48,975 bases of DNA from the IMG/VR virus record IMGVR_UViG_3300043540_000102, positions 1 to 48,975 of that record. The stretch is one strand, 5' to 3'. The first letter of the stretch is position 1. The number at the start of each line of letters is the position of its first letter. Below the pieces are notes generated by a model, which was given only the letters and a program-made list of their open reading frames with translations, was not told where the DNA came from and made no database searches. Shown here piece after piece: positions 1 through 48,975 of this stretch. Made by a program: the position numbers and the translations under genes. This DNA is from a virus. Taxonomy: Duplodnaviria; Caudoviricetes.

Positions 1-1029
1 GACGGGTACACCCTCCCGCTTGACGCTTTGGCGACTCAGCCCGGGGCGTGGTCAGTCCCCCCGGGGACGGTCAACCAATTCATCACATCAGTCCCGACCG
101 GGTACAATCTGACCGTGACCAACCCAGAACCGGGGACCCCGGAGAGCGAACCCGAGACAGAGACCGGCTTTCGCTCGCGGGTGCTGATGGCTGGTCTCGC
201 GGCCAGCACCGGCATGAGCCGCTACCTGAAGACCCTGCTGGGCAACGTCCCCGGGGTGCAGTCGCGTCTCATCTCGGTTCGCCAAGACTTGGTGGATGGG
301 AAGTGGGTGGTGATGGTCGGCGGCGGCGATCCTTATCAGGTGGCCTATGCGATCTATTATGCCCTGTTCGATGTGAACAATTTGGGTGCTCCCCTTATCC
401 GAATCGCAGGTATCACCAACAATAACCCGGCGGTGGTCACGACGGAATTCAACCACAACCTGACGACCGGAGATGTGAAGCTGATCCGCGACGTTCTTGG
501 GATGACCCAGATCAATAACGATGAATACCCCGTCACAGTGATGTCGCCGACCACTTTCAGTATCGGCGTGGATTCCACGGATTGGGGCGTATATACCGGC
601 GGCGGCACGGTCTCTCCGAACCCCATTGTGAACCCGGTTTCCATCGTTGATTATCCCGACACCTATGTAATCAACTACATCGTCCCCGTCCTTGAGCTGG
701 TCAATATCTCTGTGCAGTGGGCCACGGACTTTCCCAACTACGTCTCAGCGGCCTCTATCTCCAGCCTCGTCACCCCGGCGCTCGTTGACTACATCAACTC
801 TCTCGCTGCCGGGACGACCCCAATCAATATCTATGACATGACCGCGTTGTTCCTCGATACGGTGGCCCCGATCATTCCGTCCGAGAGCATCACATCACTC
901 AATTTTGCGGTGTCGGTGAACGGTATTGGCGTGGCTCCTCCCCCCGGGGGCGGCGTTATCTACGGGGACCCCAACAGTTATTTCTACACTGACTCCGCGC
1001 ATGTCCAAATCTTGGAAAGCACGCGATGA
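1..1029 (+). CDS. Baseplate J-like protein, 5'-truncated by the window
   Basis: Frame is open from base 1. Contains E-T-x-x-x-F-R-x-R-V and 'GGGDPYQVAYAIY' segments typical of baseplate J, with an internal FCCH-like beta domain. Lies upstream of wedge and fibre genes. Confidence 0.75.
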   Translation, partial: DGYTLPLDALATQPGAWSVPPGTVNQFITSVPTGYNLTVTNPEPGTPESEPETETGFRSRVLMAGLAASTGMSRYLKTLLGNVPGVQSRLISVRQDLVDGKWVVMVGGGDPYQVAYAIYYALFDVNNLGAPLIRIAGITNNNPAVVTTEFNHNLTTGDVKLIRDVLGMTQINNDEYPVTVMSPTTFSIGVDSTDWGVYTGGGTVSPNPIVNPVSIVDYPDTYVINYIVPVLELVNISVQWATDFPNYVSAASISSLVTPALVDYINSLAAGTTPINIYDMTALFLDTVAPIIPSESITSLNFAVSVNGIGVAPPPGGGVIYGDPNSYFYTDSAHVQILESTR

Positions 1030-1826
1030 CCAAGCAGGAAGGCCCGCCGCCGCCTATACTCTACAACGCCTCTCCGCTGGTGAGGAAGGTTGTGGCGTTC
1101 CCCCCGAAGGGGCCCACCGGGCGTCTCATCACGCTGCTGTCCTATCTCTATCAGGAATACAGCGACGACGAAGACCTGCAAGCCTTCGTGGACGCCCAGA
1201 ACCAATGGCAGCAGGATTTCACCGACACGTTCAACGGGCTCAACCTCCCCTATTATGTGTCGGCCCGCATCTCGGGGGAGCTACTGGATTGGGTTGGTGA
1301 AGGTCTTTACGGCTACCCCCGGCCCTATACCTCGGTTGGATTCTTTCACCGAATCGGCCCGTACAACACCTTCGCCTTTGAGACCTTGGAATACAACAGG
1401 CTGAAGAAAATCAGCTCCTCCAACAACGTTATCGGCGACGACGACACCTACAAGCGCTGTCTGACGTGGCATTTTTACAAAGGCGATGGAAAGTATTTCA
1501 ATGTCCGTTGGTTGAAGCGCCGGGTCTGGCGCTGGATTATCGGCGTCAACGGGGCGGCCCCGCCAATTCAGGACACCTACCGGGTTTCGATAACCTTTGG
1601 CACTAAGAATGAAGTGACGATTCGCATCGTCATGGGCCAGCGCAGGGTGACTGGCGGTGCGGTCTTCAACAAGATGGCCTTCAACAGCCGCAACCCGTTC
1701 AACTCGATAAAGTCGGCTTACGTGGCCTTCCCAGAAATCCCTCGGGCCGCTGATCTTGTCCAAGCCATCCAATCCGGTGTGCTGGAGCTTCCTTTCCAGT
1801 ACAAATTCAACGTCATCATCAACTGA
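1026..1826 (+). CDS. Baseplate wedge protein (DUF2612-like)
   Basis: 'LLDWVGEGLYGYPRP' and 'DDDTYKRCLTW' motifs; ATGA overlap with the baseplate J gene. Confidence 0.6.
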   Translation: MTKQEGPPPPILYNASPLVRKVVAFPPKGPTGRLITLLSYLYQEYSDDEDLQAFVDAQNQWQQDFTDTFNGLNLPYYVSARISGELLDWVGEGLYGYPRPYTSVGFFHRIGPYNTFAFETLEYNRLKKISSSNNVIGDDDTYKRCLTWHFYKGDGKYFNVRWLKRRVWRWIIGVNGAAPPIQDTYRVSITFGTKNEVTIRIVMGQRRVTGGAVFNKMAFNSRNPFNSIKSAYVAFPEIPRAADLVQAIQSGVLELPFQYKFNVIIN

Positions 1827-1836
1827 GGCCGCCGCC

Positions 1837-3273
1837 ATGAAATGTCTCTTCGCCAACCTCGCGCTCACCACTGTTTCCGGGGCCATCTCCCCGACCGATA
1901 CGACCGTGCAACTTGCGGCGGGCACAGGCAACGAATTCCCCAACCCGCTTAACGGCAGTGAGTATTTCGTGGCCACCTTCGTGGACCAATTGACCGGAAC
2001 GCAGAACGAAATCGTCTGGGTCACCCAGAGAGTCGGGGACACCTGCACCATCTCCCGGGCCAAGGAGAATACCTCGGCCAAGAGCTGGTCGGCGGGGGAC
2101 GAATTTTCGAACCTCCTCACCGCTGGCCAGATGGGCGTCATGCTGCAAAATGACGGCGCGGGCGCGTGGCCGATCAACGAGGAAAACATCATTTATATCG
2201 GCGAAGACACTGGCACTGTCAACAACATCATTTGCACGAGCTTGGACCCCATGCCGGGTGGCGGCTGGAAGCGGGGTATGACGTTTAATATCTTTGTCAA
2301 GAACACCAACCAAGGCCCCACCAACCTGACGCTGCCCGGCGGCTATACGGCTCCGGTTCAGCGCAACGATGGGTCTCCCTTGGTGGCTGGCGATTTAACG
2401 GCCAACGAGCCGGTGCAAGTGATTTTCACAGGGACCAGCTTTATCACTGGTATCCATAATATCGCGACGCCGCTGCCTCCGGGCACCCAGTTTTATATCC
2501 GCATGGATGGCAATGATAATAACCCAGGTCTTCAGGATTCGGCCGCCGGGGCCTTTGCTACGCCTTACGGGGCAATCACGGCGATTCAGAGCCGTCACAC
2601 GTCCAACGATGAAGTCATTGTCAACATCGGCGATGGCGTGTACTCTGGCGGCTTCGCAATCTTTGGTACCAAGATTGCATCCTGGCGTATCAGGGGCAAC
2701 AGCACGTCCCCTACCGCAGTGCAGATCGACGCCCGCACCAATCACAGCAATACGGGTGGGCGGGCGTTCAATATCAGCTCCGCACGTGTCACCATTGAGA
2801 ACATGAAGTGCTGGTCGTTTCAGGAGAATATCACCGTGGCCGGTTCGGGCATCGTGACCGCGAACAACATGAACACGACTTCACCGACCCAAGGGCCGTC
2901 GCTGCCTGTTACAGGCTGCTACAGCGGCACGTTGATGTTACAGGGGGAATGGACTTACGTCGGGGCTACTCAGGCTTATTGCTTCAATGTATCAGATGCT
3001 GCATCGACCCTTTTCGGCTACCACGACGCCACGACCAGCACTTCCTTCCACTGCACACTCTCCGGTAATTGCGATTGGGGGGGAGCCACAGTTATAGCCT
3101 CAAGCTGCGGCAAGATTAACGCCTACAACGGATATGTTAGTTGGTCTGGCGTCGTCCCGACGGCGTATCGGTTTGAGGCTGTCACCAATGGCGTCATCTT
3201 CGCTGGCGGCAACGTGAATCTGTTCCCCGGCTCTAAGCCCGGGGTTACGTCCACCGGCGGCCAGTACGTTTGA
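1837..3273 (+). CDS. Tail fibre/tail spike with a probable beta-helix C-terminal part
   Basis: ATG at 1837 follows GAGG. N-terminal baseplate anchor, then 'FYIRMDGNDNNPG..AFAT' and G/S/T/N-rich beta repeats. Confidence 0.7.
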   Translation: MKCLFANLALTTVSGAISPTDTTVQLAAGTGNEFPNPLNGSEYFVATFVDQLTGTQNEIVWVTQRVGDTCTISRAKENTSAKSWSAGDEFSNLLTAGQMGVMLQNDGAGAWPINEENIIYIGEDTGTVNNIICTSLDPMPGGGWKRGMTFNIFVKNTNQGPTNLTLPGGYTAPVQRNDGSPLVAGDLTANEPVQVIFTGTSFITGIHNIATPLPPGTQFYIRMDGNDNNPGLQDSAAGAFATPYGAITAIQSRHTSNDEVIVNIGDGVYSGGFAIFGTKIASWRIRGNSTSPTAVQIDARTNHSNTGGRAFNISSARVTIENMKCWSFQENITVAGSGIVTANNMNTTSPTQGPSLPVTGCYSGTLMLQGEWTYVGATQAYCFNVSDAASTLFGYHDATTSTSFHCTLSGNCDWGGATVIASSCGKINAYNGYVSWSGVVPTAYRFEAVTNGVIFAGGNVNLFPGSKPGVTSTGGQYV

Positions 3274-3290
3274 AAAATCTCAGGGCCGCC

Positions 3291-3319
3291 TTGCCTAAAG
3301 CACGGCGGCCCTGTATGAT
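3291..3319 (+). promoter_or_regulatory. Sigma70-like promoter ahead of the lysis region
   Basis: TTGCCT-17 bp-TATGAT. Confidence 0.55.
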
Positions 3320-3350
3320 GAAGCGCCCTCAACCCTTTGGAGCAATCTCA

Positions 3351-3578
3351 ATGACAGCAGCCTTTAAGCCCGAACCAGCCGCGCGGACGCCTGACGTTAC
3401 CCTGTCCGGCGAAGTGGTTGAGCGGATTCGTATGTATCTCAATTCGCCGGTCATTTTTGCCAAGGTGCAGGACGGTTCCATGCGCCCGTTCGTGGACCCG
3501 CAACCCATTGACCAGATGCTTGCCGAAGCCATCGCCTTCGCGGTGGAGGCTGAGGCGGCCAAGGCCAACTCGAATTAA
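3351..3578 (+). CDS. Hypothetical protein
   Basis: GGAG RBS before the ATG at 3351, which is a better start than the TTG at 3270. Confidence 0.55.
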   Translation: MTAAFKPEPAARTPDVTLSGEVVERIRMYLNSPVIFAKVQDGSMRPFVDPQPIDQMLAEAIAFAVEAEAAKANSN

Positions 3579-3617
3579 GCCCGTTGCACCTGCCCTCCCC
3601 CTCAAGGAGACAACACT

Positions 3618-3983
3618 ATGACCACGCAGCTAGATAGTAAGGGCCTTTTGAAAGGCGTCAACCCCAAGCTGGTCGCCGTCATGAAGGCCGCCCACGAGGC
3701 GTTCCCGCATTTCCGTATTACCGAGGGTCTCCGCACCAAGGAGCGGCAGGCGGAGCTGGTGGCGGCGAAGAAGTCCATGACAATGAATTCCCGGCACATC
3801 GTCGGGGACGCCGTTGACGTTGTCTGCATAATCGACGGCAAGGTGTCGTGGGATTTGAAGCACTATCGCGAGGTCAACCGCCACGTCCAGTCAGCAGCCG
3901 CCAAGCAGGGCGTTCGCGTCACGTGGGGCGGCTCGTGGAAGAAGCTGGTTGACGGTCCTCATTTTCAAATTGAACACGGGTGA
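3618..3983 (+). CDS. Endolysin, M15 family (L-Ala-D-Glu) peptidase
   Basis: EGLRT-x-ERQ, SRH-x-x-G-x-AVD and WGG-x-W...DGPHFQ Zn-peptidase motifs; AAGGAG RBS. Confidence 0.9.
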   Translation: MTTQLDSKGLLKGVNPKLVAVMKAAHEAFPHFRITEGLRTKERQAELVAAKKSMTMNSRHIVGDAVDVVCIIDGKVSWDLKHYREVNRHVQSAAAKQGVRVTWGGSWKKLVDGPHFQIEHG

Positions 3984-4363
3984 CCTCGACCGAAATGCAG
4001 CTTTCCGACCTAGCAAACTGGCCTTCGTCGTTTCCTATCTTGGCGTCGGTCTCGGGCGTCGCCGTCATGTCTGCCCTCCTGACGGGGGTACTCATCCTGC
4101 TTTACAAGGCGACGGCGGCGATCAAGCCGGACGAAACGGTGATCCGGGCCTTCCTTTCGCTCCTTGTCACGCTGGCCTTCATCGGGGCTGTCTTCACGAT
4201 GATGGTCCGAGCCGTCCCGGAGAACGAAGGCACTGGGCTGCTGTTGGGGGGCCTGATTGCGGCGTTCTCGAACGTGGTGGCCTATTACTACAACACCACG
4301 AAGAACAAGCCACCGGCGGACGAAGGGACGCCGGGGGCTCCCGACGGCCACAACAACCCTTAA
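3980..4363 (+). CDS. Holin-like membrane protein
   Basis: About 3 hydrophobic helices and a charged C-terminal tail; overlaps the endolysin stop codon. Confidence 0.55.
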   Translation: MTSTEMQLSDLANWPSSFPILASVSGVAVMSALLTGVLILLYKATAAIKPDETVIRAFLSLLVTLAFIGAVFTMMVRAVPENEGTGLLLGGLIAAFSNVVAYYYNTTKNKPPADEGTPGAPDGHNNP

Positions 4364-4378
4364 GGGACCACCACGGCG

Positions 4379-4669
4379 TCACACATAGTCAAAGACCTTC
4401 CGTTGGCACGATTGGCACAGACCGCTGATCTGATATTCGGTCGCGCTCAGGCTATCACGGAACAGGAACGCCTCGGGTAGCCGGGGGTTGCCGGTCATCG
4501 TTGGTGGCTTCCCGCAGCGCGGGCAGACCTTGAACCCGATCCTGTTGTGACCGGGCTGCACCGCAAAAGGGAATTCCCCCGGGTTGAACGGGTCCGCTGG
4601 CGCGGGGGGCTTATCCCCCCGGAGCTTCTCAGCGGCCTCAATCAGGGCTTCCTTGATCGTCTTCATCAC
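4379..4669 (-). CDS. Hypothetical Zn-finger protein
   Basis: CPRC...CQSC pairs; GGAGG RBS. Confidence 0.6.
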   Translation of the reverse strand: MMKTIKEALIEAAEKLRGDKPPAPADPFNPGEFPFAVQPGHNRIGFKVCPRCGKPPTMTGNPRLPEAFLFRDSLSATEYQISGLCQSCQRKVFDYV

Positions 4670-4701
4670 ACCCCTCCATCACCATGAGACGCAATCCCAC
4701 A

Positions 4702-5304
4702 TCAGACCGGCTCCCGATAGGCGATGATGCGATGGGCCGAATAAAGGCCGATGCCAACGCGGTGGTTGTGGTTCCCGGAGACCAGCACGATCCCCTCCGG
4801 GCGAACCTCCTTGACGATTCCGATATGGTGCGGCATGACAGCGATGGCCCCGGGGTGGGCGTTTGTCGGCCGACCATAGTGCGCATAGTCCCGAGCGGCG
4901 AGGCTGGCGAGGCGGCTGTACCCGGCTTCCCGTAGCCAAAGCCCGATAGCCGCAGCGCACCACTTGCCGCGAAAGCCGGTAAAATTGCCATCCCCGTTGT
5001 AGCGCTCGGCGACGGAAAGAAGGTGGGTGCTGCCTGCCCCGGAGAACGCACCGGCGGCGGCGAAGAAGTCGGGGAAGGAGAAGTTGGGCGGCGGAGGGGC
5101 CACCGGCCGCCTCCGATGCTTTGTAGCTGGCGAGACGGCGGCGGGGGCGCTCTCGGACATGAAGCCGAATAGGGATGCCCCGGGGGCACTCTCTGCTGTC
5201 AGGACGACGCGGTGTCGGTGGTGTGGACCGGCGAGTGCCGGAGAAGCAGCGACGCAAAGGGCGGCTAAAGCCATTCCAAAAGGTTTCTTCACCATGATCC
5301 TCAT
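4702..5304 (-). CDS. Exported CHAP/TIGR02594-like cysteine amidase
   Basis: Signal peptide ending SPALA; WCAA (catalytic Cys), PGAIAV, HHIGIV (His) and SGN motifs. Confidence 0.7.
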   Translation of the reverse strand: MRIMVKKPFGMALAALCVAASPALAGPHHRHRVVLTAESAPGASLFGFMSESAPAAVSPATKHRRRPVAPPPPNFSFPDFFAAAGAFSGAGSTHLLSVAERYNGDGNFTGFRGKWCAAAIGLWLREAGYSRLASLAARDYAHYGRPTNAHPGAIAVMPHHIGIVKEVRPEGIVLVSGNHNHRVGIGLYSAHRIIAYREPV

Positions 5305-5310
5305 CTAATG

Positions 5311-5338
5311 AAAACGCCCCCGGAATGACCCGGGGGCG
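5311..5338 (-). terminator. Intrinsic terminator
   Basis: CGCCCCCGG/CCGGGGGCG stem followed by TTTT on the minus strand. Confidence 0.55.
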
Positions 5339-5363
5339 AGGGTAACAACAACCGATTCAGAGA

Positions 5364-5789
5364 TCAGTTGCCAATGGCACCAGCCGCGCCACCGCCGACG
5401 CCGAGGGCAGTGGAACCGCCACCGACGACGCCGCCAGCGATGCCGGTGCCGACCGAACCGGCGGCCACGCCGGAGACCACGCCCGAGCGGGCCGTGCCAA
5501 CGCCGCCAGCGACGGACATATCACCGCGCGGGGAGGAGATGCCGAGACCACCGCCGACACCCTGCGCCGACGCGCCGGAAGCCGAACCACCGATGGCGGC
5601 GGCCTGACCGGACGATCCGACCAGCGCTCCATTGTAAGAGCCAGTGTGGGTGACGCCGCCACCGATGCCGTAGGACGAACCGCCGCCGGCCAGCGCGCCG
5701 TTGTGAGCGTTACCAGTGTGGGTGCCGCCGGCCAGCGCCGGGGCAGAGATGGCCGAGAGCAGCGCGGCCACGATAACGAGCTTATTCAT
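5364..5789 (-). CDS. Exported glycine-rich protein
   Basis: MNKLVIVAALLSAISAPALA signal peptide, then G/A/S/V low-complexity sequence; GGAG RBS. Confidence 0.7.
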   Translation of the reverse strand: MNKLVIVAALLSAISAPALAGGTHTGNAHNGALAGGGSSYGIGGGVTHTGSYNGALVGSSGQAAAIGGSASGASAQGVGGGLGISSPRGDMSVAGGVGTARSGVVSGVAAGSVGTGIAGGVVGGGSTALGVGGGAAGAIGN

Positions 5790-6064
5790 TTCCAACACTC
5801 CATGCATGTTCCGGGGAATCCGCCCTGGGCGGCAGGTCCATATAGTGCCGTCTCTCCGAGCTGTCACGCCAACGGCCCGTTCCAGAATTGCCTCTCAACG
5901 CTTCTGGCGTAACGGGTCTTTTTCTGCCGCTTCTCTTTGGCAGGCGTTCACCACTTCATTCCGCGCGACACGCGGCCCAACAATCTCGGCTCCCGTCAGC
6001 TATTGTTGGGGTTGGAGCATGACCCCGGGAGAACCCGGGGCCGCAGAGCCTCCCAAAAAGCCCG

Positions 6065-6712
6065 TCAGTTGGAGGCGATGCGGCGAGCGCAGAGCCCCGG
6101 GGTGGTCGTGCGAACCGCACCACGCGAGCCGCAGGCGGCTACCGTGTAGCGGCGGCCCTTGCGGTCTGTGATCTCGCCGACCGGCGCACCCGAGGGCTGC
6201 TGAGCGGGAGTGGGGGCGTAGCGACCGACGCGGCAGCGAATGCCAGACGCCACCATGGCGACAGCGAGTTCATCGTCCAGACAGAGGGTTTGCAAGGCGG
6301 CTTCGTGTTGCCCAAAAGCCCAGAGCGTCCGAGCATTCAGACGCTTGTTGCAAGGCCCATCCTGAAAAGGGAAGCCCAGAGCACCACCCCCGCCGATGGC
6401 CGAGCCGCCAAGGGAGACCGAGCCGTTGCACGACTCGATACCCGCCGCCGCGAGCCCGGGGGCAAACACTGCCGGGGCCTGACCCGCAATGGTGCTGTAG
6501 GACTGGATGCTGGTGCCGTTGGTGGCGACGTTGGTGGAACGAAGGTTGCTGGACGATCTGGAACGCGACGCCGAGCTGGAGCGGGCCGACGCGATGCCGG
6601 TGCCGATGCCGGTGCCGGTGCCGTAGGACGAACCGGCGGCCAGCGCCGGGGCAGCCATGGCGGCTCCGGAAAGACCTGCGAGGGCAAGACCAATGGAGAT
6701 AAGCTTTTTCAT
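6065..6712 (-). CDS. Exported Gly/Ser-rich, Cys-containing protein
   Basis: MKKLISIGLALAGLSGAAMA signal peptide; six Cys in the mature part. Confidence 0.7.
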   Translation of the reverse strand: MKKLISIGLALAGLSGAAMAAPALAAGSSYGTGTGIGTGIASARSSSASRSRSSSNLRSTNVATNGTSIQSYSTIAGQAPAVFAPGLAAAGIESCNGSVSLGGSAIGGGGALGFPFQDGPCNKRLNARTLWAFGQHEAALQTLCLDDELAVAMVASGIRCRVGRYAPTPAQQPSGAPVGEITDRKGRRYTVAACGSRGAVRTTTPGLCARRIASN

Positions 6713-6783
6713 GGTTACGACTCCCAAGGACTAGAGCGAAGCCGCTTCTTCGTCCTTACACGAAGCGACTGTTTGAATAGGAG

Positions 6784-6888
6784 CTACTTTAAGGCGACAT
6801 AGACTAAGCTTGCGGCCTTGGCGATAAGGACAGCGGACAGTGCCCAAGTGAAAAAGAAAAGCTGCTTGAATCTCCGCTCATTACGCAT
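6784..6888 (-). CDS. Small single-TM protein
   Basis: MRNERRFKQLFFFTWALSAVLIAK...; AGGAG RBS. Confidence 0.45.
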   Translation of the reverse strand: MRNERRFKQLFFFTWALSAVLIAKAASLVYVALK

Positions 6889-7096
6889 AGGTATAAGCTC
6901 CTTTTCGATTGATAATGTTCCAGATGGTTGTGACACTGACCTTATAATCAGTCGATAGAGCGTAAAGCGACTTTTTATTCCGGTCAAGGGTATAAGAGAG
7001 GCGGATGGCCGAAATTTGGTCAGCCGTTAGTTTATACGGTTTGCGTCCGTAGTTGTGGCGCTTCCTGACTTCCTGGTTGTACTGGTGGAGATTCAA
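6881..7096 (-). CDS. Small HTH DNA-binding protein
   Basis: 'LTADQISAIR...LSTDYKVSVTTIWNII' HTH pattern; TTG start overlaps the upstream TGA, with a GGAG RBS. Confidence 0.55.
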   Translation of the reverse strand: MNLHQYNQEVRKRHNYGRKPYKLTADQISAIRLSYTLDRNKKSLYALSTDYKVSVTTIWNIINRKGAYTYA

Positions 7097-7485
7097 AGAT
7101 TCAACTCCGGCAGACCAACCAAAATCCCCGGGGGCGTCGGAAATTCGAAATTGACGTTTTTCCACATGTGGAGGACGAAGGGGTGGTTGTTGATGTAGGC
7201 GGCTTTCTTGGGGTGGAACTGGACAACGCACTCGTTTTCAGCCCAGAACAAATCCTTGACGAAGCACATCTCAACCCAATTGGGGCAACGGCGCGGCGTG
7301 CTGACGCTTACGTGTTCCCAGCCTTCGCAAATCGGGTCATCCCCGAGGGAAGAGATGATGGTCAGCTCTTGAGCGCAAGGCCCCCAGATTTGGAAGAAGC
7401 CTTCAAGACCCTCGTTGCGATAGCCGCGCATCGACTCCGGTGTGACGCGGGCGGCTTCGAGCTTGGCACAGACGATCTTCAGCAT
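7093..7485 (-). CDS. Conserved phage hypothetical protein
   Basis: 'WEHVSVS...RCPNW-x-EM-x-x-VKDLFW...QFHP...Y-x-N-x-H-x-x-x-LH-x-W' motif common in phages; AGGAG RBS. Confidence 0.7.
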   Translation of the reverse strand: MLKIVCAKLEAARVTPESMRGYRNEGLEGFFQIWGPCAQELTIISSLGDDPICEGWEHVSVSTPRRCPNWVEMCFVKDLFWAENECVVQFHPKKAAYINNHPFVLHMWKNVNFEFPTPPGILVGLPELNL

Positions 7486-7586
7486 GACGACTCCTGAATA
7501 AAGCGGCCCCCGGGGAAGAGGAGGTAAACCCGGGGGCCTTAGCTGGCGCGGCGTTTCTCGCTCTGGGACGCCGAAAAACTTTTGTG

Positions 7587-7769
7587 TCAGTAGCAATTCG
7601 TCTGGCAATAGGTGCGAGTGGAGTTGCAGATGCGGGTGCACGTATAGGCCACCACAGACTTCGACGCCTGGGGATGGCTGGCGGAGACCGGCCGAACCGG
7701 GGGTAGCCCCGCGCTCGCCAGAGACGTGAACGACAGGAGGGCGGCGAAGGCGGTGATGGTCTTTTTCAT
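7587..7769 (-). CDS. Exported 4-Cys peptide
   Basis: Signal peptide followed by a C-x3-C-x6-C-x3-C C-terminus; GGAG RBS. Confidence 0.65.
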   Translation of the reverse strand: MKKTITAFAALLSFTSLASAGLPPVRPVSASHPQASKSVVAYTCTRICNSTRTYCQTNCY

Positions 7770-7802
7770 AACAGGGCTCCAGAGGTTTGTGGTTGGGTTG
7801 GG

Positions 7803-8093
7803 TCAGACTTGTTTGAGGGCTTCGGTGACGGAAGCCGCCCCGGTGTTGCCGACCAACTGTGCCCATTCTTCTTCAGTCGGGGCGACGGTGGGTGGCGTCG
7901 TCGCGGGGCGTTGCGCGGTCCCCGCAGGCATCGCCACCCCGCTCAGGATATCCACGATGCGATGAACGGCTTCAGCATCCGATGAATTGAAGATCAGCGA
8001 ACCGTCGCTGTGGGTCTTTGCCCGGAACACCGCGTTGATGGCGTCGGCGAGACGCATGTGGCTTCGAGTGGATTCTTGGTTGGTCATGTACAT
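7803..8093 (-). CDS. Hypothetical protein
   Basis: ORF fits the minus-strand operon and has an AAGGA RBS. Confidence 0.5.
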   Translation of the reverse strand: MYMTNQESTRSHMRLADAINAVFRAKTHSDGSLIFNSSDAEAVHRIVDILSGVAMPAGTAQRPATTPPTVAPTEEEWAQLVGNTGAASVTEALKQV

Positions 8094-8099
8094 TCCTTC

Positions 8100-8348
8100 T
8101 CAATCGTTCCAGACGTGGAGTGCCAGCCCGCTAATTCCGGGCTGACGGTAATGGGCGGTTTGGTTTCCGTCGAATCTTTCGAATTCGAAAACCTCGCCGT
8201 TGCCCACCTTGGGGACGACCTTGACATAGGCCGGATATTTACCGGGCGGAAAGCCCAGCTCAGGAGCATCGGCATCCACCGAGCGCTCGGTACTGTCGCC
8301 CCCCTGCTGGAGGGCGCTAACGGGGACGATCCAAGGGGCGATCTGCAT
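8100..8348 (-). CDS. Hypothetical protein
   Basis: ATG coupled (TGATG) to the upstream stop codon. Confidence 0.5.
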   Translation of the reverse strand: MQIAPWIVPVSALQQGGDSTERSVDADAPELGFPPGKYPAYVKVVPKVGNGEVFEFERFDGNQTAHYRQPGISGLALHVWND

Positions 8349-8842
8349 CACGCGGCCTCGGCGACGAAGGAGTGCTTGGTGGCGCACTCGGGGCCGATAC
8401 CCGATTCGATGCTGGACGGGACGGTCAGCTTGCGACCGCAGCGGCAGCACTTGCCCTCGTGCCAGAATTCGACGGCTTCGGGGACCTTCCCCGTCTCGAT
8501 GACTTCCTTGGTTATCATGGCCTTGTAGAACCACTGGAACCCCCGGACGCTCGGGGCGTCCGCCGGGACCTTGGACTTGGCGCCAACATCGAAGCCTTTA
8601 CCGACACGGAACTGGCCGAAATAGCTGTAGGCGTTCTCGTTGTCGGAGCCGGTGAGCAGGCTGACGAAGGCTATGACCTTGCCGACCGGGGCGGGCGCGG
8701 CGGGGTTGTAGTCCTCGGCGTAACGGACGCGGTAGGTGAACCGTGCGCCGGTTTTCTTCGAAACGAGGGTGAAGGTGGCGTTGCCGGCCAACATGAACTT
8801 GGTCGCGTCGGCCCAGCTGGTGATCTGATTGCGGGTAGTCAT
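8348..8842 (-). CDS. DUF6011-like Zn-ribbon protein
   Basis: C-terminal 'CCRCGRKLT-x-P-x-SI-x-x-GIGPEC'. Confidence 0.75.
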   Translation of the reverse strand: MTTRNQITSWADATKFMLAGNATFTLVSKKTGARFTYRVRYAEDYNPAAPAPVGKVIAFVSLLTGSDNENAYSYFGQFRVGKGFDVGAKSKVPADAPSVRGFQWFYKAMITKEVIETGKVPEAVEFWHEGKCCRCGRKLTVPSSIESGIGPECATKHSFVAEAA

Positions 8843-8888
8843 TTCGATGTCTCCTTTTCGCCCGCCGCCTTACCGCGGGGACAATTAC

Positions 8889-8917
8889 AGATTAGTCGAA
8901 GTTGTAACCGAAGTCAA
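8889..8917 (-). promoter_or_regulatory. Sigma70-like early promoter
   Basis: TTGACT-17 bp-TAATCT. Confidence 0.65.
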
Positions 8918-8958
8918 GTCCCTTTCGAAGAATATCTTCAGGCCGGGAACCCCGGGGC

Positions 8959-9687
8959 TTAAGCCCCGGGATTGGCGGTGGAGATGCGGCCCGCCTTGGC
9001 ATCCGCATCCAGCCAACCCAGGACCTTGAAGCGGAGGAGATTGGCCTTCAGCTCCGGATAGCGCTTTTCAGCCAGCTTGTAGGCGAGGGCGAACCACTCG
9101 GCGACCGTCTGGCCGTTCTGGTAGAGAGCGAACCGGGCTTCTGCCGCTGAATGACCTGCCGCGTCCTTGAGGACGGTGATGACGTTCTCATCCGCGTGCT
9201 TGCGGACGCCGACCAGCCACTGGCACTTGTCGGTGAACTTCTGGGCGTGCTGGGGCTTCGGGTGGTTCTTGAGCGAACCCTTCAACTCCACGACGCCTTC
9301 GGCGACCGGCGCGACTTCCTTGACCTTGGTAAGCTTGCCCTTCTTGAAGGGGATGACCTTTCCCCCGTCCAAGGCGATAGCCTCGAATTCGGTGACAGCC
9401 TTGGTCGTGGCGAGCCACTCGGCGACCTTCTTGGCCAGCTCGCGGATGCGCTTGCAGCCGGTGCCCTTGTCGGAGAAGCGATTGACTTCGGCCGGGACGC
9501 CTTCCACGTTGCGCTCGTTGAGAAAGCTGCGGAGGAGATTGAACACCTGGGGAAGCTCCTTGGGGACAAGGTTCTCCGGCATGAAATCGCCGGTCTCGCC
9601 GGAAACCCCGGAGGCGATGATGGTGAGGTTGGTGGACGCGCCCTTGATGGTCAGAGTGGTGACGGTGGTGTCAAGGGAGAGGAGCAT
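8959..9687 (-). CDS. Hypothetical Lys/Ala-rich early protein
   Basis: 242-aa ORF with an AAAAGGA RBS and its own promoter. Confidence 0.65.
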   Translation of the reverse strand: MLLSLDTTVTTLTIKGASTNLTIIASGVSGETGDFMPENLVPKELPQVFNLLRSFLNERNVEGVPAEVNRFSDKGTGCKRIRELAKKVAEWLATTKAVTEFEAIALDGGKVIPFKKGKLTKVKEVAPVAEGVVELKGSLKNHPKPQHAQKFTDKCQWLVGVRKHADENVITVLKDAAGHSAAEARFALYQNGQTVAEWFALAYKLAEKRYPELKANLLRFKVLGWLDADAKAGRISTANPGA

Positions 9688-9732
9688 TTCGAATTTCCTT
9701 TTCGGCCCCAGCCCTATCGCTGGTGTAGGTTT

Positions 9733-9761
9733 GTTCTAGTTGATACAACCGGAGAAGTCAA
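9733..9761 (-). promoter_or_regulatory. Sigma70-like early promoter
   Basis: TTGACT-17 bp-TAGAAC. Confidence 0.6.
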
Positions 9762-9780
9762 GTGTGTATCAGAAAGATTT

Positions 9781-11739
9781 CTAGATTATTTTCTCCTTGG
9801 CGTCGCCCCACGACGGCCCGCGCTCGATATCCACGCTCATTGGGATGGAAAGCGGGATGGCGTCCACCATCAGCTTCCCGCAGGCCCGGGCGTCGTCCGG
9901 ATTGTCGAAGGAGAAACCAAGCTCATCGTGGATTTGAATCATCGGGCAATAGCCTGCATCCCAGATATCCAGCATGGCGGTCTTCATCTGGCGGGCGGCG
10001 CTTCCCTGAACGAGATGGTTGAACGCCTTGTGGGTGTAGGCGCGGCGAATGTTGCCCTCGCCCCAAGTCTCGACTGCCGCCGCGTAGGGGCGAGCGGTCT
10101 GGCCTTTCTCAAAACAATCCTCTTCCCAAAGGTCATAATGGACCTTCGCCCCATCCAGCAGCCTCACATAACCCCGCTGAGACGCCCAAGTAGAGATGAC
10201 CTTGCTTGCCTGCGAGACAAAGGGCAGCTCGCGATCATATTGGGCCATGGTGGATTTCGCCTCGAACGGGCTCATGCCCGTCATGATCGCGAATTGGGCC
10301 ACACCGGCTCCGAACGCCTTGGCAAAGTTCACGTCCTTCGCGCGGCGGCGGATGAGCCGGGTGATCTCCACGACGTAGTTGTGAAAGTCGGTGGTCGGGT
10401 CCTCGCGATAGCGCCTGACGGCGATGTCCGCCCCTTCGATGTGGAGTCCCGGGGGGAGCTTGTCCGGCGGGAGCATCTGGAGGATATATGCCACGTGGAC
10501 GATGAGCCGGTATTCCTGTTGGCTGTAGTCGATGGCGTACCAGCTCCCAAATTCAGGGAGGAAGCACCGGCGGATGCGCGGGGCCAGCTCATCGTCGCGG
10601 GATGGCATCTGCTGTAGCGGCGGGTCCGAGTAGGAGAACCGATGCGACCTTGTGCCCCCGTTCTCACTTTTGAATTGGTTGATCGAGGCGTAAATGCGAC
10701 CGTGCTGGTTGTACCCGCGAATGTAGGTGCCGAGAAACTTGTTGGCGGCGTCGTCTATCTGCTTGGCCCGGGTAATGAGGCGGGGCAGCTGGGCGGGATG
10801 GTCCTTCATCCACGACGATTCGAATGATGGATTGCCGGCGGCTGTCCTTGGATAGTCGAGGCTCTGCGAATCGAAGATTTCCACCATCTTCTTGCCAGAA
10901 CGGAATTCCGACAGGCTGACAGGGCGGCCGAGGATATCCCTGATGGACGCAATGGTTGTGGTCAACTTGGAGTTGAATTCGATGATCGTCTGGTCAACCG
11001 CGTTCTCATCAATCCGGATGCCCCGGCGACGCATAGCCAGCGTCATCGGGATAAGGCGCATCTCCTTCAGGTAGGCGGCATAAACCCCTTCCTCGATCAC
11101 CCGGGGCAGCAGGGCATGATAGGCTGCGAGGGTCACAACCGCGTCGGTCTCGGCGTAGGGTCCGACGTATTGGGCCGGGAGCCGCCACATGTTCTCGGAG
11201 ACCTTGCCCTTGGGGATTCCCCGGTCAGCCGCCGCCTGATCCATCAGGCGCGTATCTTTCCCGGGAATTCCGATCCAGCGGCAAATTCCGTCCAAGCTGT
11301 ACGACAAGAGGCTTTCAGTGATAAAGACCGCGAGCGCTCCGGTGTCCCCGATATTCTTGGGTGGCTTGATCCCCCATTCCGTTTCGGTCCAACCCAGATC
11401 GTAGGAAATGTTGTGGCCTACAATGGTTGTGCCTTCTTGGGAGAATAACTCTCTCAAGAAGGCACCGACCCTTCCGTGATCCCAATTCGCCGTCTCGGGG
11501 TGATTGATGGGCAGGTAGATGGCCCCGCCTTCCCAAGCGAGCGAAACCCCGATCACGCAGCCCTTCCCGACGCACCAGCCGGGGCCTTTACCGTTCTGGA
11601 GCCCCTCATCCTTGGTCTCCAAGTCGAAGGCGACCACAGTGGCGTCACGAAGATTGGGCAGGTCAGTCGGGACCTTCCAACTGGATTCCGTAGGGAACAT
11701 CAGAACCTGCTTGGGTTGGGCGAAGAACTTGGATGCCAT
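9781..11739 (-). CDS. polA: DNA polymerase, family A, with 3'-5' exonuclease
   Basis: Exo motifs FDLET, GHNISYD and YAETD; motif A IDYSQQEYR; motif B RRAKDVNF; motif C QIHDEL. Start taken at MASKFF. Confidence 0.95.
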   Translation of the reverse strand: MASKFFAQPKQVLMFPTESSWKVPTDLPNLRDATVVAFDLETKDEGLQNGKGPGWCVGKGCVIGVSLAWEGGAIYLPINHPETANWDHGRVGAFLRELFSQEGTTIVGHNISYDLGWTETEWGIKPPKNIGDTGALAVFITESLLSYSLDGICRWIGIPGKDTRLMDQAAADRGIPKGKVSENMWRLPAQYVGPYAETDAVVTLAAYHALLPRVIEEGVYAAYLKEMRLIPMTLAMRRRGIRIDENAVDQTIIEFNSKLTTTIASIRDILGRPVSLSEFRSGKKMVEIFDSQSLDYPRTAAGNPSFESSWMKDHPAQLPRLITRAKQIDDAANKFLGTYIRGYNQHGRIYASINQFKSENGGTRSHRFSYSDPPLQQMPSRDDELAPRIRRCFLPEFGSWYAIDYSQQEYRLIVHVAYILQMLPPDKLPPGLHIEGADIAVRRYREDPTTDFHNYVVEITRLIRRRAKDVNFAKAFGAGVAQFAIMTGMSPFEAKSTMAQYDRELPFVSQASKVISTWASQRGYVRLLDGAKVHYDLWEEDCFEKGQTARPYAAAVETWGEGNIRRAYTHKAFNHLVQGSAARQMKTAMLDIWDAGYCPMIQIHDELGFSFDNPDDARACGKLMVDAIPLSIPMSVDIERGPSWGDAKEKII

Positions 11740-11741
11740 GG

Positions 11742-12089
11742 TTATTCCGTGTCTTTGGCGTAGTGGCCGCCGTCCTCGGGCGTCCCGGAGAGGTGGGGGG
11801 AGAAGAACAACCCCGGGGCGGGGGTGGGCTTCTTGCAGCGATCCGCCGCCAGCTTGGCATACCCGGCGATATCGTCCCAATGGTCCTGAATCTCCGGGTC
11901 ACCCACGAGAATCCGACCGATCTTGTGGGCGATCATGTGAAGCGACTCGCGCTTGGCCGGGTCAAGGACAGCCCAATTCTTGGACTCCTGACAAATGGCG
12001 AGGATTCCCGCGATGATGTTGGTCTGGTCGGTGTAGTCCCCATGAGTGGTCTCCCGGGCGGCGAGGATTGCCTTGATGTCTTGTCTCAC
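11742..12089 (-). CDS. DUF6378-like small helical protein, possibly nucleotide-pool related
   Basis: 'R-x-x-THGDY...MIAHKIGRI...DHWDDIAGYA' pattern; GTG start overlaps the HD gene stop. Confidence 0.65.
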   Translation of the reverse strand: MRQDIKAILAARETTHGDYTDQTNIIAGILAICQESKNWAVLDPAKRESLHMIAHKIGRILVGDPEIQDHWDDIAGYAKLAADRCKKPTPAPGLFFSPHLSGTPEDGGHYAKDTE

Positions 12090-12694
12090 TGGATGAATTC
12101 CTTGAACAGGTTGGTGAGGATTTCGGTCTGGCTGTGGTGGGCCAGCTCGATGGTAAGAGTGAGCCGCTTCGCAAGGTAGAGGTTCACCTGAACCCAAGCC
12201 GAGTCTGCCAGTTCCGTCTTGTATTCTTGGACCTTAAGCAGGCAGCGCTCGGCGACGATCCAGCCGTATTTGGAGCCGAGGAGCCACTCATGGAGCCCCT
12301 CCTCAGCCATCTCGATATATTCGCTGACCTTGATCTTCTTGGCCACGGAGGGCGCGGACGGGGGCGCGGCGGGGATATCCCAGTATTCGAGCAGGTTGTT
12401 GAGGGCGGTTTCCTCCAGACGATTGTGAGCAACCTTGAAGTCCTTGTCCCGGGCCTTCGACGGATAGGGTGCATCGCCCACGGCGATTTCCCCGCAGTCG
12501 TGAAACATGATAGCCTGCATCACATTCTTCTCCGGAACGCCGAAGATGCTGGTGTAAACCCGCAGGAGCTGCCACGTGTGTTCGGCGACCGATTGCCGGT
12601 GAAGCGTTGGCCAAGTGTGATAGCGTTCGACCTGACCCGCGAGCCGGAGATCAGATAGCACCAGATCGGCGGACGAATCGTCTTTCTTAAGCAT
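12086..12694 (-). CDS. HD-domain 5'-deoxynucleotidase (YfbR-like)
   Basis: 'V-x-RYH...QSVAEHTW...FHDCGE-x-x-x-GD-x-PYP-x-K'. Confidence 0.85.
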   Translation of the reverse strand: MLKKDDSSADLVLSDLRLAGQVERYHTWPTLHRQSVAEHTWQLLRVYTSIFGVPEKNVMQAIMFHDCGEIAVGDAPYPSKARDKDFKVAHNRLEETALNNLLEYWDIPAAPPSAPSVAKKIKVSEYIEMAEEGLHEWLLGSKYGWIVAERCLLKVQEYKTELADSAWVQVNLYLAKRLTLTIELAHHSQTEILTNLFKEFIQ

Positions 12695-13748
12695 GCTTCA
12701 CTTCCTTCTGTTTCAGCGCCCTATCGCGCCTATTAAACCATTCTTCGGCCGCCTGCTTCCAGTCCGGGGCGGTGACCCGATTCATGTGATATTCTCGACC
12801 CACCTTATTATGGGTCTTGTGCTCAGCGTAAGCCGCCGCGAGAGCGAATACTGTAGTCAAGAATGGGTTCCGAGTCGAGACAAAAATGTCGTTCTCGAAA
12901 AGCGGAGGGCCTTGGACGTGAAGCCGGTCCAACGCCTCCCAGAGCCGCGACAGGTCTTCATCGAAGGTGCTCGGATCACCGACCAGCGGCAGCATCTCAC
13001 CGTAGTTCATGTCCTGAGTGGAGAGGCTCAACGCGACCGTATCCGAGTGGGTGTAGTCGTCGGCTCCGATCCGCTCCTTTATCATCTCCCACACGTCCAT
13101 GTACATGTGATAGTCGTTCGACACCTGGGTGTATTCGCCCATCGGGACGCCGACCATGGATGCGATGTACTCCTGAAGGAGCGCGAAGTGGACCGCGTTG
13201 GCCCCGTAGGTTCCAAAAATGATGTCGTTGGAACGGTTGTACACCGTCATGTCGAGTCTGCCCAAGCGAATCCTGAAGACCGCGCAAAGGTTACACGGCT
13301 TTGCTATCTCCGGGGGCGTCGAGAAGTCTTCACTATCCCACATCTGTAGGACGGCCTGACGGGTGTTCGGGTCCACCTTGAGCTTGTCGATGATGTCCTG
13401 TATCTGGTCAACTTCGAAGTAGCTGCGCCAGCGGTAGCCGTAGGCGTCGGGGATGATCCCTGAAACCCCGTAGCGGGACGAAAAACCCTTAATGTACATG
13501 TCCAGAGGTCCCCCGTCCTCGCGCCCCTCCAACATCCACATCGCTTCGATAAGGTGGAAGAATGGGTTGGCGTCCCGGTAGGGATTCAGGAGGACATGTT
13601 GCTTGGGGTAGCGGTACACAGTCGCGACAGGCCCCGGATAGGTGATTACATCGCCGTTCCGGGACGGTTCCACCATGCCTTTGCGCAGAAGGAGGGCGAT
13701 GCCCCGGGGGAGGGCCTCGCGCACGTTCTTGACGGACAATCCAAACAT
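12687..13748 (-). CDS. Thymidylate synthase-fold dUMP hydroxymethylase-like protein
   Basis: AYG-x-RWR, TRQAVLQMWD, catalytic PCN, RSND...GANA (Asn indicates dUMP specificity) and H-x-Y motifs; long C-terminal extension; context of 5hmdU-modifying genes. Confidence 0.8.
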   Translation of the reverse strand: MFGLSVKNVREALPRGIALLLRKGMVEPSRNGDVITYPGPVATVYRYPKQHVLLNPYRDANPFFHLIEAMWMLEGREDGGPLDMYIKGFSSRYGVSGIIPDAYGYRWRSYFEVDQIQDIIDKLKVDPNTRQAVLQMWDSEDFSTPPEIAKPCNLCAVFRIRLGRLDMTVYNRSNDIIFGTYGANAVHFALLQEYIASMVGVPMGEYTQVSNDYHMYMDVWEMIKERIGADDYTHSDTVALSLSTQDMNYGEMLPLVGDPSTFDEDLSRLWEALDRLHVQGPPLFENDIFVSTRNPFLTTVFALAAAYAEHKTHNKVGREYHMNRVTAPDWKQAAEEWFNRRDRALKQKEVKHA

Positions 13749-14326
13749 TATCTCGACACTCCAAGTAGTTCGCACGACCTGTAGAAAGCTTCCTCACGGC
13801 CAAGGAATTCGACGGGGATTCCGTGCTTAAGGAGCTTCTCCGAGTTGCGGCGGATCGCTGTGACCTTATCGGTGATCAGGTCTGGGTTGACGGGCTCGAA
13901 AGGCTTCTGCAGCCTGATGGCCCGCTCCTTCCTCCGCTCGTTGACCGAGTACAGGCACGCCGCGAGCGGGGTGGACAGCTCGATGACATGGAGAGCCTGC
14001 CCGCTATCGGCGTGCAGCTTGGTCATCCGGTCAAAGCCGTACATCGACAACAGGACGCCTTCGAAGATGACGTGGTTGCCCATCCGGTGGAATTCGAGAA
14101 GGGTCTCGCAAATCCAGTCGGCGATGCCCTTTGCGGAGAAATTGTCACAACCTCCGGTTGGCGTTTCGTAGGGTCCAAAGACCACGACGGGGTAGGTCGT
14201 GCACTGATAGCCGATGACCTTGCAATCCGGATTTTTGATGGGGCGATACTGGCCACGGTGGGCCATGACCCGGCGGACAACGGTGGTCTTTCCGGCCCCG
14301 TTGGCTCCTCGAAGATTAAGCAGCAT
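13748..14326 (-). CDS. P-loop nucleotide kinase (candidate 5hmdUMP kinase)
   Basis: N-terminal Walker A RGANGAGKTT, GGCD, VIFEG and an R-x-x-x-R lid. Confidence 0.75.
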   Translation of the reverse strand: MLLNLRGANGAGKTTVVRRVMAHRGQYRPIKNPDCKVIGYQCTTYPVVVFGPYETPTGGCDNFSAKGIADWICETLLEFHRMGNHVIFEGVLLSMYGFDRMTKLHADSGQALHVIELSTPLAACLYSVNERRKERAIRLQKPFEPVNPDLITDKVTAIRRNSEKLLKHGIPVEFLGREEAFYRSCELLGVSR

Positions 14327-14432
14327 GCGATTCCCTCCAAGCCTTGATGGCTCCAACTAGCTCTTGAAACTTGTCCCCCAGAAATTCCCCATCTTTAGCC
14401 CAGACGTTGGGCCTGGGGATATTCCGCCTCAC

Positions 14433-15260
14433 TCATCTGACCTCCTCGGGCATCACCGATAGCATTCTCTCTGCCGTCTGCCCCCAACCATGGAGGTTGT
14501 GGCGGGTTTCCTTGATGTCCTTCCCAACCCAATAGCGTCCGTTGCGATAGGACTTGTATTTACACAGGACGGTTTCCGCTTCCTGCATGCTGCAGGCGCG
14601 ATGCCCCGAGGCGGGCTCGCGGAAGATCGACACGGACTTGATCAGCTGATCAAAGACCCAAGCTTTCGACGGCGGGGGCAGGGCTCCTTCCATATCCGCA
14701 AGGAGCAGGTCTAAGCACGCAGCGGGCTGAGCGTAAAGCGTCGTTTTCTCATCGAAGATGACGGTGTGGCCCCAGACGACTTCGAGCATGTCGGCGATCT
14801 TAAACCCGATCCAAGGACCAAACTGTGGCCAGCCCCGGGCGATGTCGATGACCTGAGCCGCCGTGACAGACGCCTCCAGATCACAAAACCACGCCATGAC
14901 CGGGCGGCGCGAGAAATGGTTGATGGCGTCCACGCATTTCTGGCCACGGAAGTGCCGCCGCTCAGCACCCCGGGGCCAACGCCCACCGTTCGGTGGGGGA
15001 GCGACGTTCCCGGCAGCTACAAGCATCCCCTTCCAATAATCCCTATCCTGGAATTCCGAGAGGTAGGACGCCACCCCAACGTCATAGAAGCACCAATAGG
15101 CGAACAGCCATCTGGAGAGCTGCGGAAAAGGGAGCTGAAGGTTGGTGAGCCCAACATAAACCGGGTCAAGGTCCTTGGTGTCGATCAGCTGGGCGGCGAA
15201 GTTGCCCACTGTGAGGTGTTGGGGAGAAAGATTGGGCTGGAGGAAGAGCGTCTGGCTCAT
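14433..15260 (-). CDS. Amino acid:DNA transferase (aGPT-Pplase2/ADDT family)
   Basis: DLDPVY, WLFAYWCFY, WPRG-x-ERRHFRG, FGPWIGFKIADM and QEAETVLCK motifs of the glycosylase-fold transferases of M6/PaMx11-type phages. Confidence 0.85.
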   Translation of the reverse strand: MSQTLFLQPNLSPQHLTVGNFAAQLIDTKDLDPVYVGLTNLQLPFPQLSRWLFAYWCFYDVGVASYLSEFQDRDYWKGMLVAAGNVAPPPNGGRWPRGAERRHFRGQKCVDAINHFSRRPVMAWFCDLEASVTAAQVIDIARGWPQFGPWIGFKIADMLEVVWGHTVIFDEKTTLYAQPAACLDLLLADMEGALPPPSKAWVFDQLIKSVSIFREPASGHRACSMQEAETVLCKYKSYRNGRYWVGKDIKETRHNLHGWGQTAERMLSVMPEEVR

Positions 15261-15300
15261 GGTCGTCCTTCTGGCGGGCCTATCCCCGCGTTCTGTATCG

Positions 15301-15329
15301 AATCTACCCGACCGCGCCCGGGGCGTAAA
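15301..15329 (-). promoter_or_regulatory. Sigma70-like promoter for the ADDT-to-polymerase operon
   Basis: TTTACG-17 bp-TAGATT. Confidence 0.5.
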
Positions 15330-15332
15330 GCG

Positions 15333-15363
15333 AAAAAGGCCGCCAAATGGCGACCTTCTTTTT
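15333..15363. terminator. Probable bidirectional terminator
   Basis: A5-AGGCCGCCA/TGGCGACCT stem with A and T tracts on the two sides. Confidence 0.55.
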
Positions 15364-15395
15364 GGTTGTATCCTTTTTCAAAAGGCAGCGACAAT

Positions 15396-15446
15396 TTGGC
15401 CGAGCGCTTTGATTGCAGCCATGCGAATTTCCTCATCTAAGTCCAG
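15396..15446. repeat. 51-bp direct repeat, copy 1
   Basis: 48/51 identical to 16542-16592. Confidence 0.95.
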
Positions 15447-15541
15447 GAGAATGGTGATGTTCTTGAGTCCAGGAGAATGGTGATGTTCTTGAGTCCAGGA
15501 GAATGGTGATGTTCTTGAGCCCAGGAGAATGGTGATGTTCT
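15440..15541. repeat. Tandem array, about 4 x 26 bp (AGTCCAGGAGAATGGTGATGTTCTTG)
   Basis: Units start at 15440, 15466, 15492 and 15518; the last is 24 bp with one mismatch. No spacers. Confidence 0.95.
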
Positions 15542-15582
15542 CCGGGTTGTGGCCCACCGCGACCAATACAGAAGTCAAGCCC

Positions 15583-15864
15583 CTAATCGAAGATTTTTCT
15601 CAGCTCCAACACATAGTCCTCCTGCAGCTCAACGGCAGTGATGTCTAAGGGGATTCGGTCCCGGTGGGAGAGAGCAATCAGAGGCTTCAGAAGGCTCCCA
15701 GTCCCTGCCGAAGGCTCCAGAATTCGAACCGGGCGGCCGAGGCGCTTGTGCGTCGCGACGATATCCGGCCAGATGGCTTCGGCGATCCGCTCCGCCGTTT
15801 CAGGCGGGGTGAAGAAGTCGCCGAAGGTCTTGGTCATGCGGCCTGTTTTGAGGTGAGTGGTCAT
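15583..15864 (-). CDS. SAM-dependent amino-methyltransferase, N-terminal (SAM-binding) half
   Basis: Motif X FFTP, motif I ILEPSAGTGSLL and motif II AVEL; ends before motifs III and IV. Confidence 0.8.
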   Translation of the reverse strand: MTTHLKTGRMTKTFGDFFTPPETAERIAEAIWPDIVATHKRLGRPVRILEPSAGTGSLLKPLIALSHRDRIPLDITAVELQEDYVLELRKIFD

Positions 15865-16568
15865 TTTTGATAATCCGGGTGGAGCTGGTTGAGAAACTTC
15901 TGGGCACCCGCGAGAGATAAAGCCGCAGTTCCGGCTTTCCTTCGCTTGTCGTCCTCCCTCATGATTTTGTTGTATAAGCTTATCGACTCAGGATGGTTCA
16001 ACTGATTTGCGATGCTCTGCAAAGTGGCAGCTCCTCCGGTGATGAGAATTTTGCCTGTGGTGTATGAACCATTTTCAATTATCTCCCGGCGAGATGTCAC
16101 CTGACCCCAAAGAGGTTGATTGCCCCCGAGCATCCTTCTATGTTGCGCGAGTATCAAGACGGGCTCATCCAGAGATTGGTTCAATTTCCAAGTTGCAATC
16201 TGGATGCCCCAAAGAGAATCCGGTACAGGCTCCCGGTTCACCCCCGGGAGGGCTTCGCTTGGACCGATAGACACCAAACCGCCTTTAGTCCCCCGGAGAC
16301 CAACAAATGAGATGTTGCCCAAGCTGGGCATGTATCCTGGGAATCGTTTTGCGTCATTATCGGGGAGCAAGAACAACAATCTCCCGTCAGCGGAAAGAAG
16401 CTTTTGCCCAGCCAACACAAATTTCTTCCAGAATACTGTACCTTTGCCATCACTCCACGGTGGGTTCCCAACTACAAAGTCAAACCGCTCCGCTCCGAAG
16501 TCGTGCGTTAGGAAGTCAGTGAGCTTGACGGTGAGGTTCAATTGGCCGAGCGCTTTGATTGTAGCCAT
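15861..16568 (-). CDS. SAM-dependent amino-methyltransferase, C-terminal (catalytic) half
   Basis: Motif III DFL, motif IV FDFVVGNPPW and LL-x-x-DGRLLFLLP. Likely start is the ATG at 16568 after GAGGA; a TTG at 16598 is the alternative. Lower GC than the flanks. Confidence 0.8.
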   Translation of the reverse strand: MATIKALGQLNLTVKLTDFLTHDFGAERFDFVVGNPPWSDGKGTVFWKKFVLAGQKLLSADGRLLFLLPDNDAKRFPGYMPSLGNISFVGLRGTKGGLVSIGPSEALPGVNREPVPDSLWGIQIATWKLNQSLDEPVLILAQHRRMLGGNQPLWGQVTSRREIIENGSYTTGKILITGGAATLQSIANQLNHPESISLYNKIMREDDKRRKAGTAALSLAGAQKFLNQLHPDYQK

Positions 16569-16592
16569 GCGAATTTCCTCATCTGGGTCCAG
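16542..16592. repeat. 51-bp direct repeat, copy 2
   Basis: Contains the RBS and first codons (MATIKALGQ) of the catalytic MTase half. Confidence 0.95.
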
Positions 16593-16601
16593 AAACAAGA
16601 C

Positions 16602-17408
16602 CTATTTTCCACGCAGGATCGCGGCGACCCGAAGTGCGGCATAGGCCGCGCCAACCGTCCCGCTCTTGGCCCCGCCGGTGGCGAGGATCGCCCGGCCGTT
16701 CTCCGCCACGAGGCAGGGGGCGGTCGTGACAGCGTAGGGGCGTGCGCCGAGGGTCGGCTGCAGGTCGGTGGCCCCACTCTTCGCCGAGCAGCGCGCCTGC
16801 GACACCGCGAGCCGCTCCGGGGTGATCGACTTCGGGATCAGTGCCGTACCGTCTCCGATCCAGCTGCGGCCGTCGCTCATGTTGAAGGCGACCACCTGCC
16901 GGTAGGGGGCCCATGTGTCGATAACCGGGTTGGGAATCGGTGACCCCCGGAAGGACCAACCGAGCTTCGCAGACACATCGCACGAATAAAGCTCCGGGGA
17001 CCAGATGCCAGCCGCCACGACGATTCGCTTGGCAGTGTAGTCGCCGACTGAGCCGCTTGCCACCACGCGGTCAGGGTACTGGCGGACATCGCTGATGTGG
17101 TCGTTGATGTGCGGCCCCCCGAGAATATCCCCCGGTTCGATGCGTCCGCAAGTCGTCTTGAAGCCGGAAGGGTGGATGGTGAATTCGACAGTGTGGACCT
17201 GATAATACAGCTTGAGAAGGTCCATGCACGGATCGAGGCTACCCCCGAAGTTGGTCAGCCACGACGGCTTGATCACACACCCGGCGGCGCGCGACCCAGC
17301 GGTGGGCTCCTTGTTGTCGATCACGAGCACGCTGTACCCGAGGGCGGTCAGGTGTCGGGCGATCACAGAGCCGAACAGCCCTGCGCCGATAACGATCACG
17401 TCAATCAT
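16602..17408 (-). CDS. FAD-dependent oxidoreductase (DAO/glycine oxidase-like; candidate flavin lyase of DNA hypermodification)
   Basis: VIVIGAGLFG Rossmann motif, GS-x-AAG, VVAAGIWS, GARPY and ATGG-x-K-x-G; start MIDV with an AAGGA RBS. Confidence 0.85.
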   Translation of the reverse strand: MIDVIVIGAGLFGSVIARHLTALGYSVLVIDNKEPTAGSRAAGCVIKPSWLTNFGGSLDPCMDLLKLYYQVHTVEFTIHPSGFKTTCGRIEPGDILGGPHINDHISDVRQYPDRVVASGSVGDYTAKRIVVAAGIWSPELYSCDVSAKLGWSFRGSPIPNPVIDTWAPYRQVVAFNMSDGRSWIGDGTALIPKSITPERLAVSQARCSAKSGATDLQPTLGARPYAVTTAPCLVAENGRAILATGGAKSGTVGAAYAALRVAAILRGK

Positions 17409-17432
17409 GTGGTTTATCCTTGGGTAAGGCGG

Positions 17433-17456
17433 AAAGCCCCGCCGGGTGGCGGGGCT
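17433..17456 (-). terminator. Intrinsic terminator
   Basis: AGCCCCGCC/GGCGGGGCT stem followed by TTT. Confidence 0.55.
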
Positions 17457-17461
17457 CCTGT

Positions 17462-17524
17462 TCAGGCGAGGAAGCGCAGGCGGCGGTGGTGCTCCTTCCG
17501 CTCGATTTCCTCGTATTTGCACAT
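17462..17524 (-). CDS. 20-aa peptide MCKYEEIERKEHHRRLRFLA
   Basis: AAGGAG RBS; ends directly before the terminator. Confidence 0.4.
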   Translation of the reverse strand: MCKYEEIERKEHHRRLRFLA

Positions 17525-17536
17525 GAAAGTGCTCCT

Positions 17537-17803
17537 TCAGGACTGCTGGGTGGGGAGGGTGTGGACGGCGGAGGCGATGGACTGCGCGACCAGCGCCCGC
17601 TCGATGATCTTCTGGTTGGTGGTCTGGCCGACAAGTGCCCAGATGAAGCAACCGATCCATCCAGCACCCGACCAGCCGATGAGAAAATTGATGAGGGCAA
17701 CCCCGGCGGCGTTGTCGTGGCCACGGCCCGCGGCGATGACGGCGGGGAGGAAGTAGAAGAAAATGAAGGTGGCGATGAGGATGAATGCGACGAGAGAGGC
17801 CAT
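17537..17803 (-). CDS. imm: Superinfection immunity protein (T4 Imm-like)
   Basis: 'YFLP-x-x-IA-x-x-R-x-H-x-N...IN-x-x-x-GW...GWI-x-x-x-IWA' pattern. Confidence 0.85.
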   Translation of the reverse strand: MASLVAFILIATFIFFYFLPAVIAAGRGHDNAAGVALINFLIGWSGAGWIGCFIWALVGQTTNQKIIERALVAQSIASAVHTLPTQQS

Positions 17804-17852
17804 GAGAGCGTTCCTTTTTCCGGAGCGGCCCAATCGCCGTTCCAATACAAAG

Positions 17853-17881
17853 GTTCTACCGGAGCCCAATACAGAAGTCAA
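17853..17881 (-). promoter_or_regulatory. Sigma70-like early promoter
   Basis: TTGACT-17 bp-TAGAAC. Confidence 0.6.
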
Positions 17882-17925
17882 GTGGGTTTCGAAAAATAAT
17901 TTCGCCCCCAACCCCGCTTCTTAAT

Positions 17926-18138
17926 TCACCAGCCATTGGACGCCTTCTTCCCCCGGGGAAACGGAATCACGTTAGCCGGGAGTGGAACCCCCGGGGCGGT
18001 GAGGCGCTGAGCGAGGAGCCCAGCCGCGCAGATCAGCTGGACGACCCTGCACGCGAGCAGGCCGATCAGGCTAAGGGCAACCTTCGCGAGGTTGTAAGCC
18101 ATCGCGAGGGCGCAGAGGACAACGAGAAGCTCAATCAC
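17926..18138 (-). CDS. Small membrane protein
   Basis: GTG start overlaps the upstream stop; hydrophobic N-terminal half. Confidence 0.45.
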   Translation of the reverse strand: MIELLVVLCALAMAYNLAKVALSLIGLLACRVVQLICAAGLLAQRLTAPGVPLPANVIPFPRGKKASNGW

Positions 18139-18488
18139 CCGAAAACTCCCGGGCCATAGAGGGTGGTCTGGTACTTGTAGTGTAACTTCCAGAAGTCCAT
18201 GTACAGATCGTGGAGGGGCTTCTCCTTCACGCTGGGCTTGAACTTCGGGTAGTCGATCTTGTTGACCTGATCGGCGAGGAGACCGGCGAGCAGGGTGCGG
18301 GTGATGAATGCCCTGTACGCATAATCCGCGTCCAGCGTCTCGATGATCTCGGGCTTTTTCTTGGCCCAATGCGGGAGCTTCAGGAAAGACTCCAGATGCT
18401 CCTTTTTCCGGGACCGGACCAAGACCTGCTTGGGGTTGTTGCGATCCGCAACGATGGAAAGGAAGGCGTCGTTCAAACAGACCCACAT
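18135..18488 (-). CDS. Conserved phage hypothetical protein
   Basis: MW-x-x-x-x-x-AFLSIV...LVRSR...DY-x-YRA...IDY-x-x-FK pattern. Confidence 0.7.
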   Translation of the reverse strand: MWVCLNDAFLSIVADRNNPKQVLVRSRKKEHLESFLKLPHWAKKKPEIIETLDADYAYRAFITRTLLAGLLADQVNKIDYPKFKPSVKEKPLHDLYMDFWKLHYKYQTTLYGPGVFG

Positions 18489-18489
18489 G

Positions 18490-18837
18490 TCACTTGTCCT
18501 TGAGTTGGAAAATTCCGCTGGGAAGGCGGACGATCAGACCGGCCGCCACGAGCTTGCTGGTGGAGGCGCTGACCGAGTTAGGGCTAAACCCCGCCTGTGA
18601 GAAAGCCGCCTTGAACTTATCCCGGGCCTTCGGCCCATCCGCGAGCATGCTCAGGATCATCTTCGAGCAGGCTTGGTCGGCGAGGTCGCCCATCGAATCG
18701 CGGCCCGCGTATTTGCGGCCACCAAAGACGCGCTTGGGACAGGGGGCACCCTCCTCGCCCGCAGACGGGGTGATCTGGAGCCCGGTGATGGACTTGTGGG
18801 GGATGAGCGCCCCGGTGATCGTTGAGATCATCTCCAT
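18490..18837 (-). CDS. Putative winged-helix protein
   Basis: C-terminal 'SPNSVSASTSKLVAAGLIVRLPSGIFQL'; the true start may be 18872 across a frameshift. Confidence 0.5.
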   Translation of the reverse strand: MEMISTITGALIPHKSITGLQITPSAGEEGAPCPKRVFGGRKYAGRDSMGDLADQACSKMILSMLADGPKARDKFKAAFSQAGFSPNSVSASTSKLVAAGLIVRLPSGIFQLKDK

Positions 18838-18912
18838 GGGGCGTAGAACACGAATTTGTAGAGATGGGCCATGCTGTTCTCCCTTTCTGGGCCTTATTAC
18901 CCATGGGTGTAG

Positions 18913-18941
18913 CCTTTAATGTAACAGGCTTCAGAAGTCAA
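18913..18941 (-). promoter_or_regulatory. Sigma70-like promoter
   Basis: TTGACT-17 bp-TAAAGG. Confidence 0.5.
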
Positions 18942-18958
18942 TCGCATTTTCTGAAGAT

Positions 18959-18987
18959 AAAGAGGCGAGACTCCTGCGAGTCTCGCC
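18959..18987 (-). terminator. Intrinsic terminator
   Basis: GGCGAGACTC/GAGTCTCGCC 10-bp stem followed by TCTTT. Confidence 0.6.
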
Positions 18988-18988
18988 C

Positions 18989-19507
18989 CTACCAAATCGC
19001 CCGGTAAACCGGGGCGCTCCTGGTTGGCCCGATCTGGAGCTTCGAGCCGGTGAATTCGATCCAGACACCATCCGTGTTGAGCTTCGGGGGGAACAGGATC
19101 ATGGCGTCCTTCGAGTTGTAGCGGATGATGGCCGCGAGGTTGACCCGCTCCAGCCAGTCGCGCAGCGACGGGTCCTTGTGCGCCTTAGGGAAGTCCGGGT
19201 CCACCCAGACCTGCACGACGGGCAGAATGGTCGCCTCACCCGAGTCGTTGTTGAGGGTGATCTTGTCCATGACAATGTCGATGACGTAATGGGCGCGGTC
19301 CGGGCGGGGCAGCGGCTGGTCCGTGGCCTTCCAGACGCAGGTCCACCCCCCGCATTCGAACGGGAACCCGGACTTATGATAGATTGAGCAGCCCTTAAAG
19401 GCCCGGACGTGCTCGCAGCGCACGTTTGCCCCCTTGTTAAGGCCCTCGACGGGCAGCAGGCGACAGCACAAAGTGCACTCGCCGCATTGACGGGGGGGCT
19501 TATCCAC
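18989..19507 (-). CDS. Cys-cluster (YkgJ-like) metal-binding protein
   Basis: C-x2-C-x2-CC...C-x-H...C-x-IY...P-x-x-C-x4-C. Confidence 0.7.
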   Translation of the reverse strand: MDKPPRQCGECTLCCRLLPVEGLNKGANVRCEHVRAFKGCSIYHKSGFPFECGGWTCVWKATDQPLPRPDRAHYVIDIVMDKITLNNDSGEATILPVVQVWVDPDFPKAHKDPSLRDWLERVNLAAIIRYNSKDAMILFPPKLNTDGVWIEFTGSKLQIGPTRSAPVYRAIW

Positions 19508-19682
19508 GGTTCCTCTCCTTTTCCAGTTTACGATGCGCGCAAACCAATCGGCCGATGCACGGTCCCTGATAGGGCATTTTCCGGCCGTGCGCCCGAGCGA
19601 GGATCACCCCGATTTCGCGATAGGGGATGCCCTTGCCCAGGAGCGGCTTGATCTCTGAGAACTTAAGCTTCGGCATGCTCAT
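19500..19682 (-). CDS. Small basic hypothetical protein
   Basis: Overlaps its neighbours in the operon. Confidence 0.45.
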   Translation of the reverse strand: MSMPKLKFSEIKPLLGKGIPYREIGVILARAHGRKMPYQGPCIGRLVCAHRKLEKERNRG

Positions 19683-19939
19683 TGGAGCTTCTCCAGAACC
19701 TGCTTGATCAAGAGCTTCCCGGCGTGCTCCGACACTTTGGAGATGCAGAGCTGCGGGTTATCTGTCGTCATGTAGGCGACCATCGACAGAATCCAGCCCA
19801 GCGAGAGTATGATGTCATCGATGTCGAGCACGTCGAAGTTTTCCTTGTACCGGGCGACCGTCTCGTTGATCAGGGCGACCGAGGCCCGTTGGGAGGGGGT
19901 GTAATCCTCCCCCGGCACCAGCTCGTTGAAAATGCTCAT
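19679..19939 (-). CDS. Hypothetical protein
   Basis: ATGA-coupled to the upstream gene. Confidence 0.55.
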   Translation of the reverse strand: MSIFNELVPGEDYTPSQRASVALINETVARYKENFDVLDIDDIILSLGWILSMVAYMTTDNPQLCISKVSEHAGKLLIKQVLEKLQ

Positions 19940-20937
19940 TTCAGCACCTTTGTGTTGTTCTTGTCGATCTGCGGGGCGAGGCTGATGTCGTTGCCCAGCT
20001 CGCGGCCCTTGTGATAGCCGGTGGCGTCGAACTTACTGGCGGCGGTCCTGGCTTTCGATTCCTGACGCTTCCAATAGTTCTCCCACTTCCTGTCTTCAGC
20101 GGCTTCCTGAGCCGCTGTCTTCGGCTTGCCGAGGCGCTTGGCGTCCTCGACGCTGTAGCCGAAGGCGAGGTAGCTGGCGACCGAGGAGGACCAGCCGTCC
20201 GCCATGAACTCGTTGTAGCGGATGGTCCACGCCGCCGAGTCCTGCTCCTGCTTGACCCGGCGGGCCTTCGTGGTCCCCGGAGCCCAGCCGTTGCGGAAGT
20301 CGTTGTTGGCGTCCTCTTCGTCGCGGACATAATCCCCGAGGGTGATGGTGAGAGCGTTGCTCTTCGCTCCACTATTCGTGGAACGAAGTGCAGCGTCCTT
20401 CTCCTTCTGTGCCGCAATCTCCGCTTCGCGCTTCTCCTTGAGTCGCTCCACGAGACGATCCGCGATGCCGACCCGCATGGAGTAGGCGTACTTGGACAGG
20501 CGCTTGCGGTTGTCGGGGATTTCCTCCGCGATCACCCGGTCAATCGCCATGACAAGATATTCATACATGGTCCGGGCGATGGCGACGTTGACCTTCCGTC
20601 CGATGAGGGTGTACCCGGCGAACTTTGCGCGGGTGCCGGTGTAGGTCTGCCGGGGCTGGACGTGAAGGAAGTTGAGGGCGGCGATGCCGACCATGAGGTT
20701 GCGCCGATATTTGTATCCGGTTTTCTCTTCGTGGGTGGCCTTTTCGCGAGCCGTCGAATCGTCTCCCTTGCCGCCCGCCGATTCGACGGCGGCGAGGTCC
20801 AGATTGTACTTTTCGAGAAGCTCCTGCGCCTTACCGGCTGCCGCCAAGGCTTCCGCCTCATTGCCGCGACCGTCGTTGGCCAGCGTCAGCAGCTTCTGGA
20901 TGCGGGCGATGATGGAGAAGAGGACTTGGTCATTCAT
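19936..20937 (-). CDS. DUF2786-domain protein
   Basis: N-terminal 'RIQKLL-x-LA...EA-x-AA-x-x-KAQELL-x-KYNL'; AAGGAG RBS. Confidence 0.8.
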   Translation of the reverse strand: MNDQVLFSIIARIQKLLTLANDGRGNEAEALAAAGKAQELLEKYNLDLAAVESAGGKGDDSTAREKATHEEKTGYKYRRNLMVGIAALNFLHVQPRQTYTGTRAKFAGYTLIGRKVNVAIARTMYEYLVMAIDRVIAEEIPDNRKRLSKYAYSMRVGIADRLVERLKEKREAEIAAQKEKDAALRSTNSGAKSNALTITLGDYVRDEEDANNDFRNGWAPGTTKARRVKQEQDSAAWTIRYNEFMADGWSSSVASYLAFGYSVEDAKRLGKPKTAAQEAAEDRKWENYWKRQESKARTAASKFDATGYHKGRELGNDISLAPQIDKNNTKVLK

Positions 20938-20980
20938 TTCGAAACTCCTTCTGCGGGGACCTAATCGCCACCGTCGCCTT

Positions 20981-21009
20981 CTTATAGCGATCTGTAACCC
21001 AAGCGTCAA
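20981..21009 (-). promoter_or_regulatory. Leftward promoter of the divergent control region
   Basis: TTGACG-17 bp-TATAAG. Confidence 0.65.
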
Positions 21010-21196
21010 GCGAAAAATTACTGAATGCGACGATTTCTGTACCTAGCGTGCGGAAAGAGGCGAAACACTAGGGCTAGGGGCTGCGAAAGATTTTTGAATC
21101 TGGAGTGGAAAAAGGACTCGACGTGTTGGGGGCGTTCGGTATTAGCTCGCGATTCCCGGCGTCATTAGGACGGGGCGAGAGAAAGAGAAATCACCC

Positions 21197-21808
21197 ATGA
21201 ATCAAGACATCCTTTCTGAAATCGAAGGCGACGCAAAGGCTGCTATACCTATCGACCGGCTCACCAGGCTCCGGGCCACGGCCCAGACCCTTCGGACCAA
21301 GCAGCTGGAGCTGGAAGAACTCAACCGGCGGGTCAACGAGACCAAGAGCGAGATCACCAAGCTGGAGAGCCGGGACCTCGTGGACCAGTTCGCCGAGGCC
21401 AAGGTGAAGACCTTTGAGCTGGAGGCTGAGGGAAACTATCCCGCCTGTAAGCTCCAGACCAGGAACATCTTCAGTTCCACCATCCCCAAGGGCGGCGAGG
21501 ATGCGGCTTTCGCCCTGCTCAAGGAGCTGGGTTACGCGGATACAATCAGGAACGTCGTCACCATTGAACTGGAGCCCGACACCCGGGAAGCCATCATGAA
21601 GGTGATTGGCGAGACCGATTCTGATTATACCGAAAAACGAATGGTTTTGCCTCAGACGCTCGGGCGGATTATCCGCGAGCTTTACGAGGCTGACAAGCTT
21701 GCGCCCGCTGCCGATGGCGGGGCAGACCCGATGAAACTCCTCGGGGCATACGTCGGAACGAAGATTGAACTCAAGATCGAGAAAGTAGAGACCAATGGCA
21801 AAAAGTAA
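21197..21808 (+). CDS. Conserved replication-module protein (coiled coil)
   Basis: First gene of the rightward arm, upstream of the SSB-like gene. Confidence 0.6.
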   Translation: MNQDILSEIEGDAKAAIPIDRLTRLRATAQTLRTKQLELEELNRRVNETKSEITKLESRDLVDQFAEAKVKTFELEAEGNYPACKLQTRNIFSSTIPKGGEDAAFALLKELGYADTIRNVVTIELEPDTREAIMKVIGETDSDYTEKRMVLPQTLGRIIRELYEADKLAPAADGGADPMKLLGAYVGTKIELKIEKVETNGKK

Positions 21809-22700
21809 CAACACACTGACGGTGATTGAAGAGCTGAAAAACAACATCGCCGTCCTCGACCCGTCGGTCCTCAGCGAACTGGAGGGGGACGCCGGAAGGG
21901 GCCTGTCCAAGAAGATCGAGGACAATGTCCTTCCACTGGTGAAGTTCCTGCAGAGCAACTCACCGGAATGCGCCAAGCGCACCCCGACCTATGTTGAGGG
22001 AGCCGAGGCGGGCGACTTCCTGTTCAAGAACAGAGAAGTGCCGGTGGTGAAGGGCGAGACCGGCTTCCTGTTTCAGCCGCTCGCCCGCCAGCGCGCCTAC
22101 GTCCAGTGGAAGCCGAATCGCGGCGGCTACGCGGGTCAGCACGCCGACATTCCGCCCGAGGCGAAGGAGCGGATTGACATCAACCCCGAAGATGGCAAGG
22201 AGCGTCGTGTGTTGGGCCTGCCCAACGGTGACTATCTGGAGGAAACGGTGTACTTTTACGGGTGGCTGGAGGACCGCTCGCTCTGGGTGCTTCCGTTCCG
22301 CTCCACCGGCCTGTTGGTCGCGCGCAACTGGATGACGGGTCTCAACAACACCAAGCTTCAGGTCAACGATCCGGCGGGGGTGAAGTACCTTGAACTGCCG
22401 ATCTGGGGGAGCATCTGGCGTGTCTGCACTGAAGTCGCCTCCAACGCAGAGCACACCTGGTTCGTGCCGAAGCCGGTGCGGGTCTCGAAGTTCGGTGATC
22501 CGGGCTTCGGTATCCAGGCCTATCACGAGGCGAAGAAGGCGGCGCTGGAGCTGATCGACCAGCTCGAAAGCGGCGAGAAGGTCGTGGAGGCGATGGCCCT
22601 AGACGACACCCCGGCGCGCTCGAACACGGGCGCAGCGTCCAACCGCCCGGCGAGCAGGGGCGCTCCACAATCGCTCGGGGACACTGATATCCCCTTCTAA
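21795..22700 (+). CDS. Putative single-stranded DNA-binding protein
   Basis: Acidic C-terminus ending DTDIPF; lies before the primase; LQ-x-x-SPE and GA-x-AGD motifs. Confidence 0.6.
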   Translation: MAKSNNTLTVIEELKNNIAVLDPSVLSELEGDAGRGLSKKIEDNVLPLVKFLQSNSPECAKRTPTYVEGAEAGDFLFKNREVPVVKGETGFLFQPLARQRAYVQWKPNRGGYAGQHADIPPEAKERIDINPEDGKERRVLGLPNGDYLEETVYFYGWLEDRSLWVLPFRSTGLLVARNWMTGLNNTKLQVNDPAGVKYLELPIWGSIWRVCTEVASNAEHTWFVPKPVRVSKFGDPGFGIQAYHEAKKAALELIDQLESGEKVVEAMALDDTPARSNTGAASNRPASRGAPQSLGDTDIPF

Positions 22701-22718
22701 TTGTTGGTGAGTCTATCG

Positions 22719-22750
22719 CCCCCGGGTCACGAAAGTACCCCGGGGGTTTT
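22719..22750 (+). terminator. Intrinsic terminator
   Basis: CCCCCGGG/CCCGGGGG stem followed by TTTT. Confidence 0.6.
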
Positions 22751-22777
22751 CCCGTCTCAGCTAATCGAGCGCCAATC

Positions 22778-25225
22778 ATGCCAAAGATAGACCACTCACA
22801 CATTGCCTACGCATCCCGGGGCAAGACGCCAAAGGAAATTGCCCTTCGCTACGCTGAAATGGACTTCAAGGTGTTTCCCTGCTGGGAGATAGTACTAGGT
22901 GGGAAGAAGGCCAAGAGGCCCCGAACGGAAAACGGCCTGCTCGACGCAACCACCGACGTAAAACAGATCGAAGCTTGGTGGAACCGCTGGCCCGGGTCCC
23001 TGATCGGGCTCCCTACGGGGGTTGTGAATGGCATCTACGTTTTAGATGTGGACGCCATCGGAGAACACCGGAATGACGGCCTCAGTGTCATGGCCGCACT
23101 CGAAGTGGAGCATGGGATGCTTGACTCGTTCCGGGTCAAGACGGCTTCGGGTGGCGTTCACGTCTATTATCAGATGATCGACGGGCTCAAAAGCTCCTCC
23201 GGCGGATTCGCCCCGGGCATCGACACGCGCGGCGACGGCGGTTATGTGATTGCCCCAGGGTCTGCCCTGCCAGATGGCCGGGGGTGGGTGATCGAGCACA
23301 ACAACCCCATCAGACCAATCCCGGGTTGGCTGCTCGGGAGGCTCCCGGTGGCGAGGGCAGCGACCTACACCCCGGGGGACTTCGCGACCGGGGAGACGGA
23401 ACCGGGCGCGCGGGCGCTGGCCGCAATCTGCGGAGGGCTCCGGGGCGCGAATGGAGTCAACGAGGCCCAACACCAGTCTCTCTACAAGGCGGCGGCTTCG
23501 GCAGGCAATCTCGTGGCGGCGGGCGATGTGCTATACGATACGGCGTTTGCGGCCCTACTCGAAGCGGCGCAGGCCATGGTGGACCTCGACCCACGCAACC
23601 CTTGGACAGATGCGGAACGAAAGCGCCATCTCAATAATGGTCTGGAGAAGGGGACCAAGGAGCCGGTCCCAGCGCGCCGCTCGCCCGAGGAGAAGAAAGC
23701 CGAGGACGCGGCATGGCGTGCTGCGCAGGAAGAAGCCGACCGGCTGATCAGCGAGCTGAATAAATTGAAGTGGAAGCCTTGGGCTGAGGAGGGGGAGCCC
23801 GAAGTCAGGGAGGCCCGCCGCAAGAAGATGCGGGCAGCCCCGCCGGGGGCTGGTGCGGGTGAAGGCTTCTGCGCCTACTATTCGAACCGTGACAACTTTG
23901 TGTATGTGGCGTCTGAGCACAAGTTTTGTTATCTCCCGAACATGGAACTCTGGTTCAAGGAGGCGGTCAATGGCCGCCTCGCCCCGATTGGGGAGGCGAA
24001 ACCGGCCCAGTGGCTCCAACATCATCGCGCCGTCGTGGGCCTAACCTATGCCCCCGGGGAGCCCCGCTTTATCAGGGGGAAGGTTTACGCGGACGGCCAC
24101 ACGAGAGATGTGCCCGAAGATGCTACCCTGAACACCTATCTCCCCCCGGGGAGGAAGGGTGTGGAGGGCAACGTGAAGCCGTTCCTTGACCATTTAGAGA
24201 AGCTGTACGAGGCGGAGGGCGCGGAGCGGATTTTGCGATGGTTCGCCTTTAAGGTACAGAACCCGGGGGTCAAGATCAACCACGCACTTGTATTCGGCGG
24301 AGAGCCCGGGGTGGGTAAGGACCTGATCCTGTCGTTTCTGCGCGAGGCCATTGGCCCATCGAACTTCAAGGAGGTTGACCCCAAGACGATCCTGGAGAGC
24401 CAGTTTAACGGCTGGGCACAGGGGGTCCTTCTTCGGGTTTCCGAGGCCAAGAACCTCGGGGACACCAACCGCTACAAGCTGCACGAGGCCATGAAGACGC
24501 TGATTACGGCCCCCCCGGAGACCCTCTCGATCAACCACAAGAACATGAAGCCTTATTCGATCCCGAACATCGTTGGTGTGGTCATCACCACGAATTACAA
24601 GGAAGATGGCATTTTCATTGACGATAATGACCGGCGGCATGATTTCCTGTGGTCAGACACCTCAGTGGAGGAGCTTGGAAAGGACTATTTTGTGAAGTTC
24701 CTCGAATGGAGGGACAAGGGCGGCGGGATGGATGCCGTGGTTCACCTGCTGAATACCCTCGATGTGAGCGATTATCGCCCCGGGGCCGCCCCGGTGAGGT
24801 CCGAGGATTTCCATGAGGTCGTGGCGTCGCACAAGTCCTCTGCTCAGCTCGGGCTGATGGACGCGATTGAGAAGCTTGGAAACCCGGATGCTTTTACCAT
24901 GGCTCAGGTTCTTAACGTGGCGAGCGGGGAATTCAAGGATTGGCACGGCGAGAAGAAAAACCTGGCGCAGCTTGGATTCCTCATCAAGAAGGCGGGTTAT
25001 TCAAAGACCCTGAACAAAGAAGAGGTGACCTCCGGAAGATGGAAGATCAACGGGTTTAAGACCTACATTTACGCAAAGACCTCACTGAAGAAAGCCGCGC
25101 GCAGGAAGGCAGCGGAGAGGCTTAAATGGGCCTTGGAGCATACCCCAGCAGCAATCAAGGCGCGCGAAAAAGCGAAGCGGGAAGCGGCGGTGATCGGGAA
25201 TTTTGAGGGCGACGGCTTCCATTAG
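22778..25225 (+). CDS. Bifunctional primase-polymerase fused to an SF3/DUF5906-like P-loop helicase
   Basis: VFPC, DATTD, VLDVD, T-x-SGG-x-H-x-YY and GIDTRGDGGYV Prim-Pol motifs; GEPGVGKD Walker A; TTN and DRR. Confidence 0.9.
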   Translation: MPKIDHSHIAYASRGKTPKEIALRYAEMDFKVFPCWEIVLGGKKAKRPRTENGLLDATTDVKQIEAWWNRWPGSLIGLPTGVVNGIYVLDVDAIGEHRNDGLSVMAALEVEHGMLDSFRVKTASGGVHVYYQMIDGLKSSSGGFAPGIDTRGDGGYVIAPGSALPDGRGWVIEHNNPIRPIPGWLLGRLPVARAATYTPGDFATGETEPGARALAAICGGLRGANGVNEAQHQSLYKAAASAGNLVAAGDVLYDTAFAALLEAAQAMVDLDPRNPWTDAERKRHLNNGLEKGTKEPVPARRSPEEKKAEDAAWRAAQEEADRLISELNKLKWKPWAEEGEPEVREARRKKMRAAPPGAGAGEGFCAYYSNRDNFVYVASEHKFCYLPNMELWFKEAVNGRLAPIGEAKPAQWLQHHRAVVGLTYAPGEPRFIRGKVYADGHTRDVPEDATLNTYLPPGRKGVEGNVKPFLDHLEKLYEAEGAERILRWFAFKVQNPGVKINHALVFGGEPGVGKDLILSFLREAIGPSNFKEVDPKTILESQFNGWAQGVLLRVSEAKNLGDTNRYKLHEAMKTLITAPPETLSINHKNMKPYSIPNIVGVVITTNYKEDGIFIDDNDRRHDFLWSDTSVEELGKDYFVKFLEWRDKGGGMDAVVHLLNTLDVSDYRPGAAPVRSEDFHEVVASHKSSAQLGLMDAIEKLGNPDAFTMAQVLNVASGEFKDWHGEKKNLAQLGFLIKKAGYSKTLNKEEVTSGRWKINGFKTYIYAKTSLKKAARRKAAERLKWALEHTPAAIKAREKAKREAAVIGNFEGDGFH

Positions 25226-25439
25226 GGGGGACACCTCCCCCCGCTTAAACCCAGAACCGACCGACAACCCAAAAGTCCAAAATTAAGACTTGCATTGGGC
25301 TCGAACAACTCTCATTGTGTCTGGGGCAAGATTATGACGAGAACGAAACGAGAATACTGGTGGAAAAAGGGGCCCACTCTAAACCAGGGCCGGAATTCCC
25401 CGGAATCGCCATGGTTTGGTGCCGTCTCGTGCGTAAAAA

Positions 25440-25680
25440 ATAGGTGGAAAAAGAGCCTTGGGGCCTGGTTTTTCCTATTTTGAGCATTTTTTCCCTTTTC
25501 TCCCCTCTCTACCTCCTCTGCTCTCTATCTCCGTTTTCCCATATTTATATACCCTAATTAGAAAACCAAGCCCCCAAGCCCGTCGTACAGTAAAAAGATC
25601 AAGCGGCTCTGTGGAGAGTGCCCCGGGGCTTGGTTTTCTAAAACCAAGCCCCCGACCAAGCCCTACCAAGCCCCGCGCGT
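25440..25680. other. Candidate replication origin
   Basis: Non-coding AT/pyrimidine-rich tract with repeated ACCAAGCCC and a 13-bp-arm inverted repeat (25625-25652), directly after the primase-helicase gene. Confidence 0.55.
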
Positions 25681-25684
25681 GGGG

Positions 25685-25713
25685 TTGACGGAAACGCCCC
25701 CGGGGGTTATTCT
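25685..25713 (+). promoter_or_regulatory. Sigma70-like promoter
   Basis: TTGACG-17 bp-TATTCT. Confidence 0.55.
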
Positions 25714-25769
25714 TGGGTGGCAGGACAATGACTCATTGTGGGTGGAGTTTTTCAGCTGTGGCGCGTTTT

Positions 25770-26021
25770 ATGCTCAATCGAGCCAAGTGGAAAGGCACGC
25801 TCTGGGACGCCTTCCGGGAGTGCGCCCGTCGCGGCCACGAGGTTCAGCGCAAGAAGCGCGCCAAGATGACCCCGAACCAACTGGCCGAGGCGAATGCGAA
25901 CCTAGCCGCCCGAGCCTTCCGCGCCGGGGCCACGACCAACGGCCAGCCGCTCCCGATCATTTTCATGCTGGACGACAAGGGAAAGTTCACCCCGGGGATA
26001 AAACGCAAGCCGCCTGAATAA
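25770..26021 (+). CDS. Small basic hypothetical protein
   Basis: ORF lies between two promoters; start codon uncertain. Confidence 0.4.
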   Translation: MLNRAKWKGTLWDAFRECARRGHEVQRKKRAKMTPNQLAEANANLAARAFRAGATTNGQPLPIIFMLDDKGKFTPGIKRKPPE

Positions 26022-26025
26022 TCTC

Positions 26026-26054
26026 TTGCCTACACGAGGCGATTCGGTTAAATG
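26026..26054 (+). promoter_or_regulatory. Sigma70-like promoter
   Basis: TTGCCT-17 bp-TAAATG. Confidence 0.5.
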
Positions 26055-26086
26055 TAATCGTTCCCTCGTATAGGACAGGAGATTGG

Positions 26087-26968
26087 ATGCCCCCGCTACA
26101 GCATGAGTTTGTCCCTGAGCAGCTAAAGCTCTTCACCCAATTCATCATCGAGCGTGAGAACGTGCGCCTGCTCCGGGAGACCGGGGCTCAACCGCCGTGG
26201 ACCAGCGACCCGATCCTCAGAGCCTTTCGCTTCACGAACATTCGCCGTGAGGACGACTACGTGACGCGGTGGTATGCGAACAACTGGCGCACGCCCCACG
26301 CCGACGACCCTGATGCTTGGTTCGCGTCCTACGTCTGCCGCGTCGTGAACGAACCCGCTACACTGGAGCGGCTCGGCTACCCTGTGCCATGGGATGAGAA
26401 ACGCTTCCTCGCCACTCTCGGGCAGCCTAATCCCGGCGGTGAGCCGCTCTATCGCGCCGCCTATATGATCCGCTCCACGTCCGAGTTCAAGGGTCAGAGC
26501 AAGGCGGCCTATCTCGCAGCGATGCAGTTGACCCCGGCATGGGAGAAGAGAAGCTGGGTGCGCCCGGTCTTGGGCGACAGCCTGCAGAGCTTCTACACGC
26601 GCCTGACCTCATTGTACGGCTTGGGGAGCTTCCTATCGGCGCAGATCGTGGCCGATGTCAAGTTCATTAGGCCATTGTGCGATGCCCCGGACTGGAAGAG
26701 CTTCGCCGCAAGCGGCCCGGGGAGCCGCCGGGGGTTGAACCTTCTCCGTGGGTTTCCCATGGACGCAGCGTGGTCCGAAGATGAGTGGCGCTTGTCCCTG
26801 AATCGCCTGATCGAGGCGGTGGCCCCAACCCTACTGGCCCAGAGCATCGACCTCTCGGCGCAGGACCTACAAAATTGCTTGTGCGAAGTGTCAAAATGGC
26901 TGAAGGCCCGCAACGGGACCGGACGCCCGAAACAGAAGTATATCCCCGCCCATGGAGGAGTGGCCTGA
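26087..26968 (+). CDS. 5-hmdU DNA kinase (aGPT-Pplase1/HMUDK helical family)
   Basis: ER...PWT-x-DPIL-x-x-FRFTNIRREDD, G-x-G-x-FL-x-x-QIVAD, GPGS-x-RGL and QNCLCE-x-x-K motifs. Confidence 0.88.
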   Translation: MPPLQHEFVPEQLKLFTQFIIERENVRLLRETGAQPPWTSDPILRAFRFTNIRREDDYVTRWYANNWRTPHADDPDAWFASYVCRVVNEPATLERLGYPVPWDEKRFLATLGQPNPGGEPLYRAAYMIRSTSEFKGQSKAAYLAAMQLTPAWEKRSWVRPVLGDSLQSFYTRLTSLYGLGSFLSAQIVADVKFIRPLCDAPDWKSFAASGPGSRRGLNLLRGFPMDAAWSEDEWRLSLNRLIEAVAPTLLAQSIDLSAQDLQNCLCEVSKWLKARNGTGRPKQKYIPAHGGVA

Positions 26969-27189
26969 TGAGCCGAATGGTCGTTTTCACGTGCGATGGT
27001 TGCGACGCCACCATCGAAGATCGCTCAGGCAAGACGCCTGTGTCCTGGTTCAAGGCTTCTGTGGTGGTGGCGTCAACCACTGAACCCAACGCGGGGTGGG
27101 AAGTGTCCTTTGACCTCTGCGACGCCTGCGCCCGGAGGATTGACCCGCGCTCGTGGGTTCGGGCCCCCAACAAGAAGGGAGCCGAGTGA
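26968..27189 (+). CDS. Small Zn-finger protein
   Basis: CDGC...DLCDAC; TGATG coupling to the upstream gene. Confidence 0.6.
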   Translation: MSRMVVFTCDGCDATIEDRSGKTPVSWFKASVVVASTTEPNAGWEVSFDLCDACARRIDPRSWVRAPNKKGAE

Positions 27190-27190
27190 C

Positions 27191-27400
27191 ATGGCCTGGT
27201 CCAGGCAGGGCAGCACCCGCCACACGCTAATTGCGCTCTTTGTTCGTGAATCAGCTAAGGCTATATTCGTCACGGATACAGGCGACGAATCGGATGGGGT
27301 TTGGCTTCCCAAGAGCCAGATCAGCTACGATTACGTCAACGAGGACGAAGTGAGAATTGACGCGCCTGAGTGGCTGCTGATGGAAAAGGGGCTGATCTGA
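27191..27400 (+). CDS. Conserved small phage protein
   Basis: KA-x-x-V...WLPKSQI...PEWL-x-x-EKGL motif. Confidence 0.7.
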   Translation: MAWSRQGSTRHTLIALFVRESAKAIFVTDTGDESDGVWLPKSQISYDYVNEDEVRIDAPEWLLMEKGLI

Positions 27401-27648
27401 TGGCTGAACAAAACACTCTCGATGGCGGCAATCTCAGGGCCTTCGTGGAGCGCATCGAGCACCTCGGGGCGGAGACCAAGGCCCTGTTGGACGATATCAA
27501 GGACATTTATATCGAGGCCAAGGGCAAGGGCTATGACGCCAAGATCATCCGCAAGGTGATCGCCTACCGCAGGATGGACAAGGCCAAGCGCCGCGAGGAA
27601 GAAGAGCTGCTTGACCTGTATCTCGCGAGCCTTGAGGAGAAGGGCTGA
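27400..27648 (+). CDS. gapR: DUF2312/UPF0335 (GapR-like) DNA-binding protein
   Basis: LRAFVERIE-x-L...DIKDIY-x-EAKG-x-GYD-x-K-x-IR-x-VI...LDLY. Confidence 0.9.
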   Translation: MAEQNTLDGGNLRAFVERIEHLGAETKALLDDIKDIYIEAKGKGYDAKIIRKVIAYRRMDKAKRREEEELLDLYLASLEEKG

Positions 27649-29181
27649 GTGACGGACGTAAACTACGCGGGCGATTTCGCCCCGAGCATCCACCAGCAGA
27701 TGATGGCGCGGCGCATGTGTGCCTCGCCGATCCATGCCCTCACCGCCGAGATGGGCTGCGGGAAGTCGCGGCCCCTCCTGCGCGCGTGGCTCTGGCGCGA
27801 CGCCAATCAGCAGCTGGCGACCGGGGAGAACGTGGACCTTGTCCTGCTCGCCCCCAAAGGCTGCTATTTGAACTGGCTGACGATGCCAACAAAGCTCGCC
27901 ATCGAGCCCGAGCTGGGGGAGCTTGAACGGTGGCTCACACACGATGAATTCCGCTCCACCGAGTGGTGTTGGTGGGGGCCGACCTCGAAGGGCCACCAAC
28001 AGAAGCTCGATGCCCTCCTGAGGGTGACGCAGCGGCGGCGGTTCCTCACAATGAACATCGAGGCTCTCAATCGCCCGGGGAAGGCCCGCGACTATCTGTT
28101 GGCATTCATGAAGGACCGGCACGTGTTCGTGGCGGTGGACGAGAGCACGTGCATCATGCATCACGACTCGGGGCGCACCAAGTGGGTGCTGGAGGAGGTC
28201 AAGCCTCGCGCCGACTACCGGGTGATCATGTCTGGTCTGATCTCGCCCGAGAGCCCGGAGAACCTGTTTAGCCAATACAAGTTCCTTGACAGCCGCATCC
28301 TCGGCGAGCACTACATCAATTTCCGCGCCAAGTACGCAATCACCCGGAAAATCAACTTCACACCAGCCGCCCAGCGCACGAAGGAGAAGCCCGGGCGGGC
28401 GGCGACCGTGATTGTAGGGTGGCGCGACGGGGTGCTTGAAGAGCTTCGGGAGAAGACAGCGCCCTACACATCGCGGGTACTGCTGGAGGACGTGGCCGAT
28501 ATCCCACGCTCGTACAGTTACTACGATGTGGGCCTGACCGATCAACAGGCAGACCTGTACGAGCGGCTCAAGAAGCAGGCGACAGCGGCTCTGGACGCGA
28601 TGACCCGCGTCACGGCGACCAACGCCGCGCATCAGCTCGCCCTGCTTCACCACATCATCTGCGGACACGTCAAGGCGGAGGACGGGACGATTCACGACGT
28701 ACCGTCCAATCGCATTGACAGCCTGATGGAGGTTATTGGCGACCAGAGCGGCAAGGCGATCATCTTCGCCCCCTACCCGCGAGCGCTGGAGAAGATCACC
28801 GACGCGATCCGCACCGCCTACGGCGAGGCAAGCTGCGTGACCTATTGGGGCGCGACCTCGGACCGGGAGCGCGGCGAGGCCCGGACCCGCATCCAGAAGG
28901 ACCCTGACACGCGGTTCATCGTCTCCAACCAGAGCGTCGGGGGCAAGGGCGGCACGTGGACGGCGGCGCGGCTGGTGTTGTTCTTCGCCAACAGCTGGGA
29001 TCAGGAAGACAGGCAACAGTCAGAGTTTCGTGCGCGGAGGCTCGGGCAGACCGGGCACGTCCACTTCGTGGACTTTCGGGCGCGGAACACCGTGGAGGAA
29101 CGCCTGATTTCGGTGCTCAAGGCCAAAAGGTCCATGAGCGCCGAGCTGGCAGGGGATAGGTGGAGGGCCTGGTTGGAATGA
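27649..29181 (+). CDS. SNF2-like SF2 helicase
   Basis: EMGCGKS, VDEST, MSG and QSE-x-RA-x-R-x-GQ motifs. Confidence 0.9.
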   Translation: MTDVNYAGDFAPSIHQQMMARRMCASPIHALTAEMGCGKSRPLLRAWLWRDANQQLATGENVDLVLLAPKGCYLNWLTMPTKLAIEPELGELERWLTHDEFRSTEWCWWGPTSKGHQQKLDALLRVTQRRRFLTMNIEALNRPGKARDYLLAFMKDRHVFVAVDESTCIMHHDSGRTKWVLEEVKPRADYRVIMSGLISPESPENLFSQYKFLDSRILGEHYINFRAKYAITRKINFTPAAQRTKEKPGRAATVIVGWRDGVLEELREKTAPYTSRVLLEDVADIPRSYSYYDVGLTDQQADLYERLKKQATAALDAMTRVTATNAAHQLALLHHIICGHVKAEDGTIHDVPSNRIDSLMEVIGDQSGKAIIFAPYPRALEKITDAIRTAYGEASCVTYWGATSDRERGEARTRIQKDPDTRFIVSNQSVGGKGGTWTAARLVLFFANSWDQEDRQQSEFRARRLGQTGHVHFVDFRARNTVEERLISVLKAKRSMSAELAGDRWRAWLE

Positions 29182-29663
29182 GCGCTAACAATCCAGGTAT
29201 CTGGAAGCTCCCGGGGGCGACCGATCTGCTCAAAAAGCTGATCGCCGAGGGGGCGACATACCAGAAAATCTCTGAGGTCCTCGCCGAGCGGTTCAAGCTC
29301 CCGGTCTCACGCAACGCTGTCATTGGCTATTCGGCGCGCAATAGGCTCAAGCTGCTCTGCGACCCGATGCCGCCGACTGTTGCGAAGGTCCTCAAGCCTG
29401 GGGTCGTGCCCCCGGAGCCGGAGAAGATCGAGCCCCCACCGGCCATCCCGGGGGTTGCGTTCGATGATCTGCCCTATAACGGTTGTCGCTGGGAGATATC
29501 CGGCTTTCGCGTCAAGGCCCGGGACATGATGTTCTGCGGGGAGCCGAAGGTGCCGGGTCGGCCCTATTGCCCCTATCACGTCGGCAAGGCATATACGGCC
29601 CCCAACCCACGAGCTGTGGGGAGACAACGGACTTGGGTTGTGCCTAAGAAAAAAGTTATGTGA
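29178..29663 (+). CDS. gcrA: GcrA-like transcription regulator
   Basis: N-terminal HTH 'SRNAVIG' and C-terminal CRW...FCG...PYC-x-x-H-x-x-x-AY. Confidence 0.88.
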   Translation: MSANNPGIWKLPGATDLLKKLIAEGATYQKISEVLAERFKLPVSRNAVIGYSARNRLKLLCDPMPPTVAKVLKPGVVPPEPEKIEPPPAIPGVAFDDLPYNGCRWEISGFRVKARDMMFCGEPKVPGRPYCPYHVGKAYTAPNPRAVGRQRTWVVPKKKVM

Positions 29664-29678
29664 GTTGTAACTTTTCTC

Positions 29679-29707
29679 TTGCCTTCTGATTTTGATTCAA
29701 TTAGAAC
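29679..29707 (+). promoter_or_regulatory. Sigma70-like promoter
   Basis: TTGCCT-17 bp-TAGAAC. Confidence 0.55.
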
Positions 29708-29758
29708 TGCCCTCGTGGTTAGGAAATAAGTCCACTACAATGCAAAAGGACGGCAGTC

Positions 29759-30850
29759 ATGAAAATCGGAAAGAACCTCCAGCAGCTCGCGGCCGAAGTC
29801 TATCGTCAAGCCGAGTCCAAGCGCGACTTCATTGCCCCCACCAACGTCATGGAAATGAACGAGGGTCTGGGCCTGGGTTTCGCCAATCAGGATTTCGGCA
29901 TCAACGACCTCGCCCACAAGCAGATCGCCGAATTCACCGGCGTCCCGGGCCGCTACTACGATGTGATGCGCGCCGAGCAGCCTGAGCTTCTTCGCCAGAA
30001 CGTCAACACTTGGTTCAAGGCGAAGCCCGCGCAGCGCCTTGTCCGCACTCTCGACGGGAACGCTCGCGCCTTCCTTTCGAACAGCTACCGTCCGCTGGAC
30101 AATCTCGACCTCGCCGAGGCGGTCCTGCCGGTTCTGGAGGAGATGAACCTTCAGATCGTTTCGGCTGATATTACCGAGCGTCGCCTTTACATCAAGGCGG
30201 TTGACCGGCGCATCGAGCGCGACGTTCCGAAGGGCCACGCCATCGGCGACGGCTCGCACGTTTTCTTCGATACGCTTTCCCCGGCGATTTCCATTTACAA
30301 CTCGGAAGTCGGCTATGGGGCGCTCGGGGTGGACGCGGGGACGATCACCAAGATGTGCACCAACCTGATGTGGATTCCGGCGAAGGGCATGCGCAAGTAT
30401 CACGTCGGCGCTAAGATGGACCTCGGCGGCGAAGAGATTTACCGCATGCTGTCCGACTCCACCCGCAAGGCCACCGATAAGGCGGTGTTCATGCAAATCC
30501 GCGATGTCGTCAAGAACGCCTTCGATGAGGCGAAATTCGATGCCCTCGTGGAAGAGATCAAGGGCACGTCCGAACGCCAGATCACCGGCGACGTTGTGGA
30601 AGTTGTCAACTCCGTGGCCGAACGCTACCTGATGACCTCGACCACCCGCCAGTCGGTGCTCAAGCACCTGATCGAGGGCGGCAGCCTGACGCAGTACGGG
30701 CTGGCCAACGCAGTCACCCGGGCAGCAGAGGACGAAGCGGCCTATGACGATGCCTCCAATTTCGAGAAGGTCGGCGGTAGCATCATGGTCCTGAATAATC
30801 AGGAATGGAAGGCCCTCGGAGCTGGCGAAAAGGTCAAGAAGGCGGCCTGA
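29759..30850 (+). CDS. DUF932/DUF945-like protein
   Basis: RAFLS-x-x-YR-x-LDN, NSEVG-x-G, C-x-N and YGL-x-NAVT motifs. Confidence 0.75.
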   Translation: MKIGKNLQQLAAEVYRQAESKRDFIAPTNVMEMNEGLGLGFANQDFGINDLAHKQIAEFTGVPGRYYDVMRAEQPELLRQNVNTWFKAKPAQRLVRTLDGNARAFLSNSYRPLDNLDLAEAVLPVLEEMNLQIVSADITERRLYIKAVDRRIERDVPKGHAIGDGSHVFFDTLSPAISIYNSEVGYGALGVDAGTITKMCTNLMWIPAKGMRKYHVGAKMDLGGEEIYRMLSDSTRKATDKAVFMQIRDVVKNAFDEAKFDALVEEIKGTSERQITGDVVEVVNSVAERYLMTSTTRQSVLKHLIEGGSLTQYGLANAVTRAAEDEAAYDDASNFEKVGGSIMVLNNQEWKALGAGEKVKKAA

Positions 30851-30878
30851 AGCCAATCACCCCCGACGTAAAGAAATG

Positions 30879-30909
30879 AAGGCCCGGGTCACTCCGGGCC
30901 TTTTCTTTT
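30879..30909 (+). terminator. Intrinsic terminator
   Basis: AAGGCCCGG/CCGGGCCTT stem followed by a T tract. Confidence 0.75.
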
Positions 30910-30956
30910 GTTTGTCCCAGGGTTATAAGGGAGGTCAATGTTGAATTGATGGAGTA

Positions 30957-31343
30957 TTGGAAATGAACACCGGAGCAACCACCAAAAAGCGAGGCCCGGC
31001 CACAATGGCCAGTGAAGAGGCTCGCCGTCGCATCGCGATCCGCTGGGCACGCCCCGGCGCGCGTGAAGAGCAGTCGATTGCGGTCAAGGCCCGTCTCGCG
31101 GCCAAAGCCGAAGCCGAGGCCAAGGCAGAGCGCGCTGCCAAGCGTCTCGCCAAGAAGCTGGAGAGAGAGCAGGCCGCAAAAAAGTCGGAACCGAAGGCCA
31201 AGCGGATCAAGCCCCCAAAGGCTGTGAAGCCCGCCAAGGCCATTCCGTCGTTCAAGCTCGCCGGCAAGATCGCCGACAAGGTCAAGGCCAACCGGAAGGT
31301 CGCCCGGGAGAACGCCCGGAAGTCGCGCGCCGCAGCGGAGTGA
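30957..31343 (+). CDS. Lys/Ala-rich basic (histone-like) protein
   Basis: Amino acid composition; GGAG RBS (ATG at 30963 is the likely start). Confidence 0.6.
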   Translation: MEMNTGATTKKRGPATMASEEARRRIAIRWARPGAREEQSIAVKARLAAKAEAEAKAERAAKRLAKKLEREQAAKKSEPKAKRIKPPKAVKPAKAIPSFKLAGKIADKVKANRKVARENARKSRAAAE

Positions 31344-31939
31344 CAGAGGGCACCTACGGCGTCATTTATGCAGACCCACCGTGGGACTACGTGACGTATA
31401 GCGCGAAGGGCAGTGGGCGGTCACCGAGCGCGCACTACGACACGATGAGGCCGGAGGAGCTTGCAGCTCTCCCGGTCTCCTCGCTCGCAGCAAAGAACTG
31501 CGTACTCATGATGTGGACGACGGACACTCATCTTGAACAGGCGCTCGCCTTGATCAAGGCTTGGGGCTTCATCTACAAGACCGTGGGCTTTTACTGGGTC
31601 AAGCTGAACAAGTCGGGTGAAGGCTACTTCCTTGGCCTTGGTCATTGGACCCGATCCAACCCTGAGATGTGCCTCCTGGCGACCCGGGGGAAACCGAAAC
31701 GCAATAGTGCGTCCGTGAGAAAGCTCTTGGTCTCCTCCCTCCAGGAGCATTCCCGGAAGCCTGATGAGGCCCGCCGCCGGATTGAAATGCTGGTTGGCGG
31801 GCCTTACTGCGAGCTGTTTGCACGCGAGGCTGCCCCGGGGTGGAGCGTGGCCTATAGCAATCAGGCTGGCCTCTTCGACAACGGCCCGGTCCGCACCCGC
31901 CGCCGACCCTACCGGGGGCTGAAGTATGAGGAAAGTTGA
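31340..31939 (+). CDS. MT-A70 family adenine methyltransferase
   Basis: IYADPPW, HYDTM, WGF-x-YKT, HSRKP and ELFAR motifs. Confidence 0.92.
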   Translation: MTEGTYGVIYADPPWDYVTYSAKGSGRSPSAHYDTMRPEELAALPVSSLAAKNCVLMMWTTDTHLEQALALIKAWGFIYKTVGFYWVKLNKSGEGYFLGLGHWTRSNPEMCLLATRGKPKRNSASVRKLLVSSLQEHSRKPDEARRRIEMLVGGPYCELFAREAAPGWSVAYSNQAGLFDNGPVRTRRRPYRGLKYEES

Positions 31940-32381
31940 CGGTGGGCTGCGGACCTTGTTTCGCGAGCGGCTCCAACCAGCCCAATGGACCTCCATCGAA
32001 ACCACGACTGTCCCCGGTGTCCCCGATTCTGAATACTGCTTCCCGAACGGGGCTCAAGGGTGGTTGGAGTTTAAGGCGACCTCTTCATGGGCGGTGAAGT
32101 TTCAGCCGTTCCAGCCTGCGTGGATCGACCGGCGGGCACGCTACGGCGGTCTGGTATTCGTTGCGATTCGCCGTCGCCCGACCTCGAAGCGTGAGGCGGG
32201 GCGCGATGAATTGTGGTTGATCCCCGGGGGGCGGGCTCTCGCGCTGGATGGCTTCGGGATCAAGGGTGTTGCGGAGCCCACCTTGGATTGTTATGGCTCG
32301 AATGGTCCCGCGAGCTGGGATTGGCCTCGCGTAAGGTCCGTGCTTTGTTATCAGAGTCGCCATAAAACCCCGTCTCTTTAG
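31926..32381 (+). CDS. PD-(D/E)xK nuclease (VRR-NUC/resolvase-like); 3' end supplied by the IS
   Basis: GVPD...WLEFK...Q-x-x-W motifs; the last 9 codons lie inside the IS left end. Confidence 0.7.
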   Translation: MRKVDGGLRTLFRERLQPAQWTSIETTTVPGVPDSEYCFPNGAQGWLEFKATSSWAVKFQPFQPAWIDRRARYGGLVFVAIRRRPTSKREAGRDELWLIPGGRALALDGFGIKGVAEPTLDCYGSNGPASWDWPRVRSVLCYQSRHKTPSL

Positions 32382-33645
32382 GGCGGGGATATAAGGCGTC
32401 TTTCTTCTTGCTTTTAGGCAAAAACAGGTTATGTCTAAGAAATGTTCAATGCAACGCGCATCCGTCTCTATCCTACTGAACTGCAGGCGCAAAGCCTTGC
32501 GATTCAGTTTGGCTGTGCGCGGTGGGCTTGGAACAACGCGCTGGCTCTTTGCCAGGAGACCTATCGGGCGACTGGCAAGGGCCTGAATTATCGCGCGCTG
32601 ACCATTCGGCTTCCAAAACTCAAACAGGAGTTTGAGTGGCTCAAGGCGGCGGACTCGCAGGCGCTGCAACAGTCGTTGCAGAATCTCGCCCGCGCCTATG
32701 AGAATTTCTTCGCCAAGCGCGGAAAATATCCACGCTTTAAGTCGAAACATGGACGCCAGTCGTATCAATATCCGCAGCGCGTGAAGATCGACGGCACGAA
32801 AATTTACCTGCCGAAAATTGGCTGGGTGCGCTGCGTTGTACACCGGGAGATTGTCGGGGCCTTCAAGACTGTCGCGATTTCACGCAACGCTTGCGGCCAG
32901 TTCTATGCCACCGTGCTGACTGAGGATGGCTCCGAACTCCCCGAGGTTTCGACCGACGGCAAGGCCATCGGCATCGATGTCGGCTTGACGCATCTGGCCG
33001 TCACTTCGGATGGCGCGAAATTCTCTAATCCGCGCCACCTGAACAAGGCGACGAAGAATCTCAAGCGCAAGCAGCAATCGCTATCGCGCAAAGTGAAAGG
33101 CTCGAACAGCCGGGACAAGGCCCGGCAACTGGTAGCGAGGGCACATGAGCGCGTTGCTTGCGCCCGTAAGGACTATTTGCACAAGCTGTCTCGACGGATC
33201 GTTAACGAGAACCAAGTGATCGCCGTCGAAACGCTCAACGTGAAGGGTATGATGAAGCTGCCGACTCTGGCTCGTGCCATATCGGACACGGGCTGGGGCA
33301 TGTTGGTAAACTTCGTCAAGTATAAGTCGGCGCGCGCCGGCAAGGCGTTCGTCAAGGTTGATCGCTGGTATCCGTCGAGCAAGTCTTGCTCGACGTGTGG
33401 TGCGGTCGCCGACGCCGTGCCGCTCGATGTTCGGTCGTGGAGTTGCGCCCATTGCGGCACGCATCACGATCGTGACGTGAATGCGGCGATAAATATCCGC
33501 GGCGAAGGTCTCCGGATATTGGCGGGTGGGCTGCCCGCTGCTGCTGGTGGAGGCAATGTCAGACACGGCGTGAGGCGTAATCCTCGTGTTCGTGCAGTTG
33601 CCATTGAAGCCAGAAGCCTCGCCCTTCAGGGCGAGGAGTAGTCAC
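32352..33645 (+). mobile_element. IS200/IS605-family element, TnpB only (IS1341-like)
   Basis: TTAT target immediately 5' of the element; left-end AAAA guide plus CCCCG..CGGGG hairpin; right-end GAAG guide plus CCTCGCCC..GGGCGAGG hairpin; TCAC terminus. Confidence 0.9.
32442..33641 (+). CDS. tnpB: RNA-guided endonuclease TnpB
   Basis: N-terminal HTH (RLYPT...FGCAR), RuvC motifs GIDVG, AVE-x-L and DRD-x-NAA, and a CxxC..CxxC Zn finger. Confidence 0.95.
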   Translation: MFNATRIRLYPTELQAQSLAIQFGCARWAWNNALALCQETYRATGKGLNYRALTIRLPKLKQEFEWLKAADSQALQQSLQNLARAYENFFAKRGKYPRFKSKHGRQSYQYPQRVKIDGTKIYLPKIGWVRCVVHREIVGAFKTVAISRNACGQFYATVLTEDGSELPEVSTDGKAIGIDVGLTHLAVTSDGAKFSNPRHLNKATKNLKRKQQSLSRKVKGSNSRDKARQLVARAHERVACARKDYLHKLSRRIVNENQVIAVETLNVKGMMKLPTLARAISDTGWGMLVNFVKYKSARAGKAFVKVDRWYPSSKSCSTCGAVADAVPLDVRSWSCAHCGTHHDRDVNAAINIRGEGLRILAGGLPAAAGGGNVRHGVRRNPRVRAVAIEARSLALQGEE

Positions 33646-33730
33646 CCTCGCTCAAACGGAACCCCTTCAATGGCTACATCGAATGTTCAAAAAGAAGGCT
33701 CCCGCCGTCCCCTAAATCTGGGAGCGCGCC

Positions 33731-34039
33731 ATGGCTGGCGATGACGACGACGATGACCTGTACGTTGACTTGGGGCTCGAAGATGACGCCTCACCGCTCG
33801 AATTCCTCATGGCGGTGTATCGGTCCAACATTGTCCCCATCAATCTCCGTGTGGACGCGGCCAAGAACGCCGCAATGTACGTCCATCCCAAGCTGATCGC
33901 GGTCGCAGCGGTCAAGACGGGGCAGGAAAAACTCATGCTCTCCGGCGGTCTCCCCAATCTCCCCGGGGCCAATGTCGTCATGCCCAAGGCCAAGGTTCAG
34001 ATTGAGGGCGAGGTCGCCAAGAAAGACCATGACAAATGA
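33731..34039 (+). CDS. terS: Terminase small subunit
   Basis: PLEFL-x-x-V...R-x-DAAK-x-AA-x-YVHPKL; ATGA overlap with terL. Confidence 0.75.
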   Translation: MAGDDDDDDLYVDLGLEDDASPLEFLMAVYRSNIVPINLRVDAAKNAAMYVHPKLIAVAAVKTGQEKLMLSGGLPNLPGANVVMPKAKVQIEGEVAKKDHDK

Positions 34040-35415
34040 ATGACAACGTCGTTGTCCCCTTCCGGGGCCGGGGAGGTAATGGGCAGAGGCCCCCCGGCGG
34101 AGGAGCGGGCGGCGGGGGCGCTCGCCCCGGCGTCGCTCAGCACATTGTTGAGGTCAAACTCCCCGAGCTGCACGCCGATCAGGTCAACGCCTTCTGGCGG
34201 CCCGGGCGGCTTCGCGCACTGCGCGCGGGGCGACGCTGGGGCAAGACGACCTTTGACTGCGTGCTGGCGGCTGACTTCGTTGCGAAGGGTGCCAATGTCG
34301 GATGGTTCGCCCCAAACTACAAATACCTCATGGAGTCCTTCCGCGATGTGGAGGAAATCCTTGAGCCGATCCTGACCGAGTCCAACCGTTCTGCCCCGCT
34401 GATGCGCGCCCGGACGGATGGGCGAGTGGACTTCTGGTCGCTGGAGGATGACAGGGCGGGGCGCGGCCGAAAATATCACCTTGTTATCGCCGATGAGGCC
34501 GCCTTCACTAAGCCGAACGCCATCGACACTTGGGAGCGGGCCATTCGGCCGACGCTCGTGGACTATCGCGGCGCGGCGCTCGTTTCGTCCAACACCAATG
34601 GTGTGAACCCTGAAAATTTCTTCTGGCAGGTGTGCTGTAACCCGAAATACGGCTTCGTGGAGTATCACGCCCCGTCCCGGGCCAATCCCTACCTCCCGCA
34701 GGAGGAGCTAGACGAAATTCAGGCCCGCGTCCATCCATTGGTGTGGATGCAGGAGTATGAAGCCGAATTCGTGGACTTCCGGGGCATTGCCTTCTTCTCC
34801 CTGAGCAAGTGGATGGAGGACGACCAGCCGGTGCCGAGCCCTGAGATCGTTGACACGATCTTCGTCACCCTCGACACCGCGATCAAGAGCGGCTCGGAAC
34901 ACGACGGCACCGGTGTGATCTACTGGGGCCTGTCGAACGTCCCCGAACCCCACTTGTTCATCCTCGATTATGACATCATTTCCATCAACGGCTCGCTGCT
35001 AGTGGAGTGGCTCCCTTCGGTTTTCCAGAGGCTTGAGCAGCTCGCCCGGACGATGAAGGTGCGCTTCGGCTGGGGTCAGGTCTATATCGAGGACAAGGGC
35101 TCAGGCACCATCCTCCTCCAAGCCGGTGAGGCCCGGGGTTGGCCGGTGGTGGCGATTGAGTCCGAGCTGACTGCAAAGGGCAAGGATGAGAGGGCGATGG
35201 CCGTCAACGGCGCGCACTACTCGGGCCAATGCAAGATCACCCAATACGCCTACGACAAGGTTGTAATGTTCCACGAGCACGAGGTCAATCACCTCGTTAC
35301 CCAAGTCACCAGCTTCCGTATCGGTGACAAGGAAGCGTATAAGAGGGCTGACGACTTGCTCGACTGCTATACCTACGGCCTGGCTATCGGACTTGGCAAC
35401 TGGAAGGGTTTCTGA
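34036..35415 (+). CDS. terL: Terminase large subunit
   Basis: AGRRWGKT Walker A, GRGR, IADEAA Walker B, QEY-x-AEF, and nuclease motifs DTA-x-K...DD-x-x-D. Confidence 0.95.
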   Translation: MNDNVVVPFRGRGGNGQRPPGGGAGGGGARPGVAQHIVEVKLPELHADQVNAFWRPGRLRALRAGRRWGKTTFDCVLAADFVAKGANVGWFAPNYKYLMESFRDVEEILEPILTESNRSAPLMRARTDGRVDFWSLEDDRAGRGRKYHLVIADEAAFTKPNAIDTWERAIRPTLVDYRGAALVSSNTNGVNPENFFWQVCCNPKYGFVEYHAPSRANPYLPQEELDEIQARVHPLVWMQEYEAEFVDFRGIAFFSLSKWMEDDQPVPSPEIVDTIFVTLDTAIKSGSEHDGTGVIYWGLSNVPEPHLFILDYDIISINGSLLVEWLPSVFQRLEQLARTMKVRFGWGQVYIEDKGSGTILLQAGEARGWPVVAIESELTAKGKDERAMAVNGAHYSGQCKITQYAYDKVVMFHEHEVNHLVTQVTSFRIGDKEAYKRADDLLDCYTYGLAIGLGNWKGF

Positions 35416-37013
35416 TGGCGACGATCAATGTTGGCTTCGACAGCCTCGGCAACACCCTTCGGGAAATCATGCTTGCCCCGGATATCACCCCGGGGGATGC
35501 CGTCAGCTATCAGACCTGCAAGCAGCTCTTCCTCTGGCACCCGCTCGGCTTCAAGATGGTCTGCGCCCCGCTCCAGCTCGCGCTCGCCGAAGGCCGGGAC
35601 ATTTCAGTGCCCAATTCCCCGGGGGAGCGTTGCACGGACGCCTTCAAGGCGCAGTGGGCTGAGATCAACGCTGACGCCTACATTTTCCAGACGGCAGCGA
35701 TGGCCCGCACCTACGGCATATCGTCGCTCGGGATGCTCGTGGACGGCGAGGAGAGCAGCAACCAGCTCCGGCCTTGGGAGCTGCCCGACGCCAACATCAG
35801 TTTCAATGTGTATGATCCGCTGAACACATCTGGCTCTCTGGTCCTGAATCAGAACCCGATGGCCATGAACTTCATGAAGGTCCAAGAGATCAGCGTGCAG
35901 GGGAACCAGTTTCACCGCTCGAAGGCGGTGACGATCATGAACGAATTCCCGGTGTATATCGCCTACTCCTCTTCAGCCTTTGGCTTCGTCGGCCGGAGCG
36001 TGTTCCAGCGGGCGCTGTACCCGATGAAATCGTTTCTCAAGACCATGATTGCTGACGACCTGATCGAGACCAAGGTGGGTGTCCTCGTTTCCAAGACCAA
36101 GCCCTCGGGGAGCATCGCCAACCAGATCATGAGGGCGGCTTTCGCGGACAAGCGGAATGTGGTCAAGGAAGCTGAGACCGGCAACGTGATCAACGTCTCG
36201 ATTGACGAGAGCGTCGAGAGCCTGAACCTCCAGAACATGGACGCCCCGCACGCCCTCGCCCGGCGCAATATCCTTGAGAACATTGCGACTTCGGCCGACA
36301 TGCCGATCAAGCTCCTTGCGCAGGAAGCCTTCGTGGAGGGCTTCGGGGAAGGCACCGAGGACGCCAAGGCCATCGCGCGATACATCGACCGATTGCGCTA
36401 TTCGCTCGACCCGTTGTTCAAATTCTTTGATCTTATCGCCATGCACCGGGCGTGGACGGAAGAGTTTTTCAAGGACATTCAGAAGGACTTCCCCAACACA
36501 TACGGCCAGATGTCGTACAAGGAAGCCTTCTACATGTGGAAGAATTCCTTCACGGCTTCCTGGCCCTCGATGCTCAAGGAGCCCGAGAGCGAACTGGCGC
36601 GTCTGGAGGATATTAAGCTCAAGGCAGTCATTGCCCTGATTCAGGTGTTCGAGCCGGTCCTTGACCTTGAGAACAAGATCGCTCTCTACCAGTGGGCCAC
36701 CGACAACATCAGCTCCAACCGGACAATGTTCATCAGCCCGCTGGAATTCGATTTCGATGCGCTCACCGCGAACCTTGAGGACCAACAGGCCCAGCAGGAG
36801 GAGCAGGCTAAGGCGCAGATGGAGGCGATGCGCCCCGGCGGCGAGGAGGAGCCCGAGGGCCAAGGCGGTCGCGTCAAGATGAGGATGGGGCAGGCGGACA
36901 GCCTCGCGGCGCGCTTCGATAAGGCCGCCAAGATACTCGGGGACTTCCCCCCGCAGGTCGCAGCCGCCTTTCCCCTTGACAAGCTCCGGGGCAAGCTGGG
37001 GCAGTCCAAATGA
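35415..37013 (+). CDS. Portal protein (DUF1073-like)
   Basis: Follows terL; 532 aa; AR-x-YG, FGEG-x-ED and WPS motifs. Confidence 0.85.
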   Translation: MATINVGFDSLGNTLREIMLAPDITPGDAVSYQTCKQLFLWHPLGFKMVCAPLQLALAEGRDISVPNSPGERCTDAFKAQWAEINADAYIFQTAAMARTYGISSLGMLVDGEESSNQLRPWELPDANISFNVYDPLNTSGSLVLNQNPMAMNFMKVQEISVQGNQFHRSKAVTIMNEFPVYIAYSSSAFGFVGRSVFQRALYPMKSFLKTMIADDLIETKVGVLVSKTKPSGSIANQIMRAAFADKRNVVKEAETGNVINVSIDESVESLNLQNMDAPHALARRNILENIATSADMPIKLLAQEAFVEGFGEGTEDAKAIARYIDRLRYSLDPLFKFFDLIAMHRAWTEEFFKDIQKDFPNTYGQMSYKEAFYMWKNSFTASWPSMLKEPESELARLEDIKLKAVIALIQVFEPVLDLENKIALYQWATDNISSNRTMFISPLEFDFDALTANLEDQQAQQEEQAKAQMEAMRPGGEEEPEGQGGRVKMRMGQADSLAARFDKAAKILGDFPPQVAAAFPLDKLRGKLGQSK

Positions 37014-37990
37014 GCCCAAAGCTCGAATTCGCCAAGGTGATCCGGGAGGCAATCGCCTTCTTCCAGCAGCACGGCTACACGTCGCAATCTGATCTGGATA
37101 CGTGGTCCGCGCGAATCGAGGCGGCGGCGAAGAATGCGATGCTCCCACCCAAGCAGTCTGCGCAGCAGCTCGCCGAGTATCTGTCAAGCATCTACCAACG
37201 CAACACGCGGAAAATCCCCCAGAGGCTTCGCGCGCTTCAGCAGCAGTTCGCTAAAGCACAGAGGATGTCGCCGAGGATGTTCTTTGCTCCCTACGTGTCC
37301 GAGCCCCAGCTGCAGGCGAAGATGCGCAAGGAGCTTGACGCGAGGGTGCTACAATCAGTCGGATTGATCAAGCTGCGGCAGGAAGCGGCGGTCAACGGGA
37401 CGCTCCGGCGGTTCAAAGGCTGGGTCTCCTCGCTCCCGATGCAGGCCCAGATGACCCAAGGCTATGGCGGGGAGCCCTACGCGACCATTCCAATCCACCG
37501 GCGGCCCAAGAATTCAGAGGCGGCCAACGACCTCAAAGAATCGCTTGCGAAAACGGTCAGACAGGTTAAATTCGAGAAGAACCGGCTCAACACGGATCAG
37601 GGCCACAAGCTCAACGCCGCGCTGAACGCCGTCCTCGCCGAGAACACCGGGGCCATCGCGGTTGTGTGGCACTCGCATTGGCGGCAGAACCCGACCCGGG
37701 AAAAGGGCGGCTATCAGTGGAGGCGGGACCACAAGAACAGGGATGGGCAGGTCTATGCTATCGAGGGCAATTGGGCCTTGAAGGCGGGGCTCATGAAGGC
37801 GGTCCCGAGACCCGACTGCCCCAGCGGTTATTATCAGGCCCTTGAAGCCGAGGGCGAGGGCTTTAGCCAGCCGGTATTCTGCCGCTGCTACGGGCAGTAC
37901 ATCTACAACATCGATGCTCTGCCCCCGGATATGCTGACAGCGAAGGGCAAAAAGACCTTGGCCGACGTTGAGAAGGAAATGGCGCTATGA
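37010..37990 (+). CDS. Head morphogenesis/minor head protein (SPP1 gp7/MuF-like)
   Basis: DQGHKL, W-x-x-H, R-x-x-H-x-x-RDG and FCRC motifs. Confidence 0.75.
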   Translation: MSPKLEFAKVIREAIAFFQQHGYTSQSDLDTWSARIEAAAKNAMLPPKQSAQQLAEYLSSIYQRNTRKIPQRLRALQQQFAKAQRMSPRMFFAPYVSEPQLQAKMRKELDARVLQSVGLIKLRQEAAVNGTLRRFKGWVSSLPMQAQMTQGYGGEPYATIPIHRRPKNSEAANDLKESLAKTVRQVKFEKNRLNTDQGHKLNAALNAVLAENTGAIAVVWHSHWRQNPTREKGGYQWRRDHKNRDGQVYAIEGNWALKAGLMKAVPRPDCPSGYYQALEAEGEGFSQPVFCRCYGQYIYNIDALPPDMLTAKGKKTLADVEKEMAL

Positions 37991-38322
37991 AGCAACCTAA
38001 CGATCAAGCGCTTGCTCTTGGTGCGATGCCGGTTACAGTCGCCCCGAGACCGACTTGGACGGGGAATTCCCCTCCGAACAACAGTCACGACCCAGAGTCG
38101 GCTATCCCTGTCTATTTCGTGTCGGAGCCTGCCCCGGCGGCGTCACACCCCAACGCTCAAAACAACGCGGCTGGGGCCTTGCCCGTGTATCAGGGCTCCT
38201 ACGCAAATGCAATACCTGTTTGGGACGCGGGCGGCCCGCCTACCCCTGACGCCCAAGGGCGCTACCCCACAGACCCTCGAAACCCAAATGCCGCGATACC
38301 CGTTTGGGATGCGGGGGGATAA
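37987..38322 (+). CDS. Pro/Asn-rich protein with four A(I/L)PV(W/Y) repeats
   Basis: ATGA-coupled to the upstream gene; internal repeats visible. Confidence 0.6.
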   Translation: MKQPNDQALALGAMPVTVAPRPTWTGNSPPNNSHDPESAIPVYFVSEPAPAASHPNAQNNAAGALPVYQGSYANAIPVWDAGGPPTPDAQGRYPTDPRNPNAAIPVWDAGG

Positions 38323-38418
38323 TTGCGCCTCCTTCAATAACCGGGGGCCGCACGGTTCCGATTACAGCGCCCCTGTGTCGGTGTGGATTTACGTCGTCTG
38401 ATCCCCCGGAATAAGGGC

Positions 38419-38447
38419 TTGTGAAAATGCAAACGGGGCCTTATACT
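38419..38447 (+). promoter_or_regulatory. Sigma70-like promoter for head genes
   Basis: TTGTGA-17 bp-TATACT. Confidence 0.55.
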
Positions 38448-38486
38448 GCCCGATGAACCAAGCTGTCACCATGATAGGGGACAAAC

Positions 38487-38918
38487 ATGCCGCTGACCTC
38501 CAAAGGCAAAGAAATCAAGGCCGCCATGACCAAGGAATATGGGGCCAAGAAGGGTGAGCGGGTGTTCTACGCCTCGAAGAACGCCGGCAAGATCAGCGGC
38601 GTGGATGATGCCGAAGCCTTGGACCTTCCCGCCCAGCTCCGGGACGCTGAAGAGGCGCTCGGCGCTCTGGAGCCCACCGAGCGCAAGAACGCGGTGGACG
38701 ACCACAAGCAGAAGATTCAGGCGCTCCGGGACGAAATCCGCAATCAGGTCCGGTCAGCGCTCAAGGGCGAGGGCTCGAAGTCCGACGCGCTCGCCGAGCT
38801 GGAGGCGAAGCAGGACACTGAGCTATTGGTCAAGCAACTCGCCGACGCGGTGGGGGCGGCCGAAGCGCGGATGGAATCGCTGGTGTCCCAACGCAAGACC
38901 AAGGGGTTCGTCCGGTGA
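38487..38918 (+). CDS. Head-module coiled-coil protein
   Basis: N-terminal 'MPLT-x-KG-x-x-I-x-x-AM-x-x-x-YG-x-x-KGE-x-VFYAS-x-N' motif seen in phage head regions. Confidence 0.65.
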
Positions 38919-41551
38919 CGATCAATGCATCCGGCATCCTCTTCCGGTCCCCCGAAGGCCGGGTGCTGCTGTTGCGGCGCTCGGACACCGGGGGCTGGGC
39001 TTACCCCGGCGGGCACATCGAGGCGGGGGAAACCCCGGCTGAAGCGGCGGTCCGGGAGGCCATGGAGGAAGTCGGATACAAGGTTAAGCATGCGGGCGTG
39101 TTCCACACCAAGCGGGTCCGGAACGGCGTGAACTTCACCACGTATCTGTACGATTGTGAAGAGGAATTTGTCCCCAAGCTCAATCATGAGCACACGGATT
39201 ACATGTGGATTGCCCCCAACCTGGCGATCCAGAAATCCATGCTGCCCGAGAAGAGCGCCAAGAAGGACGACACCCGGGCTGACGCCGCTTGGGAAGAGGG
39301 CAAGCACCCCCGGGGGCCTGACGGCAAATTCGCCCCAATTGGATCCAGCGGCGCGAATCCGGAGCATGTGACTGGTTGGAAGTCGATCAGCGGCGCGCAA
39401 GGCTATACCACCGGTGGTGTGTTCCAATCCCCGGACGGCACACAGCATTATGTCAAGTTTCCCAGCGAAAAGGCCGCCAAGACGGAAGTCTTGTCTGGGG
39501 AGATACTGAAACAGATTGGGGTTAATACGGTCAACCCCGTATTCCAATACACGAATAATGAACCCTCGGTGTCCTCAGAACTTGACCCCAACCTGAAGCA
39601 GCTGAAACTGAGCGACCTCACTGACCCGCAGGCCCTTACCCCCGAGCAGAGAGTTCAGCTCGCCGAGATGTACGCGGCGGCGGTCCTGACCAACAATTGG
39701 GATGCGATTGGTGGCGAAGGCGGTATGCCGATCAATGTCATGATGTCGGAGGGGACGAAGGACCTGACCCAACTCGACCTCGGGGGCTCCTTCGATTTTA
39801 AGGGGGTGGGGTCAGCCAAACCGTTCAACGCCGACCCGACCGATACGCTTGAGAACATGCTCAACCCCGCCTTCTCCTCTGGGAAGGTGTTCGGAAAGCT
39901 GTTTGACAAATACCCGGGGATTTACCAGGCTGCTCTGAAGGCCCTTGAAAAGATTGACATGGAGCAAGCCAAGTGGGCCTTCAAGCAGTCCGGGCTCCCC
40001 AACGCCAAGGGGCTTTTTGAGACCTTCGCGGCGCGCAAGGCGGCCATGGAGAAGGCATTCAAGGACAAGGTTGCCCTCGCTGGAGGGTCCGTGTCCCTCA
40101 ATCTTCCGGCCATGGAGCCGTTGAAGGAGGAGCCCGGGGAGGCTGTCGAGGACCCGTTGAGCGCCCCGCTCTCCGAGGACTTCAAGTCCGCGTCCAAAGC
40201 CTACGCCTCCATGCTCATGACGGGCTTCAAGGGAATCGAGAAGGGCACGCCGGAATATGTTGCCAAGCAGGCTGAGTTGGCTGGTCTGAAGGCCAAGATG
40301 ACCTCGCTTGCGCCCAAGGGCTATTTCGAAGCGAAGGCGGCGGCGACCAAGGCCAAGAAGGCGGCGAAGGCGGCGGCAGCAAAGCCCGCACCGGCTCCGG
40401 CGGCCCCGGCGGAGCCGGTGAACCTCTTCAAGGCGGCGGAGAACTACGACAAAAGCAAGGACACCTTCAATAAAGCCGTCAACGAGCTGATGGCGGCTGA
40501 AGTTGGCTTTATGCACGGGAAAGACCCTGAGCAATACAAGGAAATCCTGAGCAAGTTCGAAGCCGAGCTGCCTAAGTTCAAGCAGGCGGCGTCCGAAGCC
40601 GAACAGGCAGTTAAATCCCATTTCGCGGGCCAAGGCGAAACGATGCCGGCGGCGAGCAAGGAGAAATACGCCGAGCTGCACGACTACATTGCGACGGCGG
40701 AGAAATTCCTGTCCACTAAGAAGCTCCTGCAGAAAACCATCGAGGACTACGGCAAGAAGTCCAACATGGGACAGAAGGCGCTCCAGAACCACATCGCGGC
40801 GAAACAGGCTTTCCAGAACGCAAAGTCGGCCTATGAAAGCGGTCCAAAGGCCCCGGGTACGTCGGCACAGCAGAGCACCCCCGGGACACCTACGCCAGCC
40901 GCGAGCCCCTATAAGGACATGGGGCTGGAGAACCCGACCAAGGTCAAGAAGGCTTTCGGCAACGTGAGCATCAAGGGCATGGCCCGAAACGAAAGCCTCG
41001 CTCTCCACAAGGCCCTTGGTTCGGCGATGGGCCAGAAGATGCTTCATGGGCCAGAAGCTATTGCCCTGGCGAGCTACAAGGGCACCGGCTATAAGGGTGT
41101 GAACGCGCAGCTGCGGGCCGGCAAGGGCCTCTCCATGGCCAATGCGGTTAAGGCGGCGGCGCTCGACACAGCGACCCTCTCGGGGACGATACCCGCCAAC
41201 ACGGTATTCTACCGGGGCGTTAAATCATGGCAGGAAGCCGGTTTTAATATGCACCCCGAGCATGCGGTCAAGACCGGCGCAGCCTATCACGACAACGGCT
41301 ATGTCTCCATCTCCAGCTCGAAGCAATTCGCCCGGAATTGGGCTGGAGGAGGAAGCGACGCGATTCTGTTCGAGTGCAAGTTCACGAAGGAGAGCCCGGG
41401 GTGTCACGTTGGGTTGGCTCAGGGGCACGAAGACACTCACGAGCGTGAGGTGGTCCTCCCCCGGGGGCGGAACCTCTGGAAGCTGACCGGCTATCGGACA
41501 GAGACCATCAATGGTGCGGATATCCACGTTGTAACCATGGAGACGATGTGA
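38915..41551 (+). CDS. Polyvalent protein: Nudix + HPR motif + HipA/PI-kinase-like domain + helical linker + ADP-ribosyltransferase
   Basis: Nudix box GG-x5-E-x7-RE-x2-EE-x-G; [14 protein letters not shown]; YVK..E..NWD..N..LDLG; ART motifs YRG, S-x-S and ERE. Confidence 0.8.
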
Positions 41552-41832
41552 TGCCCGAAGGCCAGCTGTTCAATCCGGCACTAGGCCCGCCGCGCCTACC
41601 CGAGGACATGGTGCCCTTTTATGAGAGCTACATTCCGGTTAAGCTGGAGGGCCAGCCTGAGCGGATTGCTGCTGCTTTGGAGGCTCTCGCCGAGCGCGAC
41701 CAAGTCAAGCTGGAGGAAATCCTCAACCCTTGGGCTCCCCCCGGGGGACCCGCTGAGGTTGACCCCCAGAGCGGTTTGTCCGAGGAAGAGGAAATCGCGT
41801 TGCTGACTGAACTCGGTTTTGATTTGGATTGA
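41548..41832 (+). CDS. Small acidic protein
   Basis: GTGA overlap with the ART gene; E/D/P-rich. Confidence 0.55.
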
Positions 41833-41836
41833 GCCA

Positions 41837-42601
41837 ATGGACTTTGAGCTCCACCCCGGGGTTCTGATCGCCCTTCGAAAGCTCACCTTCAACGAGTTTG
41901 AGGTGGCTGAAGCTATGCGCGACGGTGAGCTGGCCTCGCCACAGCCGTTCGAGAATGTATTGCTGGTGGATATGCGGATCAGCGGCACTGGCGTCTCTTA
42001 TCGGCCGAAGCTGAAGGAGTGGGTGTATAGGCGGCCCGAAATCTACCTGACCAAGGACTTTCTCCGCCGGTGCCAAGGGCTCCCGGTCATCTACGAACAC
42101 CCCGAAAAAGCGATGCTTGACTCCGATTCTTTCGCGAAACAGATTGTCGGGGTGATGCAATTACCGTATATCAAAGGGGATGATGTTTGGGGCATTGCTC
42201 GGATTTATGACCGGGAAACCGCGAAGCAGCTGAGCGAGGAGACCCTTTCCACCTCACCCAGTGTGGTCTTTCGAGACCCGCAGGTGAATTACGAGGTTCA
42301 ACTAGACAATGGTGAATCCATGCTAGTTGAAGGTAACCCCTCCTATATCGACCATCTCGCAATCTGCGAGCGGGGGGTGTGGGACAAGGGCGGGGACGCC
42401 ACCGGAATTCGGGTGGACAGCGAAGGCTCGGTGCCAGTAATGGATGACCGAATTTTCGCCCTAGCCGATTCAGTTGAGTCCCTTGTAGAGCGTATCCAGC
42501 GCGTTCAAGTTAAAAAGTCCATTGACCGATTAGCAAAAAGGCTGGATAAATACGCGACCCGGAAAAAAGCTCAGATGAGCTATCTCAGGAGTTCAACATG
42601 A
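41837..42601 (+). CDS. DUF2213-like prohead protease candidate
   Basis: G-x-PVI-x-EHP, LSTSP and DHLAIC-x-x-GVWD motifs; lies before the scaffold and capsid genes. Confidence 0.75.
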   Translation: MDFELHPGVLIALRKLTFNEFEVAEAMRDGELASPQPFENVLLVDMRISGTGVSYRPKLKEWVYRRPEIYLTKDFLRRCQGLPVIYEHPEKAMLDSDSFAKQIVGVMQLPYIKGDDVWGIARIYDRETAKQLSEETLSTSPSVVFRDPQVNYEVQLDNGESMLVEGNPSYIDHLAICERGVWDKGGDATGIRVDSEGSVPVMDDRIFALADSVESLVERIQRVQVKKSIDRLAKRLDKYATRKKAQMSYLRSST

Positions 42602-43524
42602 CGACGAAGGCCGATCAGAAGGCGGGCACAGGCGAGCCTTTGGACAAGGTGCTCGACTCCCTCACCATCCTGCACGCCCGCATGGACGCTCTGGAAACAG
42701 AGACCAAGAACCCCATCAAGGAGGGGGAGGACGACGACGATGACGACCGGAAGGACGCCACCGCCGAAGAAGAGGGCGAAGAGGAGGGCAAGGTGCCCCC
42801 GGTGGTCGCCGACAAAAAGCGCAAGGACGATTCCAAGCGCAAGGATGGCGATCTGGAGCTCAAACACGAAGGTGGGGAAGTGATCCAGAAAGCCGACAAA
42901 AAGCGCAAGGATTCGAAGCGCGGTGACGACGACGACGACCGGAAGGCCGCCGCTCACTGTGCCGACGACTATGATGACGACGACGACGACCGGAAGGACG
43001 CCTGGGGCGACGACGATGACGACGACGACAAGCGCAAGGATTCGCGCGCCGATTCGGCGACTGTCCGGGCACTCAAGAAGCGTCTCGCCGAGCTGGAGCG
43101 GAAGGTGCGCCCGATCTCCGACGAAGAGCATTCAGCCTTCGCCGATGCTCAGTCCCGCGCCGACTCGATCTTCAACGGCTTCGGCAAGCGCGCTCCCCGG
43201 CCGCTCGAAGGCGAGAGCCTTCTGAACTACCGCAAGCGTCTCGCCGGACACCTCAAAACCTATTCGGACAGCTGGAAGGGCATCAAGCTCACGCAGCTCC
43301 CCGACGCGGCTTTCGATGTGGCCGAGCGGCAGATTTACGCCGACAGCGAGCGGGCGGCGGCTTCCCCGGTGGACCTCGGGGAAGGCGAACTGCGCGCGGT
43401 TACGCGCCAGGACGCAACGACGGGGCAGAGGACCACCGTGTTTTACGGTAAGGACTCCTTCGTCAAGTCCATGGGTCGCCCGTCCCGCCGCGTGCGGGGT
43501 TTCCGTATATCCTCGGGGAACTGA
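42598..43524 (+). CDS. Capsid scaffolding protein
   Basis: Highly charged, with D-run/RKD repeats and a conserved-looking C-terminal P-x-x-GE-x-x-x-x-YR-x-R. Confidence 0.7.
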   Translation: MTTKADQKAGTGEPLDKVLDSLTILHARMDALETETKNPIKEGEDDDDDDRKDATAEEEGEEEGKVPPVVADKKRKDDSKRKDGDLELKHEGGEVIQKADKKRKDSKRGDDDDDRKAAAHCADDYDDDDDDRKDAWGDDDDDDDKRKDSRADSATVRALKKRLAELERKVRPISDEEHSAFADAQSRADSIFNGFGKRAPRPLEGESLLNYRKRLAGHLKTYSDSWKGIKLTQLPDAAFDVAERQIYADSERAAASPVDLGEGELRAVTRQDATTGQRTTVFYGKDSFVKSMGRPSRRVRGFRISSGN

Positions 43525-43574
43525 GGGGCGCACCAGTGCCCCTTTCCACCCACCCACGCACAAGGGTTTGACCC

Positions 43575-44186
43575 ATGACCGCTCAGTTTTCCATTAACCC
43601 CAACGCGACGACGAATGCTGCGGGCTCGTTTAATGTCCAGTCCAGAGGCCTCATCGTCGGTACTGCCTATCCGGACCCGTCCACGCGCTTTGCGTTGTCG
43701 GGCGGCATCCTCGCCACCACCGAAACCCTGCCCATGTTCGGCGGCGTCGGCATCGGCGAAAATATCCCCGGCGCAGGCGCGAAGCCCACGGACAGCTCCC
43801 TCGGGGGCACCATTGTCCGTGCCACGGGGGGAACCAACCTCACCGGCTTCTCGGTATTCGACCAGAACTATTCGGCGATCAATGCGCCGGAATCGCCGGT
43901 GCCCCAGACGCTTTCCGGCGGCTTGGTCAACTTCTACCGGCTCGGCTCCGGGGCGCGTGTCGCGCTGGCCATCGACCCGAGTCTGGCGTCCCTTGAAGGC
44001 GGCCTCATCACCCAGCAAGTGTCGTGGGATTTTACCAATCAGCGGGTCATCGCGTTCGACGGGACCGCTCTGCCGGTGAAAATCCTGCTCGTGGATATCG
44101 GCAACAGCTGGGTGCCGGTCTATAACGCTGGAACCGGCTTCGTCACGTGGAACATGTCTGGCTCCGCCTGCGTCGCCCTCATCTGA
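43575..44186 (+). CDS. Head decoration/cement protein
   Basis: About 200 aa, beta-rich, between the scaffold and major capsid genes. Confidence 0.65.
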   Translation: MTAQFSINPNATTNAAGSFNVQSRGLIVGTAYPDPSTRFALSGGILATTETLPMFGGVGIGENIPGAGAKPTDSSLGGTIVRATGGTNLTGFSVFDQNYSAINAPESPVPQTLSGGLVNFYRLGSGARVALAIDPSLASLEGGLITQQVSWDFTNQRVIAFDGTALPVKILLVDIGNSWVPVYNAGTGFVTWNMSGSACVALI

Positions 44187-44224
44187 AACCGCCCGCAACA
44201 CGCGGCTAAACTTGGAGAACTACG

Positions 44225-45247
44225 ATGGCTGTTGCCGGTGGCGCCTTTGTTCAGGTGCATCCTTCCTATTTCATGCCCGAAGCGCTTCTGCCCTACTCGC
44301 AAGCGAGCGGCGCATTCGACCTTCTCCCCGGCGGCGGCCCTCTTGTCCGCCTCTCGGATGGTGATCTTTACGCCTACATCAAGCGGATTGACATACGCAC
44401 CAAGATGGCGGCGGGCCAGAGCGCCTACAACCAGTTGCCCGGGGTCAGCTTCGCGCTGTCGCAGATCAGCACGCCCACCTATCTCCTCCGGGTGCGCGCG
44501 GAATACGATCACCACGACACGGCGAACATGTCGCGTTGGGGCATCGGCATTACCGAAGCCTACCGGCTCGGCATGCGTCAGGCGACGTTCCAGCTGATGC
44601 GCAACGCGCTGCTCTACGGCATGAACCCGACCAATGGCGAAGGGCTCATGAATACGAATGGCGCCACAGCCATTCCGTTGCCCCCGGACAGCAACAACAA
44701 TGACACCGTCGTCACCTATGACAACGGCCAGATGGCCTTCTTCCTCATCAGCCAAATTTCGGCGATGAAGTCGCGGACCAACCAGCTGGGCATCGGCCGC
44801 AAGTTCACGATCCTCGGGCCACAGCGCGTCCTCGGCGCGTTCGAATATCAGAACATCGTCCAGCTCACCCAGTTCCAGCGTCAGGGCGCGGGCTCCGCTA
44901 CGACGGCGGGCCTCGTCAAGGACGTTCTGGAGATGAACGATGACGAACTGCTCTGGGCCTATGACGACACGCTCATTGGTAAGGGCGCGGGCGCAACCGA
45001 TGCGGTCATCATCGTGATGACCGAAGTCGAACAGCCCAAGAACGGCAGAATCAACACCAACGAATTTGCCAAGCTGACCCCGTCAATCGAAGCCTGCACC
45101 CTGATGTTGTGCGACATGGCGGCCCCCAAGGAAATCCCGACCCCACTGGCCGGTGGCGCCATTGACGTGCTGAGCGAACTGCGCATCACGTCGGGCTGGG
45201 GAATTCGTCCGGAAGCGGTCACCATCATCTCGATGCAGTACCAGTGA
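44225..45247 (+). CDS. Major capsid protein
   Basis: 340 aa; LYG...GL-x-N and C-terminal T-x-G-x-x-x-RPEA HK97-fold signatures; strong codon bias. Confidence 0.85.
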   Translation: MAVAGGAFVQVHPSYFMPEALLPYSQASGAFDLLPGGGPLVRLSDGDLYAYIKRIDIRTKMAAGQSAYNQLPGVSFALSQISTPTYLLRVRAEYDHHDTANMSRWGIGITEAYRLGMRQATFQLMRNALLYGMNPTNGEGLMNTNGATAIPLPPDSNNNDTVVTYDNGQMAFFLISQISAMKSRTNQLGIGRKFTILGPQRVLGAFEYQNIVQLTQFQRQGAGSATTAGLVKDVLEMNDDELLWAYDDTLIGKGAGATDAVIIVMTEVEQPKNGRINTNEFAKLTPSIEACTLMLCDMAAPKEIPTPLAGGAIDVLSELRITSGWGIRPEAVTIISMQYQ

Positions 45248-45383
45248 GTTAATGGGGGCTTCGGCCCCTGTTAATGGGCGCGGCGGGGCTTCCTCCAGGA
45301 CACCATACCGGGTCCGACCCGCCAAGTGGTTCCAGAGGCGCTTGGCGGGTCTCCCCATATCTCTGGAAACTCTGGGGACGAAT

Positions 45384-45911
45384 ATGGATATGTATATCGC
45401 CAACGCCACCAAACACGCGGTGGAATTCGCTTACCGGCTTCCCGAGCGCTCCGGTGTCATCACCCAGCGCGTCCCGATTGGGGGACAGGTGAAACTCTCC
45501 GGGGACCTCTCCACCACGGATATCGACGCCGTTGTGAAGCAATACAGCAAATACGGGCTGATCAAAGCCGACGACATCGACATTTCGAAAGGGGCCTTCA
45601 CGGGCCTCTGCTACAGTGTCGGCCGCGCCGTCCATGTGGACAAGATTCGCCGCGCCATGGAGCGCAACGAGGACGTTCTGGAAGAGCTTGGCCAGCAGAT
45701 GCGGAAAGAAGCCGCTGTGGCCGCCAACAACCAGATCGAAGGCGACACCGGCTCGCCGCTCAAGACCCTCGACATGTCGGTGCGGGAGCTGGAGCCTTCG
45801 GGGGGCTTCAAGGATGAAGGTCTCACGCACGTGGATGAGAACATTCGCGTGACGCGCGACGCGGGGGCGATGGCCACCCCGGCGAAGAAGCCATCATACA
45901 AGCGCAGCTGA
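45384..45911 (+). CDS. Virion-associated hypothetical protein
   Basis: Start MDMYIAN; follows the capsid gene and a GGGGC-TTCG-GCCCC hairpin. Confidence 0.6.
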   Translation: MDMYIANATKHAVEFAYRLPERSGVITQRVPIGGQVKLSGDLSTTDIDAVVKQYSKYGLIKADDIDISKGAFTGLCYSVGRAVHVDKIRRAMERNEDVLEELGQQMRKEAAVAANNQIEGDTGSPLKTLDMSVRELEPSGGFKDEGLTHVDENIRVTRDAGAMATPAKKPSYKRS

Positions 45912-45924
45912 TCGAGGAAATGCA

Positions 45925-46395
45925 GTGGACCCGACCATCGAAGGCTATTTGAACTTCATCCGGGGCATCATGGGTGTCCCGGTTGGAGCTCTGGCCGACG
46001 ATAGCCCATACATTGAATGGTCCTACGATTGGGCGCTGAATCTGGTGTACGAGGGCCTTCAACTCGTAGCCAGCCAGCCGACTTCCCCCACCATGTACGT
46101 CATCGCGGTTTACAACTGCGCGGCGGACATGCTGGTTAATATCACGCAGGACGACCCGAACGCGCCCGCGCCCTACAACACGTTCTGGTCGGACCTCCGG
46201 ACCAAGCTGGGCATCAACTCCTTCGTCCCCGGGGTGATCACGTCCAGCAGCGACAGTGGCACCAGCCAGAGCCTGTCCGTTCCAGAGCAGCTCCAGAACC
46301 TCTCCCTTATGGACCTCCAGCAGCTGAAGACGCCTTGGGGGCGCAATTATCTGGCCATTGCCGGGTCTTGGGGACCGATCTGGGGGATCAGCTAA
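45925..46395 (+). CDS. Head-tail adaptor (DUF4054-like)
   Basis: G-x-I-x-S-x-SD-x-x-TS and T-x-WGR-x-YL motifs. Confidence 0.65.
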   Translation: MDPTIEGYLNFIRGIMGVPVGALADDSPYIEWSYDWALNLVYEGLQLVASQPTSPTMYVIAVYNCAADMLVNITQDDPNAPAPYNTFWSDLRTKLGINSFVPGVITSSSDSGTSQSLSVPEQLQNLSLMDLQQLKTPWGRNYLAIAGSWGPIWGIS

Positions 46396-46880
46396 TGGGG
46401 AGCGGGCTCACCCTGCATCTCGGCGTAGCGGATATCCCCTACGCTATTGCCTATACCCCCACAGCCAAGAAGCTGAAGGCAGGGTATCGGAAGTTCCAAC
46501 CGAGCTACGGCAAGGGCAAGACGACCGGGGACGTGGCGGAAATCCTTGAGGCCAAGTACGGCATCATGCAGTTTTTCGCGACCACCTACATGCCGGATAT
46601 CGTCAAGGCCATTGAGGGCTCCTACGCTGGGGCGGTCAAGAACATTCTCGCCGGGGGGCCTTCCGTCGCCCCGACCGCGCAGGCCATGTCCGAAATCCAG
46701 AGCAAGTTCAAGACCTTCCTGACCATGAAAGTCATGGATGGACAGCCGGGGGTTCCGACAGCGGCGGCACAGAGGGGCGTCTCGCATCGCTTCCTGAAGC
46801 CTTACGCACGCCGCTCGCCGCGCCCCTCGTTTATCGACACTGGCTTGTATCAAAGCTCCTTCCGAGCATGGATGGATTGA
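46395..46880 (+). CDS. Neck/tail-completion protein
   Basis: C-terminal P-x-FIDTG-x-Y-x-x-S; TAATG coupling. Confidence 0.6.
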   Translation: MGSGLTLHLGVADIPYAIAYTPTAKKLKAGYRKFQPSYGKGKTTGDVAEILEAKYGIMQFFATTYMPDIVKAIEGSYAGAVKNILAGGPSVAPTAQAMSEIQSKFKTFLTMKVMDGQPGVPTAAAQRGVSHRFLKPYARRSPRPSFIDTGLYQSSFRAWMD

Positions 46881-46881
46881 G

Positions 46882-48237
46882 ATGGCTTCTGTCAACGACG
46901 CAGTAAGTGGGAAGCCCCCGTTGGGTGCGGGTCTCGCAGAAGGCTTGCGCGTCCTCTCAGTTGACCAACAGATCACCTTCGTGCTCTATCGCCGCTACGT
47001 CTTCCCGCTCGACGGCACCGTGTACTGGATCAAGCAGACCAACGACATCAAGGGCGATGACGCCGTGGTCCAGCCCGGGCGGGCCTATGAGGTCTATCGC
47101 AGTGGGGTGAGTGTACAGGCAGTTGGCGGGAATCTCGACGCCCCGGGGATTGTCGGGGGGACGATCACCAACCCGGCCTCGGCCACTGAGAGCCTCTTCG
47201 TCAGCCTCAACGGCCCGACCCGTCCCGATTCGGTGACCGGAGCAATAGAGCTGCTCCCGGGTGAGTCTTTTGATATCCCCCCGGCCCCACTGCAGGGCGT
47301 ATTCGTCAACGCGGCTACCGGCCCGCACCCGTTCGACGTTGAGGTGCTTGAGTCGCAGGAGCCCTTCACAGATTTGCCCGCGACGCTGAGCGTCCCCGGC
47401 TCGCTGCATTACTCCTCCACCACGGAACAGCGCGAGGACATGGTGGTGGATACGAACACCATTGTGTTCTCAGCGCTCTCCGAAATTCAGGAGTTCAATC
47501 GCCTTTCCCCGGAATACATTTATGTGGGGACCTATCGCGGTGAGCGCTTCGCCTTCGCCTCGCGGGGCATGTTCTACGAGCAGGCCGACCTGTTTCACTA
47601 CATGGGACAGTCGCTCAATAACGTCAACTTTACTCAGGTGATCGAGGACGCGGCGGCCTTCGAGCCCGTATTGGTGAACAGCAACAGTCTCCCGGTTTGG
47701 CTCCAGCTTAACGGCTACATCTCCCCCTACGGGGGATTTGAGTGTAACATACCGATCTATCCGGCCTATTTGATCCCGGACAATCTCACCCCGCCTTTCG
47801 TCTCTGTCCGGGTCCTCAGCACCCGGGCGCTTCAGGCGGTGGCGTCGTGGGGACCCAGGATGCAGCACGACCAGCTGACGGCCGACCGGGTGCGCCTGAC
47901 CTTCTTCGGGGCTAGCAACGAAGCCATCATGGACTTCACGGACTTCGTGATCCAGTACATGCGTGACTGGGGCCTCATCGGCTTGATGAATGGCCCGCTC
48001 CCGATAGCCACGGACGAATACCGGGAGCAGCCGGAATTCAAGATTTTGGCTCAGAAGACAACTGTGGAATATGAGGTCAGCTACCTTCAATCGCAGGTCC
48101 GGGACCTCGCGCGCCAGTTCATTCTGGGTGCGAAAGTCCAATATGTTCCCTCCTCGTTGGGTATTGTCGCCCCGCGTGGCCCAGTCTATACTCGCCCGGA
48201 GAACAGCGCGGGCGCTTCACCCTCAACAGGGGCTTGA
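46882..48237 (+). CDS. Neck/tail terminator-like structural protein with an internal extra domain
   Basis: Lies between the neck and sheath genes. Confidence 0.55.
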   Translation: MASVNDAVSGKPPLGAGLAEGLRVLSVDQQITFVLYRRYVFPLDGTVYWIKQTNDIKGDDAVVQPGRAYEVYRSGVSVQAVGGNLDAPGIVGGTITNPASATESLFVSLNGPTRPDSVTGAIELLPGESFDIPPAPLQGVFVNAATGPHPFDVEVLESQEPFTDLPATLSVPGSLHYSSTTEQREDMVVDTNTIVFSALSEIQEFNRLSPEYIYVGTYRGERFAFASRGMFYEQADLFHYMGQSLNNVNFTQVIEDAAAFEPVLVNSNSLPVWLQLNGYISPYGGFECNIPIYPAYLIPDNLTPPFVSVRVLSTRALQAVASWGPRMQHDQLTADRVRLTFFGASNEAIMDFTDFVIQYMRDWGLIGLMNGPLPIATDEYREQPEFKILAQKTTVEYEVSYLQSQVRDLARQFILGAKVQYVPSSLGIVAPRGPVYTRPENSAGASPSTGA

Positions 48238-48240
48238 ACG

Positions 48241-48975
48241 ATGACAATCCAGAATTTTTCCACGGACCCGAACAGCATCGTCAATGTGGTGGTCCAAACC
48301 ATCCAAGCCCCTGCGCCGAACAATTATCAGCAGATGGGGGCTTTTGTTTCCTGCGGCGGCACTACGTTGGACCCACAGGATTACCTTCTGCTGACGGAAT
48401 ATGCGGACCTGGCGGGGGCCATTATCCCGGCGGGCAACGTGTCTTCCATCGTGTGGGCGACGGGCGAGGTGGCCGTTACGCTCTCCGCCCCGATTCCGGC
48501 GCTGTCCAACCTGATCGGCAAAGATGTGCCCATGGTGCTCTCCGGGTTTGCCCCGGCGACCTTCAACAGCCTTGTGCAAGCCACCATCATTACCGACACC
48601 AGCTTCACTTATTCGGCGGCGTCGGACCCTGGCACCCCGCTCACCTACGGAACCGCGCAGCCGCAGGCGGCGGTTGAGCTCAACCAGATGGCCCTCACCT
48701 TCTGGGCGCAGGGTCCGGGTCATTCAGTCTATGTTCTGGAGCTTGGCGCCAGCGCCACAGTGGATGATGAGATGTCGTCCCTGAACACGTGGCTCAACTC
48801 CAACCCCATGTCGTTCTACGGCTATTTGCTGCCGCGCGCGTGGTCCGTGGACGCGATCGCGGCCAAGAAGCTGCTGGATAAGGTGCTCGCCGGTTACGAG
48901 AACCCGGAGGCCATGACCTATTTCTGGGCCACGGTCAATGCGGCGTCCTCGGCGGTCATCCCGGCGGAAGCGAAG
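48241..48975 (+). CDS. Tail sheath protein (DUF3383-like), 3'-truncated by the window; not in the ORF track
   Basis: Frame open from the ATG at 48241 (MTIQNFSTDPNSIVNVVVQTIQAPAP...VYVLELG...FYGYLLPRAW) to the window end. Confidence 0.7.
   Translation, partial: MTIQNFSTDPNSIVNVVVQTIQAPAPNNYQQMGAFVSCGGTTLDPQDYLLLTEYADLAGAIIPAGNVSSIVWATGEVAVTLSAPIPALSNLIGKDVPMVLSGFAPATFNSLVQATIITDTSFTYSAASDPGTPLTYGTAQPQAAVELNQMALTFWAQGPGHSVYVLELGASATVDDEMSSLNTWLNSNPMSFYGYLLPRAWSVDAIAAKKLLDKVLAGYENPEAMTYFWATVNAASSAVIPAEAK

Follow-up and report, generated by a model that had tools for sequence, protein, structure and literature searches.

We hold with moderate confidence that the final DNA base of this uncultured phage is 5-aminomethyl-2'-deoxyuridine (5-NmdU), reached by a PaMx11-type route without the acetyl cap, and that two methyltransferase halves in its modification cluster are a rearranged insertion outside that route. 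The sequence is the IMG/VR record IMGVR_UViG_3300043540_000102 (Caudoviricetes), a linear contig of 48,975 nt that is referred to as the window. The cluster is the PaMx11 pathway minus its last gene. The PaMx11 5-AcNmdU pathway consists of gp46 (glycine:DNA transferase/PUGT), gp47 (flavin lyase/NGTO), gp48 (acetyltransferase) and gp49 (5-HMUDK) (PMC8989533, PMC11472151). The pathway steps given here for our phage are predictions based on orthologues whose activities were demonstrated in vitro. So far, 5-NmdU is known from descriptions of the PaMx11 route, as an intermediate formed in vitro; analysis of the DNA of PaMx11 itself was not possible (Lee et al.). If our reading is true, the free 5-aminomethyl group is a native phage DNA base, beyond an in vitro intermediate. 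A primary amine on the DNA would block restriction enzymes.

A PaMx11-type gene set beside polA

The genes of the cluster are all on the minus strand and adjoin a family A DNA polymerase gene, polA (9781..11742, minus; Pfam DNA_pol_A and exo; 29% to PaMx11 gp55; probable ATG at 11742). This is the arrangement described in the first-pass annotation, and the gene families that it listed were all recovered (DUF6378, YfbR-like HD, Thymidylat_synt, P-loop HMUDK_HMUD1, ADDT, DAO-type FAD and two methyltransferase halves). Next to polA is a DUF6378-like small protein (11742..12089; PF19905 E 1.5e-6). Its frame is open up to 12197, and the overlap with the stop of the neighbouring gene points to a probable GTG start at 12089. 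That neighbour encodes a YfbR-like HD-domain nucleotidase (12086..12694; E 9e-8) related to PaMx11 gp52 and M6 gp59.

The thymidylate synthase-family enzyme (12687..13748; Thymidylat_synt 3e-24) is an orthologue of M6 gp58 and PaMx11 gp51 (37%, E 4e-68 to the latter) and a predicted dUMP hydroxymethylase. Its catalytic PCN and an Asn motif, which we take to be dU-type, align with those of M6 and PaMx11. The enzyme would make 5-hmdUMP, and polA would incorporate 5-hmdU. It is extremely improbable that the cluster is inactive, or that this synthase homologue makes dTMP, leaving canonical T in the DNA. A dCMP deaminase was not found in this phage's sequence, and the sequence predicts but does not prove hydroxymethylase over methylase activity; however, none of the four core genes is broken, their catalytic residues are present, and the orthology of the synthase to the M6 and PaMx11 enzymes argues against dTMP.

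The pathway kinase is a P-loop 5-hmdU DNA kinase (13748..14338) and would phosphorylate 5-hmdU in DNA. It falls just below the HMUDK_HMUD1 cut-off (E 4e-6, 26.9 bits; cut-off 27), and the assignment comes from orthology to PaMx11 gp49 (35%, E 2e-23), with a further match to M6 gp54 (E 7e-9). Both of these proteins are entered as 5-HMUDK (Lee et al. Table 1). The first-pass annotation had placed the kinase at 26087, which was not borne out. The gene there (26087..26968, plus) encodes the helical PF18723 protein, identified by profile and sequence matches as the orthologue of M6 gp55 (E 7e-32) and PaMx11 gp50 (31%); it is displaced about 9 kb from the cluster on the opposite strand. M6 gp55 is dispensable in the in vitro reaction (Lee et al.).

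The amino acid:DNA transferase (14433..15260; ADDT E 1.3e-9; PDB 8z2m E 2e-54) has 40% identity to PaMx11 gp46. Residues D32, E100, W150, K154, E229, T230, C233, K234, Y243 and D248 match the M6/PaMx11 pocket (10/10 aligned positions identical), and 15 of 18 structure-defined residues are kept. The reference features matched include the catalytic Cys, the metal-binding E/T and pocket residues D24, E96, K159, K248, Y257 and D262. K248 and Y257 are the glycine determinants (PMC13458397), and the equivalents of both are present, so the transferase is predicted to be glycine-specific. Using Cys233, it would replace the phosphate with glycine.

The last enzyme of the route is a flavin-dependent N-alpha-glycinylthymine oxidase/lyase (16602..17408, minus; DAO-type 1.5e-12), the orthologue of PaMx11 gp47 (34%, E 1e-40). 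It matches PDB 8z79 and 8z2o, and 10 of 13 DNA- and base-binding residues are kept, including W51, Y180, Q182, R242, Y244 and K268. The enzyme would cut the N-C-alpha bond, so that glyoxylate is set free and a primary amine remains. With PaMx11 gp47 alone, the product seen in vitro is 5-NmdU at 257 u (PMC8989533). When the lyase and its three closest sequences were each used as single-protein queries against IMG/VR, no relative turned up, and hence no close genome sharing this arrangement.

The search for a capping gene

Six-frame profile searches of the 49-kb contig turned up no gene for a GNAT, a PLP enzyme or a radical SAM enzyme, in agreement with the first-pass annotation. PF00583 gave 0 candidates in the contig. 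Profiles from related loci (three GNAT, amidoligase, LMW phosphatase, radical SAM and beta-methyltransferase), run with hmmsearch --max on six frames, gave no match (best E 0.13; amidoligase, 49 sequences, 0.37; LMW phosphatase, 35 sequences, 0.32). In the same contig M6 gp53, a radical SAM isomerase, had no match, and the PLP decarboxylase M6 gp52 reached a best E of 0.31, with nothing credible. A gp48-type GNAT acetyltransferase had no match in these 49 kb, which represent a genome 71% complete by CheckV. Since the known enzyme set is predicted to lead to 5-aminomethyl-uracil and no capping enzyme is recognisable, the DNA likely stops at the bare amine. The lack of a GNAT, PLP or radical SAM tailoring gene in the contig also means that the final base probably differs from 5-AcNmdU, 5-NedU and 5-NeOmdU. 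The earlier proposal of a base distinct from the described end products thus probably holds against these three, but the likeliest product is a known intermediate and requires no new chemistry.

The contig is incomplete, and a capping gene could therefore be missing. A GNAT or amidoligase in the unsequenced part, an unrecognised ORF or a host enzyme (e.g., a host GNAT) might cap the amine after all and yield 5-AcNmdU or an amide-linked base, which we regard as unlikely. Relatives speak for it. A GNAT or amidoligase is present in 47 of 59 full-context loci, and among the 12 that have neither, five have a different GNAT located 4-5 kb upstream. The amidoligase is present in each of the five nearest relatives with context, which makes capping the rule in the clade, and our phage's helical gene has already left the cluster. 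Against it, besides the blank profile searches, the contig begins and ends within tail genes (related to the sheath-like gp12 and the baseplate gp21 of Pantoea phage PdC23), and synteny puts the missing part at about 7 kb, made up of tail genes. There are also complete genomes that lack a capping gene. Among 20 records of cultured phages that carry the lyase, a gp48 homologue is present in 17, an amidoligase in one (Simon) and neither in two (Sonora and RHph_TM26). Three near-complete IMG/VR genomes (96, 98 and 100%) likewise gave nothing in the same three capping-gene searches. The enzyme set, called non-standard in the first-pass annotation, does lack a recognisable tailoring gene, but it is not unique, as Sonora and RHph_TM26 share it.

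A permuted methyltransferase cassette between lyase and transferase

Half A (15861..16568, minus) is the catalytic part of an Eco57I-like methyltransferase from motifs III-IV (NPPW) onward; it aligns with phrog_9133 positions 791-856 and weakly with Pfam MTS and Eco57I. Half B (15583..15864, minus) is the SAM-binding part with motifs X, I and II (phrog_9133 positions 730-789; M.BseCI E 0.013). The best matches of the halves are DNA adenine methylases. By their motifs they are permuted pieces of an Eco57I/gamma-type DNA adenine methylase, and their order is reversed, with catalytic half A first and SAM-binding half B second. A target-recognition domain was sought after motif VIII, and residues 95-235 of half A match unnamed clusters only. 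Half A is a singleton, and the protein database contains nothing homologous to it at a similar length; half B has no homologue among longer proteins, which is weak evidence. The halves could still belong to a wider permuted family.

The cassette is bracketed by a 51-nt direct repeat of family D2 (copy 1, 15396..15446; copy 2, 16542..16592, 94% identical and 1146 nt from copy 1) and a 26-nt tandem array (15440..15541; 3.9 copies as assembled, 98% matches). The array lies within a stub of 66 codons (15378-15578), which can be read as the upstream portion of the gene for half A. Neither these repeats nor the reversed order of the halves appear in the first-pass annotation. The 51-nt repeat was also considered as a HEAT repeat (Pfam E 0.004, below cut-off), but this was set aside because the stretch in question aligns with the helix that follows motif II in a phage methylase. 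The codon usage of half A is foreign (GC3 0.57 versus 0.63-0.85 in 26 other genes), while that of half B is phage-like (GC3 0.73). A minor sequence variant branches off inside the cassette, at 15566, and 31 nt taken from the cassette gave no exact match when searched against IMG/VR. The data do not support a single methylase split by an assembly frameshift, since a 3305-nt contig of run X1, which may be the source sample, crosses both the lyase/A and the A/B junctions without indels. Half A is in frame behind the TAG of the FAD gene, but a read-through fusion would be without motif I, and such a frame match occurs by chance in 1 of 3 cases.

The halves could in principle serve the thymine route. 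They would then form a permuted heterodimeric amino-methyltransferase that converts 5-NmdU to 5-methylaminomethyl-dU, the DNA counterpart of mnm5U, a tRNA wobble base formed by an MnmC1/MnmC2-like pair. MnmC2 acts in the MnmC1/MnmC2 route to mnm5U in tRNA. We consider this very improbable. The halves are complementary on phrog_9133, translationally coupled (the stop of half A overlaps the start of half B by ATGA) and located directly behind the lyase on a probable shared transcript. ESMFold2 models the two as one fold with a score of 0.87 versus 0.12 for the best control; the mark was reached by 51/78 solved pairs and 2/108 mismatched pairs, and split-gene halves pass by likeness to solved folds. 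Between runs, 68% or more of the contacts are the same, with a pLDDT of at least 74 for the partner and about 45 for half A. Other methyltransferases occupy the capping slot in loci L060, L104 and L029. Those of L060 and L104 are beta-class methylases directly behind the lyase and, if the amino-methyltransferase reading is true, would be intact versions of the same chemistry, for which they are better candidates than the two halves; that of L029 is an FkbM methylase. Searches for relatives of these three enzymes returned their own contigs only. One C5 methylase split between motifs II and III did complement (PMC5944983), whereas M.SssI split in the same way failed (PMC5944983).

Several observations weigh against a role for the halves in the route. 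Searches with half A, half B and the stub against 165 related loci (tblastn, E 0.01) gave no match, a methylase between lyase and transferase is absent in the five nearest FAD relatives with context, and there is thus no conserved linkage to the lyase. The halves match adenine methylases and differ in class from the L060 and L104 enzymes, and the cassette is repeat-bracketed, variable and in half A foreign in codon usage. A literature search on methylaminomethyl hypermodification of phage DNA found nothing relevant. The halves are probably a rearranged DNA adenine methylase insertion, unrelated to the thymine route. The split SAM methyltransferase of the first-pass annotation is present as two halves, but probably has no part in the pathway.

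The insertion could have consequences for the lyase. A terminator-like hairpin with a T-run (15333..15363, minus; -21.4 kcal/mol, z -3.46; 1/200 shuffles equally stable) separates the lyase/methylase unit from the transferase operon. It is absent from the list of a consensus promoter/terminator scan, which gave no excess versus shuffles. A weak sigma-70-like promoter candidate precedes the transferase (15301..15329, minus; 8/12 matches, 17-nt spacer); it was spotted by eye and is below the scan threshold. The hairpin, the rearranged cassette, the displaced helical gene and the absence of the clade's amidoligase would all fit a cluster that is being dismantled, in which the lyase is cut off, works little and leaves mainly N-alpha-glycinylthymine or a mixture. 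The lyase, however, is full length with a phage-typical GC3 of 0.82, its key residues largely kept, and comes with a ribosome-binding site and upstream genes of its own, and we judge such decay decidedly unlikely.

Comparison with known systems

The phage shares with PaMx11 orthologues of gp46, gp47, gp49, gp50, gp51, gp52 and polA, with catalytic residues kept. Unlike in PaMx11, gp48 and a dCMP deaminase were not found, the lyase is upstream of the transferase with the cassette and hairpin in between, the helical gene is distant, and the structural genes are myovirus-type, related to those of PdC23. From the M6 5-NedU pathway, orthologues of gp51, gp54, gp55, gp58 and gp59 are present, whereas gp52 and gp53 were not found. 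Gamma-class N6-adenine DNA methyltransferases (Eco57I-like; M.BseCI) share motifs X, I and II with half B and III and IV (NPPW) with half A, but are a single chain (X-I-II-III-IV...TRD); here there are two permuted ORFs of differing codon usage between direct repeats. Incidentally, the cassette illustrates how a methyltransferase can be rearranged between such repeats.

The nearest FAD-lyase clade (FastTree support 0.968) includes clusters with an Amidoligase_2-like gene (L005, L007, L014, L083, L163; phage Simon). These also have the lyase upstream of transferase and kinase but carry the amidoligase after the kinase, often with an LMW phosphatase, neither of which was found here. Stenotrophomonas phage Sonora (MZ326860) and Rhizobium phage RHph_TM26 (MN988465) have the kinase, the glycine-type transferase and the flavin lyase, with no GNAT or amidoligase match in their complete records; they differ in having no methylase cassette and in keeping the helical gene inside the cluster. 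No report on the DNA chemistry of Sonora was found in the literature. As both phages are cultured, the uncapped state is testable. Across these systems 5-NmdU appears as a branch point, capped by GNATs, by amidoligases or by nothing.

Core pathway genes

The genes listed for the cluster by the first-pass annotation are all present: polA, DUF6378, an HD nucleotidase, a thymidylate synthase homolog, a P-loop kinase, the amino acid:DNA transferase, two methylase halves, and a FAD enzyme. Identities to Pseudomonas phage PaMx11 are 40% for the transferase (14433-15260, gp46), 34% for the FAD enzyme (the lyase, 16602-17408, gp47), 35% for the P-loop protein (13748-14338, gp49), all three on the minus strand, and 37% for the synthase (gp51). 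The 5hmdU DNA kinase had been placed at 26087. That gene (26087-26968, +) is instead an ortholog of M6 gp55 and PaMx11 gp50, and the kinase is the P-loop gene within the cluster. The Pfam name of the 26087 protein includes "kinase," but the enzyme shown to phosphorylate 5-hmdU is a different one. Lee et al. (PMC8989533) assign the role of 5-hmdU DNA kinase to M6 gp54 and its PaMx11 counterpart gp49, both P-loop proteins, and describe gp55 as a component that could be omitted. Beyond polA, 8959-9687 (-) weakly matches (E 2e-5) the family of PaMx11 gp45-like proteins, whose members lie ahead of the transferase at many related loci. A superinfection immunity protein gene (17537-17911, -) lies upstream of the lyase.

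The structure paper (PMC11472151) names 18 residues of gp46; the window transferase has 15 of them unchanged and differs at R141, F173, and D175. The glycine-donor pocket is complete (10/10 aligned positions); in PMC13458397, K248 and Y257 were sufficient to convert a diamine enzyme to glycine. The lyase retains 10 of 13 gp47 residues, including W51, Y180, Q182, R242, Y244, and K268, with F52, K202, and N205 altered. In vitro, gp47 converts N-alpha-GlyT (315 u) to 5-NmdU (257 u), which gp48 then acetylates (299 u), according to Lee et al. (PMC8989533). Given orthologous enzymes and retained residues, a predicted route as far as 5-NmdU is well supported by orthology.

The split methylase cassette

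Between the lyase and the transferase lie half A (16568-15861, -; motifs III-IV onward) and half B (15864-15583, -; motifs X, I, and II), the stop of half A overlapping the start of half B. They match adjoining stretches of one profile with gene order reversed (B 730-789, A 791-856). Their top hits, all of them weak, are gamma-class DNA adenine methylases, including Eco57I-like enzymes. A 51-nt repeat, its copies 94% identical, flanks 1146 nt of the cassette, and 3.9 copies of a 26-nt unit lie beside the downstream copy. A stub by this downstream repeat resembles the upstream part of half A's own gene, and the frame is the same across the repeat. The GC3 of half A is 0.57 vs. 0.73 for half B and 0.63-0.85 for 26 other genes, so the two halves are probably of different gene origin.

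The lyase/A and A/B junctions are both spanned by one contig with zero indels. A minor contig from metagenome run X1 (392 nt, depth 3.9 vs. 10.4) shares 15537-15566 and departs from the window path at 15566; its sequence past this point was not found in the window. It represents either an allelic variant at this cassette or a related element there. Just after the cassette is a strong hairpin with a T-run, missing from the consensus promoter/terminator scan listing. Neither half matched any of the 165 related loci examined. We infer that duplication or integration of a circle left the cassette behind as an unstable insertion; a permutation-by-duplication model is cited in PMC5944983.

ESMFold2 scored A+B+SAM at 0.87 vs. 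0.12 for the best control, against a mark passed by 51/78 solved pairs and 2/108 mismatched pairs. Contact agreement among runs was at least 68%, with pLDDT of 74 for half B and ~45 for half A. Split-gene halves pass this mark by likeness to solved folds, so the score shows only that the halves are complementary in fold. The modeled cassette may still be working. A II/III split gave complementation in M.MpeI and none in M.SssI, both C5 enzymes (PMC5944983). The target, if the methylase is active, is likely adenine; the phage also encodes an MT-A70 adenine methyltransferase (31340-31939, +).

Capping enzymes at related loci

Related loci were drawn from three collections with a profile of 82 lyase homologs (best 80 of 332 and best 80 of 103 confirmed stretches). 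Among the matches listed, 165 loci were examined: the lyase was matched in 152 (E 1e-8), 107 are distinct at 90% identity, and 59 have full context. Within those 59, again among the matches listed, a cluster-type GNAT is present in 25 (two also with an amidoligase, one with a methylase 2.6 kb off), an Amidoligase_2-like gene (Pfam E 9e-6 to 4e-5, under the domain cut-off) without a GNAT in 22 (three of which also have a radical SAM gene), and neither in 12. Five of these 12 have another GNAT 4-5 kb upstream, which counts against an uncapped reading and leaves seven; this upstream GNAT is also seen at loci already having a cluster GNAT. PF00583 searched over whole records gave no match in six of the seven (Sonora, L044, L050, L055, L056, and L063, of which L055 and L063 are incomplete; L144 was outside the search). 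Among 20 cultured-phage records with the lyase, 17 have a gp48 homolog and Simon has an amidoligase; neither was found in Sonora and RHph_TM26. A FastTree phylogeny built from 110 lyases puts the window in a clade (support 0.968) in which all five members with context have an amidoligase and none of the five has a methylase; the window's two closest lyase sequences have no readable context.

Two open frames (L098:1550-2722, L123:9370-10320) each contain a portion of the lyase together with a GNAT domain, through either fusion or frameshift. At L041 and L061, a TET/JBP dioxygenase replaces the hydroxymethylase in the lyase cluster, L041 additionally having amidoligase and radical SAM genes.

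The lyase gp47 is homologous to tRNA MnmC1, and MnmC2 methylates the amine left by MnmC1. By analogy, a methylase behind the lyase could act on the DNA amine. At two loci, beta-class N6/N4-type methylases with an SPPY motif lie directly behind the lyase (L060:10822-11496, L104:1218-1904), filling the slot usually occupied by the GNAT. They are 41% identical to each other, their lyases are from distant clades, and no GNAT was found in the L060 record (24% complete). These are candidate 5-NmdU N-methyltransferases. A scan for the family returned L060's own contig alone, so n = 2. Elsewhere, an FkbM-family methyltransferase (L029:12239-12943) lies between the kinase and the gp55-like gene, where relatives have a GNAT. 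For the window, we regard an MnmC2-like role as very improbable because its methylase is outside the L060/L104 family.

Genome record and predicted end base

The window is the entire record, one linear contig of 48,975 nt (71% complete, CheckV). The major capsid protein is 59% identical to that of Pantoea phage PdC23, and the baseplate wedge is also PdC23-like. The left end opens at residue 138 of a PdC23 gp21 homolog and the right end breaks off at residue 222 of a gp12 homolog. By synteny, the absent portion would be about 7 kb of tail genes, and larger per CheckV. A PdC23/Chronis-like myovirus structural module (33731-48975 and 1-3273) is joined to an M6/PaMx11-like DNA metabolism module. 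The head module encodes an 878-aa protein (38915-41551, +) with N-terminal NUDIX and C-terminal ADP-ribosyltransferase domains, possibly a virion-delivered enzyme. An IS605 TnpB-like gene (32442-33641, +) lies between the replication and packaging modules. A GcrA-like regulator (29160-29663, +) hints at an alphaproteobacterial host. The sole run containing window DNA is a hot-spring metagenome, which may be the source sample.

Profiles of three GNAT groups, amidoligase, LMW phosphatase, radical SAM, Nmad5, and the beta-class methylase found nothing credible in the window (best E 0.13), M6 gp52 and gp53 as queries gave no credible match there, and the GNAT of the type found 4-5 kb upstream had no match. 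The simplest reading of these sequences is that the window lineage lost the amidoligase and that the pathway would end at 5-NmdU. In the literature searched we found no report of 5-NmdU as a virion's final base, and figure 2 of Lee et al. may depict GNAT-less clusters. Compared with the L060/L104 beta-class amino-methylases, the window methylase belongs to another family. The window is outside the PaMx11 5-AcNmdU pathway because the GNAT test was negative in the 48,975 nt of this 71% complete record, but up to 5-NmdU the two are predicted to work alike.

Follow-up and report, generated by a model that had tools for sequence, protein, structure and literature searches.

Two overlapping genes with complementary amino-methyltransferase motifs in reversed order within a phage thymidine-hypermodification cluster

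Gene content and setting of the locus

The window, i.e., the whole stretch of DNA that was analysed, is the full 48,975-nt record of a virus, about 71% complete, matched by one hot-spring metagenome run that may be its source. Its minus strand carries an operon composed of an FAD oxidoreductase gene, a cassette of two overlapping genes bearing methyltransferase motifs, and the genes for an amino acid:DNA transferase, a 5-hmdU kinase, a thymidylate-synthase homologue, an HD protein and DNA polymerase A. The two open reading frames of the cassette, which a first-pass annotation had presented as a split and reordered amino-methyltransferase, were confirmed at their positions, both on the minus strand and intact. 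The gene that comes first on that strand carries the later motifs of such an enzyme and is called here the back half; the second carries the early motifs and is called the front half.

16602..17408, minus strand: FAD oxidoreductase, homologue of the PaMx11 gp47 lyase (34% identity, E 1e-40)
15861..16568, minus strand: back-half gene, 235 aa, with motif III (DFL), motif IV (NPPW) and the region of motifs V-VIII, then a tail of about 110 aa
16517-16509, minus strand: motif III, DFL, in the back-half gene
16455..16466, minus strand: catalytic motif IV, NPPW, in the back-half gene
15861..15864, minus strand: ATGA stop/start overlap of the two genes, with a run of five A just before it
15583..15864, minus strand: front-half gene, 93 aa, with motif X (FFTPP), motif I (EPSAGTG) and motif II (AVEL), then a helix
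15697..15717, minus strand: SAM-binding motif I, EPSAGTG, in the front-half gene
14433..15260, minus strand: amino acid:DNA transferase, homologue of PaMx11 gp46 (40% identity, E 1e-57), with a match to Pfam ADDT

The order of the motifs on the coding strand is reversed, with III to VIII and the tail first and X, I and II second. The back half begins more likely at ATG 16568 than at the in-frame TTG 16598, which would add 10 residues. Together, the two halves amount to 328 codons, all of them open; given its base composition, the 111-codon tail of the back half would be open by chance with a probability of 0.004, and 5 to 11 stops interrupt the remaining five frames of this gene. The tail (110 aa) had no Pfam or PDB match and gave weak AlphaFold2 single-sequence models (pLDDT 32.8 and 52.7); its position suggests a target-recognition region.

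As regards the class of the enzyme, the SAM-binding motifs X, I and acidic II are all present in the front half, and NPPW in the back half has the NPP(Y/F/W) form of the gamma class. The back half matched Pfam MTS and Eco57I below the cut-off, its nearest Atlas clusters being Eco57I-like methylases (scores of 0.89 at most), and the front half matched an N6_Mtase Atlas cluster with a feature score of 0.94 and a TM of 0.75. The best DNA-methylase match in the PDB was M.BseCI (E 0.013), and the beta-family profile N6_N4_Mtase gave no match at E 0.1. Within the motif VIII region, read by eye, the back half has Leu where relatives show Phe. No intein or HNH family was detected in either ORF, and the halves overlap directly, with no endonuclease gene between them. 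Among the matches listed, no RNA dataset contained the cassette; the search for structured or splicing RNA returned three Rfam matches only, far below the gathering score, and none of the four regions for which RNA folds were computed had a z below -1.2.

The neighbouring genes belong to a hypermodification set (12086-17408 and 26087-26968) comprising a dUMP hydroxymethylase-like protein, the kinase, the amino acid:DNA transferase and the FAD lyase; a gp50/HMUDK_hel homologue lies 11 kb off, on the opposite strand. According to the available text of PMC8989533, gp46 and gp47 of PaMx11 make 5-aminomethyl-dU (5-NmdU) from glycinyl-thymidine, gp47, a homologue of MnmC1, being the enzyme that yields it. 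No homologue of the gp48 acetyltransferase was found in the window (best E 0.54, in a record about 71% complete), so that the final base may be 5-aminomethyl-dU. In related clusters the slot between lyase and transferase differs: in L052, L054 and L057 the two genes abut or have a 76-codon ORF between them, and a kinase/phosphatase gene lies there in RHph_TM26. Other methyltransferase-like genes, with motifs read by eye and no match to the profile used below, occur in or beside related clusters (L059:2827-3480 and L073:2755-3477). An amber recoding that would fuse the lyase and the back half was considered and rejected, as TAG serves as the stop codon of polA and of the primase-polymerase and TnpB genes, and the lyase of a relative can be aligned up to residue 264 of 267.

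Repeats, promoter fragment and assembly at the cassette edges

The following features were found at the edges of the cassette.

16542..16592, minus strand: upstream copy of a 51-nt direct repeat, with a GAGGA ribosome site and ATG 16568
15563..15595, minus strand: upstream half of a putative native phage promoter, with an AT-rich element and a TTGACT box and no -10 box
15566..15567: divergence point of a minor allele (depth 3.9 vs 10.4)
15440..15541: tandem repeat of a 26-nt unit, 3.9 copies
15396..15446, minus strand: downstream copy of the 51-nt direct repeat, where the ATG opens merely a 14-codon frame
15333..15360, minus strand: terminator-like hairpin with a U run, separating the cassette from the gene for the amino acid:DNA transferase; the stem is present, the region has a z of only -1.2, and it is absent from the consensus scan

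The stop of the FAD oxidoreductase gene is followed by 9 nt and then by the upstream repeat, which supplies the first 9 residues of the back half. The two copies, 1,146 nt apart, differ by three substitutions and one indel over 55 columns (about 7%). The ribosome site of the upstream copy (-6.3 kcal/mol with the anti-SD) is the strongest of the eight starts compared, tied with that of the other copy, and that of the front half is weak (-3.6). When translated, the upstream repeat resembles a HEAT repeat (E 4e-4; 20.9 bits, under the Pfam cut-off of 23.5), a likeness that may be due to chance since GAGGAA reads Glu-Glu. The repeat was also considered as a possible second motif II and rejected, its best position ranking 129th of 62,144 windows scored, vs rank 1 for the real motif II. 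Repeat and spacer patterns had no exact match in viral, metagenome or genome contigs, nor had a 22-nt piece of the tandem unit in viral or genome contigs. A 59-codon frame (15257-15436, minus strand) begins within the downstream repeat, runs through the hairpin and shares an ATGA with the start of the transferase gene; with a low codon score and no family, it is probably spurious.

The promoter half overlaps the last codons and the stop of the front-half gene, and 17 of its nucleotides are identical to an intact copy at 17866-17882. The window contains six TTGACTTC sites, vs 0.85 expected in all, and five of them are on the minus strand; in four a -10 box of the TA type follows at 17 nt, whereas the 15578 copy has none. 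From their consensus, these sites would be promoters. The putative family comprises 18941, 17881, 15578, 9761 and 8917 on the minus strand, with 26026 and 29679, both TTGCCT, on the plus strand; its layout is an AT-rich element, TTGACTTC, a 17-nt spacer and TA(G/A)A. Words of TGTATTGG are repeated at the 17881 copy and could be operators. A relic of motif III had been considered in the in-frame codons past the front-half stop and was dropped, those codons being the -35 box of the promoter.

Repeats of this kind can mislead an assembler, and the sole run in which the cassette was found may be the source sample itself. A mis-join that reversed an ordinary gene was nevertheless judged barely credible: one Logan unitig spans 15537-18841, with all junctions in that interval, at a depth of 10.4 and without any mismatch or indel within the cassette; a second one (11182-15469) crosses the downstream repeat; and the repeat copies differ from each other at four places. 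These unitigs represent a second assembly, probably not a second sample. The tandem array, whose copy number was not settled, was the only feature left unresolved in the k-mer contigs, and an artefact is nearly excluded. A 392-nt contig (depth 3.9) matches 15537-15566 and then continues with other sequence, which reveals a minor allele at the cassette edge; its other end was not among the matches listed for 8000-27900. No excision product or circle joint was among the matches listed either, at a depth of about 10 at which rare forms would escape. Clusters of differences at 10489-10537, 18837-18912, 23629-23683 and 27196-27251 (depth 2.6-6.1) point to a minor co-occurring strain of the phage.

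Complementarity, rarity and composition of the two halves

A profile was built from 39 non-redundant unsplit phage methyltransferases, drawn from 49 of 50 proteins, and among the 1,069 six-frame segments of the window only the two ORFs of the cassette passed it. The E-value of the downstream ORF (2.6e-15) is inflated, as the profile set had been gathered using that ORF; that of the upstream ORF (8.7e-7) is free of this bias. The downstream ORF covers profile positions 13-84 and the upstream ORF 75-146, and three other profiles align the halves end to end: phrog_9133 (730-789, then 791-856), PADLOC PDLC04134 (265-332, then 333-400) and PDLC03267 (9-77, then 79-116). The first-pass annotation had considered that no motif is missing or duplicated. 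Complementarity was clearly upheld, whereas the absence of duplication was not, because the helix after motif II is present in both ORFs (positions 75-84); this double coverage arises since the first 9 residues of the upstream ORF are the direct repeat. When the halves are abutted, 22-23 residues separate the motif II acid from the motif III Asp (hand count), a spacing whose most frequent value in relatives is 22 (14 of 38 blocks, although the regular expression mis-picked some). As the last codons of the front half overlap the promoter element, its last four or five residues may be promoter-derived, and the seam can be placed only to within about five residues. A comparison of the relatives favoured by each half was uninformative (rho 0.17, n=147).

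The ESMFold2 complex of the two chains obtained a score of 0.87, vs 0.12 for the best control. The runs share at least 68% of contacts, with a partner pLDDT of at least 74, and in a benchmark 51 of 78 solved pairs and 2 of 108 mismatched pairs reach that mark. The best predicted contacts join residues 46-50 of the front half with 28-33 of the back half, and 76-78 with 14-19, as would be expected for a Rossmann sheet. Such a model speaks for fit, not for selection, because the halves of a divided gene, whether it is alive or dead, tend to score well owing to their likeness to solved structures. The heterodimer proposed earlier is structurally plausible from this score, and M.MpeI, an enzyme cut at the same II/III position, is a precedent (see below).

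The layout of the cassette was seen only once. For the back half, word searches with the whole protein or with residues 1-135, over proteins of 134-429 aa, gave 1,286 and 202 candidates, of which none but the protein itself matched; none of 10 candidates from viral contigs was related, and genome contigs gave two short spurious matches. The protein clusters of both halves have one member each. Searches of phages and plasmids by tblastn returned distant unsplit methylases only, with best E-values of 3e-3 and 8e-4. As these searches fell short of an exhaustive scan of all protein clusters with a profile, the back half may have distant relatives. For the front half, no longer (fused) form was found among 259 candidates, and 245 loci with relatives were gathered, of which 150 distinct ones were examined. 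An NPP-aromatic motif follows in frame downstream in 133 of them and a variant motif IV, recognized by eye, in a further 15, the last two stopping at a contig edge. All 148 assessable relatives are therefore unsplit and canonical and none is reversed, so that the equally permuted homologues sought at the outset did not appear in this sample, which represents one family, as all its members were found via a single word of 8-9 residues. The two-gene reversed layout is a singleton. No naturally split amino-methyltransferase was found in the literature searched, most subscription papers and REBASE being outside that search, and the available portions of PMC12707154 and PMC10406627 contain nothing on split enzymes.

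Base composition differs between the halves. GC3 is 0.56 (126/226) in the back half vs 0.72 (65/90) in the front half (Fisher p=0.007), the latter being phage-like with respect to 19 phage genes (0.77). This gap exceeds all 218 overlapping within-gene comparisons, and GC3 of the back half is below that of all 350 overlapping reference windows of equal length; among 28 further ORFs, one has a lower value (0.49). Left unconstrained, a changepoint analysis places the shift at front-half codon 8, with a p of 0.056 only. The difference points to a donor gene that was itself mosaic, or to two donors joined. The simple permutation of one gene, put forward as a captured intermediate, does not fit such unequal GC3. 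The ATGA overlap, previously taken as an argument against decay, proved to be weak evidence: ATGA was found at 8 of 16 other junctions, GTGA at 4 and TTGA at 2, counts that give no rate since these junctions were chosen because their ORFs abut.

Possible function and origin, and comparison with known enzymes

The arrangement is real and unusual, and the function of the enzyme is a prediction from models. The reading we prefer, with a probability of roughly 0.45, is that of a gamma-like amino-methyltransferase made of two chains after a recent rearrangement, with its cut between motifs II and III, and predicted to be active. Read-through transcription from the FAD-oxidoreductase gene would cover both halves, the large chain would be initiated at ATG 16568 from the ribosome site inside the upstream repeat, and the small chain would be made by reinitiation at ATGA. 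A Rossmann sheet is predicted to be rebuilt from strand 1 and motif II, both on the small chain, and their partners on the large chain, strands 4 and 3; the two chains would likely reassemble into a single SAM-dependent enzyme, whose methylation target in DNA would be adenine or cytosine N4. From the motif roles given in the accessible part of PMC7544214, the small chain would hold SAM with X, I and II and the large chain with III, and NPPW would act on the flipped base, the tail presumably recognizing the target. Concerning its origin, the inter-repeat stretch is exactly one rotated 1,146-nt unit, which suggests the footprint of a circular rearrangement at the repeat, via integration of a circle or via duplication and trimming, of a donor that may itself have been mosaic. 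The cassette is accessory, since related clusters hold unrelated small genes or nothing in the slot and none of 29 hypermodification loci matches the profile, and its product would be an anti-restriction methylase rather than a core pathway enzyme.

Modest support for function comes from the intact codons, the good ribosome site and the M.MpeI precedent. Under a neutral model, both frames would remain intact with a probability of about 0.05 if each repeat copy had drifted by 3%, a rough estimate that is valid only if the copies began identical and that prior divergence would void. Against function stand signs of decay at the locus (a promoter without its -10 box and a tandem expansion), as well as the singleton status, the GC3 gap, the minor allele, the weak ribosome site of the front half and the Leu in motif VIII. 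There is a real possibility, which we hold to be short of probable, that fragments of one or two methyltransferase genes were shuffled in a moron hot spot, with frames still intact only because the event is recent, and that no working or selected enzyme resulted. The layout is a singleton, at least four junctions between repeat, back half, front half, promoter half and tandem array fall within 1.3 kb, a minor allele diverges at the edge, and the slot in L052, L054, L057 and RHph_TM26 holds unrelated small genes or is empty; ATGA overlaps are common in this phage, and cutting and rearranging one gene yields complementarity without any function. Such debris is less easily reconciled with 328 codons open despite repeat copies that differ by about 7%, with a back half that has a strong ribosome site and an in-frame ATG, and with two donors, if GC3 is so understood, whose ends match within about five residues, which would be unlikely without selection.

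The two genes may also give a single permuted chain (III-VIII, tail, X-I-II, a beta-like order with gamma-type motifs), through a -1 slip on the A run or following the recent loss of one base. The stop comes after a run of five A, and the -1 frame, in which the front half is encoded, stays open over 41 codons ahead of the front-half ATG. No canonical slippery heptamer is present; the downstream fold is not strong (z -1.0), the unitig has no indel, no fused relative was found among the candidates searched, and the GC3 shift is close to the gene boundary. Although beta-class enzymes do carry IV, the target-recognition domain and I on one chain (available text of PMC7544214), this reading appears improbable. 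Even less probable, and proposed by analogy with MnmC2 on tRNA, is a tailoring role in which 5-aminomethyl-dU from the neighbouring FAD lyase would be methylated. It is suggested by position, between the gp47 and gp46 homologues, by gp47 being an MnmC1 homologue that yields 5-NmdU (PMC8989533, in part), by the lack of a gp48 homologue in the window and by the back half sharing the frame of the lyase, with one TAG between. This idea, present in the first-pass annotation as a choice of substrate, was not borne out: with flanks of up to 6 kb included, the single profile used matched none of 29 hypermodification loci, among them the 8 that encode a gp47 homologue, and 6 of these 8 likewise lack gp48 in the available DNA; no MnmC2-type match was found for either half; and NPPW and all profile matches lead to DNA amino-methyltransferases.

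Among known enzymes, the preferred two-chain methyltransferase is closest to the gamma class (M.TaqI, M.BseCI and the small phage FPTP-ILEPSAGTG-NPPF family), with which the cassette has in common motif X, EPSAGTG, acidic II, DFL and NPP-aromatic; both halves align to one unsplit phage family of that class. Gamma enzymes, however, have the order I-IV-TRD on one chain, whereas the cassette has two chains and IV before I. From its motifs it would likely work in a gamma-like manner without being a regular member. Its linear order of catalytic motif, variable region and SAM motif is that of the beta class (M.PvuII, M.RsrI, CcrM; accessible part of PMC7544214), the members of which are single chains with DPPY/SPPF (bioRxiv 10.1101/2023.12.13.571470, in part), in contrast with NPPW and a stop between the halves here.

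Natural two-chain DNA methyltransferases in print are C5 enzymes cut elsewhere, as far as the available text of PMC3404938 goes. M.AquI and M.EcoHK31I, described there, form one catalytic unit from two polypeptides with complementary motifs, as in the cassette, but their chemistry is C5 (PC motif), they have been shown to be active, and their cut lies either in the variable region or at motif IX, outside motifs I-VIII, whereas the predicted enzyme of the cassette has an amino-type motif and a cut at II/III through the SAM-binding sheet. This cut is that of the engineered cp62M.MpeI and [1-61]+[62-395], which are artificial and C5; it yielded the permutant of highest activity and the two fragments that complemented each other best, and the authors found no natural C5 enzyme with the cp62M.MpeI topology (PMC5944983, available portion). 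The nrdA-a / mobE / nrdA-b genes of Aeh1 are likewise a phage enzyme gene in two pieces, with a terminal sequence from foreign DNA (PMC3045599, in part). Unlike in Aeh1, the cassette has no endonuclease between or beside its halves, its foreign leader is just 9 residues long, and its order is reversed.

Methyltransferase classes are related by circular permutation, and the duplication and fission-and-fusion routes both predict intermediates (PMC3320104, in part). The gene order of the cassette is already beta-like, with the halves one base from fusion. That it represents a natural split and active amino-methyltransferase with a two-chain SAM sheet, possibly from two donors, and a fission-and-fusion intermediate between the gamma and beta layouts, is nevertheless rather doubtful. 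If active, it would offer a small (328 aa), directly testable natural intermediate in which a II/III cut known from engineering is also used in nature, and a possible split-methylase reporter. If inactive, it would be an ordinary snapshot of moron shuffling.

Other features of the window deserve mention. An intact MT-A70 family methyltransferase gene (31340-31939, plus strand) constitutes a second, ordinary methylase of the phage. A GcrA-like regulator is encoded at 29160-29663 (plus strand), which we take as a hint of an alphaproteobacterial host, and a TnpB / IS605 OrfB gene lies at 32442-33641 (plus strand). A 33-nt imperfect inverted repeat with short repeats, in non-coding DNA after the primase-polymerase gene (25605-25672), is a possible replication origin. 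Among the head genes, an 878-aa protein (38915-41551, plus strand) combines an N-terminal NUDIX and a C-terminal ADP-ribosyltransferase domain, and a gene among the likely structural genes (28-1029, plus strand) matches the E1_FCCH domain of ubiquitin-activating enzyme (E 7e-14).

What the first reader, a model, noticed from the sequence alone, without database searches (positions are those of the whole stretch)
15583..17408. Flavin oxidoreductase plus methyltransferase: a possible DNA analogue of tRNA MnmC chemistry
Known: a PaMx11-type flavin enzyme converts glycinyl-thymidine to 5-aminomethyl-dU, which is then acetylated. In tRNA, MnmC couples an FAD oxidase with a SAM MTase to convert cmnm5U to nm5U to mnm5U. 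Seen: here the FAD gene is followed within a few bases by the N-methyltransferase halves, and no acetyltransferase is present. Hypothesis: the DNA carries 5-methylaminomethyl-dU, or free 5-aminomethyl-dU. Caveat: the MTase motifs equally fit an ordinary m6A/m4C DNA MTase.
Basis: inference. Interest (0 to 1): 0.75.

Follow-up and report, generated by a model that had tools for sequence, protein, structure and literature searches.

The report
Phage thymidine modifier beside scrambled methyltransferase
This phage carries a known type of enzyme set that likely adds an aminomethyl group to thymidines in its DNA, but the methyltransferase next to it is two out-of-order fragments of an ordinary DNA-methylase type that likely do not act on that base.

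Summary
The flavin gene (16602-17408) is a true PaMx11 gp47 relative (E 7.5e-41; 10 of 13 named residues kept), and no acetyltransferase is found, but the record is only 71% complete. The 'methyltransferase halves' do not support MnmC chemistry. They are gamma-class N6-adenine/N4-cytosine DNA methyltransferase pieces in reversed order: the catalytic piece (GNPPW, no SAM-binding loop) comes first, the SAM-binding piece second. They differ in base composition and nearest kin, and sit among a 51-nt direct repeat, a 26-nt tandem array and a broken promoter copy. The four nearest flavin relatives have the flavin gene next to ADDT, and no piece has a relative in 156 flavin loci. Best reading: a recombination scar inside a PaMx11-type cluster whose DNA likely ends at free 5-aminomethyl-dU.

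The parts
16602..17408 (-). Flavin-dependent N-glycinylthymidine oxidase (PaMx11 gp47/NGTO relative), intact
   Evidence: PF01266 E 4.6e-13; PDB 8z2o E 7.5e-41 over residues 2-261; 33.6% to PaMx11 gp47
15861..16598 (-). C-terminal piece of a gamma-class (Eco57I/N6_Mtase-like) DNA methyltransferase: motifs III-VI with GNPPW, no motif X or I; likely start ATG 16568; GC3 0.57, foreign
15583..15864 (-). N-terminal piece (93 aa) of a gamma-class methyltransferase: motifs X, I, II, no catalytic motif; ends inside a promoter-like repeat; GC3 0.73, phage-like
15563..15600 (-). Broken copy of a promoter-like element: TTGACT kept, -10 box lost; 17 nt identical to the copy at 17866-17882
   Evidence: the promoter reading is by eye, one search did not call it
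15440..15541 (.). Tandem array, 26 nt x 3.9, within a remnant of methyltransferase coding sequence; breaks its frame
   Evidence: doubled contig depth fits the assembled copy number
15396..15446 (.). Direct repeat, right copy (48 of 51 nt), encoding the same stretch as the start of the C-terminal piece, followed by a stop
16542..16592 (.). Direct repeat, left copy, just behind the flavin gene stop
15333..15360 (-). Terminator-like hairpin between the methyltransferase debris and ADDT
   Evidence: -18.3 kcal/mol, z -4.9, 0 of 200 shuffles as good
14433..15260 (-). Amino acid:DNA transferase (ADDT, aGPT-Pplase2; PaMx11 gp46 relative)
   Evidence: PF18724 E 1.3e-9; gp46 E 4.2e-55; Arg loop, FGPW, E243 and C247 kept
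13748..14356 (-). 5-hmdU DNA kinase, P-loop
   Evidence: PF18748 E 4e-6; gp49 E 2.8e-21
12687..13775 (-). dUMP hydroxymethylase (thymidylate synthase family)
   Evidence: PF00303; gp51 E 2.4e-68
26087..26968 (+). 5-hmdU kinase helical domain (aGPT-Pplase1), displaced from the cluster
   Evidence: PF18723 E 2.8e-32; gp50 E 4.8e-26
17846..17903 (-). Intact copy of the promoter-like element upstream of the immunity and flavin genes
   Evidence: function inferred

Best explanation
The phage carries an intact PaMx11-type gene set predicted to turn DNA thymidines into 5-aminomethyl-dU, which likely stays uncapped, while the adjacent methyltransferase sequence is two out-of-order fragments that are likely a non-working recombination scar. 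Inferred pathway: the hydroxymethylase supplies 5-hmdU, the kinase phosphorylates it in DNA, ADDT swaps the phosphate for glycine, and the flavin enzyme oxidises the N-C-alpha bond to release glyoxylate. Inferred origin of the scar: a foreign gamma-class methyltransferase gene entered between the flavin gene and ADDT, was duplicated or circularised, and was cut at both ends, leaving its catalytic part first, part of a second methyltransferase gene behind it, a broken promoter, and a duplicated 51-nt stretch. Shown: gene content, order, class of the pieces, repeats, rarity. Inferred: all chemistry, inactivity of the pieces, and the final base.
For: Flavin enzyme: 10 of 13 residues named in PMC11472151 are kept (K48, W51, P179, Y180, R181, Q182, R210, R242, Y244, K268; F52, K202, N205 differ). 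Reversed order: on phrog_9133 the 93-aa piece maps to 730-789 and the 245-aa piece to 791-856; same order on 3 of 3 full-length phage methyltransferases. Class: 9 of the 10 non-self hits among 1.84 billion proteins are longer (253-451 aa) proteins, and 10 of 10 hit Eco57I. Two origins: GC3 0.57 and CAI 0.44 (lowest of 24 genes) against 0.73 and 0.61; a profile of the C-piece's kin does not score the N-piece at E 5. Scar. Insertion: the 4 nearest flavin relatives have flavin then ADDT with gaps of -111, -36, 176 and -28 nt. No relative of either piece in 156 loci. Uncapped state has precedent in gene content: RHph_TM26, Sonora and 3 records of 96-100% completeness have neither GNAT nor amidoligase.
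Against: Both ORFs are open and joined by an ATGA overlap, and together they cover all catalytic-domain motifs with only about one helix in duplicate, so they could be made and pair. About 29% of the genome is missing, and 3 of the 4 nearest relatives carry an amidoligase (the fourth contig is short), so a capping enzyme may lie in the gap. In 5 of 13 flank-negative loci a whole-record search did find a weak GNAT. The tree is the quick one, support 94 for the window's group, window on a long branch. Glycine specificity of ADDT is untested. Free 5-aminomethyl-dU as a final virion base was not reported in the passages read.
Confidence: 0.6

Rival explanations
1. Same pathway and same scar, but 5-aminomethyl-dU is capped by an acetyltransferase or amidoligase encoded in the missing part of the genome or by the host.
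For: Record 71% complete. 45 of 61 well-flanked flavin loci carry a GNAT or an amidoligase. Nearest relatives L008, L077, L006 carry the amidoligase. The window's helical-domain gene is already displaced by 11 kb.
Against: The record begins and ends in structural genes, so the gap likely holds tail genes. Capping genes usually lie in the cluster, which is contiguous here. Near-complete genomes without either exist.
Confidence: 0.2
2. The two pieces are translated together and assemble in trans into a working split, permuted m6A or m4C DNA methyltransferase, unrelated to the thymidine pathway.
For: Open frames, ATGA coupling, a GAGG site before ATG 16568, complementary motif sets. Naturally split and permuted C5 methyltransferases exist (PMC5944983).
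Against: The cut falls inside the SAM-binding Rossmann core; the natural C5 cases in PMC5944983 are cut between domains. The pieces differ in composition and kin. The arrangement was seen nowhere else. The phage has another, intact methyltransferase at 31340-31939.
Confidence: 0.12
3. One reading: the pieces methylate 5-aminomethyl-dU to 5-methylaminomethyl-dU, a DNA copy of MnmC1 plus MnmC2.
For: Direct adjacency to the flavin gene and no GNAT found. Intact methyltransferases of other classes do occur in such clusters (L060, L098; L029, L188, L189, L200). MnmM uses an Asn as the proposed base (PMC9976899), so an Asn at this site is not disqualifying.
Against: No match to PF05430 or PF06962. 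MnmC2 has an invariant Asp178 (PMC3648344), not NPPW. NPPY-type enzymes act on conjugated amines and amides (recalled). Pieces are broken, reversed, foreign and unique; nearest relatives lack them.
Confidence: 0.04
4. The scrambled order is an assembly artefact caused by the repeats.
For: Repeats are present; a minor contig (depth 3.9) branches off at 15566.
Against: One 3305-nt contig at depth 10.4 covers 15537-18500 with 2 differences and no gaps, spanning flavin gene, both pieces and their junctions; depth over the array fits the copy number. The run may be the source of the window, so this is a second assembly, not a second sample.
Confidence: 0.04

Closest known systems
Pseudomonas phage PaMx11 5-AcNmdU pathway (gp46 ADDT/PUGT, gp47 flavin oxidase/NGTO, gp48 GNAT, gp49 kinase; PMC8989533, PMC11472151)
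   Same: All enzymes up to 5-aminomethyl-dU have intact relatives here.
   Different: No gp48 relative in the assembled 71%; order flavin then ADDT instead of ADDT then flavin; helical-domain gene displaced; 1.34 kb of methyltransferase debris between flavin gene and ADDT.
Rhizobium phage RHph_TM26 and Stenotrophomonas phage Sonora clusters
   Same: Flavin enzyme, ADDT and kinase with no GNAT and no amidoligase in the whole record; RHph_TM26 also has flavin then ADDT with another gene between.
   Different: Neither has a methyltransferase beside the flavin gene. Their modified base was not found in the papers read.
Gamma-class N6/N4 DNA methyltransferases (Eco57I PF07669, N6_Mtase PF02384; M.BseCI, Erythrobacter phage R6L gp40, Rhizobium phage N28_2 gp73)
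   Same: Motifs X (FFTP), I (LEPSAGTG), II and IV (GNPPW) and their spacing.
   Different: Here in two ORFs, reversed, likely from two genes; all hits are below curated cut-offs.
tRNA MnmC (MnmC1 oxidase plus MnmC2 methylase) and MnmM
   Same: The flavin step is the same chemistry on DNA, as PMC8989533 already states.
   Different: The methyltransferase pieces belong to neither methylase family and are not an intact enzyme.

Membership tests
PaMx11 gp47 (NGTO) flavin oxidase | Full-length homology to gp47 | tested here: met
   E 7.5e-41 over residues 2-261
PaMx11 gp47 (NGTO) flavin oxidase | Pocket and DNA-binding residues | tested here: met
   10 of 13 kept, including W51, Y180, Q182, R242, Y244, K268
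PaMx11 gp47 (NGTO) flavin oxidase | Converts N-glycinylthymidine DNA to 5-aminomethyl-dU | not testable with these tools
   needs an assay
PaMx11 5-AcNmdU pathway | Hydroxymethylase, kinase and ADDT with catalytic Cys | tested here: met
   (F173 is Tyr and D175 is Gln here)
PaMx11 5-AcNmdU pathway | gp48-type GNAT acetyltransferase | tested here: inconclusive
   none in 48,975 nt, but the record is 71% complete
MnmC2 / MnmM aminomethyl-uridine methylases | Match to PF05430 or PF06962 | tested here: not met
   0 candidates in six frames; controls rang in 10 of 14 genomes each
MnmC2 / MnmM aminomethyl-uridine methylases | Invariant Asp178 of MnmC2 at the catalytic motif | tested here: not met
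   the motif here is GNPPW; Asp178 from PMC3648344; positional equivalence is recalled, not aligned
MnmC2 / MnmM aminomethyl-uridine methylases | Recurrent pairing with the flavin oxidase | tested here: not met
   no relative of either piece in 156 flavin loci
Gamma-class N6/N4 DNA methyltransferase | Motifs X, I, II and NPPY-type motif IV present | tested here: met
Gamma-class N6/N4 DNA methyltransferase | Motifs in the order X-I-II-III-IV on one chain | tested here: not met
   two ORFs, reversed; filed as fragments, not as a member enzyme
Naturally split or permuted DNA methyltransferase | Pieces come from one gene and associate | tested here: inconclusive
Naturally split or permuted DNA methyltransferase | Methylation activity of the co-expressed pieces | not testable with these tools
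   needs an assay

The most novel reading that the evidence does not exclude
The two reversed pieces are translated together, assemble into a split methyltransferase and methylate 5-aminomethyl-dU, so this phage's DNA carries 5-methylaminomethyl-dU, the full tRNA MnmC route rebuilt on DNA. The same chemistry is more likely (about 0.2, my estimate) in other phages found here: L060 and L098, where an intact beta-class SPPY methyltransferase sits behind the flavin gene in two separate flavin lineages.
Probability: 0.04. Interest if true: 0.78.

Novelty: new member of a known kind. Interest (0 to 1): 0.3.

Why it matters
For this window the value is modest: one more PaMx11-type cluster, probably stopping at a free primary amine in the major groove, which would be a useful chemical handle and an untested anti-restriction base. 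It also warns that adjacency alone misleads in these clusters, where the slot behind the flavin gene takes up unrelated DNA. The survey matters more: the step after the flavin enzyme looks like a swappable module (acetyltransferase, amidoligase, nothing, rarely a methyltransferase), which names concrete enzymes to assay for new DNA bases.

Tried and rejected
Close relatives of the pieces: none (word-index searches; viral contigs). Single-sequence fold of the C-piece: pLDDT 35, unusable, no fold search run. Complex prediction of the two pieces: not available, no verdict. PDB sequence search: nothing significant for the C-piece, weak hits for the N-piece including M.BseCI at E 0.013. Rfam on 14000-19000: 0. 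Promoter scan: 1 site against 1.1 expected, not the repeat element; the repeat pattern gave 3 matches against 0.76 expected, 6 of 100 shuffles as high, so the promoter reading is weak apart from the exact 17-nt duplicate. By eye the remnant at 15378-15578 has the GH-x-x-ENI stretch that precedes this region in the C-piece's kin, but the profile did not score it. The idea that simple excision at the 51-nt repeats restores one gene was rejected: a stop, the promoter remnant and the array lie between the pieces. More members of the L060/L098 methyltransferase: only L060 itself in viral contigs, none in genome contigs. No RNA holder listed. Earlier scan findings: none. The careful tree did not finish; the quick tree was used.

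Full report
Setting. The window is a whole linear virus record of 48,975 nt, estimated 71% complete, with DNA polymerase A, primase, terminase, portal and tail genes. On the minus strand the order is: immunity gene, flavin oxidoreductase (16602-17408), methyltransferase pieces (15583-16598), ADDT (14433-15260), kinase, hydroxymethylase, HD protein, polymerase. The kinase helical domain lies apart at 26087-26968.

The flavin enzyme. It matches solved PaMx11 gp47 over its whole length (E 7.5e-41). Of 13 residues named in PMC11472151 (abstract and parts 2 and 3 of the Results read), 10 are kept and F52, K202 and N205 differ. ADDT is 39% identical to gp46 and keeps the Arg loop, FGPW, E243 and catalytic C247; F173 is Tyr and D175 is Gln. 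Kinase, helical domain and hydroxymethylase all hit their PaMx11 counterparts. PMC8989533 (passages and section 21 read) shows gp47 makes 5-aminomethyl-dU (257 u) from glycinylthymidine (315 u) and states the likeness to MnmC1. The pathway up to that base is therefore well supported by homology and untested here.

Acetyltransferase. None was found by gp48 phmmer, two cluster-derived profiles, PF00583 or PF13508 (controls rang in 14 of 14). No amidoligase either. The missing 29% limits this.

The methyltransferase pieces. The first ORF (15861-16598) has DFL, GNPPW and GRLLFLLP but no motif X or I. The second (15583-15864) has FFTP, LEPSAGTG and motif II but no catalytic motif (motif names recalled). 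They are reversed: positions 791-856 versus 730-789 on phrog_9133, and the same order on 3 of 3 full-length phage enzymes (two of the three C-piece alignments are weak, E 0.02 and 0.58). A search of 1.84 billion proteins gave 10 non-self hits at E up to 0.001, all hitting Eco57I, 6 also N6_Mtase; the Atlas agrees. Neither piece matches PF05430 or PF06962. PMC3648344 (passages) names Asp178 as invariant in MnmC2; PMC9976899 (passages) proposes an Asn for MnmM. The C-piece has the lowest GC3 (0.57) and codon index (0.44) of 24 genes measured; the N-piece (0.73, 0.61) looks native. Their nearest kin differ, and a profile of the C-piece's kin does not score the N-piece.

The scar. A 51-nt repeat (48 identical) lies at 16542-16592 and 15396-15446. 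The N-piece ends inside a copy of an element found at 8907, 9755 and 17868, with 17 nt identical to the last and the -10-like box lost. Behind it a remnant of the same methyltransferase region is interrupted by a 26-nt array of 3.9 copies, then a stop and a strong hairpin. Contigs of one public run carry the same order on one 3305-nt piece at depth 10.4, and a 392-nt piece at depth 3.9 joins at 15566 with other upstream letters. Read by hand, its 30 shown letters have no stop in the remnant's frame, a weak hint of a second allele with more of the gene. That run may be the window's source. Duplication and two-sided truncation is the published model for permuted methyltransferases (PMC5944983, passages); there the natural cases are cut between domains, whereas this cut is in the SAM-binding core.

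The recurrence test. 156 loci (5 named phages of 20 records hit, 71 viral contigs, 80 of 103 metagenome contigs) reduced to 106 at 90% identity. No locus holds a relative of either piece. Among 61 loci with 2.5 kb on both sides: 21 GNAT only, 23 amidoligase only, 1 both, 16 neither, one of them with a beta-class methyltransferase (amidoligase by PF12224 in 13 of 16 members). A whole-record search of 13 of those 16 found a weak GNAT in 5, about 4 kb upstream by my arithmetic, and none in 8. RHph_TM26, Sonora and G001-G003 (96-100% complete) have neither GNAT nor amidoligase; RHph_TM26 and those three form one clade. In a quick tree of 102 rows (5 short sequences left out) the window groups with L008, L077, L006 and L078 at support 94; all four have flavin then ADDT within 176 nt, and three carry the amidoligase. 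The 1.34 kb here is thus best read as an insertion.

L060 and L098 have an intact beta-class SPPY methyltransferase behind the flavin gene (directly in L060, after a 77-codon ORF in L098), 41% alike, about 27% to other phage methylases, in flavin lineages that are not sisters; both contigs are fragments. An FkbM-like methyltransferase lies beside 5-hmdU genes in 20 of its 21 closest loci, duplicates not removed, but only 4 of 28 have the gp47-type enzyme and 14 of the 20 lack ADDT in the flank, so 5-hmdU is the likelier substrate. Against exclusivity: L183 has both a GNAT and a beta-class methylase, L029's record has a weak GNAT and L189's an amidoligase.

Literature. Searches listed no paper reporting methylaminomethyl-dU in DNA or FkbM with these clusters; amidoligase co-occurrence is in PMC8989533. 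The 2013 computational survey of these clusters (recalled) could not be read, and the figures and supplements of PMC8989533 were not seen; either may list methyltransferase-bearing clusters. PMC9599517 was read in passages and added nothing on this.

Verdict. Observation partly confirmed, interpretation partly supported. A new member of a known kind with a methyltransferase scar; interest 0.3. The methylaminomethyl-dU idea should be tested on L060 and L098, not on this window.

Noticed in passing
L060:7822-8496 (+), L098:1218-1904 (+): Intact beta-class SPPY methyltransferase behind the flavin gene, where PaMx11 has its acetyltransferase, in two non-sister flavin lineages; best candidate for a 5-aminomethyl-dU methylase, or an ordinary m4C/m6A enzyme. 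No further members found.
   Followed up: partly
L029:9239-9943, L188:9768-10478, L189:9758-10474, L190-L209: FkbM-like methyltransferase family next to 5-hmdU kinase helical-domain or hydroxymethylase genes in 20 of its 21 closest loci; mostly without ADDT or flavin enzyme, so it may O-methylate 5-hmdU.
   Followed up: partly
L077:9934-10848 and 30 more loci (family c7): Amidoligase_2 family, usually with a low-molecular-weight phosphatase-like gene, almost mutually exclusive with GNAT in flavin clusters (1 of 61 with both); likely an alternative cap on the amine.
   Followed up: partly
window 31340-31939 (+): Intact DPPW methyltransferase, phrog_359 E 2.9e-77; looks MT-A70-like (label recalled). 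It could give m6A in virion DNA and confound an assay.
   Followed up: no
window 15537-15566: A 392-nt contig at depth 3.9 in run X1 joins here with different upstream sequence: a second allele or related element.
   Followed up: partly
window 8907-8939, 9755-9785, 17866-17903, 15563-15600 (-): Four copies of a TTGACT promoter-like element at gene boundaries; one is broken.
   Followed up: partly
window 32442-33641 (+): TnpB / IS605-type insertion (399 aa) just before the terminase genes.
   Followed up: no
window 38915-41551 (+): 878-aa protein with an N-terminal NUDIX-like region among head genes; phrog_6216 is spread over this ORF, 41819-42601 and 42598-43524.
   Followed up: no
L069, L026, L046, L045/L152: Other enzymes beside gp47-type genes: Tet/JBP oxygenase, TET-associated glycosyltransferase, aspartate decarboxylase, radical SAM.
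   Followed up: no
L191:4244-5092 (+): A different flavin-like protein between ADDT and kinase, not scored by the gp47 profile, next to the FkbM-like gene.
   Followed up: no
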